The notes beneath the pieces were generated by a model, which saw nothing but the letters and a program-made list of their open reading frames with translations, was not told the origin of the DNA and made no database searches. Positions 1-64,000 of a stretch of DNA of 64,000 nt are shown one piece after another. The position numbers and the translations under genes were made by a program. The stretch lies in NCBI GenBank assembly GCA_964398815.1, contig CAYNNZ010000003.1, forward strand, positions 6,676 to 70,675, read 5' to 3'. The stretch is from an uncultured Candidatus Saccharibacteria bacterium. Lineage in GTDB: Bacteria > Patescibacteriota > Minisyncoccia > Phycocordibacterales > Phycocordibacteraceae. Numbering within the stretch: the first letter of the stretch is position 1; every line of letters begins with the position of its first letter.

Positions 1-3
1 GAC

Positions 4-381
4 GTGGTGGGTATTGTCGCGCGAGCGGCATTCGGCGAACCGGTGGGCGCGTATGAGGTGTTCAACATCTGTCCTCCAGGCCCCGCAGTGCTGGCTCCTG
101 ATATGGCGCGAGCAGTAGGGAAGAAGCTCCTCCCGGTAGCTCCGTGGATGCTCCGCATTGGGTACTTCTTCGCGTGGCATCTTTCTCGCGGAAAGATTCC
201 TACCGCGCGCGGTGCATGGAAGGGGTATTCATACCCAATTGCGGTAGATGGGTCCAAAGTTACGAGACTGCTGGGCTACGAGTATCGCTACGGAAGCTTC
301 GACGCGTTCTACTACACCGACGGCGTCTATGAATACGCTGTCCCGCCGGCTGCTCGGCGTCCTAAGCCCCATGGTAATTAA
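4..381 (+). CDS. C-terminal fragment of an NAD-dependent epimerase/dehydratase-family protein (5' end outside window)
   Basis: Open frame from the window edge; C-terminal composition resembles the SDR/epimerase C-terminal subdomain. The stop overlaps the folD start by 11 nt. Confidence 0.35.
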   Translation: MVGIVARAAFGEPVGAYEVFNICPPGPAVLAPDMARAVGKKLLPVAPWMLRIGYFFAWHLSRGKIPTARGAWKGYSYPIAVDGSKVTRLLGYEYRYGSFDAFYYTDGVYEYAVPPAARRPKPHGN

Positions 382-1195
382 TGGACGTGAGGCAGCGAAA
401 GAGATACTCACCAAGGTCCGCGAAGATATCGCGGACCTTGGGCATGAGCCCATTGTGCGTGCCATCGTGCTACAACCGTCTGCTGCTACCGAATCCTATC
501 TTTCTATAAAGGAGCGCCGTGCTCGAGAAGCGGGTATGTACTTGGAACTCGTGCGACTTGAAGACGACGCGACGACGGAACAGGTACTCGAGAAAATTGC
601 GCTGCCTGGTGCTGACGCCATCATCGTCCAGTTGCCTCTGCCGAGCTCGGTGGATCAAGAACGCATCCTGAATGCTATTCCGCTTGCGTGCGATGCGGAC
701 GTGCTCTCGCATGAAGCACATGCACGGTTTGAGGCAGGAGAGGAGGGTGCGCTTCTTCCGCCCGTGGTGGCTGCGGTCAAAGAAGTACTGGAACGCTCGA
801 ATGTAATGCCCGCCGGCAAGACTGCGGTCGTGGTGGGGAAGGGGTGGCTTGTAGGCGAGCCGGTCGCTACCTGGCTCTCTGCACAGGGTGCGCAGGTCAC
901 GAGCATTACACGTGAGGCTGGGGACCTGTCCTCACTGCTTGGTGCCGACATTATCGTTTCTGGTGCAGGAAGTCCGGGGCTCATTCGCCCAGAGCACCTG
1001 TCCCCGGGCGTAACGCTCATTGATGCCGGTACCGCCGAATCAGGGGGCGCTATCGTCGGAGACGCAGATCCAGCCTGCGCGACAGTGGCCTCCGTATTCA
1101 CTCCAGTACCCGGTGGAGTAGGGCCCATGGCGGTTGCCTGCCTCTTCAGGAACGCCGCAATCCTTGCCAAACGGAACCGTTTGCAGGCACCCTAA
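371..1195 (+). CDS. folD: Bifunctional methylenetetrahydrofolate dehydrogenase/cyclohydrolase FolD
   Basis: The ORF 248-1195 contains the FolD signature ...TPVPGGVGPMAVACLFRN... and a Rossmann GKTAVVVG motif. The most plausible start is ATG 371 (MVINGREAAKEIL), overlapping the upstream stop. Confidence 0.85.
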   Translation: MVINGREAAKEILTKVREDIADLGHEPIVRAIVLQPSAATESYLSIKERRAREAGMYLELVRLEDDATTEQVLEKIALPGADAIIVQLPLPSSVDQERILNAIPLACDADVLSHEAHARFEAGEEGALLPPVVAAVKEVLERSNVMPAGKTAVVVGKGWLVGEPVATWLSAQGAQVTSITREAGDLSSLLGADIIVSGAGSPGLIRPEHLSPGVTLIDAGTAESGGAIVGDADPACATVASVFTPVPGGVGPMAVACLFRNAAILAKRNRLQAP

Positions 1196-1217
1196 AAAGC
1201 CGTATAGTAAGGCCACT

Positions 1218-2531
1218 ATGCGATTTATACCTGCGCTCGGCGTACTCATCATCGCCGGACTTATCGGCTGGTTCGTCCTCACTACTAACGGTGCTGACTC
1301 AAAGTTTGGCGTAAAGCTGGGTCTCGACCTCGCGGGAGGCACTGAACTTATCTACAAGGCAGATACTGCCGCAGTTGAAGGCGATAAGCAGGGCGCGCTC
1401 GCGTCACTCCGCGATGTCATCGAGCGCCGCGTGAACCTCTTCGGCGTGGCGGAACCGCTCGTGCAGCTTGAGAAATCGAGTGCCGTCGCCGGTGAGCAGG
1501 AAAACCGTCTCCTCGTCGAACTTCCGGGTGTCACGGACGTAAAGGCAGCAGTCGATGCTATCGGCAAGACGCCGACCCTCGAATTCAAATTGGTGGGGGA
1601 CGCAACCGGCTCAACGACCGAATACATTACCACCGGACTCACGGGCCGCTACATTAAGAATGCGGAATTGCAGTTCGGTTCTGGGCAGAGCGGTAGCACC
1701 GCGGCGGGTGCTCCTATCGTGGTCATCCACTTCAATGACGAAGGTACGAAACTGTTCGGAGAGATTACTGCACAGAACGTCGGAAAGCAGCTCGCCATTT
1801 TCCTCGATGGCGTATCCATCTCGGAGCCGGTCATCCAGGAAGCGATAACCGGTGGCACGGCTACTATCACGGGCAAGTTCACGCCGACCGAGGGACGCGA
1901 CCTGGTACGCAACCTCAACTTCGGCGCCCTCCCGGTGCCTATTGAGCTCGCGTCGAGCAATACGGCGGGACCATCCCTTGGAGCAAGTGCATTTACCTCA
2001 GGTCTTACGGCGAGCGCTATCGGCTTTCTGTTGGTCGCACTCTTCATGATTCTCTGGTACCGCCTCCCAGGCCTTCTTGCGACTGTTGCGCTCGTTATCT
2101 ATCTCATCATCACCATCGCACTCATTAAGGTCGTGCCCATCACGCTTACTGCGTCCGGCATTGCAGCACTCATCCTGTCTATCGGTATGGCAGTGGACGC
2201 GAACGTCCTTATCTTTGAGCGCATGAAGGAGGAGCTGCGTCACGGAAAGGATGCGCATGACGCGGTGAAAACCGGATTCGCTCGCGCATGGCCTGCTATC
2301 CGCGACGGTCACCTCACGATGATTATCTCGAGCATCATCCTGTTCTGGATGGGCACCTCTATCGTGCAAGGCTTCGCGCTCGTCTTCGGTTTCGGCGTTA
2401 TCGTGTCGCTCATCTCGGCAGTCTTCATTACTCGCGTGTTCCTGCTCGCGATAATTCCTGAAAAGGCAGCCGGGGGAGCATGGAACTTCCTGCTTTCGAC
2501 GGGACTTCGATTTAACGCAGTAAAGAAATAG
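1218..2531 (+). CDS. secD: Protein translocase subunit SecD
   Basis: N-terminal TM anchor MRFIPALGVLIIAGL, a periplasmic domain and a C-terminal 6-TM RND-like bundle. It is immediately followed by secF. Start chosen at internal ATG 1218 of ORF 1134-2531. Confidence 0.85.
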   Translation: MRFIPALGVLIIAGLIGWFVLTTNGADSKFGVKLGLDLAGGTELIYKADTAAVEGDKQGALASLRDVIERRVNLFGVAEPLVQLEKSSAVAGEQENRLLVELPGVTDVKAAVDAIGKTPTLEFKLVGDATGSTTEYITTGLTGRYIKNAELQFGSGQSGSTAAGAPIVVIHFNDEGTKLFGEITAQNVGKQLAIFLDGVSISEPVIQEAITGGTATITGKFTPTEGRDLVRNLNFGALPVPIELASSNTAGPSLGASAFTSGLTASAIGFLLVALFMILWYRLPGLLATVALVIYLIITIALIKVVPITLTASGIAALILSIGMAVDANVLIFERMKEELRHGKDAHDAVKTGFARAWPAIRDGHLTMIISSIILFWMGTSIVQGFALVFGFGVIVSLISAVFITRVFLLAIIPEKAAGGAWNFLLSTGLRFNAVKK

Positions 2532-2534
2532 CCT

Positions 2535-3443
2535 ATGTTCGTAGTCACACATCGCACATTCTTCTTCTGGCTCACGGGGCTACTCCTGGTCGCTTCTATC
2601 GCAGCGCTCGTCATCATTCCGCCCCAGCTTTCTATCGAGTTCACTGGTGGCTCCCTCATCGAGGTTGCCTACGATAATGGTCGCCCGTCGCATGACGAAT
2701 TGGTTGCGCGCGTCGCATCGCTCAATTATGGCGAGCCGTCCGTACGCGAAAGCGGCGAGAACGGCGTGACCGTCCGCACCAAGACGCTTACTCCGGAAGA
2801 GCATGTCGCGCTCACTGCTGCACTCTCAGCGAACGGCGCTGAAAAGATTACCGAGCTCCGCTCGAACTCCATCGGTCCGTCGCTCGGTAATGAGCTTGCA
2901 GTAAAGGCGCTTTACGCTATTGGCGCGGTCATCCTCGCCATCATGCTCTATATCGCGTTCGTATTCCGCAAGGTCGCGAAGCCGGTTCCGTCATGGGGCT
3001 ACGGCATCACCGCGGTCGCCATGCTCATCATCGACATCATCGTGCCGTCTGGCTTCTTCGCAGTGTATGCGTACTACACCGGAGCGCAGGTGGATACGCT
3101 CGTGATTCTTGCTCTGCTCACGCTTCTTGGATACTGCATCAATGACGTCATCGTTATTTTCGACCGTGTCCGCGAGCACCTTACGCGCAACGAGAAGACC
3201 GGCACCAAGCAGCCATTCGAAGAGGTTGTGGGTCGCTCCATCACTGAAACGCTCGGTCGTTCCATTAACACCGCGCTCACGGTTGCGCTCGCACTCATCG
3301 CACTCATTGTGGTCGGTAGCGAAACCACCCGCACCTTCGCTATCGTGATGTTGGTCGGTGTCGTCGCAGGTACGTTCTCCTCCATCTGCCGCTCTGCGCC
3401 GCTTCTCATCCCAATTGCGCAGCTCGCGCAGAAGAATAAATAG
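2535..3443 (+). CDS. secF: Protein translocase subunit SecF
   Basis: SecF-like TM topology (…IEFTGGSLIEV… then 6 TM). Starts 4 nt after the secD stop. Confidence 0.85.
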   Translation: MFVVTHRTFFFWLTGLLLVASIAALVIIPPQLSIEFTGGSLIEVAYDNGRPSHDELVARVASLNYGEPSVRESGENGVTVRTKTLTPEEHVALTAALSANGAEKITELRSNSIGPSLGNELAVKALYAIGAVILAIMLYIAFVFRKVAKPVPSWGYGITAVAMLIIDIIVPSGFFAVYAYYTGAQVDTLVILALLTLLGYCINDVIVIFDRVREHLTRNEKTGTKQPFEEVVGRSITETLGRSINTALTVALALIALIVVGSETTRTFAIVMLVGVVAGTFSSICRSAPLLIPIAQLAQKNK

Positions 3444-3445
3444 CC

Positions 3446-3991
3446 ATGCTGATAGGCATCACCGGAACCAACGGAGCAGGGAAGGGGGCGGTGGTGGAAT
3501 ATCTCGTCGCCTCGAAAGGATTCTCTCGCTATTCCGGACGCTCGATTATTCTGGAGGCTATGACTGCGCGCGGACTTCCGGCAAAGCGGGGTGCAATGCG
3601 CGACGTGGCGAATGAGCTGCGTAAGGAGCATGGACCTGCGTACATTATCGAGAAGCTTTATGAAATGGCGAAGGACGACACGAATGCCGTGCTCGAATCC
3701 GTACGAACCATCGGGGAAGCAGAATATCTGAAAGAAAAAGGCGCGCGCATCATTGCGGTTGATGCAGATAAGCAGACACGCTACGAGCGCGTTGCGTCGA
3801 TGAATCATGACGAGGAGCCGCTTTCATTCCAGGACTTCATGATTATGGAGGAGCGCGAGATGGCGTCGTCCGAACCGTGGGACATGAATGTCTTCGGTGT
3901 CATGCAGATGGCGGACGCTCGGGTGATGAATGATGGTACGCTCGAGGAACTGCATGCAAAAATCGACGAAGCGCTCGCGAGTTTTAAATAG
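3446..3991 (+). CDS. P-loop nucleoside/nucleotide kinase-family protein (paralog 1)
   Basis: Walker A GITGTNGAGKG (adenylate-kinase-like GxGKG), about 180 aa, kinase-like C-terminus NDGTLEELHAKIDEAL. Specificity cannot be assigned from sequence. Confidence 0.5.
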   Translation: MLIGITGTNGAGKGAVVEYLVASKGFSRYSGRSIILEAMTARGLPAKRGAMRDVANELRKEHGPAYIIEKLYEMAKDDTNAVLESVRTIGEAEYLKEKGARIIAVDADKQTRYERVASMNHDEEPLSFQDFMIMEEREMASSEPWDMNVFGVMQMADARVMNDGTLEELHAKIDEALASFK

Positions 3992-3993
3992 TC

Positions 3994-4542
3994 ATGATTA
4001 TTGGGTTAACAGGGTCCTTTGGGGCGGGGAAAGGGACAGTGGTTGAGTATTTACTCCAAAAAGGATTCAAGCATTACTCGGCCAGCGGTTTTATAACTGA
4101 AGAAATTGTCCGCCGTGGCATGCCGGTGGATCGCGACTCAATGATTATTGTCGCAAACGACTTACGTGCTCAACACAGCCCTTCATACATTATTGATTCG
4201 CTCTATGCGCGCGCCGTTGAGGAGGGTGGCGATGCGATTATTGAATCGCTACGCGCGGTCGCAGAAGTGCGTCGCATCAAAGAACTGGGCGGGACTGTGC
4301 TCGGGGTTGATGCTGACCCGCAGATACGATATGAGCGTGCGTTCGCTCGAGGAAGCGAAAAGGACAATGTGCCATTTGAAAAGTGGATTGAGCAAGAACA
4401 GAAGGAGTCGAATACAGAGGACCCGACTAAACAAAATATCTTTGGTGCACTGAGGGAATCAGATGCAATCGTGACCAATAATGGAACCCTCGAAGAGCTC
4501 CATCAGCAGGTAGACGCCGCTCTCGCGCAGGTTACGAAATAA
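3994..4542 (+). CDS. P-loop nucleoside/nucleotide kinase-family protein (paralog 2, tandem duplicate)
   Basis: IIGLTGSFGAGKGT Walker A; about 35-40% identical to the upstream paralog over the full length (…NNGTLEELHQQVDAAL). Confidence 0.5.
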   Translation: MIIGLTGSFGAGKGTVVEYLLQKGFKHYSASGFITEEIVRRGMPVDRDSMIIVANDLRAQHSPSYIIDSLYARAVEEGGDAIIESLRAVAEVRRIKELGGTVLGVDADPQIRYERAFARGSEKDNVPFEKWIEQEQKESNTEDPTKQNIFGALRESDAIVTNNGTLEELHQQVDAALAQVTK

Positions 4543-5227
4543 CGGTTCCGACGAACGGCTCACCGCTCACATACTTCTCGAATTCCTCGAGCTTTCCGCC
4601 ATTGATGATGGCGACCTCCATGTGATTTGCCTGTGCTTCGCGTGCAGCGACCGGGTCGAATGGGGAAGAGAGGCCAGGGTCCCATTCTTTCGGAATAAGC
4701 TCACGAAAATCAGTCCACCCTATCTGTTCAATCTTTGTCGCGTTCGGATCCTTCTTTGGATCGGCCGTATACACGTAGTCGATATTAGAAAGATTGACCA
4801 TTTTCTTTGCACCGAGATGCTTCGCGGCCATAGCGGCGCAGTAGTCAGTAGACCAGCCCGGCTTCCAGCCTGCGCCGATAATGATGGAGTCCTTGCCGCG
4901 CAAAGACCGGCCGTAATTCTTTACGATTCGAGCTTGCGCTTGCTCAATGAAAAGCGCGCGCATGAGATGCGCATTCAAACGAGTGGAATGTATGCCGAGC
5001 CAGTCGACATCTTCGCGGCTGAGACCGCCACGTACAGCCTCTGCCGACTGCTGATAACGGCGAGCGGTTTTGCCGCCGCCCGTGATGATGAAAAAGGAGA
5101 AGCCCTCGCCCACTTTGCGGAGAATGAGTTCGCGGAAGCGCTTCAGGAATTCGGTGTCTATTTGGTCGGGAACGATTAAAGACCCTCCCACGGACACGAC
5201 GATGTATTCTCGCTTACTGCGTAGCAT
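4532..5227 (-). CDS. pyrH: UMP kinase, archaeal-type (amino-acid-kinase fold)
   Basis: YIVVSVGGSLIV … FFIITGGGKTARRY … IHSTRLNAHLM motifs. ORF is 4532-5287; start placed at internal ATG 5227 (MLRSKREYIVV), but 5263 or 5287 are also possible. Confidence 0.65.
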   Translation of the reverse strand: MLRSKREYIVVSVGGSLIVPDQIDTEFLKRFRELILRKVGEGFSFFIITGGGKTARRYQQSAEAVRGGLSREDVDWLGIHSTRLNAHLMRALFIEQAQARIVKNYGRSLRGKDSIIIGAGWKPGWSTDYCAAMAAKHLGAKKMVNLSNIDYVYTADPKKDPNATKIEQIGWTDFRELIPKEWDPGLSSPFDPVAAREAQANHMEVAIINGGKLEEFEKYVSGEPFVGTVIS

Positions 5228-5467
5228 TGAAGTAGATAGCAAAGCTTGACGGCTATCATTCATTTTACGCGCTAGGGGAGGGAACACAACTTGTGGAAAG
5301 CTTTTTTCATCTCGTAATCCGCTCCTAACTTGAGGAGATTGACATTTAAGATTATATGTGTTAGTTTGTGTACGGAGCTCTAACTATCGCGCTTCGTACA
5401 CCCAACCCTGTTCACGAACAATCCTGATAATGAAGGACCTCGCTGAGCACTACGTTAGGAGATACCC

Positions 5468-6598
5468 ATGGCCGATGGCCAGCTTGAAATCGAAAAAACC
5501 AACAAAGCCCCTGCGGGCGAGTTCAGGGTGGTCACCCATGACCAAACCTCCTCGGCCGCGGAAGGCAACGACTGGTGGCATGACGGGGACTTCAACTCCT
5601 CCCAAGCCGCGCTCGCGCACCTGGAGGGCATGGAGCCCAGCAGCTTCGTGACCTGCGTCTACGACGACGCCGGCGAGATGCTCTTCCAGCGCTACGCGGA
5701 TGGCGATGTTACCGACATGCGCGCGCCGCAGTTCAATCTGCGTCGCCAACTGGAGGCCATCGCCGCGCGTCAGTCCATGATGCTGATGGGCGTGCATTTC
5801 GACGAAGAAACCTTCACGGTGACCTTCCCGGAAGAGCCCTGTTTCGCCATGAACAAAGCCGGCCGGCGGGCGCTCGAACGGGGTCAGACTCTCGACCCCA
5901 GTCTCTGGCGCTGGGCGGCGGGCGGCGGGCTGATGATTCTCGACTGCCTGGACGTCTCCGCCGCGCTGGTTCGCTACCGCGACAAGGGCGCTCCCTCTCA
6001 CGGGGACACCTATACGCCCGGCTCCGGCCTGGCCAGTTCGGTCGACGATATGGTGAATCTTCCCAAGCTCGCCCTGCGCGAGCTCGGCGAAGAAACGCCG
6101 TTCGCCGGTCCCAATGGCCTCATCGTTCCCGTGCTCGGCGACGCCGAACTCGATGCGGTGATGTTCTCGGCCATCGGCAGCGCGCGTTCGATCATCCGCG
6201 ACTATCAACTGGATGATCCGTTCCGCGACAAATTCGAAACGGCCCCGGCCGCGTTCATGCCGCTGTCTGACGAACGCGAAATCACCATCACGTCCGTGTA
6301 CTCGGACCTGGAGGTGAAGCATCGCGGCCTCATCGTCGTCGATCGGAATACGCGCGGCATCGACTTTCTGAAGGTGCTCCGCGTTCAGGTTTCGTACAAC
6401 CTCGATGAGCTGCAGGTGTTCGACGGCGAGGAAGCGGGCGGCAAGTCCCTGAACTCGATCGTCGGCGCCCTGCGTGTCGATGGCAATCGCCTCGTGCCCG
6501 AATTTGTCCAGGCGTGGCAGGGCGGCAAAACCGTCCCCGCCAGCTTCGACAAACGAGCGGCGCCGGTGCTGCAGGCTTTGTTCAACGCCCTCGATTAG
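5468..6598 (+). CDS. Hypothetical protein in a GC-rich (~65%) gene with atypical codon usage
   Basis: 376-aa ORF with GC3-rich codons (CTG/GCC/GGC), unlike its neighbours. Canonical SD AGGAGA lies 6 nt upstream. No recognisable domain. A terminator hairpin follows. Confidence 0.55.
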   Translation: MADGQLEIEKTNKAPAGEFRVVTHDQTSSAAEGNDWWHDGDFNSSQAALAHLEGMEPSSFVTCVYDDAGEMLFQRYADGDVTDMRAPQFNLRRQLEAIAARQSMMLMGVHFDEETFTVTFPEEPCFAMNKAGRRALERGQTLDPSLWRWAAGGGLMILDCLDVSAALVRYRDKGAPSHGDTYTPGSGLASSVDDMVNLPKLALRELGEETPFAGPNGLIVPVLGDAELDAVMFSAIGSARSIIRDYQLDDPFRDKFETAPAAFMPLSDEREITITSVYSDLEVKHRGLIVVDRNTRGIDFLKVLRVQVSYNLDELQVFDGEEAGGKSLNSIVGALRVDGNRLVPEFVQAWQGGKTVPASFDKRAAPVLQALFNALD

Positions 6599-6610
6599 GG
6601 CATCAGCTTA

Positions 6611-6650
6611 CGGGCCCCTTCGCGCTTGCGCGGAGGGGCCTGATCTTTTG
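6611..6650 (+). terminator. Rho-independent terminator after the GC-rich gene
   Basis: GGCCCCTTCGCGC-TT-GCGCGGAGGGGCC stem of 13 bp with one G-U, followed by TGATCTTTTG. Confidence 0.6.
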
Positions 6651-6672
6651 TATATAGGCCGTTTTACAGCGC

Positions 6673-6701
6673 TTGACCTTATTTTATGGCTCATATACTA
6701 T
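6673..6701 (+). promoter_or_regulatory. Candidate sigma70-type promoter of the 16S rRNA gene
   Basis: TTGACC (6673-6678) and TATACT/TACTAT (6694-6701) with 15-17 nt spacing, about 160 nt upstream of the 16S 5' end. A leader hairpin CTCCGCAAC-AAGGTG-TTGCGGAG lies at 6789-6811. Confidence 0.4.
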
Positions 6702-6858
6702 GTGCCTATCGCCCTTTTTTAAGGGCGGGCTAGTTTTTACGCTGTGTATTGAGCAGCGGAGACCCTTGAAATATGAATAGTTTGTCAACTCCGCAACAAG
6801 GTGTTGCGGAGGTAAGGTAGTGAACAAAGAAATCATTTCTTGTGTTCCGCCTATTCTT

Positions 6859-8320
<1,462 letters not shown>

Positions 8321-8356
8321 CGAGATCTTCGAAAGAAGACTCTTGTCGATCTGTTC

Positions 8357-8408
8357 GTGTGCGAGATGGTGAGTCGGTCCTCGGACAGACTCACCATCTC
8401 GCACACGA
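8357..8408 (+). ncRNA. Long perfect hairpin (24-bp stem) in the 16S 3' trailer, copy 1
   Basis: GTGTGCGAGATGGTGAGTCGGTCC-TC-GGACAGACTCACCATCTCGCACAC. Shares the core GGTGAGTC.GTCCTCGGAC.GACTCACC with copy 2. Confidence 0.6.
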
Positions 8409-8549
8409 CAGGGGAGATGACTGTCGTCCCTAAACGCAGTCCGAATGCCAGATAACGTTGCTGGTGACCAGTGTGGAGGCGCTCAATTGACGCCTTCACG
8501 GTCGAATAGGCGGAACACAAGAGCAGATTTCTTAAACCTTACATACAAA

Positions 8550-8612
8550 GAGCGCCCTGTGGTGAGTCAGTCCTCGGACGGACTCACCACAGGGCGCTTT
8601 TGCGTTATGCGA
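8550..8612 (+). terminator. Hairpin copy 2 plus U-tract, acting as a rho-independent terminator after 16S
   Basis: AGCGCCCTGTGGTGAGTCAGTCC-TC-GGACGGACTCACCACAGGGCGCT followed by TTTTGCGTTAT. The outer stem differs from copy 1 but pairing is preserved (covariation). Confidence 0.55.
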
Positions 8613-8942
8613 ATGTGGGCTCTGATGTGCCTATAAGTTCTTCCGCGAGCCTGCGCACGGCGCGGCGCCAGATGCGCGCCTTGCGGCGATGCCGCTTAAG
8701 TTTGTCTTCAATACTAGAGATGCGCTGCACGTACACTTTTCTTGATTCTCGGGTGGTACCCCGATGCGCACCATGGGTGTTTCTCATACGGCAAAAAAGA
8801 AAATAGCGGCCCGAAGCCGCATTCACGTTCTGCTATGTCGCTAGTAATGAGGTATCTCATCAACCCCTTCAGTATACCGACACAAAATGAAGGGAAATTG
8901 AAGTGGGTGGGGATTTCTGGTACTATCCGGGAGTTCGCAGAC

Positions 8943-9018
8943 GCATGCTTAGCTCAGTTGGTAGAGCACTCGACTGATACTCGAGCGGTCCTAGGTTCGA
9001 ATCCTAGAGCATGCACCA
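8943..9018 (+). tRNA. tRNA-Ile (anticodon GAU), CCA encoded
   Basis: Manual cloverleaf: acceptor GCATGCT/AGCATGC, D-arm GCTC-AGTTGGTA-GAGC, anticodon arm CTCGA-CTGATAC-TCGAG (U33, GAT, A37), variable loop CGGTC, T-arm CTAGG-TTCGAAT-CCTAG, discriminator A, CCA. Total 76 nt. Confidence 0.9.
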
Positions 9019-9394
9019 TGGGGATTGAAAGTCACGGATTTAAGCCTACGCACATCGATTTGGGTCCCGCTAAGCAGGAGACTACCCAGACGACGGGTGT
9101 ACTGACTGACTACAGCCCTGAAGAGATAACTCGACTTGAAAACGGAGCGCTGAATCTAGTGAATGGGGGATGGACTCACAATTTTGAGCACCCAGTCTTC
9201 AAAGATATGCCTGCACCGCTTGAAGCGGTAGTGCGCGCAGCAGCACTGCCAACAGCGACTACGACTGATAAACAGGCAGCAGCACGCGCGCTCGAGAAAC
9301 GTTGGGATGAGCTGTTTGATGCGGGCGTGGACGTCTAGCCGCTAATACCCAGTCGCTACGAGTATGGCCGCCCGAAGCGGCTATACTTATTTAT

Positions 9395-9919
9395 ATGAAG
9401 AACGCCCTCATTATCGGCGGACTATGCGTTGTCTTGCTTGCGCTCGGAGCCGCATTCTATTTCCATGCAACGATACCGTCTGAGAGCACTTCCGCGACGG
9501 CCAGCACAGAATCGCCCACAAAGGCAGAAGTGAAATTCAAAGTGCTAGGTGCAGGAGAGCACGCGAATACTGTCGTAGAACGAAAGAATTACGCCATCTA
9601 CGACCTTGCTGAGTACAACGAGATGTGGAAGCGCGCTCACAATGACGATGGCACGAAGGCTCCGTACGTTGATTTCAATACGAGTTATGTGATTGGGGTG
9701 TTCGCTGGGCGCCAACCTACCGCAGGGTATTCGATAGCAGTTACGCGCGTCACAGAAACTGGAGATGCGCGCACGGTTGCGGTGACCATCGCGGAGCCAG
9801 GTGATGGCTGCAATGTCATTGAAGAGGAAACGAGTCCATACCAATTCGTGGTGGTGCCATTCAGTGAAAGCATGGCGCTTGCGCATACAGACGTTCGTAG
9901 CAAGAAAGACTGCCGCTAG
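9395..9919 (+). CDS. Secreted/membrane-anchored protein with a PrcB_C-like domain
   Basis: N-terminal TM/signal anchor (LIIGGLCVVLLALGAAF). C-terminal segment YVIGVFAGRQPTAGYSIAVTRVTETGD…YQFVVVP fits the PrcB C-terminal (protease-complex) domain pattern. Confidence 0.5.
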   Translation: MKNALIIGGLCVVLLALGAAFYFHATIPSESTSATASTESPTKAEVKFKVLGAGEHANTVVERKNYAIYDLAEYNEMWKRAHNDDGTKAPYVDFNTSYVIGVFAGRQPTAGYSIAVTRVTETGDARTVAVTIAEPGDGCNVIEEETSPYQFVVVPFSESMALAHTDVRSKKDCR

Positions 9920-9952
9920 TGCCTTTTTCCATATCGTCAGCGATACGCTAGG

Positions 9953-11290
9953 ATGCGTTCTATGGATACGCGTGCGTACTTCGCCGGAAAGAAGATAACC
10001 GTCCTCGGACTCGGGCTTCTTGGGCGTGGGGTAGGGGATGCCAAATTCCTTGCCGAGCAGGGCGCAGAACTCATCATCACGGACCTCAAATCAGAGACTG
10101 AACTCGCTGATTCTCTCGCACAGTTAAGCGCATTTCCCTCCATAACCTATCGTCTTGGTGGACACGATGTGGAGGACTTTAAGGGGCGAGATTTCATACT
10201 GAAGGCTGCGGGCGTTCCAGACCCGTCACCGTTCTTGGATGCAGCACGCGCTGAGGGCACGCCTATAAAAATGAGCGCCTCGTGGTTTGCGGAACTCGCG
10301 GGTGTCATCTGCGTCGGCGTTACGGGTACGCGAGGGAAATCGACCACGACTCATCTCATTCACCACATACTCGAGACGGCAGGACACTCACCGCTTCTCG
10401 GAGGTAACGTGCGCGGGGTGTCTACGCTCGCGCTTCTTGCGGAAGCGAAGTCAGAGCATGTTGCCGTCCTCGAGCTTGATTCATGGCAATGCCAAGGATG
10501 GGGCGAAGCGAAGATGAGTCCGCACGTAGCTGTGTTCACCACCTTCTATCCGGACCACCTCAATTACTACAAGGGCGATCTCGACCGGTATCTCGCTGAT
10601 AAGGCCAACATATTCCTGCATCAGGAGCCTCAGGACACGCTTATCGTTGGCGCGCAGTGCAGCGAACTGATAGAGGAGAAATACAAAGACCGCATCCAGG
10701 CGTACGAGATTGTAGTTGGAGCGCACGATCTGCGCGCAGATTGGGAATTCCCGCTTCCTGGCGAACATAATCGATACGATGCGGCACTTGCGGTTGAGGC
10801 TGCACGGGCGCTCTTGGTTGATGACGCGGATATTGAGAAGGCGCTGGCAACATTTGCAGGCGTTCCGGGTCGTCTCGAATTCATCCGCGAGGTGAATGGC
10901 ATACGGGTCTACAACGACACGACCTCTACCACTCCGGACGCAACCATCGCGGCGCTCTCTGCGCTCGACCCGGAAGGGAAGAAGAACATCGTCATCATCA
11001 TGGGCGGCGCAGACAAGGACCTTGATATGTCTGCGCTTCTGCCGGAACTTACTGCGCATGCGAAACGCGTCATCATGCTCGCGGGAACTGGTACCTCGCG
11101 TATCGCACATCAGATTCCGGACGTATCTGTGTACGACTCGCTTCCGTCTGCAGTAGATGAAGCCATGCGCTCTGCGCTTTCGGGAGACACCGTTGTGCTC
11201 TCACCGGCCTTCGCTTCATTCGGCATGTTCAAGAACGAGTATGATAGGGGAGACCAGTTCAACGCACTCATACAGGCATATGCTGCTTAA
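9953..11290 (+). CDS. murD: UDP-N-acetylmuramoylalanine--D-glutamate ligase MurD
   Basis: N-terminal Rossmann KKITVLGLGLLGRGV and the Mur ligase P-loop GVTGTRGKSTTT; full Mur ligase length. Confidence 0.85.
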   Translation: MRSMDTRAYFAGKKITVLGLGLLGRGVGDAKFLAEQGAELIITDLKSETELADSLAQLSAFPSITYRLGGHDVEDFKGRDFILKAAGVPDPSPFLDAARAEGTPIKMSASWFAELAGVICVGVTGTRGKSTTTHLIHHILETAGHSPLLGGNVRGVSTLALLAEAKSEHVAVLELDSWQCQGWGEAKMSPHVAVFTTFYPDHLNYYKGDLDRYLADKANIFLHQEPQDTLIVGAQCSELIEEKYKDRIQAYEIVVGAHDLRADWEFPLPGEHNRYDAALAVEAARALLVDDADIEKALATFAGVPGRLEFIREVNGIRVYNDTTSTTPDATIAALSALDPEGKKNIVIIMGGADKDLDMSALLPELTAHAKRVIMLAGTGTSRIAHQIPDVSVYDSLPSAVDEAMRSALSGDTVVLSPAFASFGMFKNEYDRGDQFNALIQAYAA

Positions 11291-12569
11291 CGAAAAAGAA
11301 ATAACACGCGCGTACTTCATCGGCATCGGTGGTATCGGCATGTCTGCGCTTGCGCAGCTCATGAAAGACCATGGGGTGCGTGTCATGGGTTCCGACCGGG
11401 AGGAAAGTCCGGTGACCGAGCTTTTGCATGAGAAGGGTATCGCGGTCGCAATCGGTCAGCAGGAGGAGAATCTTCCGGCCGATATAGACGTCGTTATATA
11501 TAGCGAAGCGGTCTGGGATGATAATCCAGAGCGAATTGAGGCGCGCAGGCGCGGTATACCCCAGATGTCGTATTTCACGGCGCTCGGTGAGGTATCCAAA
11601 GGCAAGAAAACTATTGCGATATCGGGAACGCACGGGAAGACCACCACCACTGGTATGACGGCGCGCATACTGCGCGATGCTGGTGTCTCACCTTCGGCAG
11701 TCGTAGGCTCCCTCGTAAAGGATTTCGGAAGCAATTATCTTTCTGGTACCGGGGAATATTTGGTGGTGGAGGCCTGCGAATACAAGCGAGATTTCATGAC
11801 CCTGTCTCCATATATTCTCGTCGTAACAAACATCGAATTTGACCATACGGATTACTACAAAGACTTGGCCGACGTGCAGAGTGCCTTCCGTGCACTCATG
11901 GAGAAAGTGCCTGAGGATGGCGCCATTGTGACGGACGCGGAGAATCCAAACATCAAGCCTCTTTTATCAGGACTTTCGGCACGTATTATCGATTACACAA
12001 CCGAGCCCGCATATACGCTCACGCTTCCGGGTGAATTCAATCAGATGAATGCACGCGCGGCCTCGGCGGCTGCACGCGCAGCGAAGGACGATATCATTCC
12101 TGAAAACATTGCTGCTTCGTTAAAAGAGTTTGCAGGAACTTGGCGGAGATTCGAATACAAAGGAAAGACGGCAGCAGGCGCAGAAGTATACGACGACTAT
12201 GCGCATCACCCGACCGCCGTCGCTAAGACTCTTGCCGTCCTCAAAACAAAGACAAAAGGGAAGCTCTATGTCGCATTTCATCCGCATCTCTACAGCCGCA
12301 CGCGCGACCTGCTCGACGAGTTCGGAAAGGCGTTCAAGGATGCAGACGGAGTATTTATCGCGCCTATCTATGCTGCACGCGAAGTGGATGATGGCACCGT
12401 GTCGAGCGAAATACTCGCAAAACTTATAAAGAAGAACGGTACGCAGGCGGAGGCGCTCACCTTCGACCAGATACGCGAAGCGTTCATAACGTATCCCAAG
12501 AAGGGCGACGTCATAGTCACGATGGGTGCGGGAGATATATATAAGGTCGCGGACGCGCTTATCGCATAA
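11280..12569 (+). CDS. murC: UDP-N-acetylmuramate--L-alanine ligase MurC
   Basis: MLLNEKEITRAYFIGIGGIGMSALAQ… and AISGTHGKTTTT. Start taken at ATG 11280 inside ORF 11157-12569, overlapping the murD stop by 11 nt. Confidence 0.85.
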   Translation: MLLNEKEITRAYFIGIGGIGMSALAQLMKDHGVRVMGSDREESPVTELLHEKGIAVAIGQQEENLPADIDVVIYSEAVWDDNPERIEARRRGIPQMSYFTALGEVSKGKKTIAISGTHGKTTTTGMTARILRDAGVSPSAVVGSLVKDFGSNYLSGTGEYLVVEACEYKRDFMTLSPYILVVTNIEFDHTDYYKDLADVQSAFRALMEKVPEDGAIVTDAENPNIKPLLSGLSARIIDYTTEPAYTLTLPGEFNQMNARAASAAARAAKDDIIPENIAASLKEFAGTWRRFEYKGKTAAGAEVYDDYAHHPTAVAKTLAVLKTKTKGKLYVAFHPHLYSRTRDLLDEFGKAFKDADGVFIAPIYAAREVDDGTVSSEILAKLIKKNGTQAEALTFDQIREAFITYPKKGDVIVTMGAGDIYKVADALIA

Positions 12570-12571
12570 GT

Positions 12572-13252
12572 ATGGGAACACTTTCTGTAGTCGCGACTCC
12601 CATCGGCAACCTCGGGGATATCACATTCCGCGCCATCGAAACATTAAAGGATGCAGACGCTATTGCCTGCGAAGATACGCGCGTAACGAGTAAGCTCCTG
12701 TCGCGATTTGATATTAGTAAGCCGCTGCTTATTTATCACGCGCGAAGCGGGAAGCTGGCTGCAGACCGTATCCTAGCGCTTCTGGCAGAAGGGAAGCGTG
12801 TCGCGCTCGTGACCGATGCTGGAACTCCCGGCATATCGGACCCAGGCAGCGCGCTTGTAGCCGAAGTGAAGCTGAAGCTGGGGGATGAGGTGCGCATCGA
12901 GGCGATACCTGGTCCTGCAGCGCTCACGGCAGCGCTCTCCATCGCTGGCATCCCGACGCATGAGTTCGTATTCCTGGGGTTTCTGCCGCATAAGAAAGGC
13001 CGTAAGACGGCATTCGAGGAGATGGCGACAAGTGAGCGCACGGTCGCGTTCTATGAATCCCCGCATCGCATCGAGAAGGCACTCGCCTCACTTGCCGAAG
13101 TGCTACCAGAGACACGGAAGGTGGTGGTGCTGCGCGAACTCACGAAAATTCATGAGTCTGTCGTCGAGGGGAACGCAACTGAGGTTGCCGAATATTTCAA
13201 AACACATCCGGGGCAGGTCCGTGGCGAGTTCGTCGTCCTCGTCGCTGCATAG
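12572..13252 (+). CDS. rsmI: 16S rRNA (cytidine1402-2'-O)-methyltransferase RsmI (tetrapyrrole-methylase fold)
   Basis: GTLSVVATPIGNLGDITFRAIETLKDADAIACEDTR… is the typical RsmI N-terminus; about 226 aa. Confidence 0.8.
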   Translation: MGTLSVVATPIGNLGDITFRAIETLKDADAIACEDTRVTSKLLSRFDISKPLLIYHARSGKLAADRILALLAEGKRVALVTDAGTPGISDPGSALVAEVKLKLGDEVRIEAIPGPAALTAALSIAGIPTHEFVFLGFLPHKKGRKTAFEEMATSERTVAFYESPHRIEKALASLAEVLPETRKVVVLRELTKIHESVVEGNATEVAEYFKTHPGQVRGEFVVLVAA

Positions 13253-13276
13253 ATTTCCCCAGGTATTTCCGCACGC

Positions 13277-13483
13277 GTGCCGTACAATTCGGATATGTCA
13301 CGAAGCGGCATACTCATCGCACTCGGCGTTCTCGTCATGCTCGCGCCTTTTTCCGGCATACCGCTCGCATGGCAGGAATTCATTCTGCCGGCAATCGGTC
13401 TCGCTATCGCAGTCATTGGATATTCATCGCGTAAGCGACCGGCGGATAGTAAGGTTGATGAGCCGCTTACAGTCGCGGCATAG
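13277..13483 (+). CDS. Small hypothetical membrane protein (two predicted TM helices)
   Basis: 68-aa ORF, hydrophobic (ILIALGVLVMLAPF…ILPAIGLAIAVIG). Coding status uncertain. Confidence 0.3.
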   Translation: MPYNSDMSRSGILIALGVLVMLAPFSGIPLAWQEFILPAIGLAIAVIGYSSRKRPADSKVDEPLTVAA

Positions 13484-13509
13484 CGGGACGAAGCGTTATA
13501 CTACGGGTA

Positions 13510-15255
13510 ATGGATGAGAATCCGGAGCGCGTAACGTATTTCGCTGCGACTGACGCCCGCGGCAAGAAACAGCCCTTCGGCATCAAGGCGAAGGATAGGG
13601 CGCGCCATATGTATGTCATCGGGAAGACGGGCATGGGTAAATCGACCCTGCTCGAGAACATGGCCATACAGGATATCCGGAACGGGGAAGGTATGGCTTT
13701 CATCGACCCGCACGGGTCAGCCGTCGAGAAATTGCTCGATTACATTCCGGCAAATCGCGTAAACGACGTGGTGTATTTCGCCCCGTTCGATCTCGATAAG
13801 CCAATTGCGTTCAATGTGATGGAGGATGTGGGCTACGACAAGCGCCACCTCGTGGTGTCAGGCCTCATGGCGACCTTCAAGAAAATCTGGGTGGATGCAT
13901 GGTCCGCTCGTATGGAGTACATCCTCAGCAACACACTCCTCGCGCTTCTGGAATACCCAGGCGCGACCCTGCTCGGCGTGAATCGTATGTACACCGATAA
14001 GGGGTACCGCAAGAAGGTGATTGATAACGTGAAGGACCCGGTCGTGAAGGATTTCTGGATAAAGGAATTCAATACGTACACCGACCGCTACACGCAGGAG
14101 GCGACTCCGGCTATCCAGAACAAAATCGGCCAGTTCACCTCTAATCCGCTCATCCGCAACATCATCGGCCAGCCGAACTCTTCATTTGATATCCGCACCC
14201 TGATGGATACGAAGAAGATTCTTATCATCAATCTCTCAAAGGGGCTCGTGGGCGATACCAACATGAAGCTACTCGGCTCAATGATTACGACGCGCATCTT
14301 CCTCGGTGCCATGAGTCGCGCAGACCTACCTGCCTATGAGCTCGCTAAGCAGCCGAACTTCTATTTCTACGTAGACGAATTCCAGAACTTCGCGAACGAA
14401 ACATTTGCAGAGATTTTGTCTGAGGCGCGTAAATACAAACTGAACCTCATCATTGCGCATCAGTACGTGGAGCAGATGGAAGAGGAGGTGGCTGCCGCGG
14501 TGTTCGGCAACGTGGGTACCACTGTTGCGTTCCGTGTGGGTCCATTTGATGCAGAGAAACTAGAGGTGGTGTTCGCGCCAGAATTCACTCCAGAGGATTT
14601 AGTGAATCTAGGATTCGCGCAGATTTATCTGTCGCTCATGATTGATGGCATAGGCTCGCGCCCATTCTCTGCGGTTACCATTCCGCCCATCGAACCACCA
14701 CCCCGCAGCTATCGCACAGAAGTGATAGAGGCTTCGCGCGCGCAGTTCGCCAATACGCGTGCGGACATCGAGAATGTTATCTACGAGGAGCTGGCACAAG
14801 CATACGAAGCGCCGCCGGAGCCGCCTGCGAAGAAACAATATGGACCGCAGCGCACGAACACCTCAAGCGCACCGCGCGAGGACCGGCCAGCACCCCGCCG
14901 CGATGACAGGCCGCGCGACGACCGACCCCGTGAGGAACGTCCGCGAGACGACCGGCCAAGGAGGGAGGCGCCTCCCCAGAAGTCAGCTGAAGATCTGAAA
15001 GACATCATTCGCGCCACGATGGCGAAGCAGGGTCAGAAGAAGCAGGAGGTGGTCGAGCAGAAGCAGGGAAACTTGAAGAGCGCGCTCGCGGAAGTGATTA
15101 AGAAGGAAGAGCCAAAACAACGGGAGCCGCAGCGCGATAGGCAACAGCCACCCCGTCCGCAGAAACCGGACGTACCTCCACCCCCACAAGACGGTTCTGC
15201 ATTTGAGGTGCCGGAGCATGTCTTGAAAGAGCTATTCTCCAAGGGATTGGAATAA
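13510..15255 (+). CDS. HerA/FtsK/TraG(VirD4)-superfamily P-loop ATPase (DUF87-like) with an R/D/E/P-rich low-complexity C-terminal tail
   Basis: Walker A VIGKTGMGKST followed by the FIDPHG motif typical of HerA/DUF87/T4SS-coupling-like ATPases; Walker B YFYVDEFQNF. C-terminal about 170 aa are disordered (DRPRDDRPREERPRDDRPRRE…PQKPDVPPPPQ). Confidence 0.45.
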   Translation: MDENPERVTYFAATDARGKKQPFGIKAKDRARHMYVIGKTGMGKSTLLENMAIQDIRNGEGMAFIDPHGSAVEKLLDYIPANRVNDVVYFAPFDLDKPIAFNVMEDVGYDKRHLVVSGLMATFKKIWVDAWSARMEYILSNTLLALLEYPGATLLGVNRMYTDKGYRKKVIDNVKDPVVKDFWIKEFNTYTDRYTQEATPAIQNKIGQFTSNPLIRNIIGQPNSSFDIRTLMDTKKILIINLSKGLVGDTNMKLLGSMITTRIFLGAMSRADLPAYELAKQPNFYFYVDEFQNFANETFAEILSEARKYKLNLIIAHQYVEQMEEEVAAAVFGNVGTTVAFRVGPFDAEKLEVVFAPEFTPEDLVNLGFAQIYLSLMIDGIGSRPFSAVTIPPIEPPPRSYRTEVIEASRAQFANTRADIENVIYEELAQAYEAPPEPPAKKQYGPQRTNTSSAPREDRPAPRRDDRPRDDRPREERPRDDRPRREAPPQKSAEDLKDIIRATMAKQGQKKQEVVEQKQGNLKSALAEVIKKEEPKQREPQRDRQQPPRPQKPDVPPPPQDGSAFEVPEHVLKELFSKGLE

Positions 15256-15335
15256 GTGAAACTTTTTTGAGGTGTCGCGAGTAGTAAGGGGTATAGAGAA
15301 CCTTACGAGCGATAACCGACAAAAGCATGAAGATG

Positions 15336-15371
15336 GCATAGCTGGCCCGGGCGTTCCGCAGAAACGGAGCG
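15336..15371 (+). other. GC-rich 15-bp hairpin (possible terminator/attenuator without a U-tract)
   Basis: GGCCCGGGCGTTCCG-CAGAAA-CGGAGCGCCCGGGCC, located between the ATPase gene and the first sugar-locus gene. Confidence 0.35.
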
Positions 15372-15422
15372 CCCGGGCCGCCGTTGCGTCCTGCCCGGTC
15401 GTCTCGTATCGTTACCTACATT

Positions 15423-16268
15423 ATGGCCAAACTCATTCTTGTTACCGGAGGCGCTGGATTCGTGGGCAGTAATCTATGCCGGCGTCTCGTTGCTGACGGA
15501 CATCGCGTTATCTCCCTTGATAATGGATTCGTCGGTGAGGGGAATCAACTCGAAGGGGTCGAGTACCGCACAGGACACACGAAGGACATCGAATCGATCG
15601 TGCCGGAGACGCCTGACATGATTTACCACCTCGGGGAATATTCTCGTGTCGAACGCAGTCTTATCGAACCGGATGTGGTCTGGGATTTGAATGTGGCTGG
15701 TACATTCCGCGTTCTTGAATACTGGCGCTCACGGAAGTCAAAACTCATATACGCAGGGAGCTCAACGAAATTTGCCGATGGCGGTCTTGGTCGCGATCTT
15801 TCTCCCTATACCTGGACCAAGGCCACCAACACTGAACTCGTCCGGAATTACGGCGAGTGGTACGGTCTGCCGTACGCAATTACGTATTTCTATAACGTAT
15901 ACGGACCGGGGGAGCGTGCTGGTGCATACGGAACGGTCATCGAAATATTCAAACAGAAGCGACTCTCTGGAGAGCCGCTTACGGTGAACGCTCCCGGAAC
16001 CCAGAAGCGCAACTTCACGCACATCAACGATATCGTAGAGGGTCTTATCCTCGTTGGGGAACAGGGTGAGGGTGATGAATTCGGCCTCGGTAATCATGAG
16101 GCGTATTCCATCCTCGAAGTCGCTGAATTTTTCGGAGGAGAGATAGAAATGAAGCCAGAGGTTTCAGGTAACCGCATGAACTCAGACGTGGACACAAGCA
16201 AGTCGGAGCTGCTTGGATGGAAGGCGACGCATTCACTCCCGGATTACATCAAGAACTGCACGCAATAA
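15423..16268 (+). CDS. NAD-dependent epimerase/dehydratase (extended SDR) family protein
   Basis: MAKLILVTGGAGFVGSNL Rossmann motif; YxxxK active-site region (SPYTWTKAT). Start at ATG 15423 within ORF 15384-16268. Confidence 0.75.
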   Translation: MAKLILVTGGAGFVGSNLCRRLVADGHRVISLDNGFVGEGNQLEGVEYRTGHTKDIESIVPETPDMIYHLGEYSRVERSLIEPDVVWDLNVAGTFRVLEYWRSRKSKLIYAGSSTKFADGGLGRDLSPYTWTKATNTELVRNYGEWYGLPYAITYFYNVYGPGERAGAYGTVIEIFKQKRLSGEPLTVNAPGTQKRNFTHINDIVEGLILVGEQGEGDEFGLGNHEAYSILEVAEFFGGEIEMKPEVSGNRMNSDVDTSKSELLGWKATHSLPDYIKNCTQ

Positions 16269-17467
16269 TGAAGAAGGTTCTCATCTTCTCGCTCAACTAC
16301 TATCCCTTCGTTGGGGGAGCAGAAGTCGCAGTCAAAGAAATTACTGACCGCCTTCCGGCGGACGACTATGAGTTCCATATTCTCGTGCCGCACTACGATG
16401 CAAATCTTCCGAAGGAAGAAGTGATTGGTCGGGTTCACGTGCATCGGTTCGGCTTTAAGAAAGCGGGCGCGACCATCAGCGCCCAAAGCAGATATCCGCT
16501 CAAACTCAATAAGTACTACTACCAGATGCGGGCTGCTGCCGAAGCAGAGAAGCTGCACCGCACACATAAGTTCGATTTGATATGGGGCATGATGGCGCAT
16601 GCGACCGGCATCCCCGCAGGCATGTTCAAGGCGCGTCATCCTGAGATTCCATACCTGCTTACTCTTCAAGAGGGCGACCCGCTCGAATACATAGAACGGC
16701 TCATGAAGCCGGTGTGGCGACTGTTCAAGCAAGGATTTACCAAGGCGGATGGACTTCAGGCGATTTCGAATTTCCTCCTTGCGTGGGGAAAGCGTATGGG
16801 GTGTAGAGGAATTGCGGAAGTCATCCCCAACGGCGTCGATATTGCGCGATTCACTGCTCCAATCAGCGAGGCAGAAATCGGAAAGATGAAGCAGGAACTC
16901 GGAAAAGGGGAGCATGATGTGTACCTCGTGACTACCTCGCGGCTGGTGCACAAGAACGCGATAGACGACGTTATTCGCGCACTACCGCTTCTCGCTGAAA
17001 ATATTTCGTTCCTCGTGTATGGCATTGGTCCGGATGAGCCTATGCTCCGCGCTCTCGCAAAGGAACTTAAGGTGGAGGCGCGCGTACGCTTCATGGGACA
17101 GGCGTCTCACGAGAGTCTTCCACGCATACTCTCGGCCTGCGACATTTTTATACGACCCTCCCGCTCGGAAGGGATGGGTAATTCATTCATTGAGGCAATG
17201 GCTGCAGGTATCCCAGTCATCGCAACGCGTGAGGGTGGGATTCCGGACTTTTTGATAGATACGAAGCACTCCGAGCGTCCCGCTACCGGATTTGCCGTCT
17301 CGAAAGACTCTCCGCAGGAAATTGCCGTTACGGTAAATCACATCCTTTCTAATCAGGAGGAGGTGTCGAATACAATCGCCAACGCTCGTGCGCTCGTCAG
17401 CGAGCGATACGATTGGAACACCATTGCGAAACAGATGCAGGATTTGTTCGCACGTCTCCTTGCATAG
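16268..17467 (+). CDS. Glycosyltransferase family 4 (GT-B, retaining)
   Basis: MKKVLIFSLNYYPFVGGAEV N-terminus. C-terminal Glycos_transf_1 motif …RPSRSEGMGNSFIEAMAAGIPVIATREGG. The start overlaps the upstream stop (TAATG). Confidence 0.7.
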   Translation: MKKVLIFSLNYYPFVGGAEVAVKEITDRLPADDYEFHILVPHYDANLPKEEVIGRVHVHRFGFKKAGATISAQSRYPLKLNKYYYQMRAAAEAEKLHRTHKFDLIWGMMAHATGIPAGMFKARHPEIPYLLTLQEGDPLEYIERLMKPVWRLFKQGFTKADGLQAISNFLLAWGKRMGCRGIAEVIPNGVDIARFTAPISEAEIGKMKQELGKGEHDVYLVTTSRLVHKNAIDDVIRALPLLAENISFLVYGIGPDEPMLRALAKELKVEARVRFMGQASHESLPRILSACDIFIRPSRSEGMGNSFIEAMAAGIPVIATREGGIPDFLIDTKHSERPATGFAVSKDSPQEIAVTVNHILSNQEEVSNTIANARALVSERYDWNTIAKQMQDLFARLLA

Positions 17468-17507
17468 CGGCCTAGCGCCACGTCCTTGGCAGGGTACAAT
17501 ACCGCTC

Positions 17508-18515
17508 ATGCGCATCTTGCTCGGCTGCCCAGTGCCCGTTGATACGGTCGCCGGACCTGCCACTGTCGCTCGCGAATTTATTGCCTCCTTCCGCGGGAAG
17601 GGCGATAACGTGCGGGTAGCGACTTTCACTTCCTTCGAGCGGACACTCCCGCTCCCGCTTCGACACGTCGTTTTCTTCGTGCGCATCTTTCCTGAGGTCA
17701 TAAAATCTGATGCGGTACTTATGCTCGATCCTGCAAGCACAGGACCGGCACTCTCGCTTGCGGCGCGCATTACGCGCACTCGCTCGGTGCTGCGCATTGG
17801 CGGCGATTTCCTCTGGGAGTCCTATGTGGAGCGGACCGGTGAGCCAATCCTGCTTTCGCAGTTCAATCAAACGACGCACCCGCTGTCGCTTAAGGAGCGT
17901 TTTATACGAAGTGCGACTGCTATGACGCTCAAACTTTCAACCACGGTTATTTTCACCACCGAGTGGCAGCGCCATCTCTGGCAGGGCCACTATGGATTCG
18001 ACATGGATGCGGCGGAGGTCATACCGCCCGTGCTCCCATCTCGCGAGCCGTCACCGGCGACCGGTAAGGTCTTTCTTTCTGGTCACCGTTCCATGCGCAT
18101 TAAGAACGGGGCGGTGCTGCGCGCAGTGTGGAAGGAAGTCGAGGCGACCCATCCTGAGGCGGTGCTCGATATAGGAGAGCGTAGTCCTGCCGAATTCGCT
18201 GCTGCACTCAAAGACTGTTACGCCGTCATTGTTCCCTCAATAAGCGAAGTCTCGCCGAATGTGGTATTCGAGGCTATACGCTATGGAAAGCCGTTCATCG
18301 CTCCGCGTGATACGGGAATTTTCGATGAATTGTCGTCGCTCGGTAAGTTCGTCGATACGAGGAATCCTCAAGAGATTGCGCAGGCAGTCATTGAACTCCT
18401 GAATCCTTCTGAGTACAAAGCGTACGTAGAGCGCATACGAGATTTCGAGACTTCACGTAGCTGGGAAGAAGTCGCATTCGCGTACCGTCGTGCGCTACGA
18501 CCTTCAGGCATATGA
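17508..18515 (+). CDS. Glycosyltransferase (GT4-like)
   Basis: MRILLGCPVPVDTVAGPATV… N-terminus; C-terminal …VIVPSISEVSPNVVFEAIRYGKPFIAP (GT1-fold C-domain). Start at internal ATG 17508. Confidence 0.5.
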   Translation: MRILLGCPVPVDTVAGPATVAREFIASFRGKGDNVRVATFTSFERTLPLPLRHVVFFVRIFPEVIKSDAVLMLDPASTGPALSLAARITRTRSVLRIGGDFLWESYVERTGEPILLSQFNQTTHPLSLKERFIRSATAMTLKLSTTVIFTTEWQRHLWQGHYGFDMDAAEVIPPVLPSREPSPATGKVFLSGHRSMRIKNGAVLRAVWKEVEATHPEAVLDIGERSPAEFAAALKDCYAVIVPSISEVSPNVVFEAIRYGKPFIAPRDTGIFDELSSLGKFVDTRNPQEIAQAVIELLNPSEYKAYVERIRDFETSRSWEEVAFAYRRALRPSGI

Positions 18516-19699
18516 AAGCAATCTTTATAGGTTCAGACCCGTCCCTTTATAATCCGGAATCAAGCGCGTACGCGCGCATGAAGGAATACGCTGCTGCCAT
18601 CGGTACGCTGCGAATTATCATGCGTTCTGACGAAGCAGACTCCGTCCATGAGGATGGCGCACTCACCATTGAGGGAGTTCGTGCTGGCAGGCTCGAGAGC
18701 ATGCGCGTGCTTGCTGCACGAGCGAAGGAGCGCATTGGTACGGACGGCGTAGAGGTCGTGTCCGCACAGGATCCGTTCGAGCATGGCTGGGCTGCGATGA
18801 AGGCGGTCGAAGGAACGAATGCACGTCTCCATATACAGGTGCACACAGACTTCCTCTCACCTTGGTTCGTGCGTGGCGGCATCGCACGCTCGCCGCAGGT
18901 CCCTGTCCCGGTCAAGAATCGCGTACGCCAAGTAATCGCAGGTCGGGTGCTCCCGAAGGCGCATGGCATCCGCGTCGTTTCTGTGCGCATCAAGGACTCT
19001 CTCGTAAAGAAATACGGCACAAAAATCGTTGAACCCACCGTGCTCCCGATAGCGGTCGGTACTGTATTGCCCGGACCTGTCGAGCTACCCACGCATAATT
19101 TCCCCTTCGTGCTTGCAACGGTTGGGCGCCTCGAGCCAGAGAAACGCATCGAAGACATCATTGAAGCGCTCGCGAATGTAACCGAACGCTTCCCGGCAAT
19201 CGGCCTCATGATTATTGGAGAGGGGAGTGAGAAGGCGCGGCTCATGACGCTCGTCGTCGAGAAAGGACTGACGGGCAAAGTCATATTTACGGGAGACCGA
19301 CCGGATGCCTGGGGACTCATGCGAAGTGCTCAGGGCTACATCCAAGCAAGCGCCTATGAAGGGTATAGTCGTACGCTCGTGGAGGCTGCGCTCGCGCGTG
19401 TACCCATCATCACGAGCGACGTAGGAATTGTCGGCGAGGTATTTGCTGGCTATGAGGATGTTCTTGCGACGCCGCCCGGTGACCCGACGAATCTTGCGTA
19501 CCACATGATTGCGCTTCTAGAGGACCGTCCAGGAAATGAATTGCGCATTAGAAGCGCCGAGGCGAAAGCGCTTGCGCATACGAAGCAGTATGAAAACTTG
19601 CCGCAGCTGATTGCTGCAGACCTTGCGCGTCTGGTGTCCACACCTGAAATAAAAGAGGAGGGGCCCACGACAGCAAGTGCCGTGAGCCCCATGGGGTAG
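18512..19699 (+). CDS. Glycosyltransferase family 4
   Basis: …FVLATVGRLEPEKRIEDIIEA…YIQASAYEGYSRTLVEAALARVPIITSDVG (E-x7-E motif). Overlaps the upstream stop by 4 nt. Confidence 0.65.
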   Translation: MKAIFIGSDPSLYNPESSAYARMKEYAAAIGTLRIIMRSDEADSVHEDGALTIEGVRAGRLESMRVLAARAKERIGTDGVEVVSAQDPFEHGWAAMKAVEGTNARLHIQVHTDFLSPWFVRGGIARSPQVPVPVKNRVRQVIAGRVLPKAHGIRVVSVRIKDSLVKKYGTKIVEPTVLPIAVGTVLPGPVELPTHNFPFVLATVGRLEPEKRIEDIIEALANVTERFPAIGLMIIGEGSEKARLMTLVVEKGLTGKVIFTGDRPDAWGLMRSAQGYIQASAYEGYSRTLVEAALARVPIITSDVGIVGEVFAGYEDVLATPPGDPTNLAYHMIALLEDRPGNELRIRSAEAKALAHTKQYENLPQLIAADLARLVSTPEIKEEGPTTASAVSPMG

Positions 19700-19852
19700 G
19701 AAGGGCACATCAAGCCATATTTCAATCAAAGTCAAGTACGGCAACGTTTCTCGCAGAGAGCGAGTTATCACGAATATGGGGAGGCTTAACAGGGGCGTAT
19801 TTTGCGTGATACAGTCAACACATTCTTTATGGCAAGCACTGAAACAACGGCG

Positions 19853-20734
19853 ATGATAGATACCAAGTCTATTGCGGACGAACTCGTTATTGGGCTCATC
19901 GGGCAGGGGTATGTTGGGAAGAACTATGCAGATGACCTCGAAGATCGCGGCTATAGCATCGTCCGGTATGCGCTTGAAGAGCCGTACGCAGGCAACAAGG
20001 ATAAAATCGCAGACTGTGACATTGTCTTCATTGGCGTACCGACGCCAACCACCCCGGACGGGTTCGATGACTCGATTGTGCGCGCTGCTGTCGGGCTTGT
20101 CGGAGCAGGGAAAATTGCAGTAATCAAATCGACCGTTACTCCCGGAACCACGCTCTCTATTCAGGAACAGTATCCTGACCGCACCGTATTCTTCTCCCCG
20201 GAATTTCTTTCCGAGGCGACTGCGCGTCAGGATGTTTCTAATCCGTTCGTTTCGATTGTGGGAACGACAAAGCCGGGCGAACAGGAAAAGGAGGCGGAAC
20301 TCGTGCTCTCCGTGCTGCCGGAAGCTCCTTATAAGCGCATCATGACGTCTACTGAGGCGGAGATTTTCAAGTATGCGCATAACGTGAGCGGCTACGTGCA
20401 GATTATTTTCTTCAACATTCTCCATGACCTCGCGATATCGCTTGGTGCTTCTTGGGAGGAAATTGGAGCAGCAGTGAAAGCAGATCCTTTCATTAGCAGT
20501 CGATACTCTGACCCGATTCACAAGAGCGGTCGTGGCGCGGGCGGTCACTGCTTCATCAAGGATTTCGCTGCACTTCGCGAACTCTATTCGCGAACGGTTT
20601 CCGAGGACGCAGCCGGTATCGAATTTCTCGATGGTGCCGCTCGTAAGAATATTCACCTTCTGACTTCCACGAACAAGGACCTCGACCTGCTCGCAGGCGT
20701 GTATGGCGAGGACGTCATCAAAGCAAAGGCATGA
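19853..20734 (+). CDS. UDP-glucose/GDP-mannose dehydrogenase-family protein (short form), probable UDP-glucose 6-dehydrogenase
   Basis: N-terminal Rossmann LVIGLIGQGYVGKNYA, …IFIGVPTP…, and a catalytic Cys region GAGGHCFIKD. The start is ambiguous (ATGs at 19802/19829/19853). The gene sits immediately upstream of a UDP-glucuronate epimerase gene. Confidence 0.6.
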   Translation: MIDTKSIADELVIGLIGQGYVGKNYADDLEDRGYSIVRYALEEPYAGNKDKIADCDIVFIGVPTPTTPDGFDDSIVRAAVGLVGAGKIAVIKSTVTPGTTLSIQEQYPDRTVFFSPEFLSEATARQDVSNPFVSIVGTTKPGEQEKEAELVLSVLPEAPYKRIMTSTEAEIFKYAHNVSGYVQIIFFNILHDLAISLGASWEEIGAAVKADPFISSRYSDPIHKSGRGAGGHCFIKDFAALRELYSRTVSEDAAGIEFLDGAARKNIHLLTSTNKDLDLLAGVYGEDVIKAKA

Positions 20735-21720
20735 AAAAAGTACTCGTCACGGGCGTCGCAGGTTTCATAGGCTTTCATTTGGCTGAGCGACTCCTTGCTG
20801 ACGGATACACCGTCGTGGGCATCGATAACCTGAATGATTACTACGACGTACGCATCAAGGAGCGAAGACTCAAAATCCTAAAAGGATTTCCCAAGTTTTC
20901 GTTTAGGAAGCTCGACATTAGCGATTACGAAGCATTTGAGGAATTTTTGCGGAAGGAGAAGCCGAAGGACATAGTGCATCTCGCCGCACAGGCGGGTGTG
21001 CGCTATTCGCTCACGAACCCGTGGGCGTATGCGACCGCCAATTACGTCGGCACCTTGAACGTGTTTGAGGCCGCGAAGCGGCTTAAGTTTCCGCGCGTTA
21101 TTTACGCTTCTTCGAGCTCTGTCTACGGCACGAACAAGAAGAGTCCCTTCTCTGAGAGCGATCGCGTCGATACTCCTATGTCGCTCTATGCAGCTTCGAA
21201 GAAAGCAAATGAAGCGCTCGCGTACTCCTACCACCACCTCTACGGCATGGAGATGATTGGCCTCCGGTTCTTCACGGTCTATGGTCGGTGGGGAAGGCCC
21301 GACCTCGCGCTCTTCAAATTCGCGCGACGCATCCAGGCAGGAAAGCCCATCGATGTCTACAATCACGGGAAAATGAAACGCAGCTTCACGCACGTCAGCG
21401 ACATTACTGCGGCAATCGCGACCCTACTTACTCAAAAGCCGAGTGGCCGCTATAAGCTCTACAACCTCGGCGGTAGCGAAGTAGTATCTCTTCTCGGATT
21501 CGTTAAGTTGATTGAGAAGAATCTCGGTAAGAAGGCGAAGATTCGAATGCTTCCTATTCAGCCTGGCGATGTACCGGCTACGGTAGCGGACACGAGCGCC
21601 GCCAAGCGAGACCTCGGCTACGTTGCCAAGACGAAGGTGGAGGAGGGAATTGCCGACTTCATCGAATGGTTCCGTGAAGAACAGACATTCCTCGCTACGC
21701 TCGAGGAACCGAAGCAATAG
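20731..21720 (+). CDS. UDP-glucuronate 4-epimerase (NAD-dependent epimerase, Cap1J/WbnF-like)
   Basis: MKKVLVTGVAGFIGFHLAERLL…GIDNLNDYYD…YAASKKANE…FFTVYGRWGRPDLA is the typical UDP-GlcA epimerase signature. ATGA overlap with the upstream gene. Confidence 0.75.
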   Translation: MKKVLVTGVAGFIGFHLAERLLADGYTVVGIDNLNDYYDVRIKERRLKILKGFPKFSFRKLDISDYEAFEEFLRKEKPKDIVHLAAQAGVRYSLTNPWAYATANYVGTLNVFEAAKRLKFPRVIYASSSSVYGTNKKSPFSESDRVDTPMSLYAASKKANEALAYSYHHLYGMEMIGLRFFTVYGRWGRPDLALFKFARRIQAGKPIDVYNHGKMKRSFTHVSDITAAIATLLTQKPSGRYKLYNLGGSEVVSLLGFVKLIEKNLGKKAKIRMLPIQPGDVPATVADTSAAKRDLGYVAKTKVEEGIADFIEWFREEQTFLATLEEPKQ

Positions 21721-21722
21721 CC

Positions 21723-22115
21723 ATGCCTATTTTGCCTCCCGCTCTCGCGAAGGCAGTCCGGTACCTCATTTCCGGAGGGAGTGCTGCAGTCGTTAATCTC
21801 GGCTCGTTCGCAGTGATGACGAAAGTATTCGGCGTGTGGTACCTTGCCGCGTCAATCGCAGCATTTCTTCTTTCATTTGTGGTGAGCTTCGTCCTTCAGC
21901 GCTCATGGACATTCGAAGTACGCGGGACTACAGCACTCGTTGAGCACACCTCGCTCTATTTCATTGCAGCACTTGCGAATCTCGCGCTCAATACATTTAT
22001 TGTCTTCTTGCTCGTAGAATACGCAGGAAGCGGCTCATTGCTCGCGCAGTTCATTGCGGGAGTCATCGTGGCGTGCGAAAGCTTCTTCGTCTACCGCCTG
22101 ATTTTCAAAATATGA
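21723..22115 (+). CDS. GtrA-family polysaccharide synthesis membrane protein
   Basis: 130 aa with 4 TM; …YLISGGSAAVVNLGSFAVM…QRSWTFEV… matches the GtrA-like pattern. Confidence 0.7.
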   Translation: MPILPPALAKAVRYLISGGSAAVVNLGSFAVMTKVFGVWYLAASIAAFLLSFVVSFVLQRSWTFEVRGTTALVEHTSLYFIAALANLALNTFIVFLLVEYAGSGSLLAQFIAGVIVACESFFVYRLIFKI

Positions 22116-23137
22116 GACTACTGGTCGTCACCCAGGTGCTCGATGAGGAAGATCCGGTACTGGGATTCTTCTGCCGATGGGTGACGGAACTTGCGGACCG
22201 CGCGGAATCTATCGTCGTCGTCTGCCTGAAGGAAGGGAAGCATACGCTCCCGGAAAACGTAGCCGTGCACTCGTTAGGGAAGGAAGAAGGAGCGCAGCCC
22301 GCGTTCGTATACGCAGTCCGATTCAAGTATCTTGCCTGGAAATTACGCCGTCAGTACGATCGCGTGCTCGTTCACATGAATCAGGAGTATCTTCTTATCG
22401 CCGGACCTATGTGGAAGGTGCTCGGGAAGCCGGTGTATCTTTGGCGCAATCACTACGCGGGCTCGTTTCTCACCGATATCGCCGCCACGTTCGCGAAGAA
22501 TGTATTCTGTACCTCACGGCACTCCTACACCGCAAAATATCGTAAGACCATGCTGATGCCAGTCGGTGTTGATCTTGAGAATTTCCCGATAGGCACGAGT
22601 GAGCGACAGCCACGCTCTATTCTGTTCCTCGCTCGTATCGCTCCCTCAAAACGCGCAGATATGTTCATTGATGCGCTCGGTCGACTCATCGCACGAGGTA
22701 TCTCGTTTATTGCGTCGGTCTATGGGTCTCCGCTCCCTGAGGATGAGCGCTATTACGAAAGCATTAAGGCCCGTGCCGAAGATGCCGGGCTTCATTCTCG
22801 CGTCGCGTTCCATCCGGGCGTTACTCACCGCGAGGCCGCAGCGCTCTATCAGACACACGAGATATTCGTGAACTGTTCGCCCTCCGGAATGTTCGACAAG
22901 ACACTCTTCGAAGCAGCAGCGAGCGGCTGCCTCGTCATCGCCGCGAGCGATGACTTCCGCACGCTCGCAGGCCAGTCGGCGTACGCTGCCGATGATGAGA
23001 TGCTCGCTAAGGTGCTTGAAAAGAAGCTTGCGCTTTCCCCTGAGGAAAAAGAAATGCGCCGGAAGGAGTTGCGTGAACTCGCTGAGGACCATTCATTACC
23101 CGCGCTTGCAGACGCTCTTATAAGAGCGATACAGTAG
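22112..23137 (+). CDS. Glycosyltransferase family 4
   Basis: MRLLVVTQVLDEEDPVLGFF… N-terminus; C-terminal …NCSPSGMFDKTLFEAAASGCLVIAAS. ATGA overlap with gtrA. Confidence 0.6.
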   Translation: MRLLVVTQVLDEEDPVLGFFCRWVTELADRAESIVVVCLKEGKHTLPENVAVHSLGKEEGAQPAFVYAVRFKYLAWKLRRQYDRVLVHMNQEYLLIAGPMWKVLGKPVYLWRNHYAGSFLTDIAATFAKNVFCTSRHSYTAKYRKTMLMPVGVDLENFPIGTSERQPRSILFLARIAPSKRADMFIDALGRLIARGISFIASVYGSPLPEDERYYESIKARAEDAGLHSRVAFHPGVTHREAAALYQTHEIFVNCSPSGMFDKTLFEAAASGCLVIAASDDFRTLAGQSAYAADDEMLAKVLEKKLALSPEEKEMRRKELRELAEDHSLPALADALIRAIQ

Positions 23138-23141
23138 CCCT

Positions 23142-23921
23142 ATGCCTAAAGTCGTAGCAGTATCCGGCGGATTCGACCCCATTCATATCGGGCATGTTCG
23201 CCTTATGCAAGAAGCGAGCCAGCTGGGGGACGAGCTCGTAGTCATCATTAATAACGACAATTGGCTGCGTCACAAGAAAGGTTTCGTGTTCATGCCAGAG
23301 GCAGAGCGCGCAGAGCTTATTTCTCATTTTCCGTACGTTACGCGCGTTGTGCTCACTGATCATCCGGAGGTGATTACGGACCGGAGCGTGTGTAGCACGC
23401 TTCGCGAACTGCGCCCGGACGTGTTCGCCAACGGCGGCGATAGGGGTCCTGACGGTGACCCGGTGCCCGAGGTGCTTCTCTGTAACGAGCTTGGTATCGA
23501 GATGGTCTATAACGTCGGCTCAGGCGGCAAAGTACAGTCGTCTTCTTGGATGGTAGACAATTCCCTCGATAACAAGAGGACTTTCCAGAAGCCGTGGGGT
23601 AAATACATGAATCACGCGAGCGGTACCGGGTGGCACATGAAGACACTGCATCTCAATCCGGGTTCTCGTCTCTCGCTCCAGCGTCACCAGAAGCGAGAAG
23701 AACTCTGGGTACTGGTCGAAGGGGATGCAACCGCGTGTGTTGGGGAAGAAGTAGAAACCTGTGAGGACGTGCCACTCGTCCCAGGTGAACTCATGCGCAT
23801 TCCGAAGGGCCACATTCATCGCCTTTCCTCAGTCGGAGGCGCCACCGTAGTCGAGGTCATGCGGGGCGAATACGATGAGGAGGACATTGAACGCTTTGTA
23901 GACGACTATGGCCGAGCATAA
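23142..23921 (+). CDS. Fusion protein: HIGH-motif cytidylyl/adenylyltransferase-like domain plus a C-terminal type-II phosphomannose-isomerase-like cupin
   Basis: The N-terminus VVAVSGGFDPIHIGHVRLMQEA resembles RfaE-II/TagD-type nucleotidyltransferases. The C-terminus KPWGKYMNH…LHLNPGSRLSLQRHQKREELWVLVEGDA…IPKGHIHRL resembles the ManC C-terminal cupin. Confidence 0.5.
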   Translation: MPKVVAVSGGFDPIHIGHVRLMQEASQLGDELVVIINNDNWLRHKKGFVFMPEAERAELISHFPYVTRVVLTDHPEVITDRSVCSTLRELRPDVFANGGDRGPDGDPVPEVLLCNELGIEMVYNVGSGGKVQSSSWMVDNSLDNKRTFQKPWGKYMNHASGTGWHMKTLHLNPGSRLSLQRHQKREELWVLVEGDATACVGEEVETCEDVPLVPGELMRIPKGHIHRLSSVGGATVVEVMRGEYDEEDIERFVDDYGRA

Positions 23922-24549
23922 GAAAATCCCGCACACCAAGTCCATGCTCCGCCGCATTGAATATGCGACGCTCTCAGGCCTTTCTATAGATGGTTCCATA
24001 TTGGATGTGGGTGGCTCGACGAAATCTGGCTATCACGACCTCATCGGTGGGGAGCACACAATACTGACAGGGAATATTGATGAATCCTACGGATGCGACA
24101 TTCTCTTCGATGCGGAGGAAGCGTGGCCGGTCGAGAATGATACCTACTCAGCAGTGCTTCTCATAAATATTCTCGAACACCTCTATCGATACGAGCACGC
24201 GGTTGCAGAAACGCATCGTGTTCTCAAGAGTGGCGGGCGCGTTATCGGGGTGGTTCCATTCATGCTCAACATTCATGCCGCTCCGCGCGACTTCTTCCGT
24301 TACTCGCGCTACACGCTCGAACGCCTTCTTTCTGAGCAAGGATTCAGCGATATTAAAATAGTCGAGCTTGGCACCGGGCTTTTCTCGCTTTTGTATCAGA
24401 GCTCGATTACGCTCGTACCGCTTTTCCTCTCATCTCCGCTCATTGCGCTTGCGCGCACACTCGACGGCATGTTCGACAAGATAAAGCCAAACAGCGCACT
24501 CTCCCGCAAGTACATGCCGCTCGGCTACTACTTCGAGGCGACGAAATAA
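23908..24549 (+). CDS. Class I SAM-dependent methyltransferase
   Basis: Motif I ILDVGGSTKSGY; post-I acidic residue; …LKSGGRVIGVVPF… (Methyltransf_11-like). Confidence 0.55.
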   Translation: MAEHKKIPHTKSMLRRIEYATLSGLSIDGSILDVGGSTKSGYHDLIGGEHTILTGNIDESYGCDILFDAEEAWPVENDTYSAVLLINILEHLYRYEHAVAETHRVLKSGGRVIGVVPFMLNIHAAPRDFFRYSRYTLERLLSEQGFSDIKIVELGTGLFSLLYQSSITLVPLFLSSPLIALARTLDGMFDKIKPNSALSRKYMPLGYYFEATK

Positions 24550-24550
24550 C

Positions 24551-25639
24551 ATGACTCCGCTCAAGCTATATGTGTCGGAGGAGTATCGCGAACCGACGCT
24601 CTTTACCCATACCGAGCTCATGTTCCCGTTCTGGGGGGTTACCGCGAAGGAATCCATGCCGTATGTGCGAGCAGCGAACCAACAGTATCAATATTCGAAA
24701 GATGATTTTACGCTCGTGGACCGTATCGAAGACGCTGAGTACGTGCACGTCCCGTACAGCTACGAACGATTGAAGGCAGCAAACCCTGAGCGGCTCGCGC
24801 GGATTCTGGATGACGCTGCGCGGGCAGGGAAGATGCTCCTCATCGATGGCTCTGGTGATCTTGAATATCCCATCGATGTACCTAACTCTGTCGTGTTACG
24901 AGTGAGCCAATACCGATACCGTATCGCCGCGAATGATCTCACCGTCCCGTTTCCGGCCGAGGACCTGCTTGAAACGTACTATGGCGGCGAGTCGCAGCTT
25001 CGCGAAAAGCCTGAGGTTCCTTCTGTCGGTTTTACCGGCTGGGCTTCTATGACGCTCAAGAACCGCATCAAGACGGAACTCAAGGAACTTCCTATAACAT
25101 TCGCTGGGCTTGCGGACCCCAAGCGACGCGCTGAACGAAAGGGACTCTTTTATCGTGAACGTGCACTCAAGGCGCTTGGAGACACACGGGGAATCGAAAA
25201 TCACTTCACTGCACGCGCGACGTATTCCGGACACGTGAAGACAATTTCGGGCACGGTTGCTGACAATCGCCGTGAGTTCGTTGAGACGCTCGCAGCCTCC
25301 GATTATGCGCTCGCGGTGAAGGGCGACGCTAACTCCTCCGTCCGCTTTTATGAGGCACTCGCGATGGGACGCATCCCGCTCTTCCTTGATACTGCCTGTG
25401 TGCTGCCGCTTGAGCACATACTCAACTATCGCGACTTCTGCGTGTTCGTCGACTGGAGGGACACCGACCGAATAGGGGAGCGGCTGCTCGAATTCCATCG
25501 CGGGGTTTCCCCGGAACGGTTCAAAGAAATGCAGGTACAGGCACGTCAGGCATACCGCCAGTACCTGCGTATGGACTCATTCTCCTCGCAGCTGGCGGCC
25601 CAACTGCGTTCTCGGCTTCTGGGTGCGCAAGCAGGATAA
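24551..25639 (+). CDS. Exostosin-like (GT47-type) glycosyltransferase-family protein
   Basis: C-terminal …YALAVKGDANSSVRFYEALAMGRIPLFLDTACVLP matches the exostosin motif P-x-GD-x-SS-R-hF-EAL-GCIPV. Confidence 0.45.
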   Translation: MTPLKLYVSEEYREPTLFTHTELMFPFWGVTAKESMPYVRAANQQYQYSKDDFTLVDRIEDAEYVHVPYSYERLKAANPERLARILDDAARAGKMLLIDGSGDLEYPIDVPNSVVLRVSQYRYRIAANDLTVPFPAEDLLETYYGGESQLREKPEVPSVGFTGWASMTLKNRIKTELKELPITFAGLADPKRRAERKGLFYRERALKALGDTRGIENHFTARATYSGHVKTISGTVADNRREFVETLAASDYALAVKGDANSSVRFYEALAMGRIPLFLDTACVLPLEHILNYRDFCVFVDWRDTDRIGERLLEFHRGVSPERFKEMQVQARQAYRQYLRMDSFSSQLAAQLRSRLLGAQAG

Positions 25640-25659
25640 TCAAGATAGAATCTGCAGAT

Positions 25660-26937
25660 ATGGCTTCAATGAAAGATATCCAGCGGGAGGCGGTCGAGCC
25701 GCTGTGCCGGGCGCTCACCGAGTGCCGCATGTGCAAATCCAAGAATCTTGAGGAGTACCTCGACCTCGGCCAGACGCCGCCGGCTGATCAGTTTCGTACC
25801 CCTGAAGAACGTGATGTCCCGGAGATTTGGTATCCGCTCCGCGTTGCCGTATGCACCGATTGCGGGCTCTCGCAGCTTACCCATGTAGTAGATGCTCGCG
25901 TGCTCTACCAGTTCGATTATCCGTATGAGTCTTCGACCACCAAGACGGGGAAGCTGCATTGGGACGAATTTGCACAGGCGGTAGTCGCGCGACTTGGGCT
26001 CGCGAAAGAGTCGCTTGTCGTTGATATCGGCAGCAACGTAGGAACGTTACTTGAATCGTTTCGTGACACCGGCATGAACGTTGCGGGCATAGACCCGGCA
26101 CCGAATATTGTTGAAATCGCGAACGCGAACGGCGTCCCGACCATCTGCGATTTTTATGGAGCAGAGAGTGCCGGCGCCACGAAAGAAAGTCATGGGCCCG
26201 CTTCCGCAATCGTAGGGACCAATGTCTTTGCACATATAGACGACCTCGACGCCGTATTCACTGCTAATGAGGAGTTGCTTGCGGACGACGGTGTCTTTAT
26301 TTTCGAGTCTCCGTACTTCGGAAATCTCGTGAAGCATCTTGAGTACGACACGATTTATCACGAGCATCTTTCCTATCTATCGCTCGCTCCGGTCGCGAAG
26401 TTTGCAGAGCGGTTCGGGAGGGAGGTCTTCGCTGTCGAAGAGACGGATATACACGGAGGCTCGTTTCGCGTCTATATCGGGAAAAAAGGACAGCGTCCTG
26501 TAGATGAATCAGTCACACGCATGCTTGCTACCGAAGAGGAGACAGGCCTGAATCGCCTCGAGAACCTCAAAGAATTCGCAGGACGAGTTAGTGAAAACCG
26601 TCGTCAATTGATGGCACTTATCAGTAAGCTCGTAGCAGAGGGCAAGAAAATTGCCATCGTCTCGACCCCCGCAAAGGGCATGACCCTGCTGAACTACTGC
26701 GGCATCACGACCCAGCATGCCACCTTCGCAACCGAAAAGGCCCGCCTCAAGATTGGCCGGGTTACCCCTGGAGGGCGCATCCCTATCGTGCCTGATGAGG
26801 TTCTACTGACTGAGGCCCCGGATTACGCACTTCTCTTGGCGTGGAATTTTGCGAAGGAGATTATGGCGAACAATCAGGCATTCACTGACGCGGGAGGCAA
26901 ATTCATTATCCCTATCCCTGAACCCCGCATCGCATAA
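25660..26937 (+). CDS. NDP-hexose C-methyltransferase (TylCIII-like; Zn-ribbon plus Methyltransf_13/14)
   Basis: N-terminal C4 zinc ribbon (CRMCKSKNL…CTDCGLSQL); SAM motif VVDIGSNVGT; the C-terminal domain typical of sugar C3-methyltransferases. Confidence 0.6.
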   Translation: MASMKDIQREAVEPLCRALTECRMCKSKNLEEYLDLGQTPPADQFRTPEERDVPEIWYPLRVAVCTDCGLSQLTHVVDARVLYQFDYPYESSTTKTGKLHWDEFAQAVVARLGLAKESLVVDIGSNVGTLLESFRDTGMNVAGIDPAPNIVEIANANGVPTICDFYGAESAGATKESHGPASAIVGTNVFAHIDDLDAVFTANEELLADDGVFIFESPYFGNLVKHLEYDTIYHEHLSYLSLAPVAKFAERFGREVFAVEETDIHGGSFRVYIGKKGQRPVDESVTRMLATEEETGLNRLENLKEFAGRVSENRRQLMALISKLVAEGKKIAIVSTPAKGMTLLNYCGITTQHATFATEKARLKIGRVTPGGRIPIVPDEVLLTEAPDYALLLAWNFAKEIMANNQAFTDAGGKFIIPIPEPRIA

Positions 26938-26940
26938 CCT

Positions 26941-27327
26941 ATGGAAATAATCCACACAGAAGTTAATTTCGAGGACGGACGCGGAAAGATTCAAGACATT
27001 CTTACGCATGAGGTTCTGGATGCGGTGACGCTCATCACCTACACGAAGGGAGCAGTACGCGCGAACCATTACCATGAGCACAGCATTCAGTGGGATTACG
27101 TGATATCTGGCACGCTCGAATGTTATACGCAGGCAGGCCCAGACGGTGAAAAGGAGATGCAGATTATCGGCCCTGGCGACCTCGTGAAGCACCCAGTTAA
27201 CGAGCGTCATGCTCTCAAGGCGCTTGAAGACTGCGTCACGCTTTCGCTTACGCAGGGTCCTCGCCGCGGAAAAGACTATGAAAACGACGTTATTCGTCTC
27301 GGCGACGAAGAGAAGCTCGTAACCTAA
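26941..27327 (+). CDS. Cupin-fold NDP-4-keto-6-deoxyhexose 3,4-ketoisomerase-like protein (FdtA/QdtA/WxcM-like)
   Basis: 128-aa single cupin …ANHYHEHSIQWDYVISGTLE…; sits immediately upstream of a DegT aminotransferase. Confidence 0.5.
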   Translation: MEIIHTEVNFEDGRGKIQDILTHEVLDAVTLITYTKGAVRANHYHEHSIQWDYVISGTLECYTQAGPDGEKEMQIIGPGDLVKHPVNERHALKALEDCVTLSLTQGPRRGKDYENDVIRLGDEEKLVT

Positions 27328-27330
27328 GGT

Positions 27331-28455
27331 ATGCACGTACCTGTCGGTAAGCCCCTATTTGGCGACATCGAGAAAAAGCTCGTTAACGATGCACTCGATA
27401 AAGGAGAGATTTCCGGCTTCTTCGGTAATTACATTGGTGATTTCGAGCGGGCATTCGCGGAATTTTGCGGAACAAAAGATGCAGTAACGGTATCAAGTGG
27501 TACGACCGCCCTCCATCTTGCGCTCGATACGCTCGGAATCGGGGAGGGGGATGAGGTGCTGGTTTCTTCCTTCACTAATATGGCGACCTTCTTCGCCGTG
27601 CTGTATCAGGGTGCGGTACCTATCGCCATCGATTCGGAACCGAATACGCTCAACATGGACCCGGCACTACTTGAGGCGAAAATCACTCCTCGGACCAAGG
27701 CAATCATGGTCGTGCATATCTACGGCCAGCCGGCAGATATGGACCCGATTCTCGCTATCGCCAAGAAGCACAATCTGTATGTCATCGAGGATGCTGCAGA
27801 AGCGCATGGGGGAGAGTACAAGGGCCGCAAGACCGGCTCGATGGGCGATATCGGCTGCTTCAGCTTCTACGCGAACAAAATCATTACTACGGGAGAGGGA
27901 GGCATGCTCACCATGAATGACCCGGCGCTCGCAGAGCGCGCTCGCAATCTGAAGGCGCTTGCGTTCGGAAAAGAGAACAAGTTCATGCACGCGGATATTG
28001 GATATAACTACCGACTCACGAATATCCAGTCTGCAATAGGCTGCGCTCAAATGACGCGCATCGATGACATTCTTTCCCGCAAGGATGCGATGGCCGCCTA
28101 CTATAAGGAGCACTTGTCTGATATCGAAGGACTGCGTCTCCCGATTCAGTTACCCGAGACACGGAACGTGTGGTGGATGTATAACGTGCGTCTTGAGGGA
28201 CCACTCAAAGGCAGGCGCTCGGAATTCATGAGGGCGCTCAAGGAGAAGGGTGTTGAGAGCCGTGAGGATTTCATCCCGTTCAACGACCAGACCATTTTCA
28301 TCGAAAAAGGTCTCACGATGCCTGGCGAATGTCCGGTAGCGAGCGAGGCAGGTCGAGAAGGATTCTATATTCCAAGCGGCACGGATATCAGCGAGGAGGA
28401 GCAGGCGTATGTCTGTGAGGTAATGCACGAGGTCGCGGCCTCGTTCCGTGCGTAG
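27331..28455 (+). CDS. DegT/DnrJ/EryC1/StrS-family PLP-dependent sugar aminotransferase
   Basis: …VTVSSGTTALHLAL…DEVLVSSFTNMATF…SFYANKIITTGEGGML (the lysine in the YANK motif). Confidence 0.8.
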   Translation: MHVPVGKPLFGDIEKKLVNDALDKGEISGFFGNYIGDFERAFAEFCGTKDAVTVSSGTTALHLALDTLGIGEGDEVLVSSFTNMATFFAVLYQGAVPIAIDSEPNTLNMDPALLEAKITPRTKAIMVVHIYGQPADMDPILAIAKKHNLYVIEDAAEAHGGEYKGRKTGSMGDIGCFSFYANKIITTGEGGMLTMNDPALAERARNLKALAFGKENKFMHADIGYNYRLTNIQSAIGCAQMTRIDDILSRKDAMAAYYKEHLSDIEGLRLPIQLPETRNVWWMYNVRLEGPLKGRRSEFMRALKEKGVESREDFIPFNDQTIFIEKGLTMPGECPVASEAGREGFYIPSGTDISEEEQAYVCEVMHEVAASFRA

Positions 28456-28470
28456 TCGTATACTTTACCT

Positions 28471-29757
28471 ATGCGCATTCTCATAACCGGCACCACGGCA
28501 AATTCGATGCCGCCGCCCTATGCAGGCGTACCGAAGCTTATCCTTGCCACGGCGCGTCTCTGGCGCGAGGCCGGGCACGAAGTCGCCATTACGTGGCGGT
28601 ATAAGCCGAAAGGAGCAGACGATTTGGGTGCGAACGCCACCTACTATTTCGAGTACAGCAGTAACACTCAGCCGGGCAAGCTCGCAAAGCTCGGCTTCCT
28701 TATCAAGTATTTCTTAAAGAATCCGTCGCTCTACTTTTCTTTACTGAAGAGCTATCGGTCTATTTGTCCTCGCGCGCCGCGTGAGGTGTATCTCTATTCC
28801 GCATACGGGGTGCATATCGATGAGGTGATGGAGGACTTCAAGCCGGATGTCGTACTCGGGGAGGCAGCACTCATCAAGTCGTTCATGGCATGCGAAGTGG
28901 CCAATCGTCGTGGCGTGCCTATTGCACTTGATGTGTATTCCGAAGTACGCGACTTCTCTATGGGCGTGAATCGCTTCCTCTCCGACCTCGAGCGCAAGCA
29001 CTACTGGATGGCGCTTCTCGGCAGGGCCGATCTCGTGCTCGGCATGGACAACTGTTCAGTGGAACTTCGTGCCTACGCGCGAGAGGGCACCCTCAAGGAA
29101 TTCTGGGACACGGGCGACTGGGAGTTTTTCAGTCAGCCCATATCCGAGACGCGCGAAGAGCTTCGGGCTCATTTCAATCTTCCTCAGGATATGTTCCTGA
29201 CGTCAGCCGTCGGTTCGTTCGAGCTTCGTAAGGGGCACGACCACCTTATTACTGCAGTCGCACGGCTCGTGCGGGAGGGTATCAATGCAGGAGCAGTTAT
29301 CTGCGGGGGGCAGGGCAATCGTGCGAAATGGCGCGAAGTAGCCAAGGAGGCGGGACTTCCTGAAGACCGGCTCTTTTTCTTCAGCAACATCAGCGAAATC
29401 GAACTCGTGAAGCTGCATCACACGGTGGACGTCTATACGAATCTCTCGAATTCGCCGCGCATGTGCGGGTTCGACCTTGCACTTGCTGAAGCCATGGCCG
29501 CTGGGCTTCCGGTGGTGGTCTACGACAATGGTGCACTTTATAAAGTCATCCAAGGCGAAAGCACAAATGGGTTCGTGGTGCCCATGAATGATATTCCTGC
29601 GGTAGCGGAAGCCCTCAAAAAACTTCACGCGAAAACTCACGAAGAGCGGCAGGCGATGGGGAAGATAAGTTCCGCATTTGCGGAGACCATAGACCTGCGC
29701 AAGACAACTGCAATAAAGGTCGGGTGGCTCAAGGAGCTGGTCGACGCAAGAAAATAG
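28471..29757 (+). CDS. Glycosyltransferase family 4
   Basis: …NLSNSPRMCGFDLALAEAMAAGLPVVVYDNGALYKVI… (GT1-fold C-domain). Confidence 0.6.
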   Translation: MRILITGTTANSMPPPYAGVPKLILATARLWREAGHEVAITWRYKPKGADDLGANATYYFEYSSNTQPGKLAKLGFLIKYFLKNPSLYFSLLKSYRSICPRAPREVYLYSAYGVHIDEVMEDFKPDVVLGEAALIKSFMACEVANRRGVPIALDVYSEVRDFSMGVNRFLSDLERKHYWMALLGRADLVLGMDNCSVELRAYAREGTLKEFWDTGDWEFFSQPISETREELRAHFNLPQDMFLTSAVGSFELRKGHDHLITAVARLVREGINAGAVICGGQGNRAKWREVAKEAGLPEDRLFFFSNISEIELVKLHHTVDVYTNLSNSPRMCGFDLALAEAMAAGLPVVVYDNGALYKVIQGESTNGFVVPMNDIPAVAEALKKLHAKTHEERQAMGKISSAFAETIDLRKTTAIKVGWLKELVDARK

Positions 29758-29758
29758 T

Positions 29759-30559
29759 ATGCCAAAGGCGCTTCTTTTCGATACACCGGCCTCATTGCCG
29801 TTCCCGCTCACTATTTCTCACTACCATGTCTTTGCAAGTGGCAGAGCAAGGGAGGGGCTTAAAGACGAGGCGCTCGATTCGCCGGAATCGTGGGATGCCC
29901 TTCGTGAGAGCGACCCCATGTTTTCAATTGCGCAGACGCGGGACGAATGGGTGCGCGTAAACGAGGAAGCGATACGCAAAGACGGACAGGACGAGCGGCT
30001 ACGCGAACGCGGGAAGGACATTGCCTCGCTTCTTTCACAGAAAGGAATCACGACACTATTCTCGACTGGTTCGGGAGGTGCAGGTCTTGAATATCACATC
30101 CTGAAGAATCTTTCGGGGCTCAAAGTGGTGTGCTCTGAATACGCGCCAAAATCTGTCGAACTACTCCGGAATGTATTCACGGAAGCTGAAGTGATTCAGC
30201 TCGATATTACTTCGACCGACTGGTCTTCGATAACAGCGCGTGCGGATGCGAACACGACGGTCTGCCTCATGTATCGGCTCGACGCAGGCTTCACTGATCG
30301 GCAGTGGAAGGATATCTTTGCATCGCTCGCGCGTGCGGGGGTGAAGCAGGTTCTCTATATTCCCACAGGCTTCCTCACGCTTCGCAGCCTTGTCTCGCGC
30401 CTCCGCCTCCGCCTCTCTTGGATGCTGTCTGGAACCCCCATGGTCTACGCGGGACACCTGCGCACTAAGGCAACATTTGAGACCTATTGGCAACGTCACT
30501 TTACTGCCACCGAGCATGTTGTAGGAGGTATGACCGGTTTCTGGCTTACTCGTAACTAG
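29759..30559 (+). CDS. Hypothetical protein, possible Rossmann-fold methyltransferase
   Basis: LFSTGSGGAGLEYHIL resembles SAM motif I; otherwise no clear family. Confidence 0.3.
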   Translation: MPKALLFDTPASLPFPLTISHYHVFASGRAREGLKDEALDSPESWDALRESDPMFSIAQTRDEWVRVNEEAIRKDGQDERLRERGKDIASLLSQKGITTLFSTGSGGAGLEYHILKNLSGLKVVCSEYAPKSVELLRNVFTEAEVIQLDITSTDWSSITARADANTTVCLMYRLDAGFTDRQWKDIFASLARAGVKQVLYIPTGFLTLRSLVSRLRLRLSWMLSGTPMVYAGHLRTKATFETYWQRHFTATEHVVGGMTGFWLTRN

Positions 30560-30576
30560 GTGCTATTCTCAACGTC

Positions 30577-31578
30577 ATGGCTAAACGCGCATTCATAACA
30601 GGTATTACCGGGCAGGACGGTGCATATCTCGCAAAGTTCTTGGTGGGGAAGGGCTATAAGGTATTTGGTGGATATCGAAGGAGCTCGACGCGCAACTTCT
30701 GGCGCCTGCATTACCTCGATGTAAAGAAGGATGTCGAGCTCATTCCAATGGACCTCATCGACCAGACCTCCATCATGGCAGCGCTTCGCACCGCAGAACC
30801 GGACGAGGTCTACAACCTCGCCGCACAGAGTTTCGTCGGCGTTTCGTTCGATGAAGCAATTGCGACAGGAGAGACGAGCGGCCTCGGTGTCACGCGCATG
30901 CTCGACTCCATTCGCTTCATGGCGCCGAAGGCCCGTTTTTATCAGGCCTCCACGTCGGAAATGTACGGCATGACGCCGGGTCCTCAGGACGAGAAGACCG
31001 TGTTTGCTCCACAGAGTCCGTACGCGGCTGCAAAGCTCTACGGCCACTGGGTAACCCAGAACTATCGCACGGGATACGATATGCATGCGTCGACCGGCAT
31101 TCTCTTTAATCACGAGTCGCCGATACGCGGCATCGAGTTCGTGACGAAGAAAATCAGCGATGGCGTCGCACGTATCAAGATGGGCTACATCCCGGAAATC
31201 TATCTCGGAAATATGGATGCAAAGCGCGACTGGGGATTTGCGGGCGACTACGTGGAAGCGATGTGGATGATGCTTCAACAGGGGAAACCGGATGATTATG
31301 TGATTGCTACCGGAGAGACGCATTCCGTCCGCGAGTTCGCAGAAGCAGCATTTGCGCATGTCGGTCTCGATTACAAGAAGTACGTGAAGCAGAAGCAGGA
31401 GTTCATGCGTCCGCTTGATGTGCCGCACCTGGAGGGCAATCCCGCCAAGGCCAAAGAGAAGCTTGGGTGGACACCAAAAGTTTCATTCAAAGAGCTCGTA
31501 GCAATGATGGTTGATGCTGATTTGGAGAAGTATCAGAATCCGACCAAGCACGCTGAGCAGTTTTTGAAGCATATATAA
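30577..31578 (+). CDS. gmd: GDP-mannose 4,6-dehydratase
   Basis: MAKRAFITGITGQDGAYLAKFLVGKGYKV… and ..YAAAKLYGHW..; near-canonical Gmd N-terminus and catalytic YxxxK. Confidence 0.85.
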   Translation: MAKRAFITGITGQDGAYLAKFLVGKGYKVFGGYRRSSTRNFWRLHYLDVKKDVELIPMDLIDQTSIMAALRTAEPDEVYNLAAQSFVGVSFDEAIATGETSGLGVTRMLDSIRFMAPKARFYQASTSEMYGMTPGPQDEKTVFAPQSPYAAAKLYGHWVTQNYRTGYDMHASTGILFNHESPIRGIEFVTKKISDGVARIKMGYIPEIYLGNMDAKRDWGFAGDYVEAMWMMLQQGKPDDYVIATGETHSVREFAEAAFAHVGLDYKKYVKQKQEFMRPLDVPHLEGNPAKAKEKLGWTPKVSFKELVAMMVDADLEKYQNPTKHAEQFLKHI

Positions 31579-31585
31579 AAGGAAA

Positions 31586-31626
31586 GGGCGCGTGCCGACT
31601 GGTATGTCGACCCGCGCCCCTTTTCC
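31586..31626 (+). terminator. Rho-independent terminator downstream of gmd
   Basis: GGGCGCG…CGCGCCC stem followed by CTTTTCCGTT. Confidence 0.55.
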
Positions 31627-31639
31627 GTTCTGGTGACGT

Positions 31640-32374
31640 CTAGACTGACGCCGGTTCCCGGCGCATGGCCAGGAAGTCGGCGATGCCGGTCTTCACGTAG
31701 GGCTCCTCACAGTCTTTGATGAACTCCTGCAGTCGGTCGGCCAGGTCAGTGGCCCTGTCCTTCGCCTCGTCGAAGTGCATCCACCCATCCTCGGCCCACT
31801 CCAGGCAGCCGCGCAGGTCATCGAGGACCGATTGCGGCTTCGGGTAGGTGGAGGTGGGGTTGTTGTAGCGGACTCCGGGCGGATTCGCCCGACCGAGCCA
31901 CTGGGGCTCGACCGCCGCGATATGCGGGTGGAACTGGCCGGAGCGGATGACGACGGCCGCCTCCATGTTGGCCAGCTTGTCGCCGTCCATGAGAGCCTTC
32001 TGGACCCAGGAACGCGTCTCCACGTTCTTGTCCCTGAACTCCATGTGCCGGGCGACCGCCTCGAGGACCGTCGCTCGCTGGGTTTCGTTGAAGTTGGTGA
32101 GGTCGAGGTAGCGTTCGAGCGTCGCCTGCACCAGCTCCGGCTCGACCTTGCGGTCCGCGGAGTGGATGAGGCCGGCCACGAAGGCCAGGCTTTCGCTCGC
32201 GTCCAGCACGCGGCTGCGGCACAGGTTGGCGGCGTAGAGGGCCACGAGCACATCGTGGTCCCAGAACCCGTGGCCGGCGTGCGGCCGTATCGACTTCAGG
32301 TCGTCTTCCTCAACCGCCCTGAAGAGGCGAGTGAAGCGCGCGTAGTACTGTTCAAGCACTTGGGATTTGGACAC
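31640..32374 (-). CDS. Hypothetical protein (possible HD-type metal-dependent hydrolase) in a GC-rich insert
   Basis: About 62-65% GC; GTG start preceded by the strong SD GAGAGGGA; …HAGHGFWDHDVLVALYA… is suggestive of an HD motif. No confident family. Confidence 0.45.
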   Translation of the reverse strand: MSKSQVLEQYYARFTRLFRAVEEDDLKSIRPHAGHGFWDHDVLVALYAANLCRSRVLDASESLAFVAGLIHSADRKVEPELVQATLERYLDLTNFNETQRATVLEAVARHMEFRDKNVETRSWVQKALMDGDKLANMEAAVVIRSGQFHPHIAAVEPQWLGRANPPGVRYNNPTSTYPKPQSVLDDLRGCLEWAEDGWMHFDEAKDRATDLADRLQEFIKDCEEPYVKTGIADFLAMRREPASV

Positions 32375-32482
32375 AGAGTCCCTCTCTTTCTTCGTATTTC
32401 TAGGTTAAGTCACCAGAATGGCAACGATCAAGTGGTTCTTATGCATAATACACTATTTTCGCAGTATGTCAAATATGGAAAG

Positions 32483-32516
32483 GCCCCGCGAGCGTGTGAC
32501 TCGGGGGCCTTTTGCC
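32483..32516. terminator. Bidirectional-looking terminator hairpin between the two GC-rich genes
   Basis: AGGCCCCGCGAGCGTGTGACTCGGGGGCCT followed by TTTTGCC on the + strand and TTTCCATATTT on the - strand; lies directly downstream of the SDR gene stop. Confidence 0.45.
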
Positions 32517-32532
32517 GTCCTTTCTGGCGGCA

Positions 32533-33273
32533 TTAGGGTTTGGGCGGCTCTTGCACCGCCTGGATGCTGTAGCCGCCGTCGACGGGGACCACGGCGCCGT
32601 TCATGAACGCGTTGTCGTGCACCATCCAGATGGCCTTCGCGATCTCGTGTGGCGTCGCCATCCGTTTCATGGGATTGACGGCCGCACAGGCGCTCACGGC
32701 CTTCCGGTCGTTGCCGAACGCGGCATGAAGGAAGGGGGTGTCCGTCTGGCCGGGGCACACGCAGTTCGCGCGGAACCCATGGTCAGCTCCATAGAGCGCG
32801 AGCGCTTTGGTGAAGTTGACCACCCAGGCCTTTGACGCCGAATACAGGATGGCGTCCTTGTCGGGAAGAAGCGCGACGTCCGAGCCGATAGTGACGATGC
32901 TACCGTTCGACTCGATGAGGAGCGACATAGCCGCTTCGCACGTCAGCCAGACACCGCGCATGTTCACGTCCGATAGACGTTCGAATTCAGAGACACTCGT
33001 CTTTTCGATCGGAGTCGCCGAGTGGACGCCGGCGCATGTGACCAAGAGGTCGAGACGTCCGCGCTCTTTTCGCACCCACTCGAAGAGGTTGTCGATGTCG
33101 TCAGGCGAGCTGACGTCACAGACGAACCGGTTGGTGTTCGGCTCGAAGTCGTACACGTCCCCATTCTTGTCGGCTTGGATGACATTCCACCCCTTACGCG
33201 CGAGCAGGCGAGTGATAGCGAGTCCGATGCCCGAGGCACCGCCAGTGATGACGGCTACTTTCTGAACTTTCAT
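32533..33273 (-). CDS. Short-chain dehydrogenase/reductase (SDR) family oxidoreductase, GC-rich
   Basis: MKVQKVAVITGGASGIGLAI…; catalytic YSASKAW; SD GGAG 8 nt upstream. Start at internal ATG 33273 of ORF 32533-33441. Confidence 0.75.
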   Translation of the reverse strand: MKVQKVAVITGGASGIGLAITRLLARKGWNVIQADKNGDVYDFEPNTNRFVCDVSSPDDIDNLFEWVRKERGRLDLLVTCAGVHSATPIEKTSVSEFERLSDVNMRGVWLTCEAAMSLLIESNGSIVTIGSDVALLPDKDAILYSASKAWVVNFTKALALYGADHGFRANCVCPGQTDTPFLHAAFGNDRKAVSACAAVNPMKRMATPHEIAKAIWMVHDNAFMNGAVVPVDGGYSIQAVQEPPKP

Positions 33274-33381
33274 GATTGAGCTCCAAAAAACTTTCAATAT
33301 ACGATACCATGGTAATATATAAATGTCAAACACTGACCCGCAACCTTTTACGTCTAATGTTGGTATGATGAGGGACAACCC

Positions 33382-34518
33382 ATGAAGCTCGTCTACCTGA
33401 CCGCCACCCGCATTCCGGATGACTGGGCGCATGTCCTCCAAATTCTCCAGATGTGCGAGGCCTTCTCGCTTGCGGGGGCAGAGGTTGAGCTCCTTGCGCC
33501 TCGCCGGAAGGCAATGATTGATGCGAACCCGTATGACTACGCGGGAGTCGTAAAGAATTTCAAAATAACGAAACTCCCATGTCTCGAGCTCTTTCCAGGG
33601 AGCGAGAGTAAATTCCTGTTCTATCTTCGGACCTTCTCATTCTTCGTCGCCGCAAAGCTCTATCTCGCATTCCAGAAGTACGATGTTCTCTACACGCGTG
33701 AGCATCTTGCGGGACTTTTCTTCAATAAATTCATATATGAAGTGCACTCGAAGCCGGATGCCGGGAAGGGAGTCTACGAGCGTCTCTGGAAACGCGCGAG
33801 AGGATTCGTCGTGCTCACCTCGTTCATGAAAGACACCTACGTAAAGTCGGGTCTTCCGGAAGAGCGCATCACGGTCGCACCTGATGGCGTGAAGCTCGAC
33901 GAATTCACGGTGAATGAGGCGCGCGATGAGGTGCGCAATCGCCTTTCGCTGCCAAAGGATAAATACCTCGTTGGGTACGTCGGAACGCTAAAGACCATGC
34001 AGATGGAGAAGGGTGTTGGACCAACCATTGAGGCGCTTGCCGCGCTTCCGGACGACGTGGAGTTTTACGTGGTAGGCGGCGAGCCGGCACATATTGAGGA
34101 ATATAAGCAACTCGCTGCGGTGAAGGGGGTGGGGAATCGCACGCACCTTATCGGAAAAGTCGCACATGACCTTGTGCCTCAGTACCTCGCAGCATTTGAT
34201 ATCGTGGTCGCGCCATTCCCAGACTTCGAGCACTACCGATACTTCATGTCGCCGCTCAAGATTTTCGAGTACATGGCCGCAGGGGTGCCGATGATCGTTA
34301 CGAATCTACCGTCGCTTCGGGAGGTTCTTACTGATGAAACAGCAAAGTTCATCCCTCCGGATGACGTGCCTGCGCTTGCGCAGGCAATCAAAGAACTTAA
34401 GGACCACCCTGAAGAGGCGCGTGCGCTTCGCCTCTCTGCTCGTCGTGATGCTGAAGAGCGCTTCAGCTGGGAGGCACGGGCGCGCGGTATACTCTCCTTC
34501 ATACAGGCCCGTGACTGA
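33382..34518 (+). CDS. Glycosyltransferase family 4
   Basis: …YLVGYVGTLKTMQMEKGV…FMSPLKIFEYMAAGVPMIVTNLPSLREVL (E-x7-E). GAGGG lies 8 nt upstream. Confidence 0.65.
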   Translation: MKLVYLTATRIPDDWAHVLQILQMCEAFSLAGAEVELLAPRRKAMIDANPYDYAGVVKNFKITKLPCLELFPGSESKFLFYLRTFSFFVAAKLYLAFQKYDVLYTREHLAGLFFNKFIYEVHSKPDAGKGVYERLWKRARGFVVLTSFMKDTYVKSGLPEERITVAPDGVKLDEFTVNEARDEVRNRLSLPKDKYLVGYVGTLKTMQMEKGVGPTIEALAALPDDVEFYVVGGEPAHIEEYKQLAAVKGVGNRTHLIGKVAHDLVPQYLAAFDIVVAPFPDFEHYRYFMSPLKIFEYMAAGVPMIVTNLPSLREVLTDETAKFIPPDDVPALAQAIKELKDHPEEARALRLSARRDAEERFSWEARARGILSFIQARD

Positions 34519-35212
34519 GATACTCATACCGACCTATAACGAAGCCGGCAATATCGCGAGCATCATCGCTCGCGTGCGCGAGGTCGTGCCTGAGGCCCGC
34601 ATTCGGGTCATCGACGATAACTCTCCGGACGGGACGGGAGATATCGTACGGGAATTCGCCGCAAAAGACTCGCAGGTGATGTTGCTTTCCCGGAGCGGAA
34701 AGGAAGGCCTCGGAAAGGCGTACCTTCATGGGTTTGCCGAAGCACTCAAGGACCCCAGCGTTACGCACATACTGATGATGGATGCAGATTTCTCTCATGA
34801 CCCTGAGTACATCCCGCAGTTGCTCGCAAAGTCAGCGGACCACGAACTGGTCACGGGCTCGCGCTATATTCCGGGAGGAGCGACCGAGGGATGGGAAGGG
34901 TGGCGTCGGTATCTCTCCACGGGAGGTAATGCCTACGTACGCGCGATTCTCGGCATTCCCGTGCACGACGTGACGGCAGGATTCAACCTGATTGCGACTG
35001 ATGCGCTGCGCCGGATTGATTTCGCGCGCCTCGATGCGTCTGGCTATGCGTTCCAGATTGAACTCAAGTATCTCCTGTGGAAGGCAGGAGCTCGTCCTGC
35101 AGAAGTGCCTATCCTTTTCAAAAATCGCAGGGAAGGAGAATCGAAGATTTCGAATCACATTATTGCCGAGGGACTCATCGCACCATGGAAACTTCTCTTC
35201 AAGAACCGATAG
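34511..35212 (+). CDS. GT2 polyprenyl-phosphate sugar synthase (Dpm1/ArnC/GtrB-like)
   Basis: …ILIPTYNEAGNIASII…RVIDDNSPDGTGDIV…MDADFSHDP (the DxD motif). Start uncertain: in-frame GTG 34511 overlaps the upstream stop; the ORF track frame begins at 34334. Confidence 0.7.
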   Translation: MTEILIPTYNEAGNIASIIARVREVVPEARIRVIDDNSPDGTGDIVREFAAKDSQVMLLSRSGKEGLGKAYLHGFAEALKDPSVTHILMMDADFSHDPEYIPQLLAKSADHELVTGSRYIPGGATEGWEGWRRYLSTGGNAYVRAILGIPVHDVTAGFNLIATDALRRIDFARLDASGYAFQIELKYLLWKAGARPAEVPILFKNRREGESKISNHIIAEGLIAPWKLLFKNR

Positions 35213-36054
35213 CCTGTCCAGTATGCGCGGCTGACGTCTCGCGGATATATCAGCGCAAGAACGGGTATGAGATAGTCGTGTGCGATGTCTGTCACGTGCG
35301 ATACGTGCACCCCATGCCTACTGCTCTTGAGGACCTCTACGCGGAGAACTACTTTGCGGGGGCGGATGAAGGATTCGGATATGTTGACTATGACGCCGAC
35401 AAAGAACCGATGGTGGGTGCGTTCAAGAAATACCTTCAGCACGTCCGCAAACTCTCACCCCAGGCAAAATCCTTGCTGGATGTCGGCGCTGCAACTGGAT
35501 TCTTCCTTGATATTGCACGCACAGACGGCTTTACGGTCGCGGGTGTCGAGATATCCGAGTTTGCTGCCCAGAAGGGGAGAGACAAGGGTATCGAGATGAC
35601 CACCGGCACGCTCGATCAAGTGTCCGGAACGTATGATGTTATCTCGATGCTCGACCTCATCGAGCATGTGACCGACCCTCGTGCGGAACTTAAGAAGGCG
35701 CACGCACTCTTGGCCGAACATGGCCTTCTCGTCATTAATACTCCTGATGCCGGGAGTCCGTATGCAAAACTGATGGGGCCGAAATGGCATTTGATTGTCC
35801 CGCCCGAGCACCTCTTTTACTTCGACAGGAAAAACATCGCGAACCTTCTTGCGCAGGAGGGGTTCAAGGTCGAGCTAACGACCACTATAGGCAAGAACTT
35901 CACGCTTCCGTATATATTCCGCACAGTACACGGCTGGCTCGGGTGGAGTGTCCTCTCGTGGTTCGCGAAGGTGGCGGGGTTGCCAGTCCTGCGCGATATC
36001 GCGCTCCCTATTAATCTGGGAGACAACATGTTCGTTATCGCGAGAAAGGTATGA
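35185..36054 (+). CDS. Class I SAM-dependent methyltransferase with an N-terminal Zn-ribbon (Methyltransf_23-like)
   Basis: CPVCAAD…CDVCHVRYV; motif I LLDVGAATGFFL; …VISMLDLIEHV. ATG 35185 overlaps the GT2 gene by 28 nt. Confidence 0.6.
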   Translation: METSLQEPIACPVCAADVSRIYQRKNGYEIVVCDVCHVRYVHPMPTALEDLYAENYFAGADEGFGYVDYDADKEPMVGAFKKYLQHVRKLSPQAKSLLDVGAATGFFLDIARTDGFTVAGVEISEFAAQKGRDKGIEMTTGTLDQVSGTYDVISMLDLIEHVTDPRAELKKAHALLAEHGLLVINTPDAGSPYAKLMGPKWHLIVPPEHLFYFDRKNIANLLAQEGFKVELTTTIGKNFTLPYIFRTVHGWLGWSVLSWFAKVAGLPVLRDIALPINLGDNMFVIARKV

Positions 36055-37724
36055 AGTCCAAGGTGACGAGTATCTTTATCGGCATTTGCGTCCTTCTTAT
36101 GGTCGCCCCGTGGGGTGTGTTGGCGGTGGTGAATCACGGATCGTTCACGGTCCCGCCTGAGCTTATGGACGATAGCGGGTACTACTACGCTCGCATGCAG
36201 GCAGTAGCAGATGGCCACCCCTTCATCGGTAACCCGTACTTCAAAGAGCACGCAGATGCGATGGCCTCTGCCTTCTTCGGTGCCGACTGGATTGCCAGCA
36301 TTCCACTCTTCCTGCATCTCCCGCTTGTTCCTGCGGCGCTTTTGAACCTTGCGCTTTCGACAGCGCTGTTCGTGGCGCTGTCACTGATGCTCCTGAGGCT
36401 TCTTGGGCTCTCGTCCAAATGGCAGATGGCAGGTGTGCTCGCGCTCCTCCTGACAGCGTACTGGTTCCTTCTGCGTCCAGTTGCGATGCAAGTAGTGTTC
36501 CCGTCCTTCCTTTTTTTCTTGCTCGGATATCTCACGTGGCTGCAGAACCCGGCGAGCAAGAAGCGGCTCGCACTCCTCGTCGTCTCAAGCGCGCTTACGT
36601 TCTATCTGTATACCTATCTGTGGCAGATAGTCACGATAGTCATCGGACTTACGCACGTAATGTTCCTCACACCCGCACGCAAACGGTATCTATCATTAGC
36701 TGTCGCTGACTTCGTAATAGCTTTCCTCATCGCACCAATAATTTGGTATACCTATCTACAACTTCAGAATCCCGACTACTGGGAGACGGTAACTCGTATC
36801 GGGTATATCGCGACCCACACGTTTGGCGCTGCAGCAGTACTGAATCTTGGACTTACTGTCATTGCTTTTCTTCTCGTACTGATTGCTGGTCGCAAGGTGC
36901 TTACGCGACCGAACAGTATGTTCTTCACGTTCACTGGTGCGGCGCTTGTTATCGCATCATTCAGCAATGTCATTACGGGCAAAGATCTCGAAACTGCCGT
37001 GCATATGGGTCGATTCGTTGAGTTATGGGGAGCACTCGCCGTATCTTGCGCTGCGTTCTATTTCGTTTCCGAAAAGGGCACTGACAGAAATGGCTCGATC
37101 GCACTTGTTGTTTCCGGCGCCCTGATGCTCCTGCTTCTGGGGAATCTCGTGAGTGTGCAGAATCGTTCGGATGAATATCTACGAGGCGAGTCATATCAGG
37201 AGGTGCTGACCTGGCTGAATGAAAACACTCCTCCTGGTTCTGTCGTGCTCGCTGACGATAAGTTGTCGTACTACATACCGGTCGCAACCCGCGACTTCGT
37301 TTTGTTCCAGCCCGATGGAGGTCTCTACCTCGTTCCCGATAGGGAAGTAGAGGACCGGTACCTCGCATCACGGATATTCTCGAATCTCACCAAAGACCAG
37401 CTGAAAGCGGACTTCAGGCTGTATGCGGGGGTAGGGAATGCCGTGCATCACTTCAAGGTCCATAATCGCGAGGTCGCACTATGTCGCGCGCTCCATCTTC
37501 CTCACTGTGGCGACATCATTCCTGATGCCGTCACGGACCGCGGCGAGGCCTATTTCGATGAGCTGTATATGAGGTACCAACTCATGAGTGCAGCAAAGAC
37601 AAGCACTCTCAAAGACTATGGGGTAGAGTACATTGTCAGCGCGACACCACTGATGGACCTCTCGCAGTTCACGCTCGTAAAAGTTAGCGGATTCTATATC
37701 TACCTCCTTACTCAGCCCACATGA
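36051..37724 (+). CDS. Polytopic membrane protein (about 12 TM plus a C-terminal soluble domain), candidate GT-C-type lipid-linked sugar transferase
   Basis: 557 aa. TM helices through about residue 370, then a hydrophilic about 180-aa domain. The ATGA overlap with the upstream methyltransferase and co-orientation with the GT2 gene suggest a Dpm1-like/ArnT-like pair. No motif-level proof. Confidence 0.4.
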   Translation: MKSKVTSIFIGICVLLMVAPWGVLAVVNHGSFTVPPELMDDSGYYYARMQAVADGHPFIGNPYFKEHADAMASAFFGADWIASIPLFLHLPLVPAALLNLALSTALFVALSLMLLRLLGLSSKWQMAGVLALLLTAYWFLLRPVAMQVVFPSFLFFLLGYLTWLQNPASKKRLALLVVSSALTFYLYTYLWQIVTIVIGLTHVMFLTPARKRYLSLAVADFVIAFLIAPIIWYTYLQLQNPDYWETVTRIGYIATHTFGAAAVLNLGLTVIAFLLVLIAGRKVLTRPNSMFFTFTGAALVIASFSNVITGKDLETAVHMGRFVELWGALAVSCAAFYFVSEKGTDRNGSIALVVSGALMLLLLGNLVSVQNRSDEYLRGESYQEVLTWLNENTPPGSVVLADDKLSYYIPVATRDFVLFQPDGGLYLVPDREVEDRYLASRIFSNLTKDQLKADFRLYAGVGNAVHHFKVHNREVALCRALHLPHCGDIIPDAVTDRGEAYFDELYMRYQLMSAAKTSTLKDYGVEYIVSATPLMDLSQFTLVKVSGFYIYLLTQPT

Positions 37725-38626
37725 TACGTACACTCCTCCGTAATATTCGTTACCTTCTCACGGAGGACCTGCGTAGCACTACGTGGCGATTGTTTATGAT
37801 GGAGAAGTCCATTCGTGGGGTAAGTACGCTCGCGCTCCGTACGTCGCATCCGGGACTACCTCTGTATGCGCCGGTCGCCCACAGTGAAATCAACGAGCAC
37901 GAGCAGCGCATTTATTCTCAAAATGGCGAGGACGGTATCCTCATGTGGCTTTTTTCGAAAATAGGAACCAGTACCAAAACATTTATAGAATTTGGTGCAG
38001 GAAGCGGCCGCGAGTGCCTCGCAGCTAATCTCGTTCTCAACTTTGGATGGGCAGGATTGCTTATGGATGGTTCAGGAGAAAATATCTCATCCGCTCGTCT
38101 CTTCTTTAAGTACTTACTCCCGTGGTCACAGTACGAGCAGCTGGAGATTAGGCAGGAGTTCGTAACGCGAGAAAATATCGAAACGCTCCTTGCGGGCCGT
38201 CGACATCAGGGAGAAGTCGACCTTCTGTCCATAGATATAGACGGTAACGATTATTGGGTGTGGGAAGCCATTGAGTCTATTACGCCGCGGGTGGCCGTTA
38301 TCGAATACAACGCAACGTTTGGACCGACCGCATCAATCACAGTGCCGTATCGTGCGGACTTCAACGCCTATGCAGAACATCCACTCGGTCTCTACCACGG
38401 CGTCTCGGTACAAGCACTCAAGAAACTGGGAGAGCGAAAGGGGTACACTTTCCTCGGGTGTGATTCGAATGGCGCGAATACCTTCTTCGTGCGGAATAAC
38501 CTTGTTGGGAGTCTGGCTCCTGCCGACCCCGTCCAGGCATTTTATGACAATGAGCATAAACTTAAGCGCGGCTCCCAGCTCGCCCAAGCAGAGCTTATTG
38601 CTGGGAAGGAGCTAGTTGAGGTGTAG
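37721..38626 (+). CDS. FkbM-family methyltransferase-like protein
   Basis: …IYSQNGEDGILMWLFSKIG…FIEFGAGSGRECL… (the Q-x-GED motif typical of the FkbM family). ATGA overlap. Confidence 0.4.
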   Translation: MIRTLLRNIRYLLTEDLRSTTWRLFMMEKSIRGVSTLALRTSHPGLPLYAPVAHSEINEHEQRIYSQNGEDGILMWLFSKIGTSTKTFIEFGAGSGRECLAANLVLNFGWAGLLMDGSGENISSARLFFKYLLPWSQYEQLEIRQEFVTRENIETLLAGRRHQGEVDLLSIDIDGNDYWVWEAIESITPRVAVIEYNATFGPTASITVPYRADFNAYAEHPLGLYHGVSVQALKKLGERKGYTFLGCDSNGANTFFVRNNLVGSLAPADPVQAFYDNEHKLKRGSQLAQAELIAGKELVEV

Positions 38627-39872
38627 TACGCACCGAGTGATACTTCACCAGCGCGCTCAGCAATATGAGGTTAAATACACGGCCAATTATGCGCGCGACA
38701 ATTACGCCGAGCAGGCCATAGAAAATGGTACACGCCACTAACGTTCCAATGAGCACAATGGGGGATGCAATGTTGAAGATATAGAGCTCTCGTTTAGCGG
38801 CCTGTGCCTGCAGAACAGTGAGTGGAATCGTATTTGAGACAAACATAAGAGAGAGTGCGAACAGCTGCGAATACCATATCGCGTCTGTATAGGCCGGTAG
38901 GAAAAGTTGGAAAAAAAGCGGTGCCAGTGCAACATAAAATATCGTTGCTAGTGCCAGAAATCCTGTGTAATACGCCAAACGATGCCACAAGTTTGCCTCA
39001 ATTTCTTGTGGAGTACGTTGCGAGAACTTTGGAAATGCGAGGGTCGCAATATTGTTAAGCAGTCCCTTGATCTGTTCCGGGAAGGCGAGGGCAAATGTAT
39101 ACACCGCAAGCTGGGCAGCACCAAGGAAGTGGAATACTAGGAGCTTATCTATCTGCTGCGAGATAGTCGCCAATACGTTCATGGCACTGAAATGACTTCC
39201 GTTACGGAAGAAATCAGGAGCTTCCTTAGTATTGGGCTTGAACCGCTTATAGACCCACAATCCAAATAGGAGTCCAATAATAACGTTGCCGAGCAAGTAG
39301 ATTCCGAAGAAGACCAAAGGGTCCTGCGACACGAACATGGTTCCCAGAAGAAGGAGTGCGGGGAATAGGTTCAGAATTATTCCGAAGAGTGAATAGAGGC
39401 GGAATTCCCGCTTGGCTTCGAGGTATATGCCAAACAGGAAGCTGGCCTGCATGAATGGACCGACGAGCGCGATCAAAAGGAGTCCGAATCCGAGTGTCTG
39501 GTTATGCTGAATGAAATAATAGGCCGATGCAGGCACCGAGATAAGAGAGATGGGAAGACTGCCGAGCACCGTGAGCTTAAACGACCGTTTGTAGACTCCC
39601 TCGTCTCCGCGTGCGATTGCTTGAGTTGCTGCAGTCGAGAGGCCGGTTAAGGAAAACGCAGATAGGGTCCAAAAGACCGACAATAGGAAGCGATAGGTGC
39701 CGTATGTCTCCTTTGAAACGAAGTGAGCAAACGCGATCGAGGAACCGAAAGCCACGAGTGCAATGCCAATCTGGCTTATAGTCAGCCAACCTATACCTTT
39801 TATGGCATAGGTCATGTCGGTCTTAAAATAGCGCTCGCTCCATCGGAGGAGACGCTCGAGGCGGGCATGCAT
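38595..39872 (-). CDS. Wzx-like oligosaccharide flippase (MOP superfamily polysaccharide biosynthesis protein)
   Basis: 425 aa, at least 12 TM helices, with the typical N-terminal region of polysaccharide-biosynthesis/MOP exporters. Confidence 0.65.
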   Translation of the reverse strand: MHARLERLLRWSERYFKTDMTYAIKGIGWLTISQIGIALVAFGSSIAFAHFVSKETYGTYRFLLSVFWTLSAFSLTGLSTAATQAIARGDEGVYKRSFKLTVLGSLPISLISVPASAYYFIQHNQTLGFGLLLIALVGPFMQASFLFGIYLEAKREFRLYSLFGIILNLFPALLLLGTMFVSQDPLVFFGIYLLGNVIIGLLFGLWVYKRFKPNTKEAPDFFRNGSHFSAMNVLATISQQIDKLLVFHFLGAAQLAVYTFALAFPEQIKGLLNNIATLAFPKFSQRTPQEIEANLWHRLAYYTGFLALATIFYVALAPLFFQLFLPAYTDAIWYSQLFALSLMFVSNTIPLTVLQAQAAKRELYIFNIASPIVLIGTLVACTIFYGLLGVIVARIIGRVFNLILLSALVKYHSVRTTPQLAPSQQ

Positions 39873-39941
39873 ATTCCTTATATAGTAGCCCCGCCTCCCT
39901 TGGGAGGCGAGTACCTAGCCTGTAACCGCCTGGCATAGGGG

Positions 39942-42116
39942 ATGGTGGCAGGGGTGGTATCATCTGCCCATATGACCATGAAGGACTTAGCCCGCTGGGC
40001 CGTGTATGTGCCGCTGTTTATCATCCCGTTCATTCCGCTCTATGTCGCGAACGACCTATTTTTCCCTTTCATAACCGGAAAGGGATTTGCGTTCCGCATA
40101 CTCGCTGAAATAGCGCTCGCTGGCTACGTAGTCCTCGCGATGGCCGATGCACGGTACCGTCCGCGATTCTCATGGGTCTTCGTCCTCTATGGCGCGTTTA
40201 TCCTCTGGATGCTTATTGCGGACCTCGCTGGCATGAATCCGCATAAGGCGCTCTGGAGCAACTTCGAGCGCATGGAGGGCTGGGTCACGCTCATACACGT
40301 CTTCATGTTCTTCCTCGTGTCAGGCGCGGTCTTCTCGACCGATAAGCTTTGGCGCAAGTGGTGGCTCACCTTCATCGGCGCTTCCGCGCTCCTGTGCTGC
40401 TACTGCCTCCTCCAGCTTTCAGGCGCAATCACCATCCATCAGGGAGGGGTGCGCGTCGACGGTACATTTGGAAACGCGGCATATCTCGCGGCATATCTTC
40501 TCTTCGCTGCGGCAGTGACCATCTGGCAGGCGCTTGAATCTAAGGAGTGGATGCGTTACTCACTTCTCGTCCTTGCCGCATTCCAAATCATCATTATCTT
40601 CTTCACTGCAACGCGCGGTGCCGTACTCGGCCTTGTCGGAGCAGGCCTCGTGGGCGGCATTCTCTGGGCGGTAGAAGCAGGAGGGAAATCCCGCAAGATA
40701 GCGGCCGGCATCGTGGGAATCATCATCCTCATGGCGGGAGGATTCTACCTCATAAAGGACAGTCAGTTCGTAAAGTCTGAGCCTACACTCGACCGCATCT
40801 CCTCCATCTCGCTCAAGGACCTCTCGGTGCGCTCGACCCTCTGGGGCATGGCCCTTAAGGGAGTCGCAGAGCGTCCGGTATTCGGTTGGGGTCAGGAAGG
40901 ATTCAATTACATATTCAATAAGTACTACGAGCCATCCCTCTATGCGCAGGAGCCGTGGTTCGATCGTGCCCACGATGTGTTCATCGACTGGCTCGTCGCA
41001 GGCGGCATCCCCGGATTCCTCCTCTTCCTCGGGGCATTCGCAACTGCCATCTGGGCCCTCTATCGGGGCGGGGCATCGCGTGAGGAGCGCATCCTGCTCA
41101 TCTCTGCACTCGTAGCCTATGGCATTCAGGGCATTGTGGTGTTCGATAACCTCTTTACCTATGTGCCGCTCGCAGCCATACTCGCGACTGCGCACACCGC
41201 GCGCAGCAAACCATGGAAGAAACTCGAGGCCATGCCGAACGCCGGCGAACCGACGCTTCAGATGGCGCTTCCGGTCGCAGCGGTCCTTGGCATTGCGCTC
41301 ATCTGGGTGGTAAACGTTCCGAACATTGCGGCAGCATACTCACTCGTTCGCGCTATTAGCATCACCAGCAATGACCTCGGCCCGAACGTCGCCTACTTCC
41401 AGAAGGCACTCGCTGAGCCGACTTTCGCCAAGCAGGAGGTCCGTGAGCAGTTGGTTATCTTCTCGAGTAATATCGCAGCAGCGCTCGCGAGCGCGCCGAC
41501 GAAGGAACTCGCTCAGGTGACCGGACTCGCACTTGATGAGATGGGTAAGGAGATTGAGTCTCAACCGAATGACGCGCGCCTGCGCCTCGAGTACGCACTT
41601 GGCTATCGTGTGACGGGTGACTATACGAGCGCGCTCAAGCAGATTGCCATTGCGCATCAGCTCTCTCCTCGCAAACAGTCCATCCTCATCGAGCAAGGCA
41701 TTGAGTACTGGCAGGTAGGCGAATTCGCGAAGGCGAAGGAAGCCTTTGACCTCGCATACTCAGTAGACCCATCGTTCGAAGCGCTCGCGGCATACGCTGC
41801 TGCCGGTACGATTGCGGCAGGGGACCTCGAGGGCGGTCGTGCCCAGCTGCTTGAGCGTACGGGCACCACTACCATCGATAACGAAGCGCTCGTCCTCGCG
41901 TACTATCAGGCGAAGGATTACACCGACCTCATCCTCGTGCTACAGGAACAGGTCCGTAAGCAGAATGGCTCGCCAGAATCCCGGTTCCGACTCGCCGCAG
42001 CGCTCGCTGCCGCAGGACGCACCGCCGAGGCGCGCCTGGAGGTATCGAAAGCAGTCGCCGAGCATCCTGAAATGGCGGCGCAGGCAGCCGAGTTCGTAAA
42101 GCATCTACCGAACTAA
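39942..42116 (+). CDS. O-antigen ligase/polymerase (Wzy_C)-family membrane protein with C-terminal TPR repeats
   Basis: About 10 TM with a large periplasmic loop (…FFTATRGAVLGLVGAGL… Wzy_C-like). C-terminal about 250 aa are TPR-like Ala-rich repeats. The start could be ATG 39972/39978. Confidence 0.6.
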   Translation: MVAGVVSSAHMTMKDLARWAVYVPLFIIPFIPLYVANDLFFPFITGKGFAFRILAEIALAGYVVLAMADARYRPRFSWVFVLYGAFILWMLIADLAGMNPHKALWSNFERMEGWVTLIHVFMFFLVSGAVFSTDKLWRKWWLTFIGASALLCCYCLLQLSGAITIHQGGVRVDGTFGNAAYLAAYLLFAAAVTIWQALESKEWMRYSLLVLAAFQIIIIFFTATRGAVLGLVGAGLVGGILWAVEAGGKSRKIAAGIVGIIILMAGGFYLIKDSQFVKSEPTLDRISSISLKDLSVRSTLWGMALKGVAERPVFGWGQEGFNYIFNKYYEPSLYAQEPWFDRAHDVFIDWLVAGGIPGFLLFLGAFATAIWALYRGGASREERILLISALVAYGIQGIVVFDNLFTYVPLAAILATAHTARSKPWKKLEAMPNAGEPTLQMALPVAAVLGIALIWVVNVPNIAAAYSLVRAISITSNDLGPNVAYFQKALAEPTFAKQEVREQLVIFSSNIAAALASAPTKELAQVTGLALDEMGKEIESQPNDARLRLEYALGYRVTGDYTSALKQIAIAHQLSPRKQSILIEQGIEYWQVGEFAKAKEAFDLAYSVDPSFEALAAYAAAGTIAAGDLEGGRAQLLERTGTTTIDNEALVLAYYQAKDYTDLILVLQEQVRKQNGSPESRFRLAAALAAAGRTAEARLEVSKAVAEHPEMAAQAAEFVKHLPN

Positions 42117-43165
42117 TGAAGGTGCGGGAGAACGTAGCGCTGTCCACTCTCACGACGCTTAAGGTCGGCGCAGTGGCGCGCTACGTTCTCTCCATCGATA
42201 GCGAAGCAGATATAGAGACCGCGCTCGCGTTTGTACGCGAGCGCGGTCTTGCGTATGTCGTTCTCGGGGAAGGGAGCAATGTGCTCGCAGAAGATGCTGC
42301 CTATGACGGAGCGATTCTCCTCATGCGCATTTCCGGGCTCTCCTTCCGTGCTGAAGGCGCAACCGCGCTTGTCACCGCTGGCGCTGGCGTGTCGTGGGAC
42401 CTACTGGTGAGTGAGTGCGCTGATAGAGCACTTTGGGGGATTGAGAATCTCGCAGGGATTCCAGGAACGGTCGGCGCAGCGCCTGTCCAGAACATCGGCG
42501 CATACGGAGCAGAAATGCGCGCGGCGCTCGAAGAGGTCACTGCGTATGATGTGCGAGAGCGAACCTATAAGACATTCACGAATGCTGAATGCGGATTCTC
42601 ATACCGAGATAGCCGATTCAAGCATGAGCCGGAACTTGTCATCACCTCCGTGACGCTGCGGCTTGCGACGGCCGGCGTACCGCACGTCGAATATGCTGAC
42701 CTGGTCGCGCTCCGCGAGAAGGGCACCGACCTCTCAACCCCGAGCGCTATCGGCCGTGCCGTGCGAGAAGTGCGTGGTCGCAAATTTCCGGACCTCCGCG
42801 AATACGGTACGGCCGGCTCCTTCTTTAAAAACCCAATCGTATCTGAGGAAAAATATCAGGAGCTCGCGAAGAAGTATGAGCGCGAAGCGGCACCGTACGG
42901 GGGCATCCCGCGCTATCCGGTGCCTGGACAAGTAAAGATTCCACTTGCGTTCATTCTCGATAAATTCTTGGGTCTACGCGGGTATCAACTTGGTCCAGCA
43001 TTTCTGTTCGGCAATCAGCCACTCGTGCTTGTGGCAGGGAAGGGTGCGCATGCATCTGACGTAGATGCGCTTGCGTGCGATATCGAAGCGCGCGTCGAGC
43101 GCGCAACGGGTATTCGCATTGAACGGGAAGTCAGATTCTTGCGTGCACACGAAGCGCGTTTGTAA
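42116..43165 (+). CDS. murB: UDP-N-acetylenolpyruvoylglucosamine reductase MurB
   Basis: FAD-binding N-terminus and the motif …IENLAGIPGTVGAAPVQNIGAYG…; the C-terminal MurB domain. Confidence 0.8.
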   Translation: MKVRENVALSTLTTLKVGAVARYVLSIDSEADIETALAFVRERGLAYVVLGEGSNVLAEDAAYDGAILLMRISGLSFRAEGATALVTAGAGVSWDLLVSECADRALWGIENLAGIPGTVGAAPVQNIGAYGAEMRAALEEVTAYDVRERTYKTFTNAECGFSYRDSRFKHEPELVITSVTLRLATAGVPHVEYADLVALREKGTDLSTPSAIGRAVREVRGRKFPDLREYGTAGSFFKNPIVSEEKYQELAKKYEREAAPYGGIPRYPVPGQVKIPLAFILDKFLGLRGYQLGPAFLFGNQPLVLVAGKGAHASDVDALACDIEARVERATGIRIEREVRFLRAHEARL

Positions 43166-43380
43166 TTTTTTACGAAACGTAATGCAAGAAGCACTCACAA
43201 ATATTTTTTATAAAAACTTTTTTGAAAATAAATTTTGCAAAGTTATCCACACATTAAAAAAAATTCACACAAAAATAATTACAAAGCGTAATAATAAACA
43301 ACAGAACACATTCGCGCGAAATTTATTTAGCTTTGCGCGGGTGGGTCGACAATATCAGTCGTAGAAAACTATCTATACCT
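43166..43380 (+). promoter_or_regulatory. Extremely AT-rich (about 25% GC) intergenic island, putative strong promoter/UP-element region
   Basis: A/T-tract runs (aatattttttataaaaacttttttgaaaataaattttgcaaag…ttaaaaaaaattcacacaaaaataattacaaagcgtaataataaacaac) in an otherwise 55-58% GC window. Confidence 0.45.
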
Positions 43381-43494
43381 ATGGCAGCAAAGAAGAAGGC
43401 CGCAAAGAAGTCAACCAAGCGCAAGAGCGCAAAGAAGACGACCAAGAAGGCCGCAAAGAAGACCACCAAGCGCAAGTCCGCAAAGCGCAAATAG
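43381..43494 (+). CDS. 37-aa lysine/alanine-rich basic protein (histone H1/Hc1-like AKK repeats); not in the ORF track
   Basis: Translation: MAAKKKAAKKSTKRKSAKKTTKKAAKKTTKRKSAKRK*. Clean ATG to TAG, preceded by the AT-rich region and followed 20 nt later by a strong terminator. Confidence 0.6.
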   Translation: MAAKKKAAKKSTKRKSAKKTTKKAAKKTTKRKSAKRK

Positions 43495-43516
43495 TCTTCA
43501 ACAGACGAATGAAAAG

Positions 43517-43538
43517 ACTCCCGCAAGGGAGTTTTTTC
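43517..43538 (+). terminator. Rho-independent terminator of the small basic protein gene
   Basis: ACTCCC-GCAA-GGGAGT followed by TTTTTTC. Confidence 0.7.
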
Positions 43539-43610
43539 ATTGGCCCACACAGAAGATATCGTGGCTCCGTGCCTTCCAGAGGCCGTAAATAAGGGGTATA
43601 GTGCCTATCT

Positions 43611-46133
43611 ATGGCCCTCCTCGGGAAGATGTTCGCCCAGAATCAATCTGCGGCCTTCGTAAAGGCCGCAAAACCGGTTATAGACCGGGCAGCTTCGTTA
43701 TCTGACGAGTTGGAGAAGCTCTCCCAGGATGAGCTGACACAGCGCCTTGAGTCCGTCCGTACCCGCACGGAAGGGCTTCCGACCAAGGATGAGGATGTCG
43801 GCGAAGTCTTCGCCATCGTGCGCGAAGCGGCACGTCGTACGCTTAAGGAACGCCACTATGATGTGCAGCTTATTGGTGGTCTCGCACTGGCGAAAGGAAA
43901 GATTGCCGAGATGCGTACCGGAGAAGGAAAGACGCTTGTTGCAACACTCGCGGTAACGTTGCGGGCGCTCGCGGGGAAAGGTGTGCACGTCGTGACGGTG
44001 AATGATTACCTCGCGCGACGTGACGGTGCGTGGATGGGACAAATCTACGGCTATCTCGGACTTACCGTCGGCATCGTCACTTCGGGCGGCTCCTATATAT
44101 ATGATCCGTCGCACGTGCCGCAGTCAGAAGACGATGCGCGTGATGAGACCGGCTCCTTCCGTGTCTTCTACGATTTCCTTCGTCCGGTCCCAAAACAGGA
44201 GGCCTATGCTGCGCATATTACGTACGCGACGAATAACGAGCTTGGCTTCGATTATCTCCGCGACAACACGGCGTACGACCCGGGACAGATGGTGCAACGC
44301 GGACATCATTACGCAATCGTGGACGAAATCGACTCCATCCTTATCGATGAGGCGCGTACACCGCTCATTATCTCTGGTCCTGCAGAGGATGCCGAACAGC
44401 TCTATGCGAAGTTTGCAGACATCGCACGCACGATGAACGAGGAAGAGGACTATTCCGTCGACGAAAAGCAGAAGGCGATACAGCTGACACCGGAAGGCAT
44501 TGAGAAGGCGGAGAAGGCGCTCGGCATTGAGAACCTCTACACCGAGGGCGGCATGAAGATGGCTCATCACCTCGAGACGGCGGTCCGTGCTAAGGCCCTG
44601 TTCCATAAAGATAAGGAGTATGTCGTAAAGGATAAGGAGATACTTATCGTCGACGAATTCACGGGCCGCATGCAGCCGGGTCGTCGCTGGAGCGAAGGAC
44701 TTCACCAGGCCATAGAGGCGAAGGAGGGCGTGCCCATCCAGAAGGAGACTCGCACCTATGCGTCCGTGACGTTCCAGAACTACTTCCGCATGTACGAGGC
44801 ACTCGGCGGCATGACCGGTACGGGCCTCTCCTCAGAAGAGGAGTTTTATACCGTCTACAAACTCGACGTTGTTGTCGTACCGACCAATCGCCCGGTGGCC
44901 CGTATAGACCACGATGACCTCATCTTCCAAACCAACGAGGGCAAGTACACTGCGCTCACACGTGCAGTCAAAGCCCTTCAGGAGAAGGGACAGCCAGTGC
45001 TCGTCGGTACGGTATCTATCGAGGATAACGACGTGGTAGCCGATTACTTCACCCGAGCAGGAGTGCCTCACGAGGTGCTGAACGCGAAGAACCACGAGCG
45101 CGAAGGAGAAATCATCGCACAGGCCGGGCGCGCCGGTCGCGTGACCGTCGCAACCAACCTCGCCGGCCGCGGCGTGGACATCAAGCTCGGAGGCGCTCCC
45201 GTCTCTAAAGATGAGTACGAGCGCGTGAAGAGTCTGGGCGGACTTGCCGTTATCGGCACCGAGCGTCATGAGGCGCGCCGCATCGACAACCAGCTGCGCG
45301 GACGTTCCGGACGCCAGGGCGACCCAGGCGAGACGCAGTTCTATGTGTCCCTCGAGGACAAATTGATGCGCGTCTTTGCGTCAGATGTACTCAAGAACGT
45401 TATGGGAACGTTCAAAATTGCCACCGACGAGCCTATTGCAAGCGGCATGATAACCAAATCGCTCGAGACCGCGCAGAAGCGTATTGAGGGATTCAATTTC
45501 GACTCTCGCAAGCAGGTGCTCGCGTACGATGATGTGCTTAATACCCAGCGTCTCGCGGTCTACCATGAGCGTCGCACCGCGCTCCTCGGCTCGCTCGAAG
45601 ACATCGAGGGTCGCCTCGTTGAGATTATCGGAGGCGATGAGACGGCGCTCGCGGCATTCCATGAGAAGCAGAAGACCTTCGGTCGTGAGCAATTTGGTGC
45701 AATAATCCGCCGCATCATGCTCCAGGTCACGGATGCCTTCTGGCTCGAGCACCTCGAATCAATGGAGTACCTGCGTCGCTCCGTGTCGCTACGGGCGTAT
45801 GGACAGCGCGACCCACTCATCGAATATCGCCGTGAAGGTCTCCTCATGTTTAATACGATGCAGGAAAATATAGCTCAGGCTATCCGTGAAGCGCTTCCAC
45901 GGATCATGCCTGCCGATGATTCGCGCATTCGTGCAGAAGAGGAACGCGTGCGTCGCTCCATGGTCGCTGCAAGCGAGGGAGGCGAAGCTGCTCCGCAGGC
46001 TCCTGTAGTAAAGGTGGGTAAGGAGTACGGACGCAACGACGAGGTCACCATCAGGATGGGGGAAGAAACGCAGACACTCAAATACAAAAAAGCGGAACCC
46101 TTGCTCGCGCAGGGTTGGAGCATCGTCGAGTAA
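43611..46133 (+). CDS. secA: Preprotein translocase ATPase SecA
   Basis: …MRTGEGKTLVATL…VHVVTVNDYLARRD…GTERHE(A)RRIDNQLRGRSGRQGDPG…; 840 aa. Confidence 0.9.
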   Translation: MALLGKMFAQNQSAAFVKAAKPVIDRAASLSDELEKLSQDELTQRLESVRTRTEGLPTKDEDVGEVFAIVREAARRTLKERHYDVQLIGGLALAKGKIAEMRTGEGKTLVATLAVTLRALAGKGVHVVTVNDYLARRDGAWMGQIYGYLGLTVGIVTSGGSYIYDPSHVPQSEDDARDETGSFRVFYDFLRPVPKQEAYAAHITYATNNELGFDYLRDNTAYDPGQMVQRGHHYAIVDEIDSILIDEARTPLIISGPAEDAEQLYAKFADIARTMNEEEDYSVDEKQKAIQLTPEGIEKAEKALGIENLYTEGGMKMAHHLETAVRAKALFHKDKEYVVKDKEILIVDEFTGRMQPGRRWSEGLHQAIEAKEGVPIQKETRTYASVTFQNYFRMYEALGGMTGTGLSSEEEFYTVYKLDVVVVPTNRPVARIDHDDLIFQTNEGKYTALTRAVKALQEKGQPVLVGTVSIEDNDVVADYFTRAGVPHEVLNAKNHEREGEIIAQAGRAGRVTVATNLAGRGVDIKLGGAPVSKDEYERVKSLGGLAVIGTERHEARRIDNQLRGRSGRQGDPGETQFYVSLEDKLMRVFASDVLKNVMGTFKIATDEPIASGMITKSLETAQKRIEGFNFDSRKQVLAYDDVLNTQRLAVYHERRTALLGSLEDIEGRLVEIIGGDETALAAFHEKQKTFGREQFGAIIRRIMLQVTDAFWLEHLESMEYLRRSVSLRAYGQRDPLIEYRREGLLMFNTMQENIAQAIREALPRIMPADDSRIRAEEERVRRSMVAASEGGEAAPQAPVVKVGKEYGRNDEVTIRMGEETQTLKYKKAEPLLAQGWSIVE

Positions 46134-46134
46134 C

Positions 46135-46164
46135 CCTTCCACCCGGAAGGGTTCGTCATTTAGC
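46135..46164 (+). terminator. Possible terminator/attenuator hairpin between secA and obg
   Basis: CCCTTCC-ACCC-GGAAGGG followed by TTCGTCATTT. Confidence 0.35.
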
Positions 46165-46186
46165 GTCCTGTGATAGGGTGAGAGCA

Positions 46187-47161
46187 ATGGCACTCATAGA
46201 CCACGTAATCCTCCATGCAACCGCCGGCCGCGGTGGCGACGGCGTCGTTCGCTGGATGCATACCAAGGAGAAGGCGAAAGCTGGACCGGGCGGTGGCGAT
46301 GGCGGCCGCGGTGGCGATGTCGTACTCGTGGGAGTGCGCGACCTTGCTGCACTCGCCCAGTATCGATTCACAAAAAAGTTCCGCGCCGAGAAAGGAGGCA
46401 ACGGCGAGAACAACGAGCGGCACGGTGCCGATGGGGAAGACGTGATACTCAAGGTCCCGGTAGGGACTGTTGCGCGCGTGCCCCAGACGAACGAGTCCTA
46501 CGAGATTCTCTCCGAAGGACAGCGAGAGGTGGTATTCAAGGGAGGTGTGGGAGGGTTCGGTAATGCTCACTTCAAGAGCTCGGTGAACCAGAATCCATTC
46601 CAGTCTCGCGAGGGTAAGCCGGGTCAGGCTGGGGATATCGAAATAAGCCTCAAGCTCATCGCAGACGTGGGCTTCATCGGCTTCCCGAACGCAGGGAAGT
46701 CCTCTCTCCTGAACGAGCTCACGAACGCCCGTTCGAAGGTGGCGAACTATGCCTTCACCACTCTCGACCCTAACCTCGGGGACTTTTACGGGTACATCCT
46801 CGCTGACATTCCAGGACTCATAGAGGGAGCCTCGTCGGGCAAAGGCCTCGGTTCTCGCTTCCTCAAGCATATAGAACGCAACCGATTCCTTGTGCATCTC
46901 GTCTCGGCTGAACAAGAAGACCTAGTTTCAGCGTATAGGGCCATACGAAACGAGCTCACTACCTTTGGACGAGGTCTCGCCGAGAAGCGCGAGCTTGTGG
47001 TGCTCTCGAAGGTGGATGTCCTCGCAGAAGGGGAGCAGGAAAAGGCCCTCAAGGCCCTTTCGGAAGCCGCAGGTACAGACGTGATTCCGCTTTCCATACT
47101 TGATTCCGACCTCGTGAAGAAGCTCTCGGACCGGCTTACGGAAGAGTTGCGGAAGGAGTAG
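46187..47161 (+). CDS. obg: GTPase Obg (short form, no TGS domain)
   Basis: Gly-rich Obg fold (…GGRGGDVVL…AEKGGNGENNERHGADGEDVILKVPVGTV) and G-domain GFIGFPNAGKSSLLN…DIPGLIEGAS. Start at ATG 46187 inside ORF 46115-47161. Confidence 0.85.
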   Translation: MALIDHVILHATAGRGGDGVVRWMHTKEKAKAGPGGGDGGRGGDVVLVGVRDLAALAQYRFTKKFRAEKGGNGENNERHGADGEDVILKVPVGTVARVPQTNESYEILSEGQREVVFKGGVGGFGNAHFKSSVNQNPFQSREGKPGQAGDIEISLKLIADVGFIGFPNAGKSSLLNELTNARSKVANYAFTTLDPNLGDFYGYILADIPGLIEGASSGKGLGSRFLKHIERNRFLVHLVSAEQEDLVSAYRAIRNELTTFGRGLAEKRELVVLSKVDVLAEGEQEKALKALSEAAGTDVIPLSILDSDLVKKLSDRLTEELRKE

Positions 47162-47204
47162 GGCCGCTTGCGGCAATGGGGTGCCCCGGTGCAAGATGGG
47201 GGCA

Positions 47205-48596
47205 ATGAGCGACTATCGGCCCACTATAGGCCTCGAGGTACATGCGGAACTCGATACCCGCACCAAGATGTTCTGCGACTCGGCAAATGACCCCGAGGAA
47301 ACACGTCCGAACGTGAACGTGTGTCCGGTGTGCATGGCGCACCCAGGTACGATTCCGACCATCAACAAGCGAGCCGTCGAGCATGTGCTGCGAGTCGGCA
47401 CTGCACTCGGCTCAACGCTCGCGGACTACACCGAGTTTGATCGCAAAAGTTATTTCTATCCCGACATTCCGAAGGGGTATCAGATTAGCCAGTACGAATA
47501 TCCGCTCGTCGCCGGAGGAAGTCTGAACGGCGTCGACATCACTCGCGTGCATCTTGAGGAAGACACCGCACGCTCGTCGCACGAGGGAGGTGTATCCGTC
47601 GTCGACTTCAATCGCGCTGGCGTGCCGCTCATGGAGCTCGTCACCGAGCCAGTCATCCACGACGCGAAGACGGCAGGAGATTTCGCGCGCCAGCTACAGC
47701 TGCTGCTGCGAACACTCGGTGCGTCGCATGCGAATCTCGAGAAGGGCGAGATGCGCGTTGAGGCCAATATCTCCGTCTCGAAAGATGATACGTTCGGCAC
47801 GAAGGTCGAAGTAAAAAATCTAAACTCATTCCGTTCCGTTGAGCGTGCTATTGCATACGAAGTCGAACGGCAGATACGTCTGCTCGAAGAGGGAGGGAAG
47901 GTGATCCAGGAGACGCGAGGGTGGGATGAGAATAAGCAGGAGACGTTCAGTCAGCGCGTGAAGGAGGGTAGTGCTGATTACCGCTATTTCCCGGAGCCTG
48001 ACCTCCCGAAGCTCGTGCTCTCCGATATGACTGACTGGAGTGCAGAGGCGCTGCGAGCGTCGCTTCCTGAGTTGCCACGAGAGCGCCGTGCACGCTACGA
48101 AGGTCTCGGTCTCAAAGAGGAAGACGCTGCTACGCTCGCGCTATCACTCGAACGCAGTGCGTACTTCGATATGCTCGCAGCGCATGTCGGTGGCAATCCC
48201 GAGCAGATTCGCATTGCAGCAAACTACCTCGTGAATGACGTGGGCGAGTCGGCACCTCCGTCCCCAGCAGCGTTCGCAGAACTCGTACGCATGATTGCAG
48301 ACGGTACGCTGTCTTCTCGTGCTGCGAAGGATGTCCTCGCGGTCCTGGTAAGCGAGGGTGGTGATTCTGCGCTCGCTATCGCCGAGGCCAAGGGGCTCAT
48401 GCAGGAGAGCAATCCAGAAGCCCTTCGGGGTATCGTGCAGAGTGTGCTTGTGGACCATGCTGGGGTGGCGCAGGAGTACCGGGAGGGTAAGACGAGCGTG
48501 CTCCAGTTCCTGGTGGGGCAGGGCATGAAGGCATCCAAGGGCGCGGGAAATCCAGCCCTCATTCGAGACCTCTTCGTTGAAGAGTTGGAGAAGTAA
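47205..48596 (+). CDS. gatB: Asp-tRNA(Asn)/Glu-tRNA(Gln) amidotransferase subunit B
   Basis: MSDYRPTIGLEVHAEL…CPVCMAHPGT…; the C-terminal GatB/YqeY domain. Start ambiguous (47196 or 47205; the ORF track GTG at 47181). Confidence 0.85.
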   Translation: MSDYRPTIGLEVHAELDTRTKMFCDSANDPEETRPNVNVCPVCMAHPGTIPTINKRAVEHVLRVGTALGSTLADYTEFDRKSYFYPDIPKGYQISQYEYPLVAGGSLNGVDITRVHLEEDTARSSHEGGVSVVDFNRAGVPLMELVTEPVIHDAKTAGDFARQLQLLLRTLGASHANLEKGEMRVEANISVSKDDTFGTKVEVKNLNSFRSVERAIAYEVERQIRLLEEGGKVIQETRGWDENKQETFSQRVKEGSADYRYFPEPDLPKLVLSDMTDWSAEALRASLPELPRERRARYEGLGLKEEDAATLALSLERSAYFDMLAAHVGGNPEQIRIAANYLVNDVGESAPPSPAAFAELVRMIADGTLSSRAAKDVLAVLVSEGGDSALAIAEAKGLMQESNPEALRGIVQSVLVDHAGVAQEYREGKTSVLQFLVGQGMKASKGAGNPALIRDLFVEELEK

Positions 48597-48679
48597 TATG
48601 CAGCTTAGTTACGCACCATTTTTTTGCCCACTGTTCACAACCTATTTAAAACGAGACAAGATAGCCTTATACTCTCTTT

Positions 48680-49570
48680 ATGGATGAGCTAACCCTAGAC
48701 AACAAGAAGTATCTCTCGTCGAAGCAAGCGGCTAAGGTAACCGGCTACGCGAAGGATTATGTGGGTCAGCTCTGTCGCGAAGGGCGCATCGATGCCCGCC
48801 TTGTGGGACGCAATTGGTATGTCCTCGAATCATCAATACTCGAGCATCGATTCGGGGCGGAAGATAAGAAAGATCAGGAAGTAAAGGCTGAAATTAAGCC
48901 GCAGACTGCGTGGGAGACGCCTCGCTACATCGCAGAGCCGGCACAGACCGTACCTGAACTTTCGCCTAAACCTGCTGAATTCACCTCCGCGCCGCCAACT
49001 TCTACAGCATCCGTGACCCCAGAGGTACGCTCTACGCTTACTGATATGCAGTCAGCGTGGCAGGAATGGTTCCAAACCCAAGGAAATAAGGAGGAAAAAG
49101 CGCTTCCCGATGCCAGCGAAATGCTCCTTGAGGACCATGAGGAGCCTTCCTTTACCCAAGATGACGTACTAGAAACGTCTGAGGTGGCTGACCATTTCGT
49201 AGAAACAGAGGTAGAAGAGGAAGCTGAACCCATACATATAGCCCGCATTCGCCCGGAACCGCCCGTGATGAGGCGAGAAGCCTCGTACACGATGGGAGAG
49301 CCGCTACGCCTACAACGACGCGAGGAGGACTATCAGGAGGTCATTGAAGAGCGTCCTCAAAGACGTTCGGCAAGGCAGATTGCTTCAGTCGAACGCCCGC
49401 AGAAACGGAATTTGATACTGAACGCACTCCTTATATCTGCTGCAGGACTGGCAATAGTAATAGCCACCCTAGGCTCAGGAGCAATCGACGCATGGGTAGG
49501 TAGCGGGGGATGGGCAAATCCAGTGACTAACTTCCTCACAGGCACTAACGTCGTAGATATCAACAGGTAG
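48680..49570 (+). CDS. Single-pass membrane protein with an N-terminal excisionase/MerR-like HTH (HTH_17-like), an acidic disordered linker and a C-terminal TM
   Basis: N-terminus SSKQAAKVTGYAKDYVGQLCREGRIDARLVGRNWYV; Glu/Asp/Pro-rich middle; TM LILNALLISAAGLAIVIATLG near the C-terminus. The N-terminal module recurs at the start of the giant gene downstream. Confidence 0.5.
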   Translation: MDELTLDNKKYLSSKQAAKVTGYAKDYVGQLCREGRIDARLVGRNWYVLESSILEHRFGAEDKKDQEVKAEIKPQTAWETPRYIAEPAQTVPELSPKPAEFTSAPPTSTASVTPEVRSTLTDMQSAWQEWFQTQGNKEEKALPDASEMLLEDHEEPSFTQDDVLETSEVADHFVETEVEEEAEPIHIARIRPEPPVMRREASYTMGEPLRLQRREEDYQEVIEERPQRRSARQIASVERPQKRNLILNALLISAAGLAIVIATLGSGAIDAWVGSGGWANPVTNFLTGTNVVDINR

Positions 49571-50182
49571 GCTCTATCTCATCTCGTAGAGACGAGATAG
49601 AATAAATACCAGAGGGAGAAGGTGATTTGAAAACCATACAAAAAAGGCGCTGCAAGAATCATGCGGGGCTCTTATAGCTTGGTAGGGCAGTACGCTCTAT
49701 AAGGCGTTATAAGGCCTCTGGTGGAGTTTGGGTGTAGGAACTAAGAATTGTGCGGCACGGATTTCTACTCAGAGTCGATCAACGAACTCATACGGTAATG
49801 AAAGTTACCGCGATGAGGACCCGAACGCTCTGAATAACCCTCAGTGTTACTCGCAACAGAGGAAATAAAGTTCGCACAATATTCTTTACTGCATGAATGT
49901 ACGCACTTCGTTGTAATTCCTCATTTCTGCACACAATAAGCTGATTGCGGCCGCAGATGACAGCCACAGTAGCCCTGTAAAGGTCTTATACGCCATCAAA
50001 ATCGCATTACTGTACGTTGAGATGGGCGTAAGTGAACGTAGATGTGTCGATGAGCGAACGCACGTGAGTTTCGCTCTCGCGGTAGCTCTTAGAAAGATGA
50101 ATTGCAGATGAAAGTTATACCCAGCGAAATGCTTCGAAGCATCCGATATCTCTACTAAAATATAGAGAAGTCGGAACTTTAC

Positions 50183-53100
50183 ATGCCTCCCTCGCTCGAT
50201 ACAAACTTCATCCCAAATAGGGAAGCATCGGAGACATCCGGATACCATCAGGACTATCTCGCGCGCCTCTGCCGCGAAGGAAAGGTCGAAGGAGTTCAGG
50301 TCGGTCGCGCGTGGCACATCAATCGCCACTCGCTTCTCAAGTTCATCCGCGAGCAGGAGGTGCGCAAGCACGAGTTGGCTGAGCAGCTCTCTCGCACACG
50401 CAAGCAAACACTTGCTCAGGCTGCGCCGGTATTCACGGCGCCACTGGTCACGGTCGAAGCGCCTGCTCCTGCAACTCCTGTCGTCCCGTCGCCCTACTCT
50501 CCTACGCCCTCAGGTATTTGGTTCTACCGGAGTGCTACAGGAGTGGCGGTTTTACTGCTTATTTTGACGAACCTGCATCCGATAAGCACTCAATTTGCAC
50601 TCGATGGGGCGCTCAATCGCGAAGCTGCTCGGCTCGGAGGAGCGTTCGGCTTCGGTCATGACCTCGCGCTTGTGCCTGCCACTTCGACCGCGCAGATGTC
50701 GCCCCGAACAATGGCGTACGGCAACACGTCGCAGGCAATCTACCAGCAGTTCTATGTAAACGGCGCTTCGACTGAATACGTAAATGCGTACGTTGCGGCC
50801 TACGTTTCTTCCGCACTGAAAGACATCGTAGCGAAGGTTGGCGCGCAGGTGCTTGATGGTCGCGGCGTATCGCATGCAACGTCCGGCTCAACTAATTCGG
50901 TTGCGGTTGATCTCACGAACATCAGTGGTTCGACGATTACGAACTCGACGTTCAGTGGTTCGGTAAACGCGACGACCGTGAATGTTGCAACGCTTACGGT
51001 ATCTGGCACTGCTACATTTGCAACGACTTCGACCTCGGGTCCGGCAACCTTCACCGGAACGACCACTATCTCTGGTCCGCTGGTCATAGGCGGATTGAAT
51101 GGAGTCACCGAATGTCTGCATGTTGATGCGAATGGCGTTGTGTCCGGAACCGGAATCGATTGTGGAAGTGGCGGCGGCGGACTCACCGGACTTAAGGGGC
51201 AGTACTCATCGCTTCAGACCGGAGCGATTCAGACGTTTGCCACCTCGAGCGACACGAACATCGGACTCACTATCACGTCGGCCGGCGACGTGCATACCTT
51301 CACGCCGACCTGGATAGGAACGCTCGGCGTCAATCGGGGCGGTACTGGTCTTGCAACGCCGCCGACGTATGGCCAGTTATTACTCGGGAATGGCGGAGGC
51401 GGGTATGCACTCGCCGCAACATCAACGCTCGGCATTTCGTCCTCGGATATCACCGAGGGCTCGAAACTTTTTTATACTGACGGTCGCGTCGCTACGTACC
51501 TCAACACCGTCGCGAAGGAATACTTCTTTGCAACCACATCTGCCGATTTCTGGCAGAGTCAGCGTGACCTCTTCTCTACCTCTAGTGCGGCCTATTTCCT
51601 AGCTCAAAACCAGGGTAACGCGTTCTCCTCCACCTCCGCGTCTTACTTCCTCACGCAGAACCAAGGTGCCGCATTCTCAACCACGTCAGCGAATCACTGG
51701 CTGACTACCAAGTCGACTTCGAACCTCGCAGAGGGTTCGAATCTCTACTTCACCGACGCACGCGTGCAAACGTACCTCGATACGATTTCAAAGGGATACT
51801 TCTACTCCACCACCTCGAGCGACCACTGGCTGACTACCAAAACGACCGACAATCTTGCGCAGGGCTCGACGAACAAGTACTACAACGACTCGCTCGTAAA
51901 TACATTTGTTGGTGCATCCAGCACCATTGCGAAAACATTTACCACGAACGTCTTCACCGCACTCAACTCGTTCACGGGTGGTCTCGCAATCGGTGCTCTC
52001 AACGGTCCGCTTCAGGTAAACAATGGCGTCGTGTCGGCAACGACATCGATCGGAGTTCTCTACGGGGGTACGGGCTCGACGACACTCACTGGACTCCTAA
52101 AGGGTAACGGTACGAGCCAGGTACTCACTGCAGTTGCAGGTACTGACTATCAGGCCCCTATTACGCTCACCACGACAGGTACTTCTGGTGCGGCTACCTT
52201 TATAGGTAATACACTCAACATCCCGCAGTACTCGGGTACGACCTACACGGGTACCTACCCGGTACAGGTATCGGGCTCCGTCATCTCGCTTGCGTTCGGC
52301 ACCTCAACGAGTAACACCTGGGGTGGCACGCAGACCTTCACGAATACTCCGGTACTCGGAACGCTTTCGGGTCTTGTCGGCGCGAACAACGGCGCGCTTT
52401 ATCAGGTCGCAACGACGACGCTCTACGGTACTGGGGCAGGCGGCCAGGTTCTCACCTGGAATAACGGGGCACCGCAGTGGGTCGCGACGACTACTTATTC
52501 CGCTGGTTCCGGCATCTCAACGTCGTTCGCAGCAGGGAACCTGACTATTTCAAACACTGGCGTCCTCGCCATTGGCCCTACTGGACAGACACAGACTGGA
52601 ACCGTCACCGTCGCTTCCTCGACTGCAGGTACTGACTTCACAGTCACTGCATCCGCTGGAACCATTACGTTCAACCTCCCGACTGCCTCCGCATCGAATC
52701 GCGGTCTGCTTTCCTCAACGGACTGGACCACCTTCACCAATAAGCAGGCAGCACTCACGTTTACGTATCCGCTCGTGAATTCAGCGAACACCGTCTCGCT
52801 CGCGTTCGGTACGACCACCACAAATGCGTGGTCGTCGCTCCAGACGTTTAATGGTGGATTCATTGCGCAAGGCTCGACCACGATTGCGGGTGATCTCACA
52901 GTCTCGGGCAATGCAACTACCACGAACGCAACGACGACGAACCTCTATGTCTCAACGTCGATACGCGGCGGCGGTCTAACCTCCTGTTCGTTCTCGAGCG
53001 ATAAGCTGCTCTACAACTCGACCACCGGACAGTTCTCCTGCGGTGCTGACGCAGGTGCCGGTGGCGGCATTACCGCACTTAAGGGGCAGTATTCAAGCGC

Positions 53101-56100
53101 GCAGACGGGAAGCACACAGACGTTTGCAACATCATCTGACACCAACCTCGGTCTCACCATCACGAGCGCAGGCGACACGCATACCTTCACGCCGGTATGG
53201 ATTGGTACGCTCGCGGTAAACAGGGGAGGTACGGGCCAGAGCTCATTTACTTCCGGACAGCTTATCTATGGAAACGGGACGAACGCACTCACGAGCGTCG
53301 GCACCACCAGCGAAACACTCTCAGCAGAATTTGCGTTTAGCGGCACGCTCGGAGCGCTCGTCGGCGGCACTTCCGGCACACTCTCACTCGCAACCAACGG
53401 CGTAGCGTACAGCAAGCTCGCACAGGCAGCAGCGAATACAATTCTGGGGAATCCGACTGGCGCAACCGGAAACATCGTTGCGTTCGCCACCTCCTCGCTT
53501 GGCATCGCGCTTGCTGATACGACTGGCACGCTCACGGTCGCGCGCGGTGGCACGGGCACCACTACCGCGCCGGCAGGACAAATCATCTATGGCGGTGGGG
53601 CAGGCGTGTATCAGTCAGCTGCGACCGGTACCGTTGCTGCAGGCAGTGGTGTAAGCGTCACGGCGGGGCAGTCGGTCATCGGCGCTGGTCTCACTATCAC
53701 GAACACTGGCGTCCTCGCAGTCGGTCCAGTGGGCCAGACGACTAGCGGAACCGCGCTTTTCGCTACCTCAACTGCAGGCACCGATTTCACCATCACTGGC
53801 GCGGGCTCGACCATCACCTTCAATCTGCCGACCGCGTCAGGATCTGCACGTGGCCTCCTCTCATCTTCCGACTGGACCACCTTCAACAACAAGCAGGCAG
53901 CACTCACGTTTACGTATCCGCTCGTAAACACCGGTAATACGGTCAGCATCGCCTTCGGCACTACCACCTCGAACACGTGGGCAGGTACGCAAACCTTTAC
54001 GAACGCACCAGTACTCAGCTCGCTCTCGGGAGTCATCTATGGAAATAACGGAACGCTCGCAACGGCAGCAACCTCATCAATTGCAGTCTCTGGCGCGTTC
54101 AATTACTCAGGCACGCTCGGTACGTTTGTCGGCGGTACTAATGGCACGCTCTCGCTCGCAACCAACGGTGTCGCACTCACGAATCTCGCACAGATTGCCG
54201 CGAACTCAGTACTCGTAAACAACACTAGTGCAACGGGTAACGTAACGACAATCGCAACGAGTACATTCTTCGGTCTGGGGAATGGCGGCCAGGTCCTCAC
54301 CTGGAATAACGGGGTGCCGCAGTGGGTAGCAACGACAACGTACGCTGCAGGTACGGGTATCTCTACCTCATTCGCTGCTGGTCAGCTCACCATCACCAAC
54401 ACTGGCATTACGTCGCTTCAGCAGACAGGAGGCGGCTCCGCACAGACGGGTGCCATCACGTTCGCCACTTCGTCAGTTACGAATAATGGCGTGACGATTG
54501 GTCTCAACGTCACGAACGTCGGCGGCGCATTCACTTTCACACCCACGCGTTCTGGTACGCTCACTGCAGCAGGAGGCGGCACCGGCTTCGCATCCTACAC
54601 ACCGGGTGACATCCTCTATGCAGACACGGCAACGACATTCGCTCGCGCAGCGTCTTCGACGGACGGCTTCGTACTCGCGCTCGCAAATGGCAAGCCAACC
54701 TGGGTCGCGACCACAACGCTCTCCACCATCAGCGGCACGCTCGGTGTCACTAAGGGCGGCACGGGCCTTACCTCCATCGCTTCCTCCTCGCTCCTTATCG
54801 GTGGACCGGGTAATACTTTCATCGGTTACGCGACCTCATCGCTCGGCATCGCGCTCTCTGACACGACCGGAACACTCACGATTGTTCGTGGCGGTACCGG
54901 CACTACCACTGCTCCAGTGGGCCAGCTTATCTACGGAGGGGCAACCTCATACCAGAGCGTTGCAACCGGCACAGTCGCTTCAGGCTCAGGCATAAGCGTC
55001 ACAGCAGGGCAGGCAATCATCGGCTCTGGCCTCACCATCACCAACACCGGCCTCCTCTCACTTCAGCAGCTTGGTGGCGGTTCTGCACAGACGGGTGCAG
55101 TCACGTTCGCAACGTCGTCGCAGACGACTAACGGCCAGACAATCGGTCTCAACATCACCAACACCGCAGGTGCCTTCACTTTCGCACCTACCATCGGCGG
55201 CACCCTCACGGTCGCCGGTGGGGGAACCGGCCAGACCTCCTTCACCGCAGGGCAAATTCTCTATGGAAACGGCACGAACGGTCTCACTTCAGTGGGTACC
55301 ACATCCGAGACTCTTTCGTCTGAATTCTCATACTCAGGTACTCTCGGCGCACTCGTTGGCGGCTCTTCCGGAACGCTCTCCCTTGCCACCAACGGCGTTG
55401 CGCTTAACAAACTGGTTCAGGTTGGAGCAAACACTATCCTGGGCAACAACACGGGCGCGACCGGAAACGTCGTCGCATTCGCAACCTCGACGCTCTTTGG
55501 TACCGGCACGAACGGATTTGTTCTCGCTGTCGTAAACGGTATTCCGACCTGGACCGCCACCTCGTCCATCAATAACGGTGTCTCGTCGATTCAGCAGACC
55601 GGTGGTGGCACCGCACAGACCGGTGCGATTACATTCGCAACATCATCTGTCACGAACAACGGCGTCACTATCGGCCTCAACATCACGAACACCGGTAGCG
55701 CATTCACGTTCGCTCCGACACGCTCGGGTACGCTCACGGTGGCAGGTGGCGGCACCGGAGTCGGTTCCTTCACTGCAGGCCAGCTCATCTATGGAAACGG
55801 AACGAATAACCTCACTTCAGTAGCGACCACCACCATTGCGGTCTCGGGTGCCTTCAACTACTCAGGAACGCTTGGAGCGCTTGTGGGAGGCACAGGGGGC
55901 ACTCTCTCGCTTGCCACCAACGGCGTTGCACTCACGAACATCGCGCAGATTGCAGCCAACTCGATTCTTGCGAACGGTACCGGCGCGACTGGAAACGTCA
56001 CCGCGCTCGCAACCTCCTCCCTCGGTATCGCTCTTAGTGACACCACCGGCACCCTCCTAGCCGCTCGTGGCGGCACCGGCTTCGCCTCATACACTCCAGG

Positions 56101-59100
56101 CGACATTCTCTACGCAGACACCGCCGCATCACTTGCACGCGTTGCATCCTCAACTGACGGATTCATCCTCGGTCTCGCAAACGGCAAGCCAACCTGGGTC
56201 GCCACTACCACGCTTTCCTCAATCACCGGCACGCTCGTAATCGCGAAGGGAGGTACCGGCACCACCACGGCACCTTCTGGCCAAATCCTCTATGGCGGTG
56301 GGGCAGGCGTGTATCAGTCAGCTGCGACCGGTACCGTTGCTGCAGGCAGTGGTGTAAGCGTCACGGCGGGGCAGTCGATTATCGGTTCCGGTCTCACCAT
56401 CACGAACACGGGCGTCACTTCGATTCAGCAATCATCCGGTTCCGCGCAGACCGGTGCCATCACGCTTGCGACCTCATCAGCGGTCTCGTTCAACGGACTT
56501 ACGTTCACCAACTCCATCACTAACTCTTCGGGAACCTTCACCTTCACCCCGGCACTTTCTGGCACCCTCACGGTTGCAGGAGGCGGCACGGGTGTCTCGT
56601 CCTTCACCGCAGGTCAGCTCGTATATGGAAATGGCACGAACAACCTGACTTCAGTCGCAACCAGCTCACAGACTCTTTCTGCAGAATTCTCTGATACCGG
56701 CACCTTCGGTGCACTCGTTGGCGGCACCTCTGGAACCCTCTCGCTTGCCACCAACGGCGTTGCATACAGCAAACTCGCTCAGGCAGCCGCAAACACCATC
56801 CTCGGCAATCCGACTGGCGCGACCGGAAACCTCCAGGCATTCGCAACCTCATCGCTTGGTATCGCGCTTGCTGACACTACTGGAACGCTCTCGGTCGCTC
56901 GTGGCGGCACCGGTTCCACCACGCTCTCCGGCATCCTCCGTGGCAACGGCACTGGCCAAGTCAGTACCCTCATCGTCGGCTCCGGCCTCACCTTCGATGG
57001 CACCACGCTCGCAACCAGCGGCTCCGGCATCACCTCCATCGGTGCAGCAGGGCAGCTCCAGTCAGGGGGTACTCAGACCTTCGCAACCTCAACCGGCTCA
57101 TTCAACGGCCTCACGCTCGGCATGACGGTGGTCTCCTCTGCAAACACCCACACCTTCACGCCTTCCATCACCGGCACCCTCGGTGTTGCGGGAGGTGGCA
57201 CGGGCGCAGCATCCTTTACCGCAGGAGCTCTCGTGTATGGTGCAGGCACGGGTGCACTTCAGACAGTCGGCACCTCAACCGAAACCCTCTCCTCTGAATT
57301 TGCATACTCGGGAACACTCGGCGCGCTCGTGGGTGGTTCTTCCGGAACACTCTCACTCGCAACCAATGGTGTCGCACTCAACAAGCTCGTACAGGTTGGT
57401 GCAAACACCATCCTTGGCAACAACACTGGTGCGACCGGAAACGTCGTGGCGTTTGCAACCTCAACACTCTTTGGTACGGGAGTGGGTGGGCAGGTGCTGA
57501 CGTGGAGCAATGGGGTGCCGCGTTTTGTCGCGACGACGACCTTCTCTGCACCGCTCGCGTTCGCAAACGGCAATGTAACCATTACGCAGGCAGGTACGGG
57601 AGCAGACGGATACCTCTCGTCTACCGACTTCGCAACATTCAATAATAAAGTTTCTTCCACCTCGCTCTCCGCAACCTATCCGCTCGCATACAACAGCGCG
57701 ACCGGAGTCTTCACGACCGCGTTCGGCACCACGACCAGCAACACATGGGCTGGCACGCAGACGTTCACGAATACCATCAAGGTCGGCAGTCTCACCGGGT
57801 TCATTGCGGGTAATGCAGGTACGCTCTACCAGATCGCAAGCTCGTCTCTGAATCTCCCCACAAGCGCGCTCGCGAGCCAGAACGTAAGCCAGTTCACGAA
57901 CGATGCTGGGTATCTCACGCCGACATGGACCACGACTATTGATGCGGCGAACAACACCCTGAACAACGTAAACATGCTGACGTTCTACAACGGCGCTACA
58001 CGGCTCCTTAACGTCACCGACGTCTACAACAAGCAAGGACTCCGTATCGCAGATGGGTTCAGTCCAACCAATCGCGCCGACCTCTTCCCGTACTACCGCG
58101 ATGGGGGAGCGGCATTCCAGGCGGGCGATATCCTCGTCGCAAGCTCAAGCGGCGCCTACTATGCAGCAGCTACCTCAACACTTGGCTTTGAATCGGCGCT
58201 GACTTTCTCCTCGCCGCTTACACGAACCGGGAACACGGTAGGTATTCAGGTCGCAAACGGTTCACAGAACGGCTATCTCTCCTCGAGCGACTGGACGACC
58301 TTCAGTAGCAAGCTCTCTGCCTATGACGCATGGAGTCATCCGAGCGCAGGAGTTTCGGCGACAACAAGCGGCCTCATAATCACCGCGTCTTCGACTATCG
58401 GTAACGGTAGTCCAGCGGGCGGACTCACCATTGCCGGAAACTCGACTACGACCGGCATCGCAATCGCATCAGCCTTCGCTGGAAATGGAACGAATAATTC
58501 GCTCCTTACCCAGAACGGCATCGAGGTAGCGGTCATAGATACCAGTGCCACTACTATTGCGCTCGGTCTCTATAACAACTCATCAAGCGGGGCGAACAGT
58601 TCAGCGGTCGGTCTCAATAACAATGCTTCAGGCGGGTCATACAATAGCGCGTTCGGATTCGGTAATACTTCGTCTGGGTATCTTTCGTCCGCATTCGGCT
58701 CGCAGAACGTTGCCTCGAACAATACCTCCGGAGCATTCGGAGCAAGTAACAACGTCTCCGGAGTACAGGCATACGCGTTCGGCTATGCGATCACAAACGC
58801 CATCGACAACACGGTGATGATTGGTCCAAGCGATGCAGCGAAGGTAACTATTCGCAACACTGGAAAGGTCGGTATCGGAACCACCACACCGACCGCACAG
58901 CTGGAAGTCGAGAACGACACCAATGCTCTCGCACTCCTGCTGACCGTCCGCAACAATTACGGAACGACCGGATCTGCCGGCTCCCGTATCGGATTCGGCG
59001 TACACCGCGACATAGACCCAACAGCACTCGGCGCATCCATCGATGCCATCAACAAGGCTGGAGTTAATAATGGCGATATCGCACAGGGAGCAGACCTTGT

Positions 59101-62100
59101 ATTCAACACGAGCCCTGACGCGACGCTCGGTCTAGCGGAGCGCCTACGCATTACAAATGTGGGGGATGTGGGCGTAGGCACAAACACTCCAAGTGCGCGC
59201 CTCTCTGTGCAGGGTAATGGTCTCTTCTCAGGCAATCTTGCTGCCGCAGGACTCACGGCTACTGGCACCGTCGCTTTCACGAATCTCTCCTCGGGCCTCG
59301 TAGGCTCAAACAACGGAACGCTCTACTCGCTTGCCACCTCGACCAGTTTCGTAACGAGCGTTGTTGCTGGAACCGGCATTAATGTCTCGGGTGCGACTGG
59401 CGCAGTCACTATTTCAAATAGCGGACTACTTTCACTCCAGCAGTTGGGTGGCGGTTCTGCTCAGACCGGAGCAATCACGTTTGCCACTTCGTCTGTCACG
59501 AACAACGGCGTCACCATCGGCCTCAACATCACCAATTCCGCTGGTGCCTTCACGTTCACCCCAACGCGCTCGGGTACGCTCACGGTTGCAGGAGGGGGCA
59601 CGGGTGCAGCGTCATTCACTGCCGGACAAATTCTCTATGGTAATGGCACCAATGCACTCTCCTCAGTTGGCACAACGACGGAAACCCTCTCCTCTGAATT
59701 TGCATACTCCGGAACCCTCGGTGCACTCGTGGGTGGTTCTTCTGGCACACTCTCACTTGCCACCAACGGCGTCGCACTCAACAAGCTCGTTCAGGTAGGA
59801 GCAAACACCATTCTGGGCAACAACACTGGTGCGACCGGAAACGTCGTGGCGTTTGCAACCTCAACACTCTTTGGTACGGGAGTGGGTGGGCAGGTGCTCG
59901 CTATCGTCAACGGGGTACCGAACTGGGTTGCCACCTCCTCAATCAACAATGGGGTATCAAGCATCCAGCAGCTTGGTGGTGGCTCTGCTCAGACTGGTGC
60001 CATCACCTTCGCTACTTCGTCTGTCACGAACAACGGCGTGACGATTGGTCTCAACATCACGAACTCGGGCGGTGCCTTCACCTTCACTCCAACGCGCTCG
60101 GGTACGCTCACGGTCGCCGGTGGCGGTACTGGATTCGCTTCCTACACGCCTGGCGACATCCTCTACGCCGACACCGCAACCTCATTCGCAAAGGTCTCTT
60201 CAACCACTGATGGGTTTGTCCTCGCGCTCGCAAATGGCAAACCGACCTGGGTCGCATCCACGACGCTCTCGACCATCACCGGTACGCTCGGTGTCACCAA
60301 GGGCGGTACAGGCCTTACTTCAATCGCATCGTCCTCGCTCCTCATCGGTGGACCAGGTAATACCTTCATCGGTTATGCGACCTCATCGCTCGGCATCGCG
60401 CTTACCGACACCACTGGTACGCTCTCAATTGCTCGTGGCGGCACCGGCACCACTACTGCACCAGCAGGCCAAATCCTCTACGGCGGTGGGGCAGGTGTGT
60501 ATCAATCGGTCGCAACCGGCACAGTCGCAGGCGGTACGAACATCAGTGTGACCGCAGGGCAGTCGGTCATTGGTTCTGGACTCACCATCGGTATCACGGG
60601 GCAGATAGGAGTGGGGAATGGAGGCACCGGTGTTGGCAGTTTCACTGCTGGACAGATTCTCTACGGTAATGGTACGAACGCACTCACGTCTGTCGCGACG
60701 ACTTCCATCGCTGTCTCCGGCGCATTCAACTATTCAGGAACGCTTGGGGCTCTCGTAGGCGGCACAGGCGGCACCCTCTCCCTCGCAACTAACGGTGTCG
60801 CACTCACCAACATCGCGCAGATTGCAGCCAACTCGATTCTCGCGAATGGTACTGGCGCAACCGGCAACGTCACTGCACTCGCAACCTCTTCTCTCGGCAT
60901 CGCACTCACTGACACCACGGGCACTCTTGCCGTAAACCGTGGCGGCACTGGATTCGCCTCGTACACGCCGGGTGACCTGCTCTACGCAAATTCCGGAACG
61001 ACCTTCGCCAAGGTTTCTTCTTCCACTGATGGCTTCGTGCTTGGCCTCGCAAATGGCAAGCCGACCTGGGTCGCAACCTCTACTCTCGCCACCATCAGCG
61101 GCTCCCTTAATCTCGGTTCACAAGTAACGGGCACCCTTGGCGTTACTAACGGCGGCACCGGTTCCACCACGCTCTCCGGCATCCTCCGTGGCAACGGCAC
61201 TGGCCAAGTCAGTACCCTCATCGTCGGCTCCGGCCTCACCTTCGATGGCACCACGCTCGCAACCAGCGGCTCCGGCATCACCTCCATCGGTGCAGCAGGG
61301 CAGCTCCAGTCAGGGGGTACTCAGACCTTCGCAACCTCAACTGGCTCATTCAATGGACTCACGCTCGGCATGACCATCGTATCGAACTCGAATACGCACA
61401 CGTTTACTCCATCCATCTCCGGCACGCTCGGGGTCGCGGGCGGAGGAACCGGGGTAGGTACCTTCACTGGTGGTCAGCTTATTTATGGAAATGGCACAAA
61501 CGCTCTCACGTCTGTCGCAACCTCATCTCTCGCAGTCTCAGGCGCCTTCTCGTACTCAGGCACGCTCGGCGCTCTCGTTGGAGGAGCAGGTGGCACCCTC
61601 TCACTCGCCACCAACGGTGTTGCGCTCACGAACCTCGCTCAGATTGCAGCAAACACCATCCTCGCGAATCCGACGGGTGCAACTGGTAACGTGCAGGCAG
61701 TTGCAACCTCAACCCTCTACGGCACTGGGGCAGGCGGACAGGTGCTCACCTGGAATAACGGCGCACCGCAGTGGGTCGCAACCACCACATACTCGGGAGG
61801 AAGTGGTATCAGCACATCGTTTGCAGCAGGGAACCTGACCATCACGAACACTGGTCTCCTCTCACTCCAGCAGTTGGGTGGCGGTTCTGCACAGACCGGT
61901 GCAATCACGTTCGCAACGTCGTCGCAGACCACGAACGGTCAGACGATTGGGCTTAATATCACGAACACTGGCGGTGCCTTCACCTTCAGTCCAACCATCT
62001 CTGGTGTGCAGACCGTCGCAGGCGGCGGCACCGGCGTTGGTTCCTTCACCGCCGGACAGCTCATATACGGAAACGGAACGAACAATCTGACTTCAGTCGG

Positions 62101-64000
62101 CACCACGACGGAGACCCTCTCCTCTGAGTTCTCATACTCTGGCACCCTCGGTGCACTGGTCGGTGGTTCTTCCGGCACACTCTCACTCGCAACCAACGGT
62201 GTCGCACTCAACAAGCTCGTACAGGTCGGAGCAAACACCATTCTGGGCAACAACACGGGTGCAACTGGAAACGTGGTTGCCTTCGCAACTTCAACACTCT
62301 TCGGTACCGGCACTGGAGGACAGGTCCTCGCTATCTCAAACGGTGTTCCGACTTGGATTGCATCCACCACCTACGCAAACGGCTCAGGCATCTCGACCTC
62401 GTTCGCGGCAGGACAGCTCACGATTACAAACACTGGTGTCACTGCAGTAGGTCCGACCGGTCAATCAATTACTGGAGGTGTGGTGGTCGCATCCTCCACC
62501 TCAACGACTAACGGCATCACGTCGGCAATCACGGTTGTTGGCTCTGGCCAAAATCTGACCTTCACACCTTCGCAGTCCGGCACGCTCACAGTCGGAGGTG
62601 GGGGAACGGGACAGACGTCGCTTGCTTCAGGTCAGCTTATCTATGGTGCAGGCACCGCGGGTGTTCAGTCAGTTGCAACCTCATCTCTCGCAGTCTCAGG
62701 CGCCTTCTCGTACTCAGGCACGCTCGGTGCACTCGTCGGAGGAGCTGGCGGCACCCTCTCGCTTGCCACCAACGGTGTTGCGCTCACCAACATCGCGCAG
62801 ATTGCGGCGAACTCAGTCCTCGTGAACAACACCTCTGCTACGGGCAACGTGACTGCAATCGCCACCTCCACCTTCTTCGGAGTCGGCACCGGCGGTCAGG
62901 TACTCGCTATCGTCAACGGCGTACCGAACTGGGTTGCTACCTCCTCAATCAACAATGGGGTATCAAGCATCCAGCAGCTTGGTGGTGGCTCTGCTCAGAC
63001 GGGTGCCATCACGTTTGCCACTTCGTCCGCAACTCTGAACGGCCAAACTCATGGCCTCAACATCACGAACTCTGGCGCAGCCTTCACCTTCACACCGACG
63101 CTCTCCGGCACGCTTACGGTCGGAGGTGGCGGTACTGGATTCGCTTCATACACCCCAGGCGACATTCTTTACGCCGACACCGCAACCTCATTCGCAAAGG
63201 TCTCCTCAACGACCGACGGTTTCGTACTCGCTCTCGCAAATGGCAAACCAACCTGGGTCGCTTCCACGACACTCTCGACCATCACCGGCACGCTCGGCGT
63301 AACGAAGGGTGGTACGGGTCTCACTTCAATCGCATCTTCCTCACTCCTTATTGGTGGACCAGGCAACACGATCATCGGCTACGCGACCTCATCGCTCGGC
63401 ATCGCCCTTACCGACACCACTGGGACACTCGGTGCAACTCGCGGAGGCACCGGTCTTACGACCATTGCATCCTCCTCCATCCTCATTGGAGGAGCAGGGA
63501 ACACATGGCTCCAGTACGCAACGTCCTCCCTCGGTATTAATCTCTCTGACACGGTCGGAACACTCACGGTTGGTCGTGGCGGCACCGGCGTCGGTTCCTT
63601 CACCGCCGGCCAGCTCATCTATGGCAACGGCACCAACAACCTGACATCGGTCAGTACTTCATCTCTCGCCGTCTCTGGCGCCTTCTCGTACTCAGGCACC
63701 CTTGGCGCTCTCGTCGGAGGTTCTGGTGGCACCCTCTCCCTCGCCACCAACGGTGTTGCGCTCACGAATATCGCGCAAATCGCAGCGAATTCGGTACTTG
63801 TGAACAACACCAGCGGTACGGGCAACGTGACCGCAATCGCTACCTCCACATTCTTCGGCGCAGGAACCGGTGGCCAGGTGCTCACCTGGAACAACGGCGT
63901 ACCGCAATGGGTCGCAACCACCACCTACGCAAACGGCTCCGGCATCTCGACCGCGTTTGCTGCAGGGCAGTTGACCATCACCAACACCGGCCTCCTCTCA
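50183..64000 (+). CDS. 5' part (at least 4,606 codons, no stop in the window) of a giant repetitive Gly/Thr/Ser-rich surface protein gene: HTH-like N-terminus, one TM, modular repeats, central tail-fibre/YadA-head-like region
   Basis: Manual translation from ATG 50183 (in-frame TAA at 50156-50158 upstream) to base 64000 is open throughout. It is not in the ORF track because it lacks a stop inside the window. Recurrent modules include GTLTVAGGGTG..SFTAGQLIYGNGTN.LTSV, GTLGALVGGSSGTLSLATNGVALNKLVQVGANTILGNNTGATGNVVAFATS, GQVLTWNNG.PQWVATTTY and FASYTPGDILYADTAT…GKPTWVA. Confidence 0.8.
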   Translation, partial: MPPSLDTNFIPNREASETSGYHQDYLARLCREGKVEGVQVGRAWHINRHSLLKFIREQEVRKHELAEQLSRTRKQTLAQAAPVFTAPLVTVEAPAPATPVVPSPYSPTPSGIWFYRSATGVAVLLLILTNLHPISTQFALDGALNREAARLGGAFGFGHDLALVPATSTAQMSPRTMAYGNTSQAIYQQFYVNGASTEYVNAYVAAYVSSALKDIVAKVGAQVLDGRGVSHATSGSTNSVAVDLTNISGSTITNSTFSGSVNATTVNVATLTVSGTATFATTSTSGPATFTGTTTISGPLVIGGLNGVTECLHVDANGVVSGTGIDCGSGGGGLTGLKGQYSSLQTGAIQTFATSSDTNIGLTITSAGDVHTFTPTWIGTLGVNRGGTGLATPPTYGQLLLGNGGGGYALAATSTLGISSSDITEGSKLFYTDGRVATYLNTVAKEYFFATTSADFWQSQRDLFSTSSAAYFLAQNQGNAFSSTSASYFLTQNQGAAFSTTSANHWLTTKSTSNLAEGSNLYFTDARVQTYLDTISKGYFYSTTSSDHWLTTKTTDNLAQGSTNKYYNDSLVNTFVGASSTIAKTFTTNVFTALNSFTGGLAIGALNGPLQVNNGVVSATTSIGVLYGGTGSTTLTGLLKGNGTSQVLTAVAGTDYQAPITLTTTGTSGAATFIGNTLNIPQYSGTTYTGTYPVQVSGSVISLAFGTSTSNTWGGTQTFTNTPVLGTLSGLVGANNGALYQVATTTLYGTGAGGQVLTWNNGAPQWVATTTYSAGSGISTSFAAGNLTISNTGVLAIGPTGQTQTGTVTVASSTAGTDFTVTASAGTITFNLPTASASNRGLLSSTDWTTFTNKQAALTFTYPLVNSANTVSLAFGTTTTNAWSSLQTFNGGFIAQGSTTIAGDLTVSGNATTTNATTTNLYVSTSIRGGGLTSCSFSSDKLLYNSTTGQFSCGADAGAGGGITALKGQYSSAQTGSTQTFATSSDTNLGLTITSAGDTHTFTPVWIGTLAVNRGGTGQSSFTSGQLIYGNGTNALTSVGTTSETLSAEFAFSGTLGALVGGTSGTLSLATNGVAYSKLAQAAANTILGNPTGATGNIVAFATSSLGIALADTTGTLTVARGGTGTTTAPAGQIIYGGGAGVYQSAATGTVAAGSGVSVTAGQSVIGAGLTITNTGVLAVGPVGQTTSGTALFATSTAGTDFTITGAGSTITFNLPTASGSARGLLSSSDWTTFNNKQAALTFTYPLVNTGNTVSIAFGTTTSNTWAGTQTFTNAPVLSSLSGVIYGNNGTLATAATSSIAVSGAFNYSGTLGTFVGGTNGTLSLATNGVALTNLAQIAANSVLVNNTSATGNVTTIATSTFFGLGNGGQVLTWNNGVPQWVATTTYAAGTGISTSFAAGQLTITNTGITSLQQTGGGSAQTGAITFATSSVTNNGVTIGLNVTNVGGAFTFTPTRSGTLTAAGGGTGFASYTPGDILYADTATTFARAASSTDGFVLALANGKPTWVATTTLSTISGTLGVTKGGTGLTSIASSSLLIGGPGNTFIGYATSSLGIALSDTTGTLTIVRGGTGTTTAPVGQLIYGGATSYQSVATGTVASGSGISVTAGQAIIGSGLTITNTGLLSLQQLGGGSAQTGAVTFATSSQTTNGQTIGLNITNTAGAFTFAPTIGGTLTVAGGGTGQTSFTAGQILYGNGTNGLTSVGTTSETLSSEFSYSGTLGALVGGSSGTLSLATNGVALNKLVQVGANTILGNNTGATGNVVAFATSTLFGTGTNGFVLAVVNGIPTWTATSSINNGVSSIQQTGGGTAQTGAITFATSSVTNNGVTIGLNITNTGSAFTFAPTRSGTLTVAGGGTGVGSFTAGQLIYGNGTNNLTSVATTTIAVSGAFNYSGTLGALVGGTGGTLSLATNGVALTNIAQIAANSILANGTGATGNVTALATSSLGIALSDTTGTLLAARGGTGFASYTPGDILYADTAASLARVASSTDGFILGLANGKPTWVATTTLSSITGTLVIAKGGTGTTTAPSGQILYGGGAGVYQSAATGTVAAGSGVSVTAGQSIIGSGLTITNTGVTSIQQSSGSAQTGAITLATSSAVSFNGLTFTNSITNSSGTFTFTPALSGTLTVAGGGTGVSSFTAGQLVYGNGTNNLTSVATSSQTLSAEFSDTGTFGALVGGTSGTLSLATNGVAYSKLAQAAANTILGNPTGATGNLQAFATSSLGIALADTTGTLSVARGGTGSTTLSGILRGNGTGQVSTLIVGSGLTFDGTTLATSGSGITSIGAAGQLQSGGTQTFATSTGSFNGLTLGMTVVSSANTHTFTPSITGTLGVAGGGTGAASFTAGALVYGAGTGALQTVGTSTETLSSEFAYSGTLGALVGGSSGTLSLATNGVALNKLVQVGANTILGNNTGATGNVVAFATSTLFGTGVGGQVLTWSNGVPRFVATTTFSAPLAFANGNVTITQAGTGADGYLSSTDFATFNNKVSSTSLSATYPLAYNSATGVFTTAFGTTTSNTWAGTQTFTNTIKVGSLTGFIAGNAGTLYQIASSSLNLPTSALASQNVSQFTNDAGYLTPTWTTTIDAANNTLNNVNMLTFYNGATRLLNVTDVYNKQGLRIADGFSPTNRADLFPYYRDGGAAFQAGDILVASSSGAYYAAATSTLGFESALTFSSPLTRTGNTVGIQVANGSQNGYLSSSDWTTFSSKLSAYDAWSHPSAGVSATTSGLIITASSTIGNGSPAGGLTIAGNSTTTGIAIASAFAGNGTNNSLLTQNGIEVAVIDTSATTIALGLYNNSSSGANSSAVGLNNNASGGSYNSAFGFGNTSSGYLSSAFGSQNVASNNTSGAFGASNNVSGVQAYAFGYAITNAIDNTVMIGPSDAAKVTIRNTGKVGIGTTTPTAQLEVENDTNALALLLTVRNNYGTTGSAGSRIGFGVHRDIDPTALGASIDAINKAGVNNGDIAQGADLVFNTSPDATLGLAERLRITNVGDVGVGTNTPSARLSVQGNGLFSGNLAAAGLTATGTVAFTNLSSGLVGSNNGTLYSLATSTSFVTSVVAGTGINVSGATGAVTISNSGLLSLQQLGGGSAQTGAITFATSSVTNNGVTIGLNITNSAGAFTFTPTRSGTLTVAGGGTGAASFTAGQILYGNGTNALSSVGTTTETLSSEFAYSGTLGALVGGSSGTLSLATNGVALNKLVQVGANTILGNNTGATGNVVAFATSTLFGTGVGGQVLAIVNGVPNWVATSSINNGVSSIQQLGGGSAQTGAITFATSSVTNNGVTIGLNITNSGGAFTFTPTRSGTLTVAGGGTGFASYTPGDILYADTATSFAKVSSTTDGFVLALANGKPTWVASTTLSTITGTLGVTKGGTGLTSIASSSLLIGGPGNTFIGYATSSLGIALTDTTGTLSIARGGTGTTTAPAGQILYGGGAGVYQSVATGTVAGGTNISVTAGQSVIGSGLTIGITGQIGVGNGGTGVGSFTAGQILYGNGTNALTSVATTSIAVSGAFNYSGTLGALVGGTGGTLSLATNGVALTNIAQIAANSILANGTGATGNVTALATSSLGIALTDTTGTLAVNRGGTGFASYTPGDLLYANSGTTFAKVSSSTDGFVLGLANGKPTWVATSTLATISGSLNLGSQVTGTLGVTNGGTGSTTLSGILRGNGTGQVSTLIVGSGLTFDGTTLATSGSGITSIGAAGQLQSGGTQTFATSTGSFNGLTLGMTIVSNSNTHTFTPSISGTLGVAGGGTGVGTFTGGQLIYGNGTNALTSVATSSLAVSGAFSYSGTLGALVGGAGGTLSLATNGVALTNLAQIAANTILANPTGATGNVQAVATSTLYGTGAGGQVLTWNNGAPQWVATTTYSGGSGISTSFAAGNLTITNTGLLSLQQLGGGSAQTGAITFATSSQTTNGQTIGLNITNTGGAFTFSPTISGVQTVAGGGTGVGSFTAGQLIYGNGTNNLTSVGTTTETLSSEFSYSGTLGALVGGSSGTLSLATNGVALNKLVQVGANTILGNNTGATGNVVAFATSTLFGTGTGGQVLAISNGVPTWIASTTYANGSGISTSFAAGQLTITNTGVTAVGPTGQSITGGVVVASSTSTTNGITSAITVVGSGQNLTFTPSQSGTLTVGGGGTGQTSLASGQLIYGAGTAGVQSVATSSLAVSGAFSYSGTLGALVGGAGGTLSLATNGVALTNIAQIAANSVLVNNTSATGNVTAIATSTFFGVGTGGQVLAIVNGVPNWVATSSINNGVSSIQQLGGGSAQTGAITFATSSATLNGQTHGLNITNSGAAFTFTPTLSGTLTVGGGGTGFASYTPGDILYADTATSFAKVSSTTDGFVLALANGKPTWVASTTLSTITGTLGVTKGGTGLTSIASSSLLIGGPGNTIIGYATSSLGIALTDTTGTLGATRGGTGLTTIASSSILIGGAGNTWLQYATSSLGINLSDTVGTLTVGRGGTGVGSFTAGQLIYGNGTNNLTSVSTSSLAVSGAFSYSGTLGALVGGSGGTLSLATNGVALTNIAQIAANSVLVNNTSGTGNVTAIATSTFFGAGTGGQVLTWNNGVPQWVATTTYANGSGISTAFAAGQLTITNTGLLS
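53586..53674 (+). repeat. 89-nt perfect repeat (copy 2 at 56289-56377)
   Basis: tctatggcggtggggcaggcgtgtatcagtcagctgcgaccggtaccgttgctgcaggcagtggtgtaagcgtcacggcggggcagtcg is identical in both copies. Confidence 0.8.
56903..57093 (+). repeat. 191-nt perfect intragenic direct repeat, copy 1 (copy 2 at 61151-61341)
   Basis: Base-for-base identical stretch ggcggcaccggttccaccacgctctccggc…ttcgcaacctcaac at offset 4,248 nt; it encodes an identical about 63-aa module (GGTGSTTLSGILRGNGTGQVSTLIVGSGLTFDGTTLATSGSGITSIGAAGQLQSGGTQTFATST). Confidence 0.85.
57416..57498 (+). repeat. 83-nt perfect repeat (copy 2 at 59816-59898) embedded in about 220 nt of about 90% identity
   Basis: ggcaacaacactggtgcgaccggaaacgtcgtggcgtttgcaacctcaacactctttggtacgggagtgggtgggcaggtgct is identical at an offset of exactly 2,400 nt. 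Confidence 0.85.
61151..61341 (+). repeat. 191-nt perfect intragenic direct repeat, copy 2
   Basis: See copy 1 (56903-57093). Confidence 0.85.

Follow-up and report, generated by a model that had tools for sequence, protein, structure and literature searches.

The 64,000-nt stretch of DNA analysed here, which we refer to throughout as the window, ends inside a very long open frame and this raises the question as to whether the frame is a real gene and, if so, what kind of protein it encodes. An in-frame TAA (50156-50158) precedes the ATG at 50183, with no ATG, GTG or TTG between the two on inspection of the sequence, and the 13,818 nt from this ATG to base 64000 contain no stop codon, the final codon closing on base 64000 so that the frame leaves the window. 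From base composition 146 stops would be expected over 50183-64000 (probability of finding none ~2.7e-65) and each of the five alternative frames carries 79-329. The ORF list for the same interval has short off-frame and antisense ORFs only, because ORFs that exceed the window are unlisted. A preliminary description of this DNA had reported 4,606 stop-free codons from ATG 50183, after the TAA, as a giant gene overlooked by the ORF track and both statements are confirmed, with the gene running past the window edge. When 12 copies of one repeat were compared, differences numbered 849, 634 and 2,413 at codon positions 1, 2 and 3 respectively, with 74% identity between amino acid sequences and 70% between nucleotide sequences. 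The stop-free frame, the third-position bias of the repeat divergence and the exact contigs found elsewhere establish that 50183-64000 is a genuine gene, over 4,600 codons long, and coding sequence under selection. Its product is made up largely of T (17.5%), G (16.2%), A (11.5%), S (11.0%), L (8.7%), N (6.6%) and V (6.5%) and charged residues are scarce (D+E+K+R 4.4%), which bears out the low-charge, G/T/S-rich ectodomain described earlier. Features of the locus are listed in Table 1.

Table 1. Coordinates of the giant gene, its putative parts and the preceding gene and leader, in window positions
Feature	Position	Strand	Basis or remark
Short partner gene, 296 aa	48680..49570	+	HTH_17 E 6e-6, 26.8 bits
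AT-rich intergenic leader, 612 nt	49571..50182	+	GC 45% vs 56% for window
Giant ORF	50183..64000	+	4,606 codons, open at window 3' end
Predicted cytoplasmic winged HTH, HTH_17/excisionase type (aa 14-58)	50222..50356	+	PF12728, family profile
Conserved charged helix (aa 59-80, 'QExRKxExAxxLSxxR') and Pro/Ala-rich linker (aa 81-110)	50357..50512	+	Alignment A2, sequence
Single predicted hydrophobic anchor GIWFYRSATGVAVLLLILTNL (aa 111-131)	50513..50575	+	Kyte-Doolittle
Membrane-proximal unique region (aa 132-320)	50576..51142	+	No internal repeats, no Pfam family
Stalk I (aa 321-2540), mosaic units ending 'GTLxVxxGGTG'	51143..57802	+	Repeat analysis
Unique central cassette (aa 2541-3047)	57803..59323	+	No internal repeats
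YadA-type head repeats (aa ~2799-2869, 'SSAFGxxNxAS' units)	58577..58789	+	phmmer vs PDB
MAT-fibre/tail-fibre-like beta-helix region (aa 2882-3047), two 'G(K/D)VG(I/V)GT.TP.A.L.V' units	58826..59323	+	PDB homology
Stalk II (aa 3048-4606+), unit types as in stalk I, runs past window	59324..64000	+	Repeat analysis

Every short-read assembly that we found breaks within the giant gene, which could suggest that the frame is an assembly artefact (a repeat expansion or a chimera), or a prophage tail-fibre gene in place of a cellular one, and in the same direction point a contig (L002) that shows a stop after 1,912 aa and the presence of stalk units in a phage minor tail protein. We consider this extremely improbable. 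The breaks are accounted for by repeated 31-mers, the repeat copies have diverged, exact DNA repeats of at least 40 nt numbering just five, the frame stays open over 13.8 kb, and ORFs of the same architecture are complete in other genomes at ~4,560 and ~5,040 aa. The apparently complete 1,912-aa version on L002 was rejected, as its stop sits in an unrelated 215-nt tail that starts mid-motif at the contig end. Ten contigs of other, independent assemblies are exact substrings of the window, and 50183-56701 (~6.5 kb of the gene) is identical in them. Samples in which the strain occurs include SRR12404947 and JGI 3300045313. For these first 6.5 kb the exact independent contigs reject the collapse or expansion of a repeat during assembly, which had been raised as the scenario that would overturn the preliminary description, and for the remainder it is unlikely. 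A metagenome scan with the central region gave no match, leaving 56702-64000 without an independent assembly among those searched; no metagenome contig matched the exact 40-mer at 63940-63979 and a protein search with the last 600 aa of the window product returned no near-identical fragment. Against a prophage origin, the flanks consist of housekeeping genes in synteny across relatives and no phage genes or prophage structural module lie near the giant gene. The genes upstream encode a Wzy-like protein, MurB, SecA, Obg and GatB, and relatives preserve the arrangement GatB, short HTH-TM gene, giant gene, with synteny at GatB in three other genomes.

The protein is predicted to open with an excisionase-type winged HTH, followed within the first ~130 residues by a charged helix, a Pro/Ala linker and a single hydrophobic helix. 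The HTH-like N-terminus of the preliminary description was recovered here as a match to HTH_17 over aa 14-58, scoring for the giant protein alone 17.4-25.4 bits depending on the fragment used (PF12728, gathering threshold 27), whereas among the 23 aligned N-termini of the family every one reaches E<=0.01 against HTH_17 (best 3.4e-9). The box '...STKxASxxSGYxxDYLxRLCRxGKIxGxQVGRxW...SLxxF' followed by a charged helix is present in the giant protein, and alignment A2 has 9 invariant columns (A15, G20, Y21, D24, Y25, R31, G41, W44 and S50) and 10 near-invariant ones. Pfam, NCBIfam and PHROGs searches of the whole protein and of its unique regions returned HTH_17 only. A single hydrophobic helix near the N-terminus had also been proposed and is found at aa 111-131, which holds the most hydrophobic 19-mer of the protein with a Kyte-Doolittle mean of 1.54 that is marginal against the classical cut-off of 1.6; homologues have a segment scoring at least 1.6 at the equivalent position (aa ~95-240). 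The HTH would remain in the cytoplasm and the helix in the membrane as an uncleaved, N-in signal-anchor, with at least 4,475 residues exported, presumably by Sec, and folding into what would be a long thin beta-rich filament.

The gene directly before the giant one encodes a protein with an N-terminal HTH_17 box, an acidic linker, a C-terminal hydrophobic helix and a tail of about 20 aa. Its N-terminus is paralogous to that of the giant (33% over 48 aa), the gene is unchanged on 20 contigs and three relatives (L011, L012 and L015), which also share the N-terminus of the giant, have a full-length orthologue immediately before their giant gene. The short HTH-TM protein is a conserved partner and may belong to the same membrane anchor. 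An imperfect hairpin immediately follows the partner-gene stop in the leader that separates the two genes; a consensus scan of the leader found no sigma-70-like promoter and no intrinsic terminator, and no Rfam family was matched there. The leaders of the relatives are 549-851 nt long with a GC content of 35-38% and are conserved in sequence between L011 and L012 only.

Outside the anchor the protein consists of a predicted ectodomain, at least 4,475 aa long, in which two mosaic stalks flank a unique cassette. The stalk units are 45-110 aa long, each ending in 'GTLxVxxGGTG', in good agreement with the shuffled modules of about 50-100 aa first described, and across the whole protein they include 30 GGTG anchors, 12 copies of a 66-aa 'GTLGALVGG...ATS' unit, 14 'NGxPxW' units and others. 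The description of the body as repeats holds for the mosaic stalks and fails for aa ~2541-3047, which are unique, and for aa 132-320 and parts of 400-950, which are unique or low-copy (within stalk I the low-copy stretches are aa 400-700 and 800-950). The earlier reading had also missed the central YadA/MAT cassette, the short partner gene, the size of the family and the relationship to phage fibres.

The central cassette is where homology to solved structures was found. In single-sequence phmmer searches its YadA-type repeats matched the adhesin CbpF (9U93, E 2.3e-8) and 9GH4 (E 5.8e-7), and the MAT-like region matched Bd2133 (8OND) at E 0.0027 with the single sequence and at 1.2e-24 with profile A3. 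The same profile matched the MAT structures 8OML, 8OJN and 8OL4 (E 2e-9 to 9e-7), and it matched CbpF at E 1.6e-21, partly by construction because A3 includes YadA-like sequences. A tblastn search with the MAT-like region found a 'tail fiber protein' of cyanophage S-TIM5 (E 2e-6). Homologues of the cassette carry YadA_head (PF05658), YadA stalk and anchor, Collar and Peptidase_S74 domains, and further giants of the HTH-TM family contain the cassette in several copies. Detectable homology to trimeric structures is confined to ~250 residues of the cassette; the stalk units, ~85% of the protein, have no match in Pfam, NCBIfam or solved structures, and 700 aa of stalk had none among the INPHARED phages by tblastn. 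A unit of stalk II is shared by a 1,517-aa phage minor tail protein (L019). In its build the predicted filament resembles the tail fibres of phages and the MAT fibres of Bdellovibrio, with two mosaic stalks of short G/T/S-rich units on either side of a YadA/MAT cassette.

Taken with the anchor, these homologies lead us to favour the reading that the gene encodes a giant surface fibre of an ultra-small patescibacterial (CPR) cell, that is, an inner-membrane-anchored, probably homotrimeric, phage-fibre-like adhesin that contacts other cells. The surface fibre or adhesin first proposed for this product is supported by the homology of the cassette to trimeric adhesin heads and MAT fibres and is further backed by the Peptidase_S74 and Ig-like tips of the family and by the units shared with the phage minor tail protein. 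The fibre is most likely a homotrimer because the solved structures matched by the cassette are homotrimers and S74 chaperones act on trimers. The tip of Bd2133 measures 142 A over 370 residues, or ~0.38 A per residue (PMC10769870), and at this rise the fibre would have a predicted length of about 170 nm or more, with which it would reach and bind the surface of a host or partner cell.

A much less probable reading keeps the same anchor and adhesive role and dispenses with the intertwined trimer, making the protein a monomeric beta-solenoid or a beads-on-a-string adhesin (like FHA/CdiA filaments or the giant adhesins of RTX/Bap type). Structure prediction was by AlphaFold2 monomer models only. 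The sole part modelled confidently was the YadA-type head repeats, as a monomeric beta-roll with a pLDDT of 83-89, and the stalk super-module (pLDDT 67; 57 for the other model) includes self-contained beta-hairpin sheets at ~80; these results, and the lack of any trimeric structure matched by the stalk units, would suit a monomer. Conversely the models are extended and hairpin-rich with a pTM of 0.27-0.36, predicting no compact monomer fold, the S74 and G2 intramolecular chaperones in family members act on trimers, and the only parts with detectable homology match trimeric MAT fibres (PMC10769870) and the heads of trimeric autotransporter adhesins. Models of this kind, extended and of low pTM, would be expected from a fibre that depends on oligomerisation. 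The models had no Foldseek match in the PDB at E<0.4, and the beta-helix or beta-solenoid fold suggested earlier for the modules was not confirmed because the monomer models are of low confidence.

The N-terminal anchor appears to define a large, previously undescribed and unnamed family, which we define here. A phmmer search with aa 1-135 returned 2,991 cluster representatives at E<=1e-3 and 450 at E<=1e-10, and the giants among them are 2,000-7,275 aa long with one TM at aa ~95-240. The present protein shares the family layout of a hydrophobic helix ~100-240 aa from the N-terminus followed by a T/G/S/A-rich body of thousands of residues. Homologues are labelled Patescibacteria, Paceibacterota, Parcubacteria, Kaiserbacteria or Saccharibacteria, taxon names that uphold the patescibacterial (CPR) affiliation proposed for the window. 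For HTH-anchored giant fibres in CPR the literature gave generic remarks on large adhesin-like proteins only. Parcubacteria encode proteins of more than 1,500 aa with repeats, which have been read as adhesins (PMC4508563).

The C-terminus of the giant lies past the window, and in predatory bacteria giant genes have been associated with degradation of the cell wall (bioRxiv 10.1101/2023.11.21.568195), both of which would be compatible with a filament that delivers a toxin or lytic enzyme carried at its C-terminus, similar to CdiA or Rhs or to the giant predatory proteins of Omnitrophota, with the effector encoded beyond the window. The tips of relatives make such a filament improbable. At C-termini in the family Peptidase_S74 scores 79 bits, well above its cut-off of 22, and Bact_surface_Ig-like domains also occur, and a Pfam search of the C-termini of five giant relatives found S74, Ig-like, weak G2 and weak C1q-like domains and no toxins or hydrolases. 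Of three giant family members scanned over their last 950 aa, two carry S74, as do many shorter homologues. Pfam, NCBIfam and PHROGs identified no enzymatic domain in the 4,606 aa within the window. We judge it slightly less probable again that the protein is a structural envelope component, for example a subunit of an S-layer-like lattice or sheath with no specific adhesive role, as might be proposed from its high T/S/G and low charge and from neighbours that are envelope or polysaccharide genes (Wzy_C, Polysacc_synt and MurB). No SLH or S-layer family was matched in Pfam or NCBIfam at E<=1, so that the S-layer-like option of the preliminary description is not upheld; with a length above 4,600 aa and an integral membrane anchor the protein does not resemble the subunits of a lattice, and the homology points to adhesive fibres and phage receptor-binding proteins.

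Comparison with known systems places the predicted adhesive fibre between several of them. With type Vc trimeric autotransporter adhesins (YadA, UspA1, CbpF 9U93 and BpaC), whose heads are homotrimers, it shares the head repeats 'SxAFGxxNxAxG' (aa ~2799-2869) and the build of a long modular head-and-stalk adhesion fibre. Those adhesins are held by a C-terminal YadA_anchor beta-barrel in the outer membrane, whereas the anchor of the giant is N-terminal and predicted to sit in the cytoplasmic membrane of a phylum thought to lack an outer membrane; a search of the 4,606 aa within the window and of the C-terminal 1,000 aa of the complete relatives (L011 and L015) found no YadA_anchor (PF03895). 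In place of a cleavable N-terminal Sec signal peptide, ~110 aa of HTH and linker precede the hydrophobic helix. Phage tail fibres and tailspikes with Peptidase_S74 (endosialidase K1F; cyanophage S-TIM5) likewise share units with the giant, and S74 or Ig-like C-termini with its family members, but the giant belongs to the core genome of a cell, has a membrane anchor and is several times longer than the matched fibres.

The MAT (mosaic adhesive trimer) fibres (Caulton et al. 2024, PMC10769870) of Bdellovibrio bacteriovorus, which lives on other bacteria, are trimeric, adhesive, secreted proteins of about 1,000 aa with an invariable N-terminal surface-binding domain (PMC10769870). The giant has beta-helix units homologous to those of Bd2133, Bd1334, Bd3182 and Bd2439 that start with 'GxVGIGTxxP' (profile E 1e-24 to 9e-7), and it resembles MATs in a mosaic, tip-swapping build, with S74 or non-S74 tips in the family, and in kinship with phage tail fibres. 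Unlike MATs it is at least 4.5 times longer, it is anchored by a predicted cytoplasmic HTH and TM, it consists mostly of stalk units with no MAT counterpart and it carries the MAT-like unit mid-fibre and not near the tip. The N-terminal MAT domain appears to be absent from the giant, which has HTH_17 and a TM in a protein of more than 4,606 aa and is set apart on domain content and on the published description of MATs (PMC10769870).

In predicted topology the protein resembles regulators of the ToxR/CadC type and RodZ, with an N-terminal cytoplasmic HTH, one TM and an extracytoplasmic domain. The HTH is of OmpR type in ToxR and XRE type in RodZ and of the HTH_17/excisionase class in the giant, and the outer domains of ToxR, CadC and RodZ are small sensors as opposed to fibres of more than 4,000 aa. 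The nearest solved structure to its N-terminal domain is AM32 (6G1T, 4P0Y; E 5.6e-5 with the N-terminal family profile), which we take to be a small, soluble DNA-binding protein encoded on a plasmid and carrying two HTH repeats in tandem; the giant differs in having one HTH fused to a membrane anchor, with a second HTH on the partner protein. It is conceivable, if rather speculative, that the cytoplasmic HTH is functional and with that of the partner binds DNA or a cytoplasmic factor. The fibre would then act as a ToxR-like, membrane-tethered contact sensor that couples binding of a host cell at the tip, possibly via force or proteolytic release, to gene expression or to the positioning of DNA at the attachment site, a one-component 'adhesin-transcription factor' widespread in Patescibacteria.

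Genes like this one are systematically fragmented or lost: every short-read assembly that we found breaks in the present gene and stop-bounded ORF lists miss it. Word-index homology searches, split over parts of the protein, returned matches of about 1,560 aa at most and no copy of the giant gene. Patescibacteria make up a large share of bacterial diversity and their cultivated members live attached to other microbes; to our knowledge the molecules that make this contact, type IV pili aside, are largely unknown. The locus provides a concrete and widespread candidate for such a contact molecule, with ~3,000 representatives of up to 7,275 aa that combine phage-fibre, MAT and YadA parts on a predicted HTH membrane anchor, and it comes with a conserved partner gene at a conserved position in the core genome. 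If the HTH does signal, adhesion would be linked directly with gene regulation in these organisms.

The giant gene on the + strand runs from ATG 50183 to base 64000 (13,818 nt, 4,606 codons) with no stop codon, against 146 stops expected in this frame from base composition (P(no stop) ~3e-65) and 79-329 found in the remaining five frames. An in-frame TAA at 50156-50158 precedes the ATG, and inspection of the sequence between the two revealed no alternative start codon. The giant stop-free ORF proposed in the preliminary description therefore stands, as does the remark that the ORF track misses it, because the mechanical list omits frames that leave the window. The product is rich in T (17.5%), G (16.2%), A (11.5%) and S (11.0%), and D+E+K+R contribute only 4.4%.

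The possibility of an assembly artefact had also been raised, and the evidence is against it. Contigs from independent assemblies in ENA, JGI and Logan, ten in all, lie within the window without a mismatch, spanning the upstream genes and reaching up to 56701, and every one of them breaks within the giant gene; the ends of five Logan contigs at 52771 are explained by the following 31-mer, which occurs again at 53891. Exact DNA repeats of at least 40 nt number only five in the gene (longest 191 nt) and the repeats are diverged, with the 12 copies of a 66-aa unit showing 74% identity in protein and 70% in DNA. Differences among these copies at codon positions 1/2/3 (849/634/2,413) carry the signature of old duplications maintained by protein-level selection, and the giant gene is shown to be a coding sequence under selection. 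No independent assembly covering 56702-64000 was found in the searched collections, and the integrity of this part rests on the unbroken frame and the same selection signature. One overlapping JGI contig, L002 (3300045313 Ga0489987_000501), is identical to the window up to 55911 and then diverges, switching mid-motif (GTLSL/ATNG to GTLSL/EW-stop) into 215 nt at the contig end (L002:15346-15560) that have no match within the window, the introduced stop leading to a predicted product of 1,912 aa. We rejected this product as the true C-terminus given the mid-motif switch into an unrelated contig end; the tail could be a chimeric end or a subpopulation insertion variant truncating the fibre.

The partner protein carries the same HTH box as the giant, an acidic linker and a hydrophobic helix at its C-terminus. 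In the loci of three relatives (L011, L012, L015) the giant gene likewise follows a full-length orthologue of the partner, with GatB upstream in L011, L014 and L015 and Obg too in L014. Comparison of these loci shows that the partner gene and synteny are conserved, and the locus is therefore a conserved core-genome cassette. A prophage origin of the locus was rejected on the same conservation, and that the gene is either an assembly artefact or a prophage gene is extremely improbable.

No Rfam family matched the leader, and a scan of it for promoter and terminator consensus sequences was negative. Directly 3' of the partner gene's stop lies an imperfect hairpin (CTATCTCATCTC-GTA-GAGACGAGATAG), and relatives' leaders (549-851 nt) are also low in GC, with sequence conservation only between L011 and L012. 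Elsewhere in the window a 16S rRNA gene (6856-8314) is followed by tRNA-Ile(GAT) (8943-9018), with protein-coding ORFs from ~9395 onwards; no 23S rRNA was found within the 64 kb and the rRNA operon appears unlinked. Two adjoining ORFs of 557 and 301 aa without Pfam match (36051-38626) adjoin polysaccharide/envelope genes.

Features of the giant protein (aa) and of its genomic neighbourhood (window positions)
Feature	Position	Strand	Basis or remark
HTH_17, excisionase-type winged helix	aa 14-58		HTH_17 match
Charged helix, conserved	aa 59-80		family alignment
Pro/Ala-rich linker	aa 81-110		sequence
Highest hydrophobicity in whole protein	aa 111-131		Kyte-Doolittle mean (19-residue window) 1.54
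Membrane-proximal region, unique	aa 132-320		repeat analysis
Stalk I	aa 321-2540		repeat analysis
Unique central cassette	aa 2541-3047		repeat analysis
YadA-type head repeats	aa ~2799-2869		CbpF 9U93, E 2.3e-8
MAT-fibre beta-helix homologue	aa 2882-3047		Bd2133 8OND
Stalk II	aa 3048-4606+		repeat analysis; runs past window end
Polysacc_synt	38595-39872	minus	near ORFs at 36051-38626
Wzy_C-TPR protein	39942-42116		near ORFs at 36051-38626; MurB also nearby
Partner gene, 296 aa	48680-49570		directly upstream of giant gene
AT-rich leader, 612 nt, GC 45%	49571-50182		between partner and giant genes

The N-terminus comprises an HTH plus one hydrophobic helix. The giant protein alone scores 21.8-25.4 bits against HTH_17, below the cut-off of 27, and 23 of 23 aligned family N-termini match it (best E 3.4e-9), the family profile also matching PDB AM32 (E 5.6e-5). 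The HTH-like N-terminus first proposed is thus upheld, and so is the single hydrophobic helix, the Kyte-Doolittle value of which is marginally under the usual cut-off that homologues surpass. The HTH may serve as a passive anchor in the cytoplasm, may pair with that of the partner protein or may bind DNA; a signalling or DNA-binding role is distinctly unlikely.

Both stalks are mosaics of ~8 unit types, each of 45-110 aa and in no fixed order, with GTLxVxxGGTG closing most units (28 such ends, 30 GGTG anchors), and the body is the shuffled, low-charge mosaic originally described. The central cassette was overlooked in that description. Its YadA-type repeats were modelled as a beta-roll (pLDDT 83-89), the sole confidently modelled part, and the beta-helix region following them matches Bd2133 at E 0.0027 as a single sequence and 1.2e-24 with the family profile; the profile also matches 8OML, 8OJN and 8OL4 (E 2e-9 to 9e-7), and there are matches of this region to virion/tail-fibre proteins of cyanophage and pelagiphage (E 2e-6). 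The cassette, present several times over in other giants of the family, is homologous to trimeric adhesive fibres. The fibre would be homotrimeric, and a monomeric solenoid adhesin is unlikely.

Homologues bear the labels Patescibacteria, Paceibacterota, Parcubacteria, Kaiserbacteria or Saccharibacteria; their records are mostly partial, 'helix-turn-helix domain-containing' and 'tail fiber domain-containing' are frequent annotations, and Peptidase_S74 is present in many. With aa 1-135 as query, exhaustive phmmer searching recovered 2,991 cluster representatives (E<=1e-3), 450 of them at E<=1e-10. Among the best 150 of the 2,991, 24 members of 1,800-7,275 aa share the N-terminal box and a T/G/S/A-rich body, 23 of them with a hydrophobic helix at aa ~95-240, and many others are ~300-aa proteins. 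Many of the latter (e.g. search rows P0169, P0170, P0190, P0202) show two matched stretches, the main one from residue ~65-120, and may have their HTH in tandem or offset, as in the AM32 structure with its two HTH repeats. A word-index search returned nothing longer than ~1,560 aa, the giant gene's own fragments being absent, and members up to 7,275 aa were recovered by the exhaustive search; the faster method may systematically under-report giant proteins.

Complete relatives in other MAGs reach ~5,040 aa (L011) and ~4,560 aa (L015). Scanning the C-terminal 950-1,000 aa against Pfam, in five giant proteins that are members or relatives, found Peptidase_S74 in two (79 and 39 bits, cut-off 22), Bact_surface_Ig-like in four, and weak matches to the Peptidase_G2 chaperone (L015) and to C1q-like (L011) in one each; tips of the family carry trimerisation chaperones. 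A toxin-delivery filament, with an effector at the unseen C-terminus, is quite improbable. Directly after the L011 giant a gene (L011:17561-19912) encodes a 784-aa protein whose last ~300 aa are closely similar to the C-terminal domain of the giant itself (common motif ...TVDPVYTV(N/D)G..YATY..GM(I/V)G(V/I)KEE...RKVYLL...RVSYRMTAPRFD...); the protein resembles a paralogous tip borne on a far shorter stalk.

By analogy the giant protein would function most like the mosaic adhesive trimer (MAT) fibres of Bdellovibrio, trimeric autotransporter adhesins (TAAs) and phage tail fibres, with each of which it has homologous parts in common, but it is a member of none: it has no MAT N-terminal domain and is outside the MAT size class, it lacks the TAA signal peptide and, in the part seen, the beta-barrel anchor, and its gene is located outside any phage module. 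A phage fragment (L019:28-7604, IMGVR_UViG_3300006030_000327) carries a portal gene and then a protein of 1,517 aa that has a match to PHROG 'minor tail protein' and contains the giant-stalk unit GTLxVxGGTG-SFTxGQILYGNG; the fragment may come from a phage that infects a patescibacterium, or may testify to an exchange of modules between phage fibres and cellular ones.

Generic mentions of large, adhesin-like repeat proteins exist for Parcubacteria (PMC4508563) and Absconditicoccaceae (PMC13059738), and our literature search turned up no account of the HTH-anchored family, the partner gene or the MAT/YadA/S74 composition. Giant fibrous adhesins as such are already known. The earlier surface-fibre or adhesin interpretation is largely supported and extended, as the cassette and family tips match adhesive-fibre parts; an S-layer-like structural protein is very improbable. 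We propose that the giant protein is N-in with its body exported via Sec, forming a fibre of perhaps ~170 nm or more as scaled from Bd2133 (142 A for 370 residues, PMC10769870), which would be used to adhere to host or partner cells.

What the first reader, a model, noticed from the sequence alone, without database searches (positions are those of the whole stretch)
53586..61341. Multiple long perfect intragenic DNA repeats (83-191 nt) inside the giant gene
Three base-perfect repeat pairs are visible by eye: 56903-57093 = 61151-61341 (191 nt, offset 4,248), 57416-57498 = 59816-59898 (83 nt, offset exactly 2,400, inside about 220 nt of about 90% identity), and 53586-53674 = 56289-56377 (89 nt).

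Synonymous-site identity this high, within otherwise diverged protein repeats, indicates recent intragenic duplication or gene conversion. Such tracts are substrates for RecA-dependent expansion and contraction, a phase or antigenic-variation-like mechanism for surface fibres. They are also classic sources of short-read misassembly, so the repeat count here may be wrong.
Basis: seen in the sequence. Interest (0 to 1): 0.55.

Follow-up and report, generated by a model that had tools for sequence, protein, structure and literature searches.

The report
Gene-conversion tracts in giant fibre gene
A giant repetitive surface-fibre gene of a small uncultured (candidate-phyla-type) bacterium carries a few stretches of 35-191 bases that are letter-perfect copies of each other, best explained as recent copy-and-paste recombination between old, diverged repeat modules; this is real but an ordinary behaviour of repetitive surface-protein genes.

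Summary
The three perfect pairs (191, 89 and 83 nt) lie exactly where stated and cannot be extended. Two more exist, of 62 and 53 nt.

All 99 exact direct repeats of at least 16 nt lie in one open reading frame (ATG 50183, running off the window end, at least 4,606 aa). All 99 offsets are multiples of 3.

The protein has an N-terminal HTH-like domain and one membrane helix. A dispersed mosaic of about eight module types follows, and a central unique domain resembles adhesin heads and Bdellovibrio/phage fibres.

The modules are old. The median is 69% nt identity and dS about 1.45, close to synonymous saturation. One 60-aa stretch is protein-identical in four copies yet has dS up to 1.38.

Against that background, 6 of 94 paralogous segment pairs show clustered identity (permutation p <= 0.0005). 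Each tract abuts a homology boundary on one side and fades on the other. No kb-scale identity exists. Short-tract gene conversion fits best.

An independent k141 contig confirms the 89-nt pair. The 191- and 83-nt pairs could not be cross-checked.

All ten public short-read contigs break or turn chimeric inside the gene, so the misassembly warning is justified. Copy-number or antigenic variation is not shown.

Verdict: a new member of a known kind, of modest interest.

The parts
50183..64000 (+). Giant ORF, at least 4,606 codons, running off the window end. It encodes a membrane-anchored repetitive fibre protein.
   Evidence: A stop-free frame runs from 50159 to 64000. The gene start at 50183 agrees with the gene calls on public contigs.
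50210..50344 (+). N-terminal excisionase-type HTH-like domain of the giant protein.
   Evidence: Pfam HTH_17 matches weakly, E 0.0055, below the curated cut-off. It is homologous to the N-terminus of neighbour 48680-49570 (E 3e-11). The same N-terminus occurs in distant giants P0083, P0089 and P0095.
50516..50575 (+). Single hydrophobic helix (IWFYRSATGVAVLLLILTNL), a presumed membrane anchor.
   Evidence: Read from the translation. This is an inference; no predictor was run.
53225..64000 (+). Mosaic of about 8 in-frame module types, most of them starting with the peptide GGTG. They include 11 gap-free copies of a 93-aa 'ab' module.
   Evidence: Searches give the module map. One search gives the repeat families at 60-80% nt identity.
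56903..57093 (+). P1a: 191-nt perfect tract. It starts at the first base of the GGTG codons of module I.
61151..61341 (+). P1b: partner of P1a, offset 4,248 nt (1,416 codons).
57416..57498 (+). P2a: 83-nt perfect tract at the 3' end of an ab-c2 module. It lies about 40 nt before the central unique domain begins.
59816..59898 (+). P2b: partner of P2a, offset 2,400 nt (800 codons).
53586..53674 (+). P3a: 89-nt perfect tract in module H.
   Evidence: Present in the independent contig L001.
56289..56377 (+). P3b: partner of P3a, offset 2,703 nt.
   Evidence: Present in the independent contig L001.
59933..59994 (+). P4a: 62-nt perfect tract. Its partner is 62939-63000, inside a roughly 900-nt block of about 87% identity (59552-60457 vs 62558-63463).
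61517..61569 (+). P5a: 53-nt perfect tract. Its partner is 62675-62727.
52742..52776 (+). 35-nt perfect tract. Its partner is 53891-53925. Five Logan contigs end here.
57542..59410 (+). Central non-repetitive domain. Residues at 58451-58783 resemble an adhesin head. Residues at 58826-59323 resemble the Bdellovibrio MAT fibre beta-helix and phage tail fibres.
   Evidence: 9gh4 at E 2.4e-8, CbpF (9u93) at 4.7e-8, Bd2133 (8ond) at 0.0047. PHROG tail fibre at 5e-10.

Best explanation
The gene encodes a giant, membrane-anchored and probably trimeric surface fibre of a Patescibacteria/CPR-type bacterium. It is built from old, in-frame paralogous modules whose protein sequence is held by purifying selection while synonymous sites have drifted almost to saturation.

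The perfect 35-191-nt tracts are footprints of recent short-tract, non-reciprocal homologous recombination (gene conversion) between dispersed copies of the same module type. Each conversion copied a patch from one module into another. The patch ran up to the edge of homology on one side and ended inside the module on the other.

Shown here: the tracts, their in-frame geometry, the saturated background, the statistical clustering, and the absence of kb-scale identity.

Inferred: the recombination mechanism (RecA-type strand invasion), the trimeric fibre or adhesin role, and the taxon.
For: - Tracts are exact and maximal. All 99 repeats of at least 16 nt are in frame.
- Background for the 11 'ab' copies: median 69% nt identity, 73% aa identity, dS 1.45, dN 0.2. 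54% of same-aa codons differ, against 59.5% expected at full randomisation.
- Four copies share 60 (nearly) identical residues with dS of 0.37-1.38.
- 6 of 94 paralogous segment pairs have identity runs never reached in 2,000 shuffles.
- The histogram of 20-codon windows sits near the random-codon null, with a tail up to 1.0 (32 windows at or above 0.7, against 4 in the null). That fits events of different ages.
- Identity profiles: P1 jumps from about 30% to 100% exactly at 56903, then falls to 90% and then 70%. P2 rises from 60% to 90% to 100% and stops at the homology edge near 57535. P3 behaves likewise.
- Mismatches in the 85-90% flanks are mostly at third codon positions, with no base bias.
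- P3 is reproduced in an independent k141 assembly.
- Relatives show the same behaviour: 59-nt perfect tracts in L011 and L017, and perfect 987-nt-period repeats up to 1,968 nt in L024.
- Fibre nature: PF13884 or YadA domains in homologues, and the Bdellovibrio MAT fibre paper PMC10769870.
Against: - P1 and P2 could not be checked against reads or a second assembly.
- A patch-wise duplication or replacement cannot be formally separated from conversion using one sequence.
- No donor/acceptor polarity was established.
- No RecA gene or recombination machinery was seen in the window.
- The structure prediction of a module block failed (pLDDT 41), so the fibre fold of the repeat modules is inferred only from the central domain and from homologues.
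Confidence: 0.7

Rival explanations
1. Assembly or polishing artefact. The 191-nt (and perhaps the 83-nt) identity was created when an assembler or consensus polisher homogenised two similar modules. Alternatively, the 4,248-nt unit between the P1 copies has the wrong copy number.
For: All 10 public short-read contigs end or become chimeric inside this gene. 191 nt exceeds the usual k of 127-141. Neither P1 nor P2 could be cross-checked: the exact look-up of 10 predicted fragments failed and no near-identical proteins were returned.
Against: P3 (89 nt) and the 35-nt pair are reproduced independently. L001 covers both P3 copies at 100% identity, and five Logan contigs stop 30 nt into the 35-nt repeat.

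A single two-copy repeat longer than k, with distinct flanks, allows only one linear path. There is no kb-scale perfect duplication of the kind an erroneous re-traversal would give.

Relatives from other assemblies show the same kind of tract.
Confidence: 0.1
2. Recent partial module duplication or insertion rather than conversion. For example, the first two-thirds of module I was newly inserted at a second site, and the A-c2 flank was duplicated when the central domain was inserted by a single crossover.
For: Module I occurs only twice in the repeat region. P1 begins exactly at a module junction. The P1 and P2 pairs are nested around the unique central domain, as Campbell-type integration into an A-c2 module would leave them.
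Against: On the other side, each tract grades into homologous sequence of 90% and then 70% identity, rather than into non-homology. The downstream 'ab' modules next to P1a and P1b are only 65% identical. A patch was therefore replaced inside pre-existing homologous modules.
Confidence: 0.13
3. A selected variation system. The in-frame dispersed repeats exist to generate fibre-length or head-domain variants by recombination, as shown for H. pylori cagY, giving antigenic or host-range variation.
For: All 99 repeats are in frame, as in cagY (PMC2194252). Crossovers at P1 or P2 would delete or duplicate 1,416 or 800 aa, including the only head-like domain, and still leave a grammatical protein. 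Relative L024 shows recent tandem amplification.
Against: In-frame offsets follow automatically from protein-level repeats. Repeat density is 7.2 per kb, against 43-52 per kb in cagY. Most of the gene is near synonymous saturation, which makes it a poor recombination substrate. Every assembly that reaches into the gene is identical up to 56701. The GGTG junction is not conserved at the DNA level (22 different 12-mers in 30 sites).
Confidence: 0.05
4. The perfect tracts are conserved by selection on the nucleotide sequence itself, as an embedded RNA or DNA element.
For: None specific. This is only the formal possibility that identity at synonymous sites is functional.
Against: The tracts lie in different module types and share no sequence with one another. 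Other copies of the same modules differ freely at synonymous sites. Rfam found nothing in the gene.
Confidence: 0.02

Closest known systems
Helicobacter pylori cagY intragenic direct repeats (Aras et al. 2003, PMC2194252)
   Same: Many direct DNA repeats lie inside one large surface-exposed protein gene. Every possible recombination event stays in frame.
   Different: cagY has 43-52 repeats of at least 16 nt per kb, and in-host size variants have been demonstrated. Here there are 7.2 per kb on a near-saturated background, and no variant was observed. The protein family and the organism are unrelated.
Concerted evolution or intragenic homogenisation of repeat modules in giant repetitive genes (e.g. 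spider spidroins, PMC3933166 and PMC3563967; bacterial repeat adhesins, from general knowledge)
   Same: Repeat units within one gene exchange sequence non-reciprocally. This gives tracts identical at synonymous sites.
   Different: In those cases most or all units are homogenised and tandem. Here homogenisation is rare and patchy, and the modules are dispersed in a shuffled order rather than in tandem (TRF found none).
Bdellovibrio mosaic adhesive trimer (MAT) fibres and phage tail fibres (Caulton et al. 2024, PMC10769870)
   Same: Residues 429-594 of the central domain align to the Bd2133 beta-helix region (8ond, E 0.0047). A PHROG tail-fibre family also matches. Homologues carry the S74 chaperone domain. 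The domain use is mosaic.
   Different: This protein is 4-5 times longer. It is anchored by an N-terminal HTH-like domain plus a membrane helix. The head-like domain sits in the middle rather than at the tip. Its GGTG modules have no Pfam model.
Trimeric autotransporter adhesins (YadA family)
   Same: A YadA-like head-repeat region in the central domain matches 9gh4 and CbpF (9u93) at E of about 1e-8.
   Different: No YadA anchor or stalk domain is seen in the 4,606 aa available. The organism type lacks an outer membrane (general knowledge of CPR bacteria), and the anchor is N-terminal.

Membership tests
Intragenic gene conversion among paralogous coding repeats | Tracts of identity significantly longer than the divergence of the surrounding homologous alignment allows (GENECONV-type criterion). 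| tested here: met
   6 of 94 segment pairs have p <= 0.0005 (0 of 2,000 shuffles), with runs of 63, 29, 27, 20, 17 and 11 identical codons.
Intragenic gene conversion among paralogous coding repeats | Identity extends to synonymous sites, while other copies of the same module are diverged at those sites. | tested here: met
   Median dS is 1.45. Copies that are protein-identical over 60 aa have dS up to 1.38.
Intragenic gene conversion among paralogous coding repeats | The exchange is non-reciprocal and short-tract, not a large duplication. | tested here: inconclusive
   No kb-scale identity exists, and tracts end inside homologous sequence. Donor/acceptor polarity and reciprocity cannot be read from a single sequence.
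cagY-type recombinational size or antigenic variation | All direct repeats are in frame, so rearrangements keep the ORF open. | tested here: met
   99 of 99 repeats are in frame.
cagY-type recombinational size or antigenic variation | Size variants of the gene are observed between or within populations. | tested here: not met
   Ten contigs from several samples are 100% identical to the window wherever they overlap, up to 56701. No contig was available for the 3' part, so this test covers only the first 6.5 kb of the gene.
Simple-sequence contingency locus (phase variation) | A tandem short-unit repeat tract in or upstream of the gene. | tested here: not met
   TRF found no tandem array in 49500-64000.
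Diversity-generating retroelement target | A template/variable repeat pair differing at adenines, with a nearby reverse transcriptase. | tested here: not met
   The pairs are perfect, and the mismatch spectrum of the near-perfect flanks shows no adenine bias. No RT appeared among the ORFs scanned. ORFs between 24 and 36 kb were not scanned.
Trimeric autotransporter adhesin (YadA family) | A C-terminal YadA membrane anchor (PF03895). | tested here: inconclusive
   It is absent from the 4,606 aa in the window, but the C-terminus lies beyond the window.
MAT / tail-fibre-like trimeric fibres | An intertwined trimeric beta-helix with a C-terminal S74 chaperone or another tip domain. | tested here: inconclusive
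   The sequence match to the Bd2133 beta-helix is weak (E 0.0047), and a PHROG tail-fibre family matches at 5e-10. S74 is present in homologues. The C-terminus was not seen, and the AF2 model is unusable.

The most novel reading that the evidence does not exclude
The two longest perfect pairs (191 and 83 nt) are nested direct repeats bracketing the only non-repetitive, head-like domain of the fibre. They could act as an in-frame excision/duplication switch. RecA-mediated crossover at P2 would remove exactly 800 aa (the head domain), and crossover at P1 would remove 1,416 aa. An episymbiotic CPR bacterium would thereby gain a population-level way to vary the fibre's length and binding head, and periodic gene conversion would keep the flanking tracts perfect.
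Probability: 0.08. Interest if true: 0.6.

Novelty: new member of a known kind. Interest (0 to 1): 0.3.

Why it matters
The finding shows that this giant, Pfam-dark fibre gene family of candidate-phyla bacteria evolves by occasional patch-wise recombination between very old modules. It also shows that such genes are systematically broken in short-read metagenome assemblies, so their length and repeat number in public MAGs should not be trusted without long reads.

If the recombination also produces length or head-domain variants, it would bear on how episymbionts attach to hosts. Nothing here demonstrates that.

Tried and rejected
- **Whole-protein homologue search:** the search with all 4,607 aa timed out.
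- **Second copy of the same organism's P1/P2 region:**
  - The genome-contig scan and the metagenome-contig scan returned only relatives at 70% identity or less.
  - Two homologous-protein searches returned no near-identical protein. Every hit was 1,141 aa or shorter, which suggests long representatives are not shown.
  - An exact look-up of 10 protein fragments, predicted from where k=31 contigs should break, found nothing.
- **GGTG junction as a DNA recombination signal:** rejected. There are 22 different 12-mers in 30 sites, consistent with ordinary codon usage.
- **Selection for deliberate synonymous scrambling, to suppress recombination:** rejected. The observed codon difference (0.52-0.54) does not exceed the random expectation of 0.595.
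- **DGR-type mutagenesis:** rejected, as there is no adenine bias.
- **Simple tandem repeats:** none found.
- **AF2 model of a 342-aa super-module:** run with a 7-row alignment of window paralogues, it gave pLDDT 41 and pTM 0.20. It is unusable, so no fold search was run.
- **Promoter/terminator scan upstream of the gene:** nothing found.
- **Pfam, NCBIfam and PHROGs on the repeat modules:** no family matched.
Full report
**Observation**

- 56903-57093 = 61151-61341 (191 nt)
- 57416-57498 = 59816-59898 (83 nt)
- 53586-53674 = 56289-56377 (89 nt)

The roughly 90%-identical 220-240-nt envelope around the 83-nt pair is also real, with 214 of 240 positions matching.

A full k-mer census adds pairs of 62 nt (59933/62939), 53 nt (61517/62675) and two of 35 nt. 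All 48 exact pairs of at least 20 nt, and all 99 of at least 16 nt, fall inside one ORF. Every offset is a multiple of three. The remaining 50 kb of the window contains a single 18-nt pair.

**What the gene is**

A stop-free frame runs from 50159 to the window end. The ATG at 50183 matches the gene start called on public contigs. At least 4,606 codons are visible.

The surroundings are chromosomal housekeeping genes and a large polysaccharide-synthesis cluster: SecDF, Mur ligases, MurB, SecA, Obg and GatB, with a 16S rRNA at 6856-8314. The closest relatives of the giant protein come from Parcubacteria, Kaiserbacteria and Saccharibacteria MAGs. A candidate-phyla (Patescibacteria) bacterium is therefore the likely host. 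This is an inference.

The protein has the following layout.
- It begins with an excisionase-type HTH-like segment. The Pfam HTH_17 match is weak, but the segment is homologous to the N-terminus of the neighbouring gene (E 3e-11).
- One hydrophobic helix follows.
- Next comes a Thr/Gly/Ala/Ser-rich mosaic of about eight module types, most of them starting with the peptide GGTG.
- The modules are dispersed in shuffled order, not tandem. TRF finds nothing.
- A single non-repetitive domain lies at 57542-59410. It matches adhesin heads (9gh4 at E 2.4e-8; F. nucleatum CbpF at 4.7e-8). It also matches the beta-helix of the Bdellovibrio MAT fibre Bd2133 (8ond, E 0.0047) and a PHROG tail-fibre family (5e-10).

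An exhaustive phmmer search with one 342-aa super-module found 823 representative proteins at E < 1e-3. Many are 3,000-5,500 aa long. The three read in full have the same HTH-plus-helix N-terminus. Homologues often carry the S74 tail-fibre chaperone domain. None of the repeat modules has a Pfam, NCBIfam or PHROG model.

**Background divergence**

Eleven copies of a 93-aa 'ab' module align without gaps. Their pairwise medians are as follows.

| Measure | Median |
|---|---|
| Nucleotide identity | 69% |
| Amino-acid identity | 73% |
| dS | 1.45 |
| dN | 0.2 |

Among codons encoding the same residue, 52-54% differ. Fully randomised synonymous codons would give 59.5%.

The clearest illustration is a 60-residue stretch that is identical, or differs at one residue, in four copies, yet has dS from 0.37 to 1.38. 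The modules are therefore old duplicates kept by purifying selection on the protein. DNA identity is not expected from constraint alone.

**The perfect tracts are outliers**

I collected 94 in-frame paralogous segment pairs and shuffled the identical and non-identical codon states within each. Six pairs have runs never reached in 2,000 shuffles: 63 codons (P1), 29 (P3), 27 (P2), 20, 17 and 11.

A histogram of 20-codon windows sits just above the random-codon null (mean 0.48 against 0.405). It has an excess tail: 32 windows at or above 0.7, against 4 in the null. That is what a low rate of homogenising events of different ages would give.

**Shape of the tracts**

- P1 begins at the very first base of the GGTG codons, where homology on that diagonal starts. 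Identity jumps from about 30% to 100%. After 191 nt it passes into about 90% and then 65-75% identity, all within homologous sequence.
- P2 rises from about 60% through about 90% to 100%. It stops about 40 nt before homology ends at the edge of the central domain.
- P3 behaves like P2.

The 'ab' modules that follow P1a and P1b are only 65% identical, and there is no kb-scale identity anywhere. A recent large duplication by unequal crossing-over is therefore excluded. Patches were overwritten inside pre-existing modules. This is the signature of short-tract gene conversion limited by homology boundaries.

Mismatches in the 85-90% flanks are mostly third-position and show no base bias, so nothing resembles DGR mutagenesis. 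The GGTG junction is not conserved at the DNA level, with 22 different 12-mers in 30 sites, so it is a protein motif and not a recombination site.

**Assembly question**

Ten public contigs carrying the upstream neighbour are 100% identical to the window. They come from ENA k141 assemblies, JGI and Logan, across several samples. Every one ends inside the giant gene, or in one case turns chimeric.

| Contigs | Where they end (window coordinates) |
|---|---|
| Five Logan contigs | 52771, exactly 30 nt into the 35-nt repeat, as expected for k=31 |
| One JGI contig (L006) | 52375 |
| One JGI contig (L004) | 54130 |
| One ENA k141 contig (L007) | 54681 |
| One ENA k141 contig (L001) | 56701 |
| One JGI contig (L002) | Joins unrelated sequence after 55911 |

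Contig L001 spans both copies of P3 and reproduces them, so that tract is independently confirmed.

P1 and P2 could not be cross-checked. Only P1 exceeds the usual k-mer sizes. A single two-copy repeat with four distinct flanks has only one linear traversal, so module order is not in question. What remains open is the copy number of the 4,248-nt unit. P1 and the 62-nt pair are interleaved, which would be ambiguous only for k < 62.

**Relatives**

A Saccharibacteria-labelled MAG (L011) carries an ORF of at least 3,918 aa with the same N-terminus. That gene and a groundwater contig (L017) have perfect tracts up to 59 nt.

A contig that looks long-read-derived (L024) carries homologous genes with 987-nt-period repeats that are perfect over up to 1,968 nt. 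Repeat turnover is thus a property of the family, and the window's gene is a comparatively quiet member.

**Function and variation**

A crossover at P2 would delete or duplicate exactly 800 aa, including the whole central domain. A crossover at P1 would do the same for 1,416 aa. Both products remain in frame and obey the module grammar.

This resembles H. pylori cagY, where all repeat-mediated rearrangements are in frame and size variants arise within hosts (PMC2194252). The differences are these.
- In-frame offsets follow automatically from protein-level repeats.
- Repeat density is 7.2 per kb, against 43-52 per kb in cagY.
- Most of the gene is too diverged to recombine readily.
- No variant was seen in the 6.5 kb of the gene covered by other assemblies.

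Variation is therefore possible but undemonstrated.

**Verdict**

The inference of recent gene conversion is well supported, and I prefer conversion to duplication. The antigenic-variation reading is unsupported, and the assembly caveat is valid but narrow. This is a new example of a known phenomenon, intragenic concerted evolution in a repetitive surface-protein gene, in an uncharacterised giant fibre family. Interest is modest.

Noticed in passing
window 50210-50575; 48680-49570; L011 8480-9000: The giant extracellular fibre protein starts with an excisionase-type HTH-like domain followed by one membrane helix. The same N-terminus heads the 296-aa neighbour gene (30% identity, E 3e-11). It also heads distant giant homologues (P0083, P0089, P0095 and the L011 ORF). 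A DNA-binding-type fold as the cytoplasmic head of a giant surface fibre is odd and unexplained.
   Followed up: partly
window 55325-55504, 57299-57478, 59699-59878, 62129-62308: A 60-residue stretch is identical, or differs at one residue, in four module copies, while synonymous divergence between them is dS 0.37-1.38. This implies very strong protein-level constraint (omega near 0) on a repeat module of a surface fibre.
   Followed up: yes
window 56903-61341: The 191-nt and 83-nt perfect pairs are nested direct repeats around the only non-repetitive domain (57542-59410). A crossover at the 83-nt pair would excise exactly 800 codons, including that domain.
   Followed up: partly
L024 1-17703 (ERZ25039476 contig_51360): A relative's homologous gene run carries 987-nt-period repeats that are perfect over up to 1,968 nt. 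It also shares perfect tracts of 300-590 nt between neighbouring ORFs. The gene appears split into several ORFs, which may reflect long-read frameshift errors.
   Followed up: partly
window 54681 and 56701 (ends of k141 contigs L007 and L001): Two MEGAHIT k141 contigs end at positions with no repeat of at least 141 nt anywhere in the window. Either long repeats with the unseen 3' part of the gene (the source contig is probably 78.7 kb) or population heterogeneity could be responsible.
   Followed up: no
L002 15346-15560 (JGI 3300045313 Ga0489987_000501): This public contig is identical to the window up to 55911. It then continues with 215 nt that match nothing in the window and creates a false stop 10 nt later. 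It is a chimeric join inside the repeat region.
   Followed up: yes
window 6856-8314 and 8943-9015: A complete 16S rRNA gene has no adjacent 23S. A tRNA follows about 630 nt downstream. An unlinked rRNA arrangement is typical of small-genome uncultured bacteria.
   Followed up: no
window 43381-43494: A 37-codon lysine-rich ORF (MAAKKKAAKKSTKRKSAKK...) with an internal 18-nt repeat is followed by a hairpin and T-run, just upstream of secA. It may encode a small basic protein.
   Followed up: no
window 40567-56701 versus L001-L010: Contigs from at least four sequencing projects (ENA, JGI and several Logan runs) are 100% identical to the window over 5-18 kb. The organism seems clonal across these samples.
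   Followed up: no
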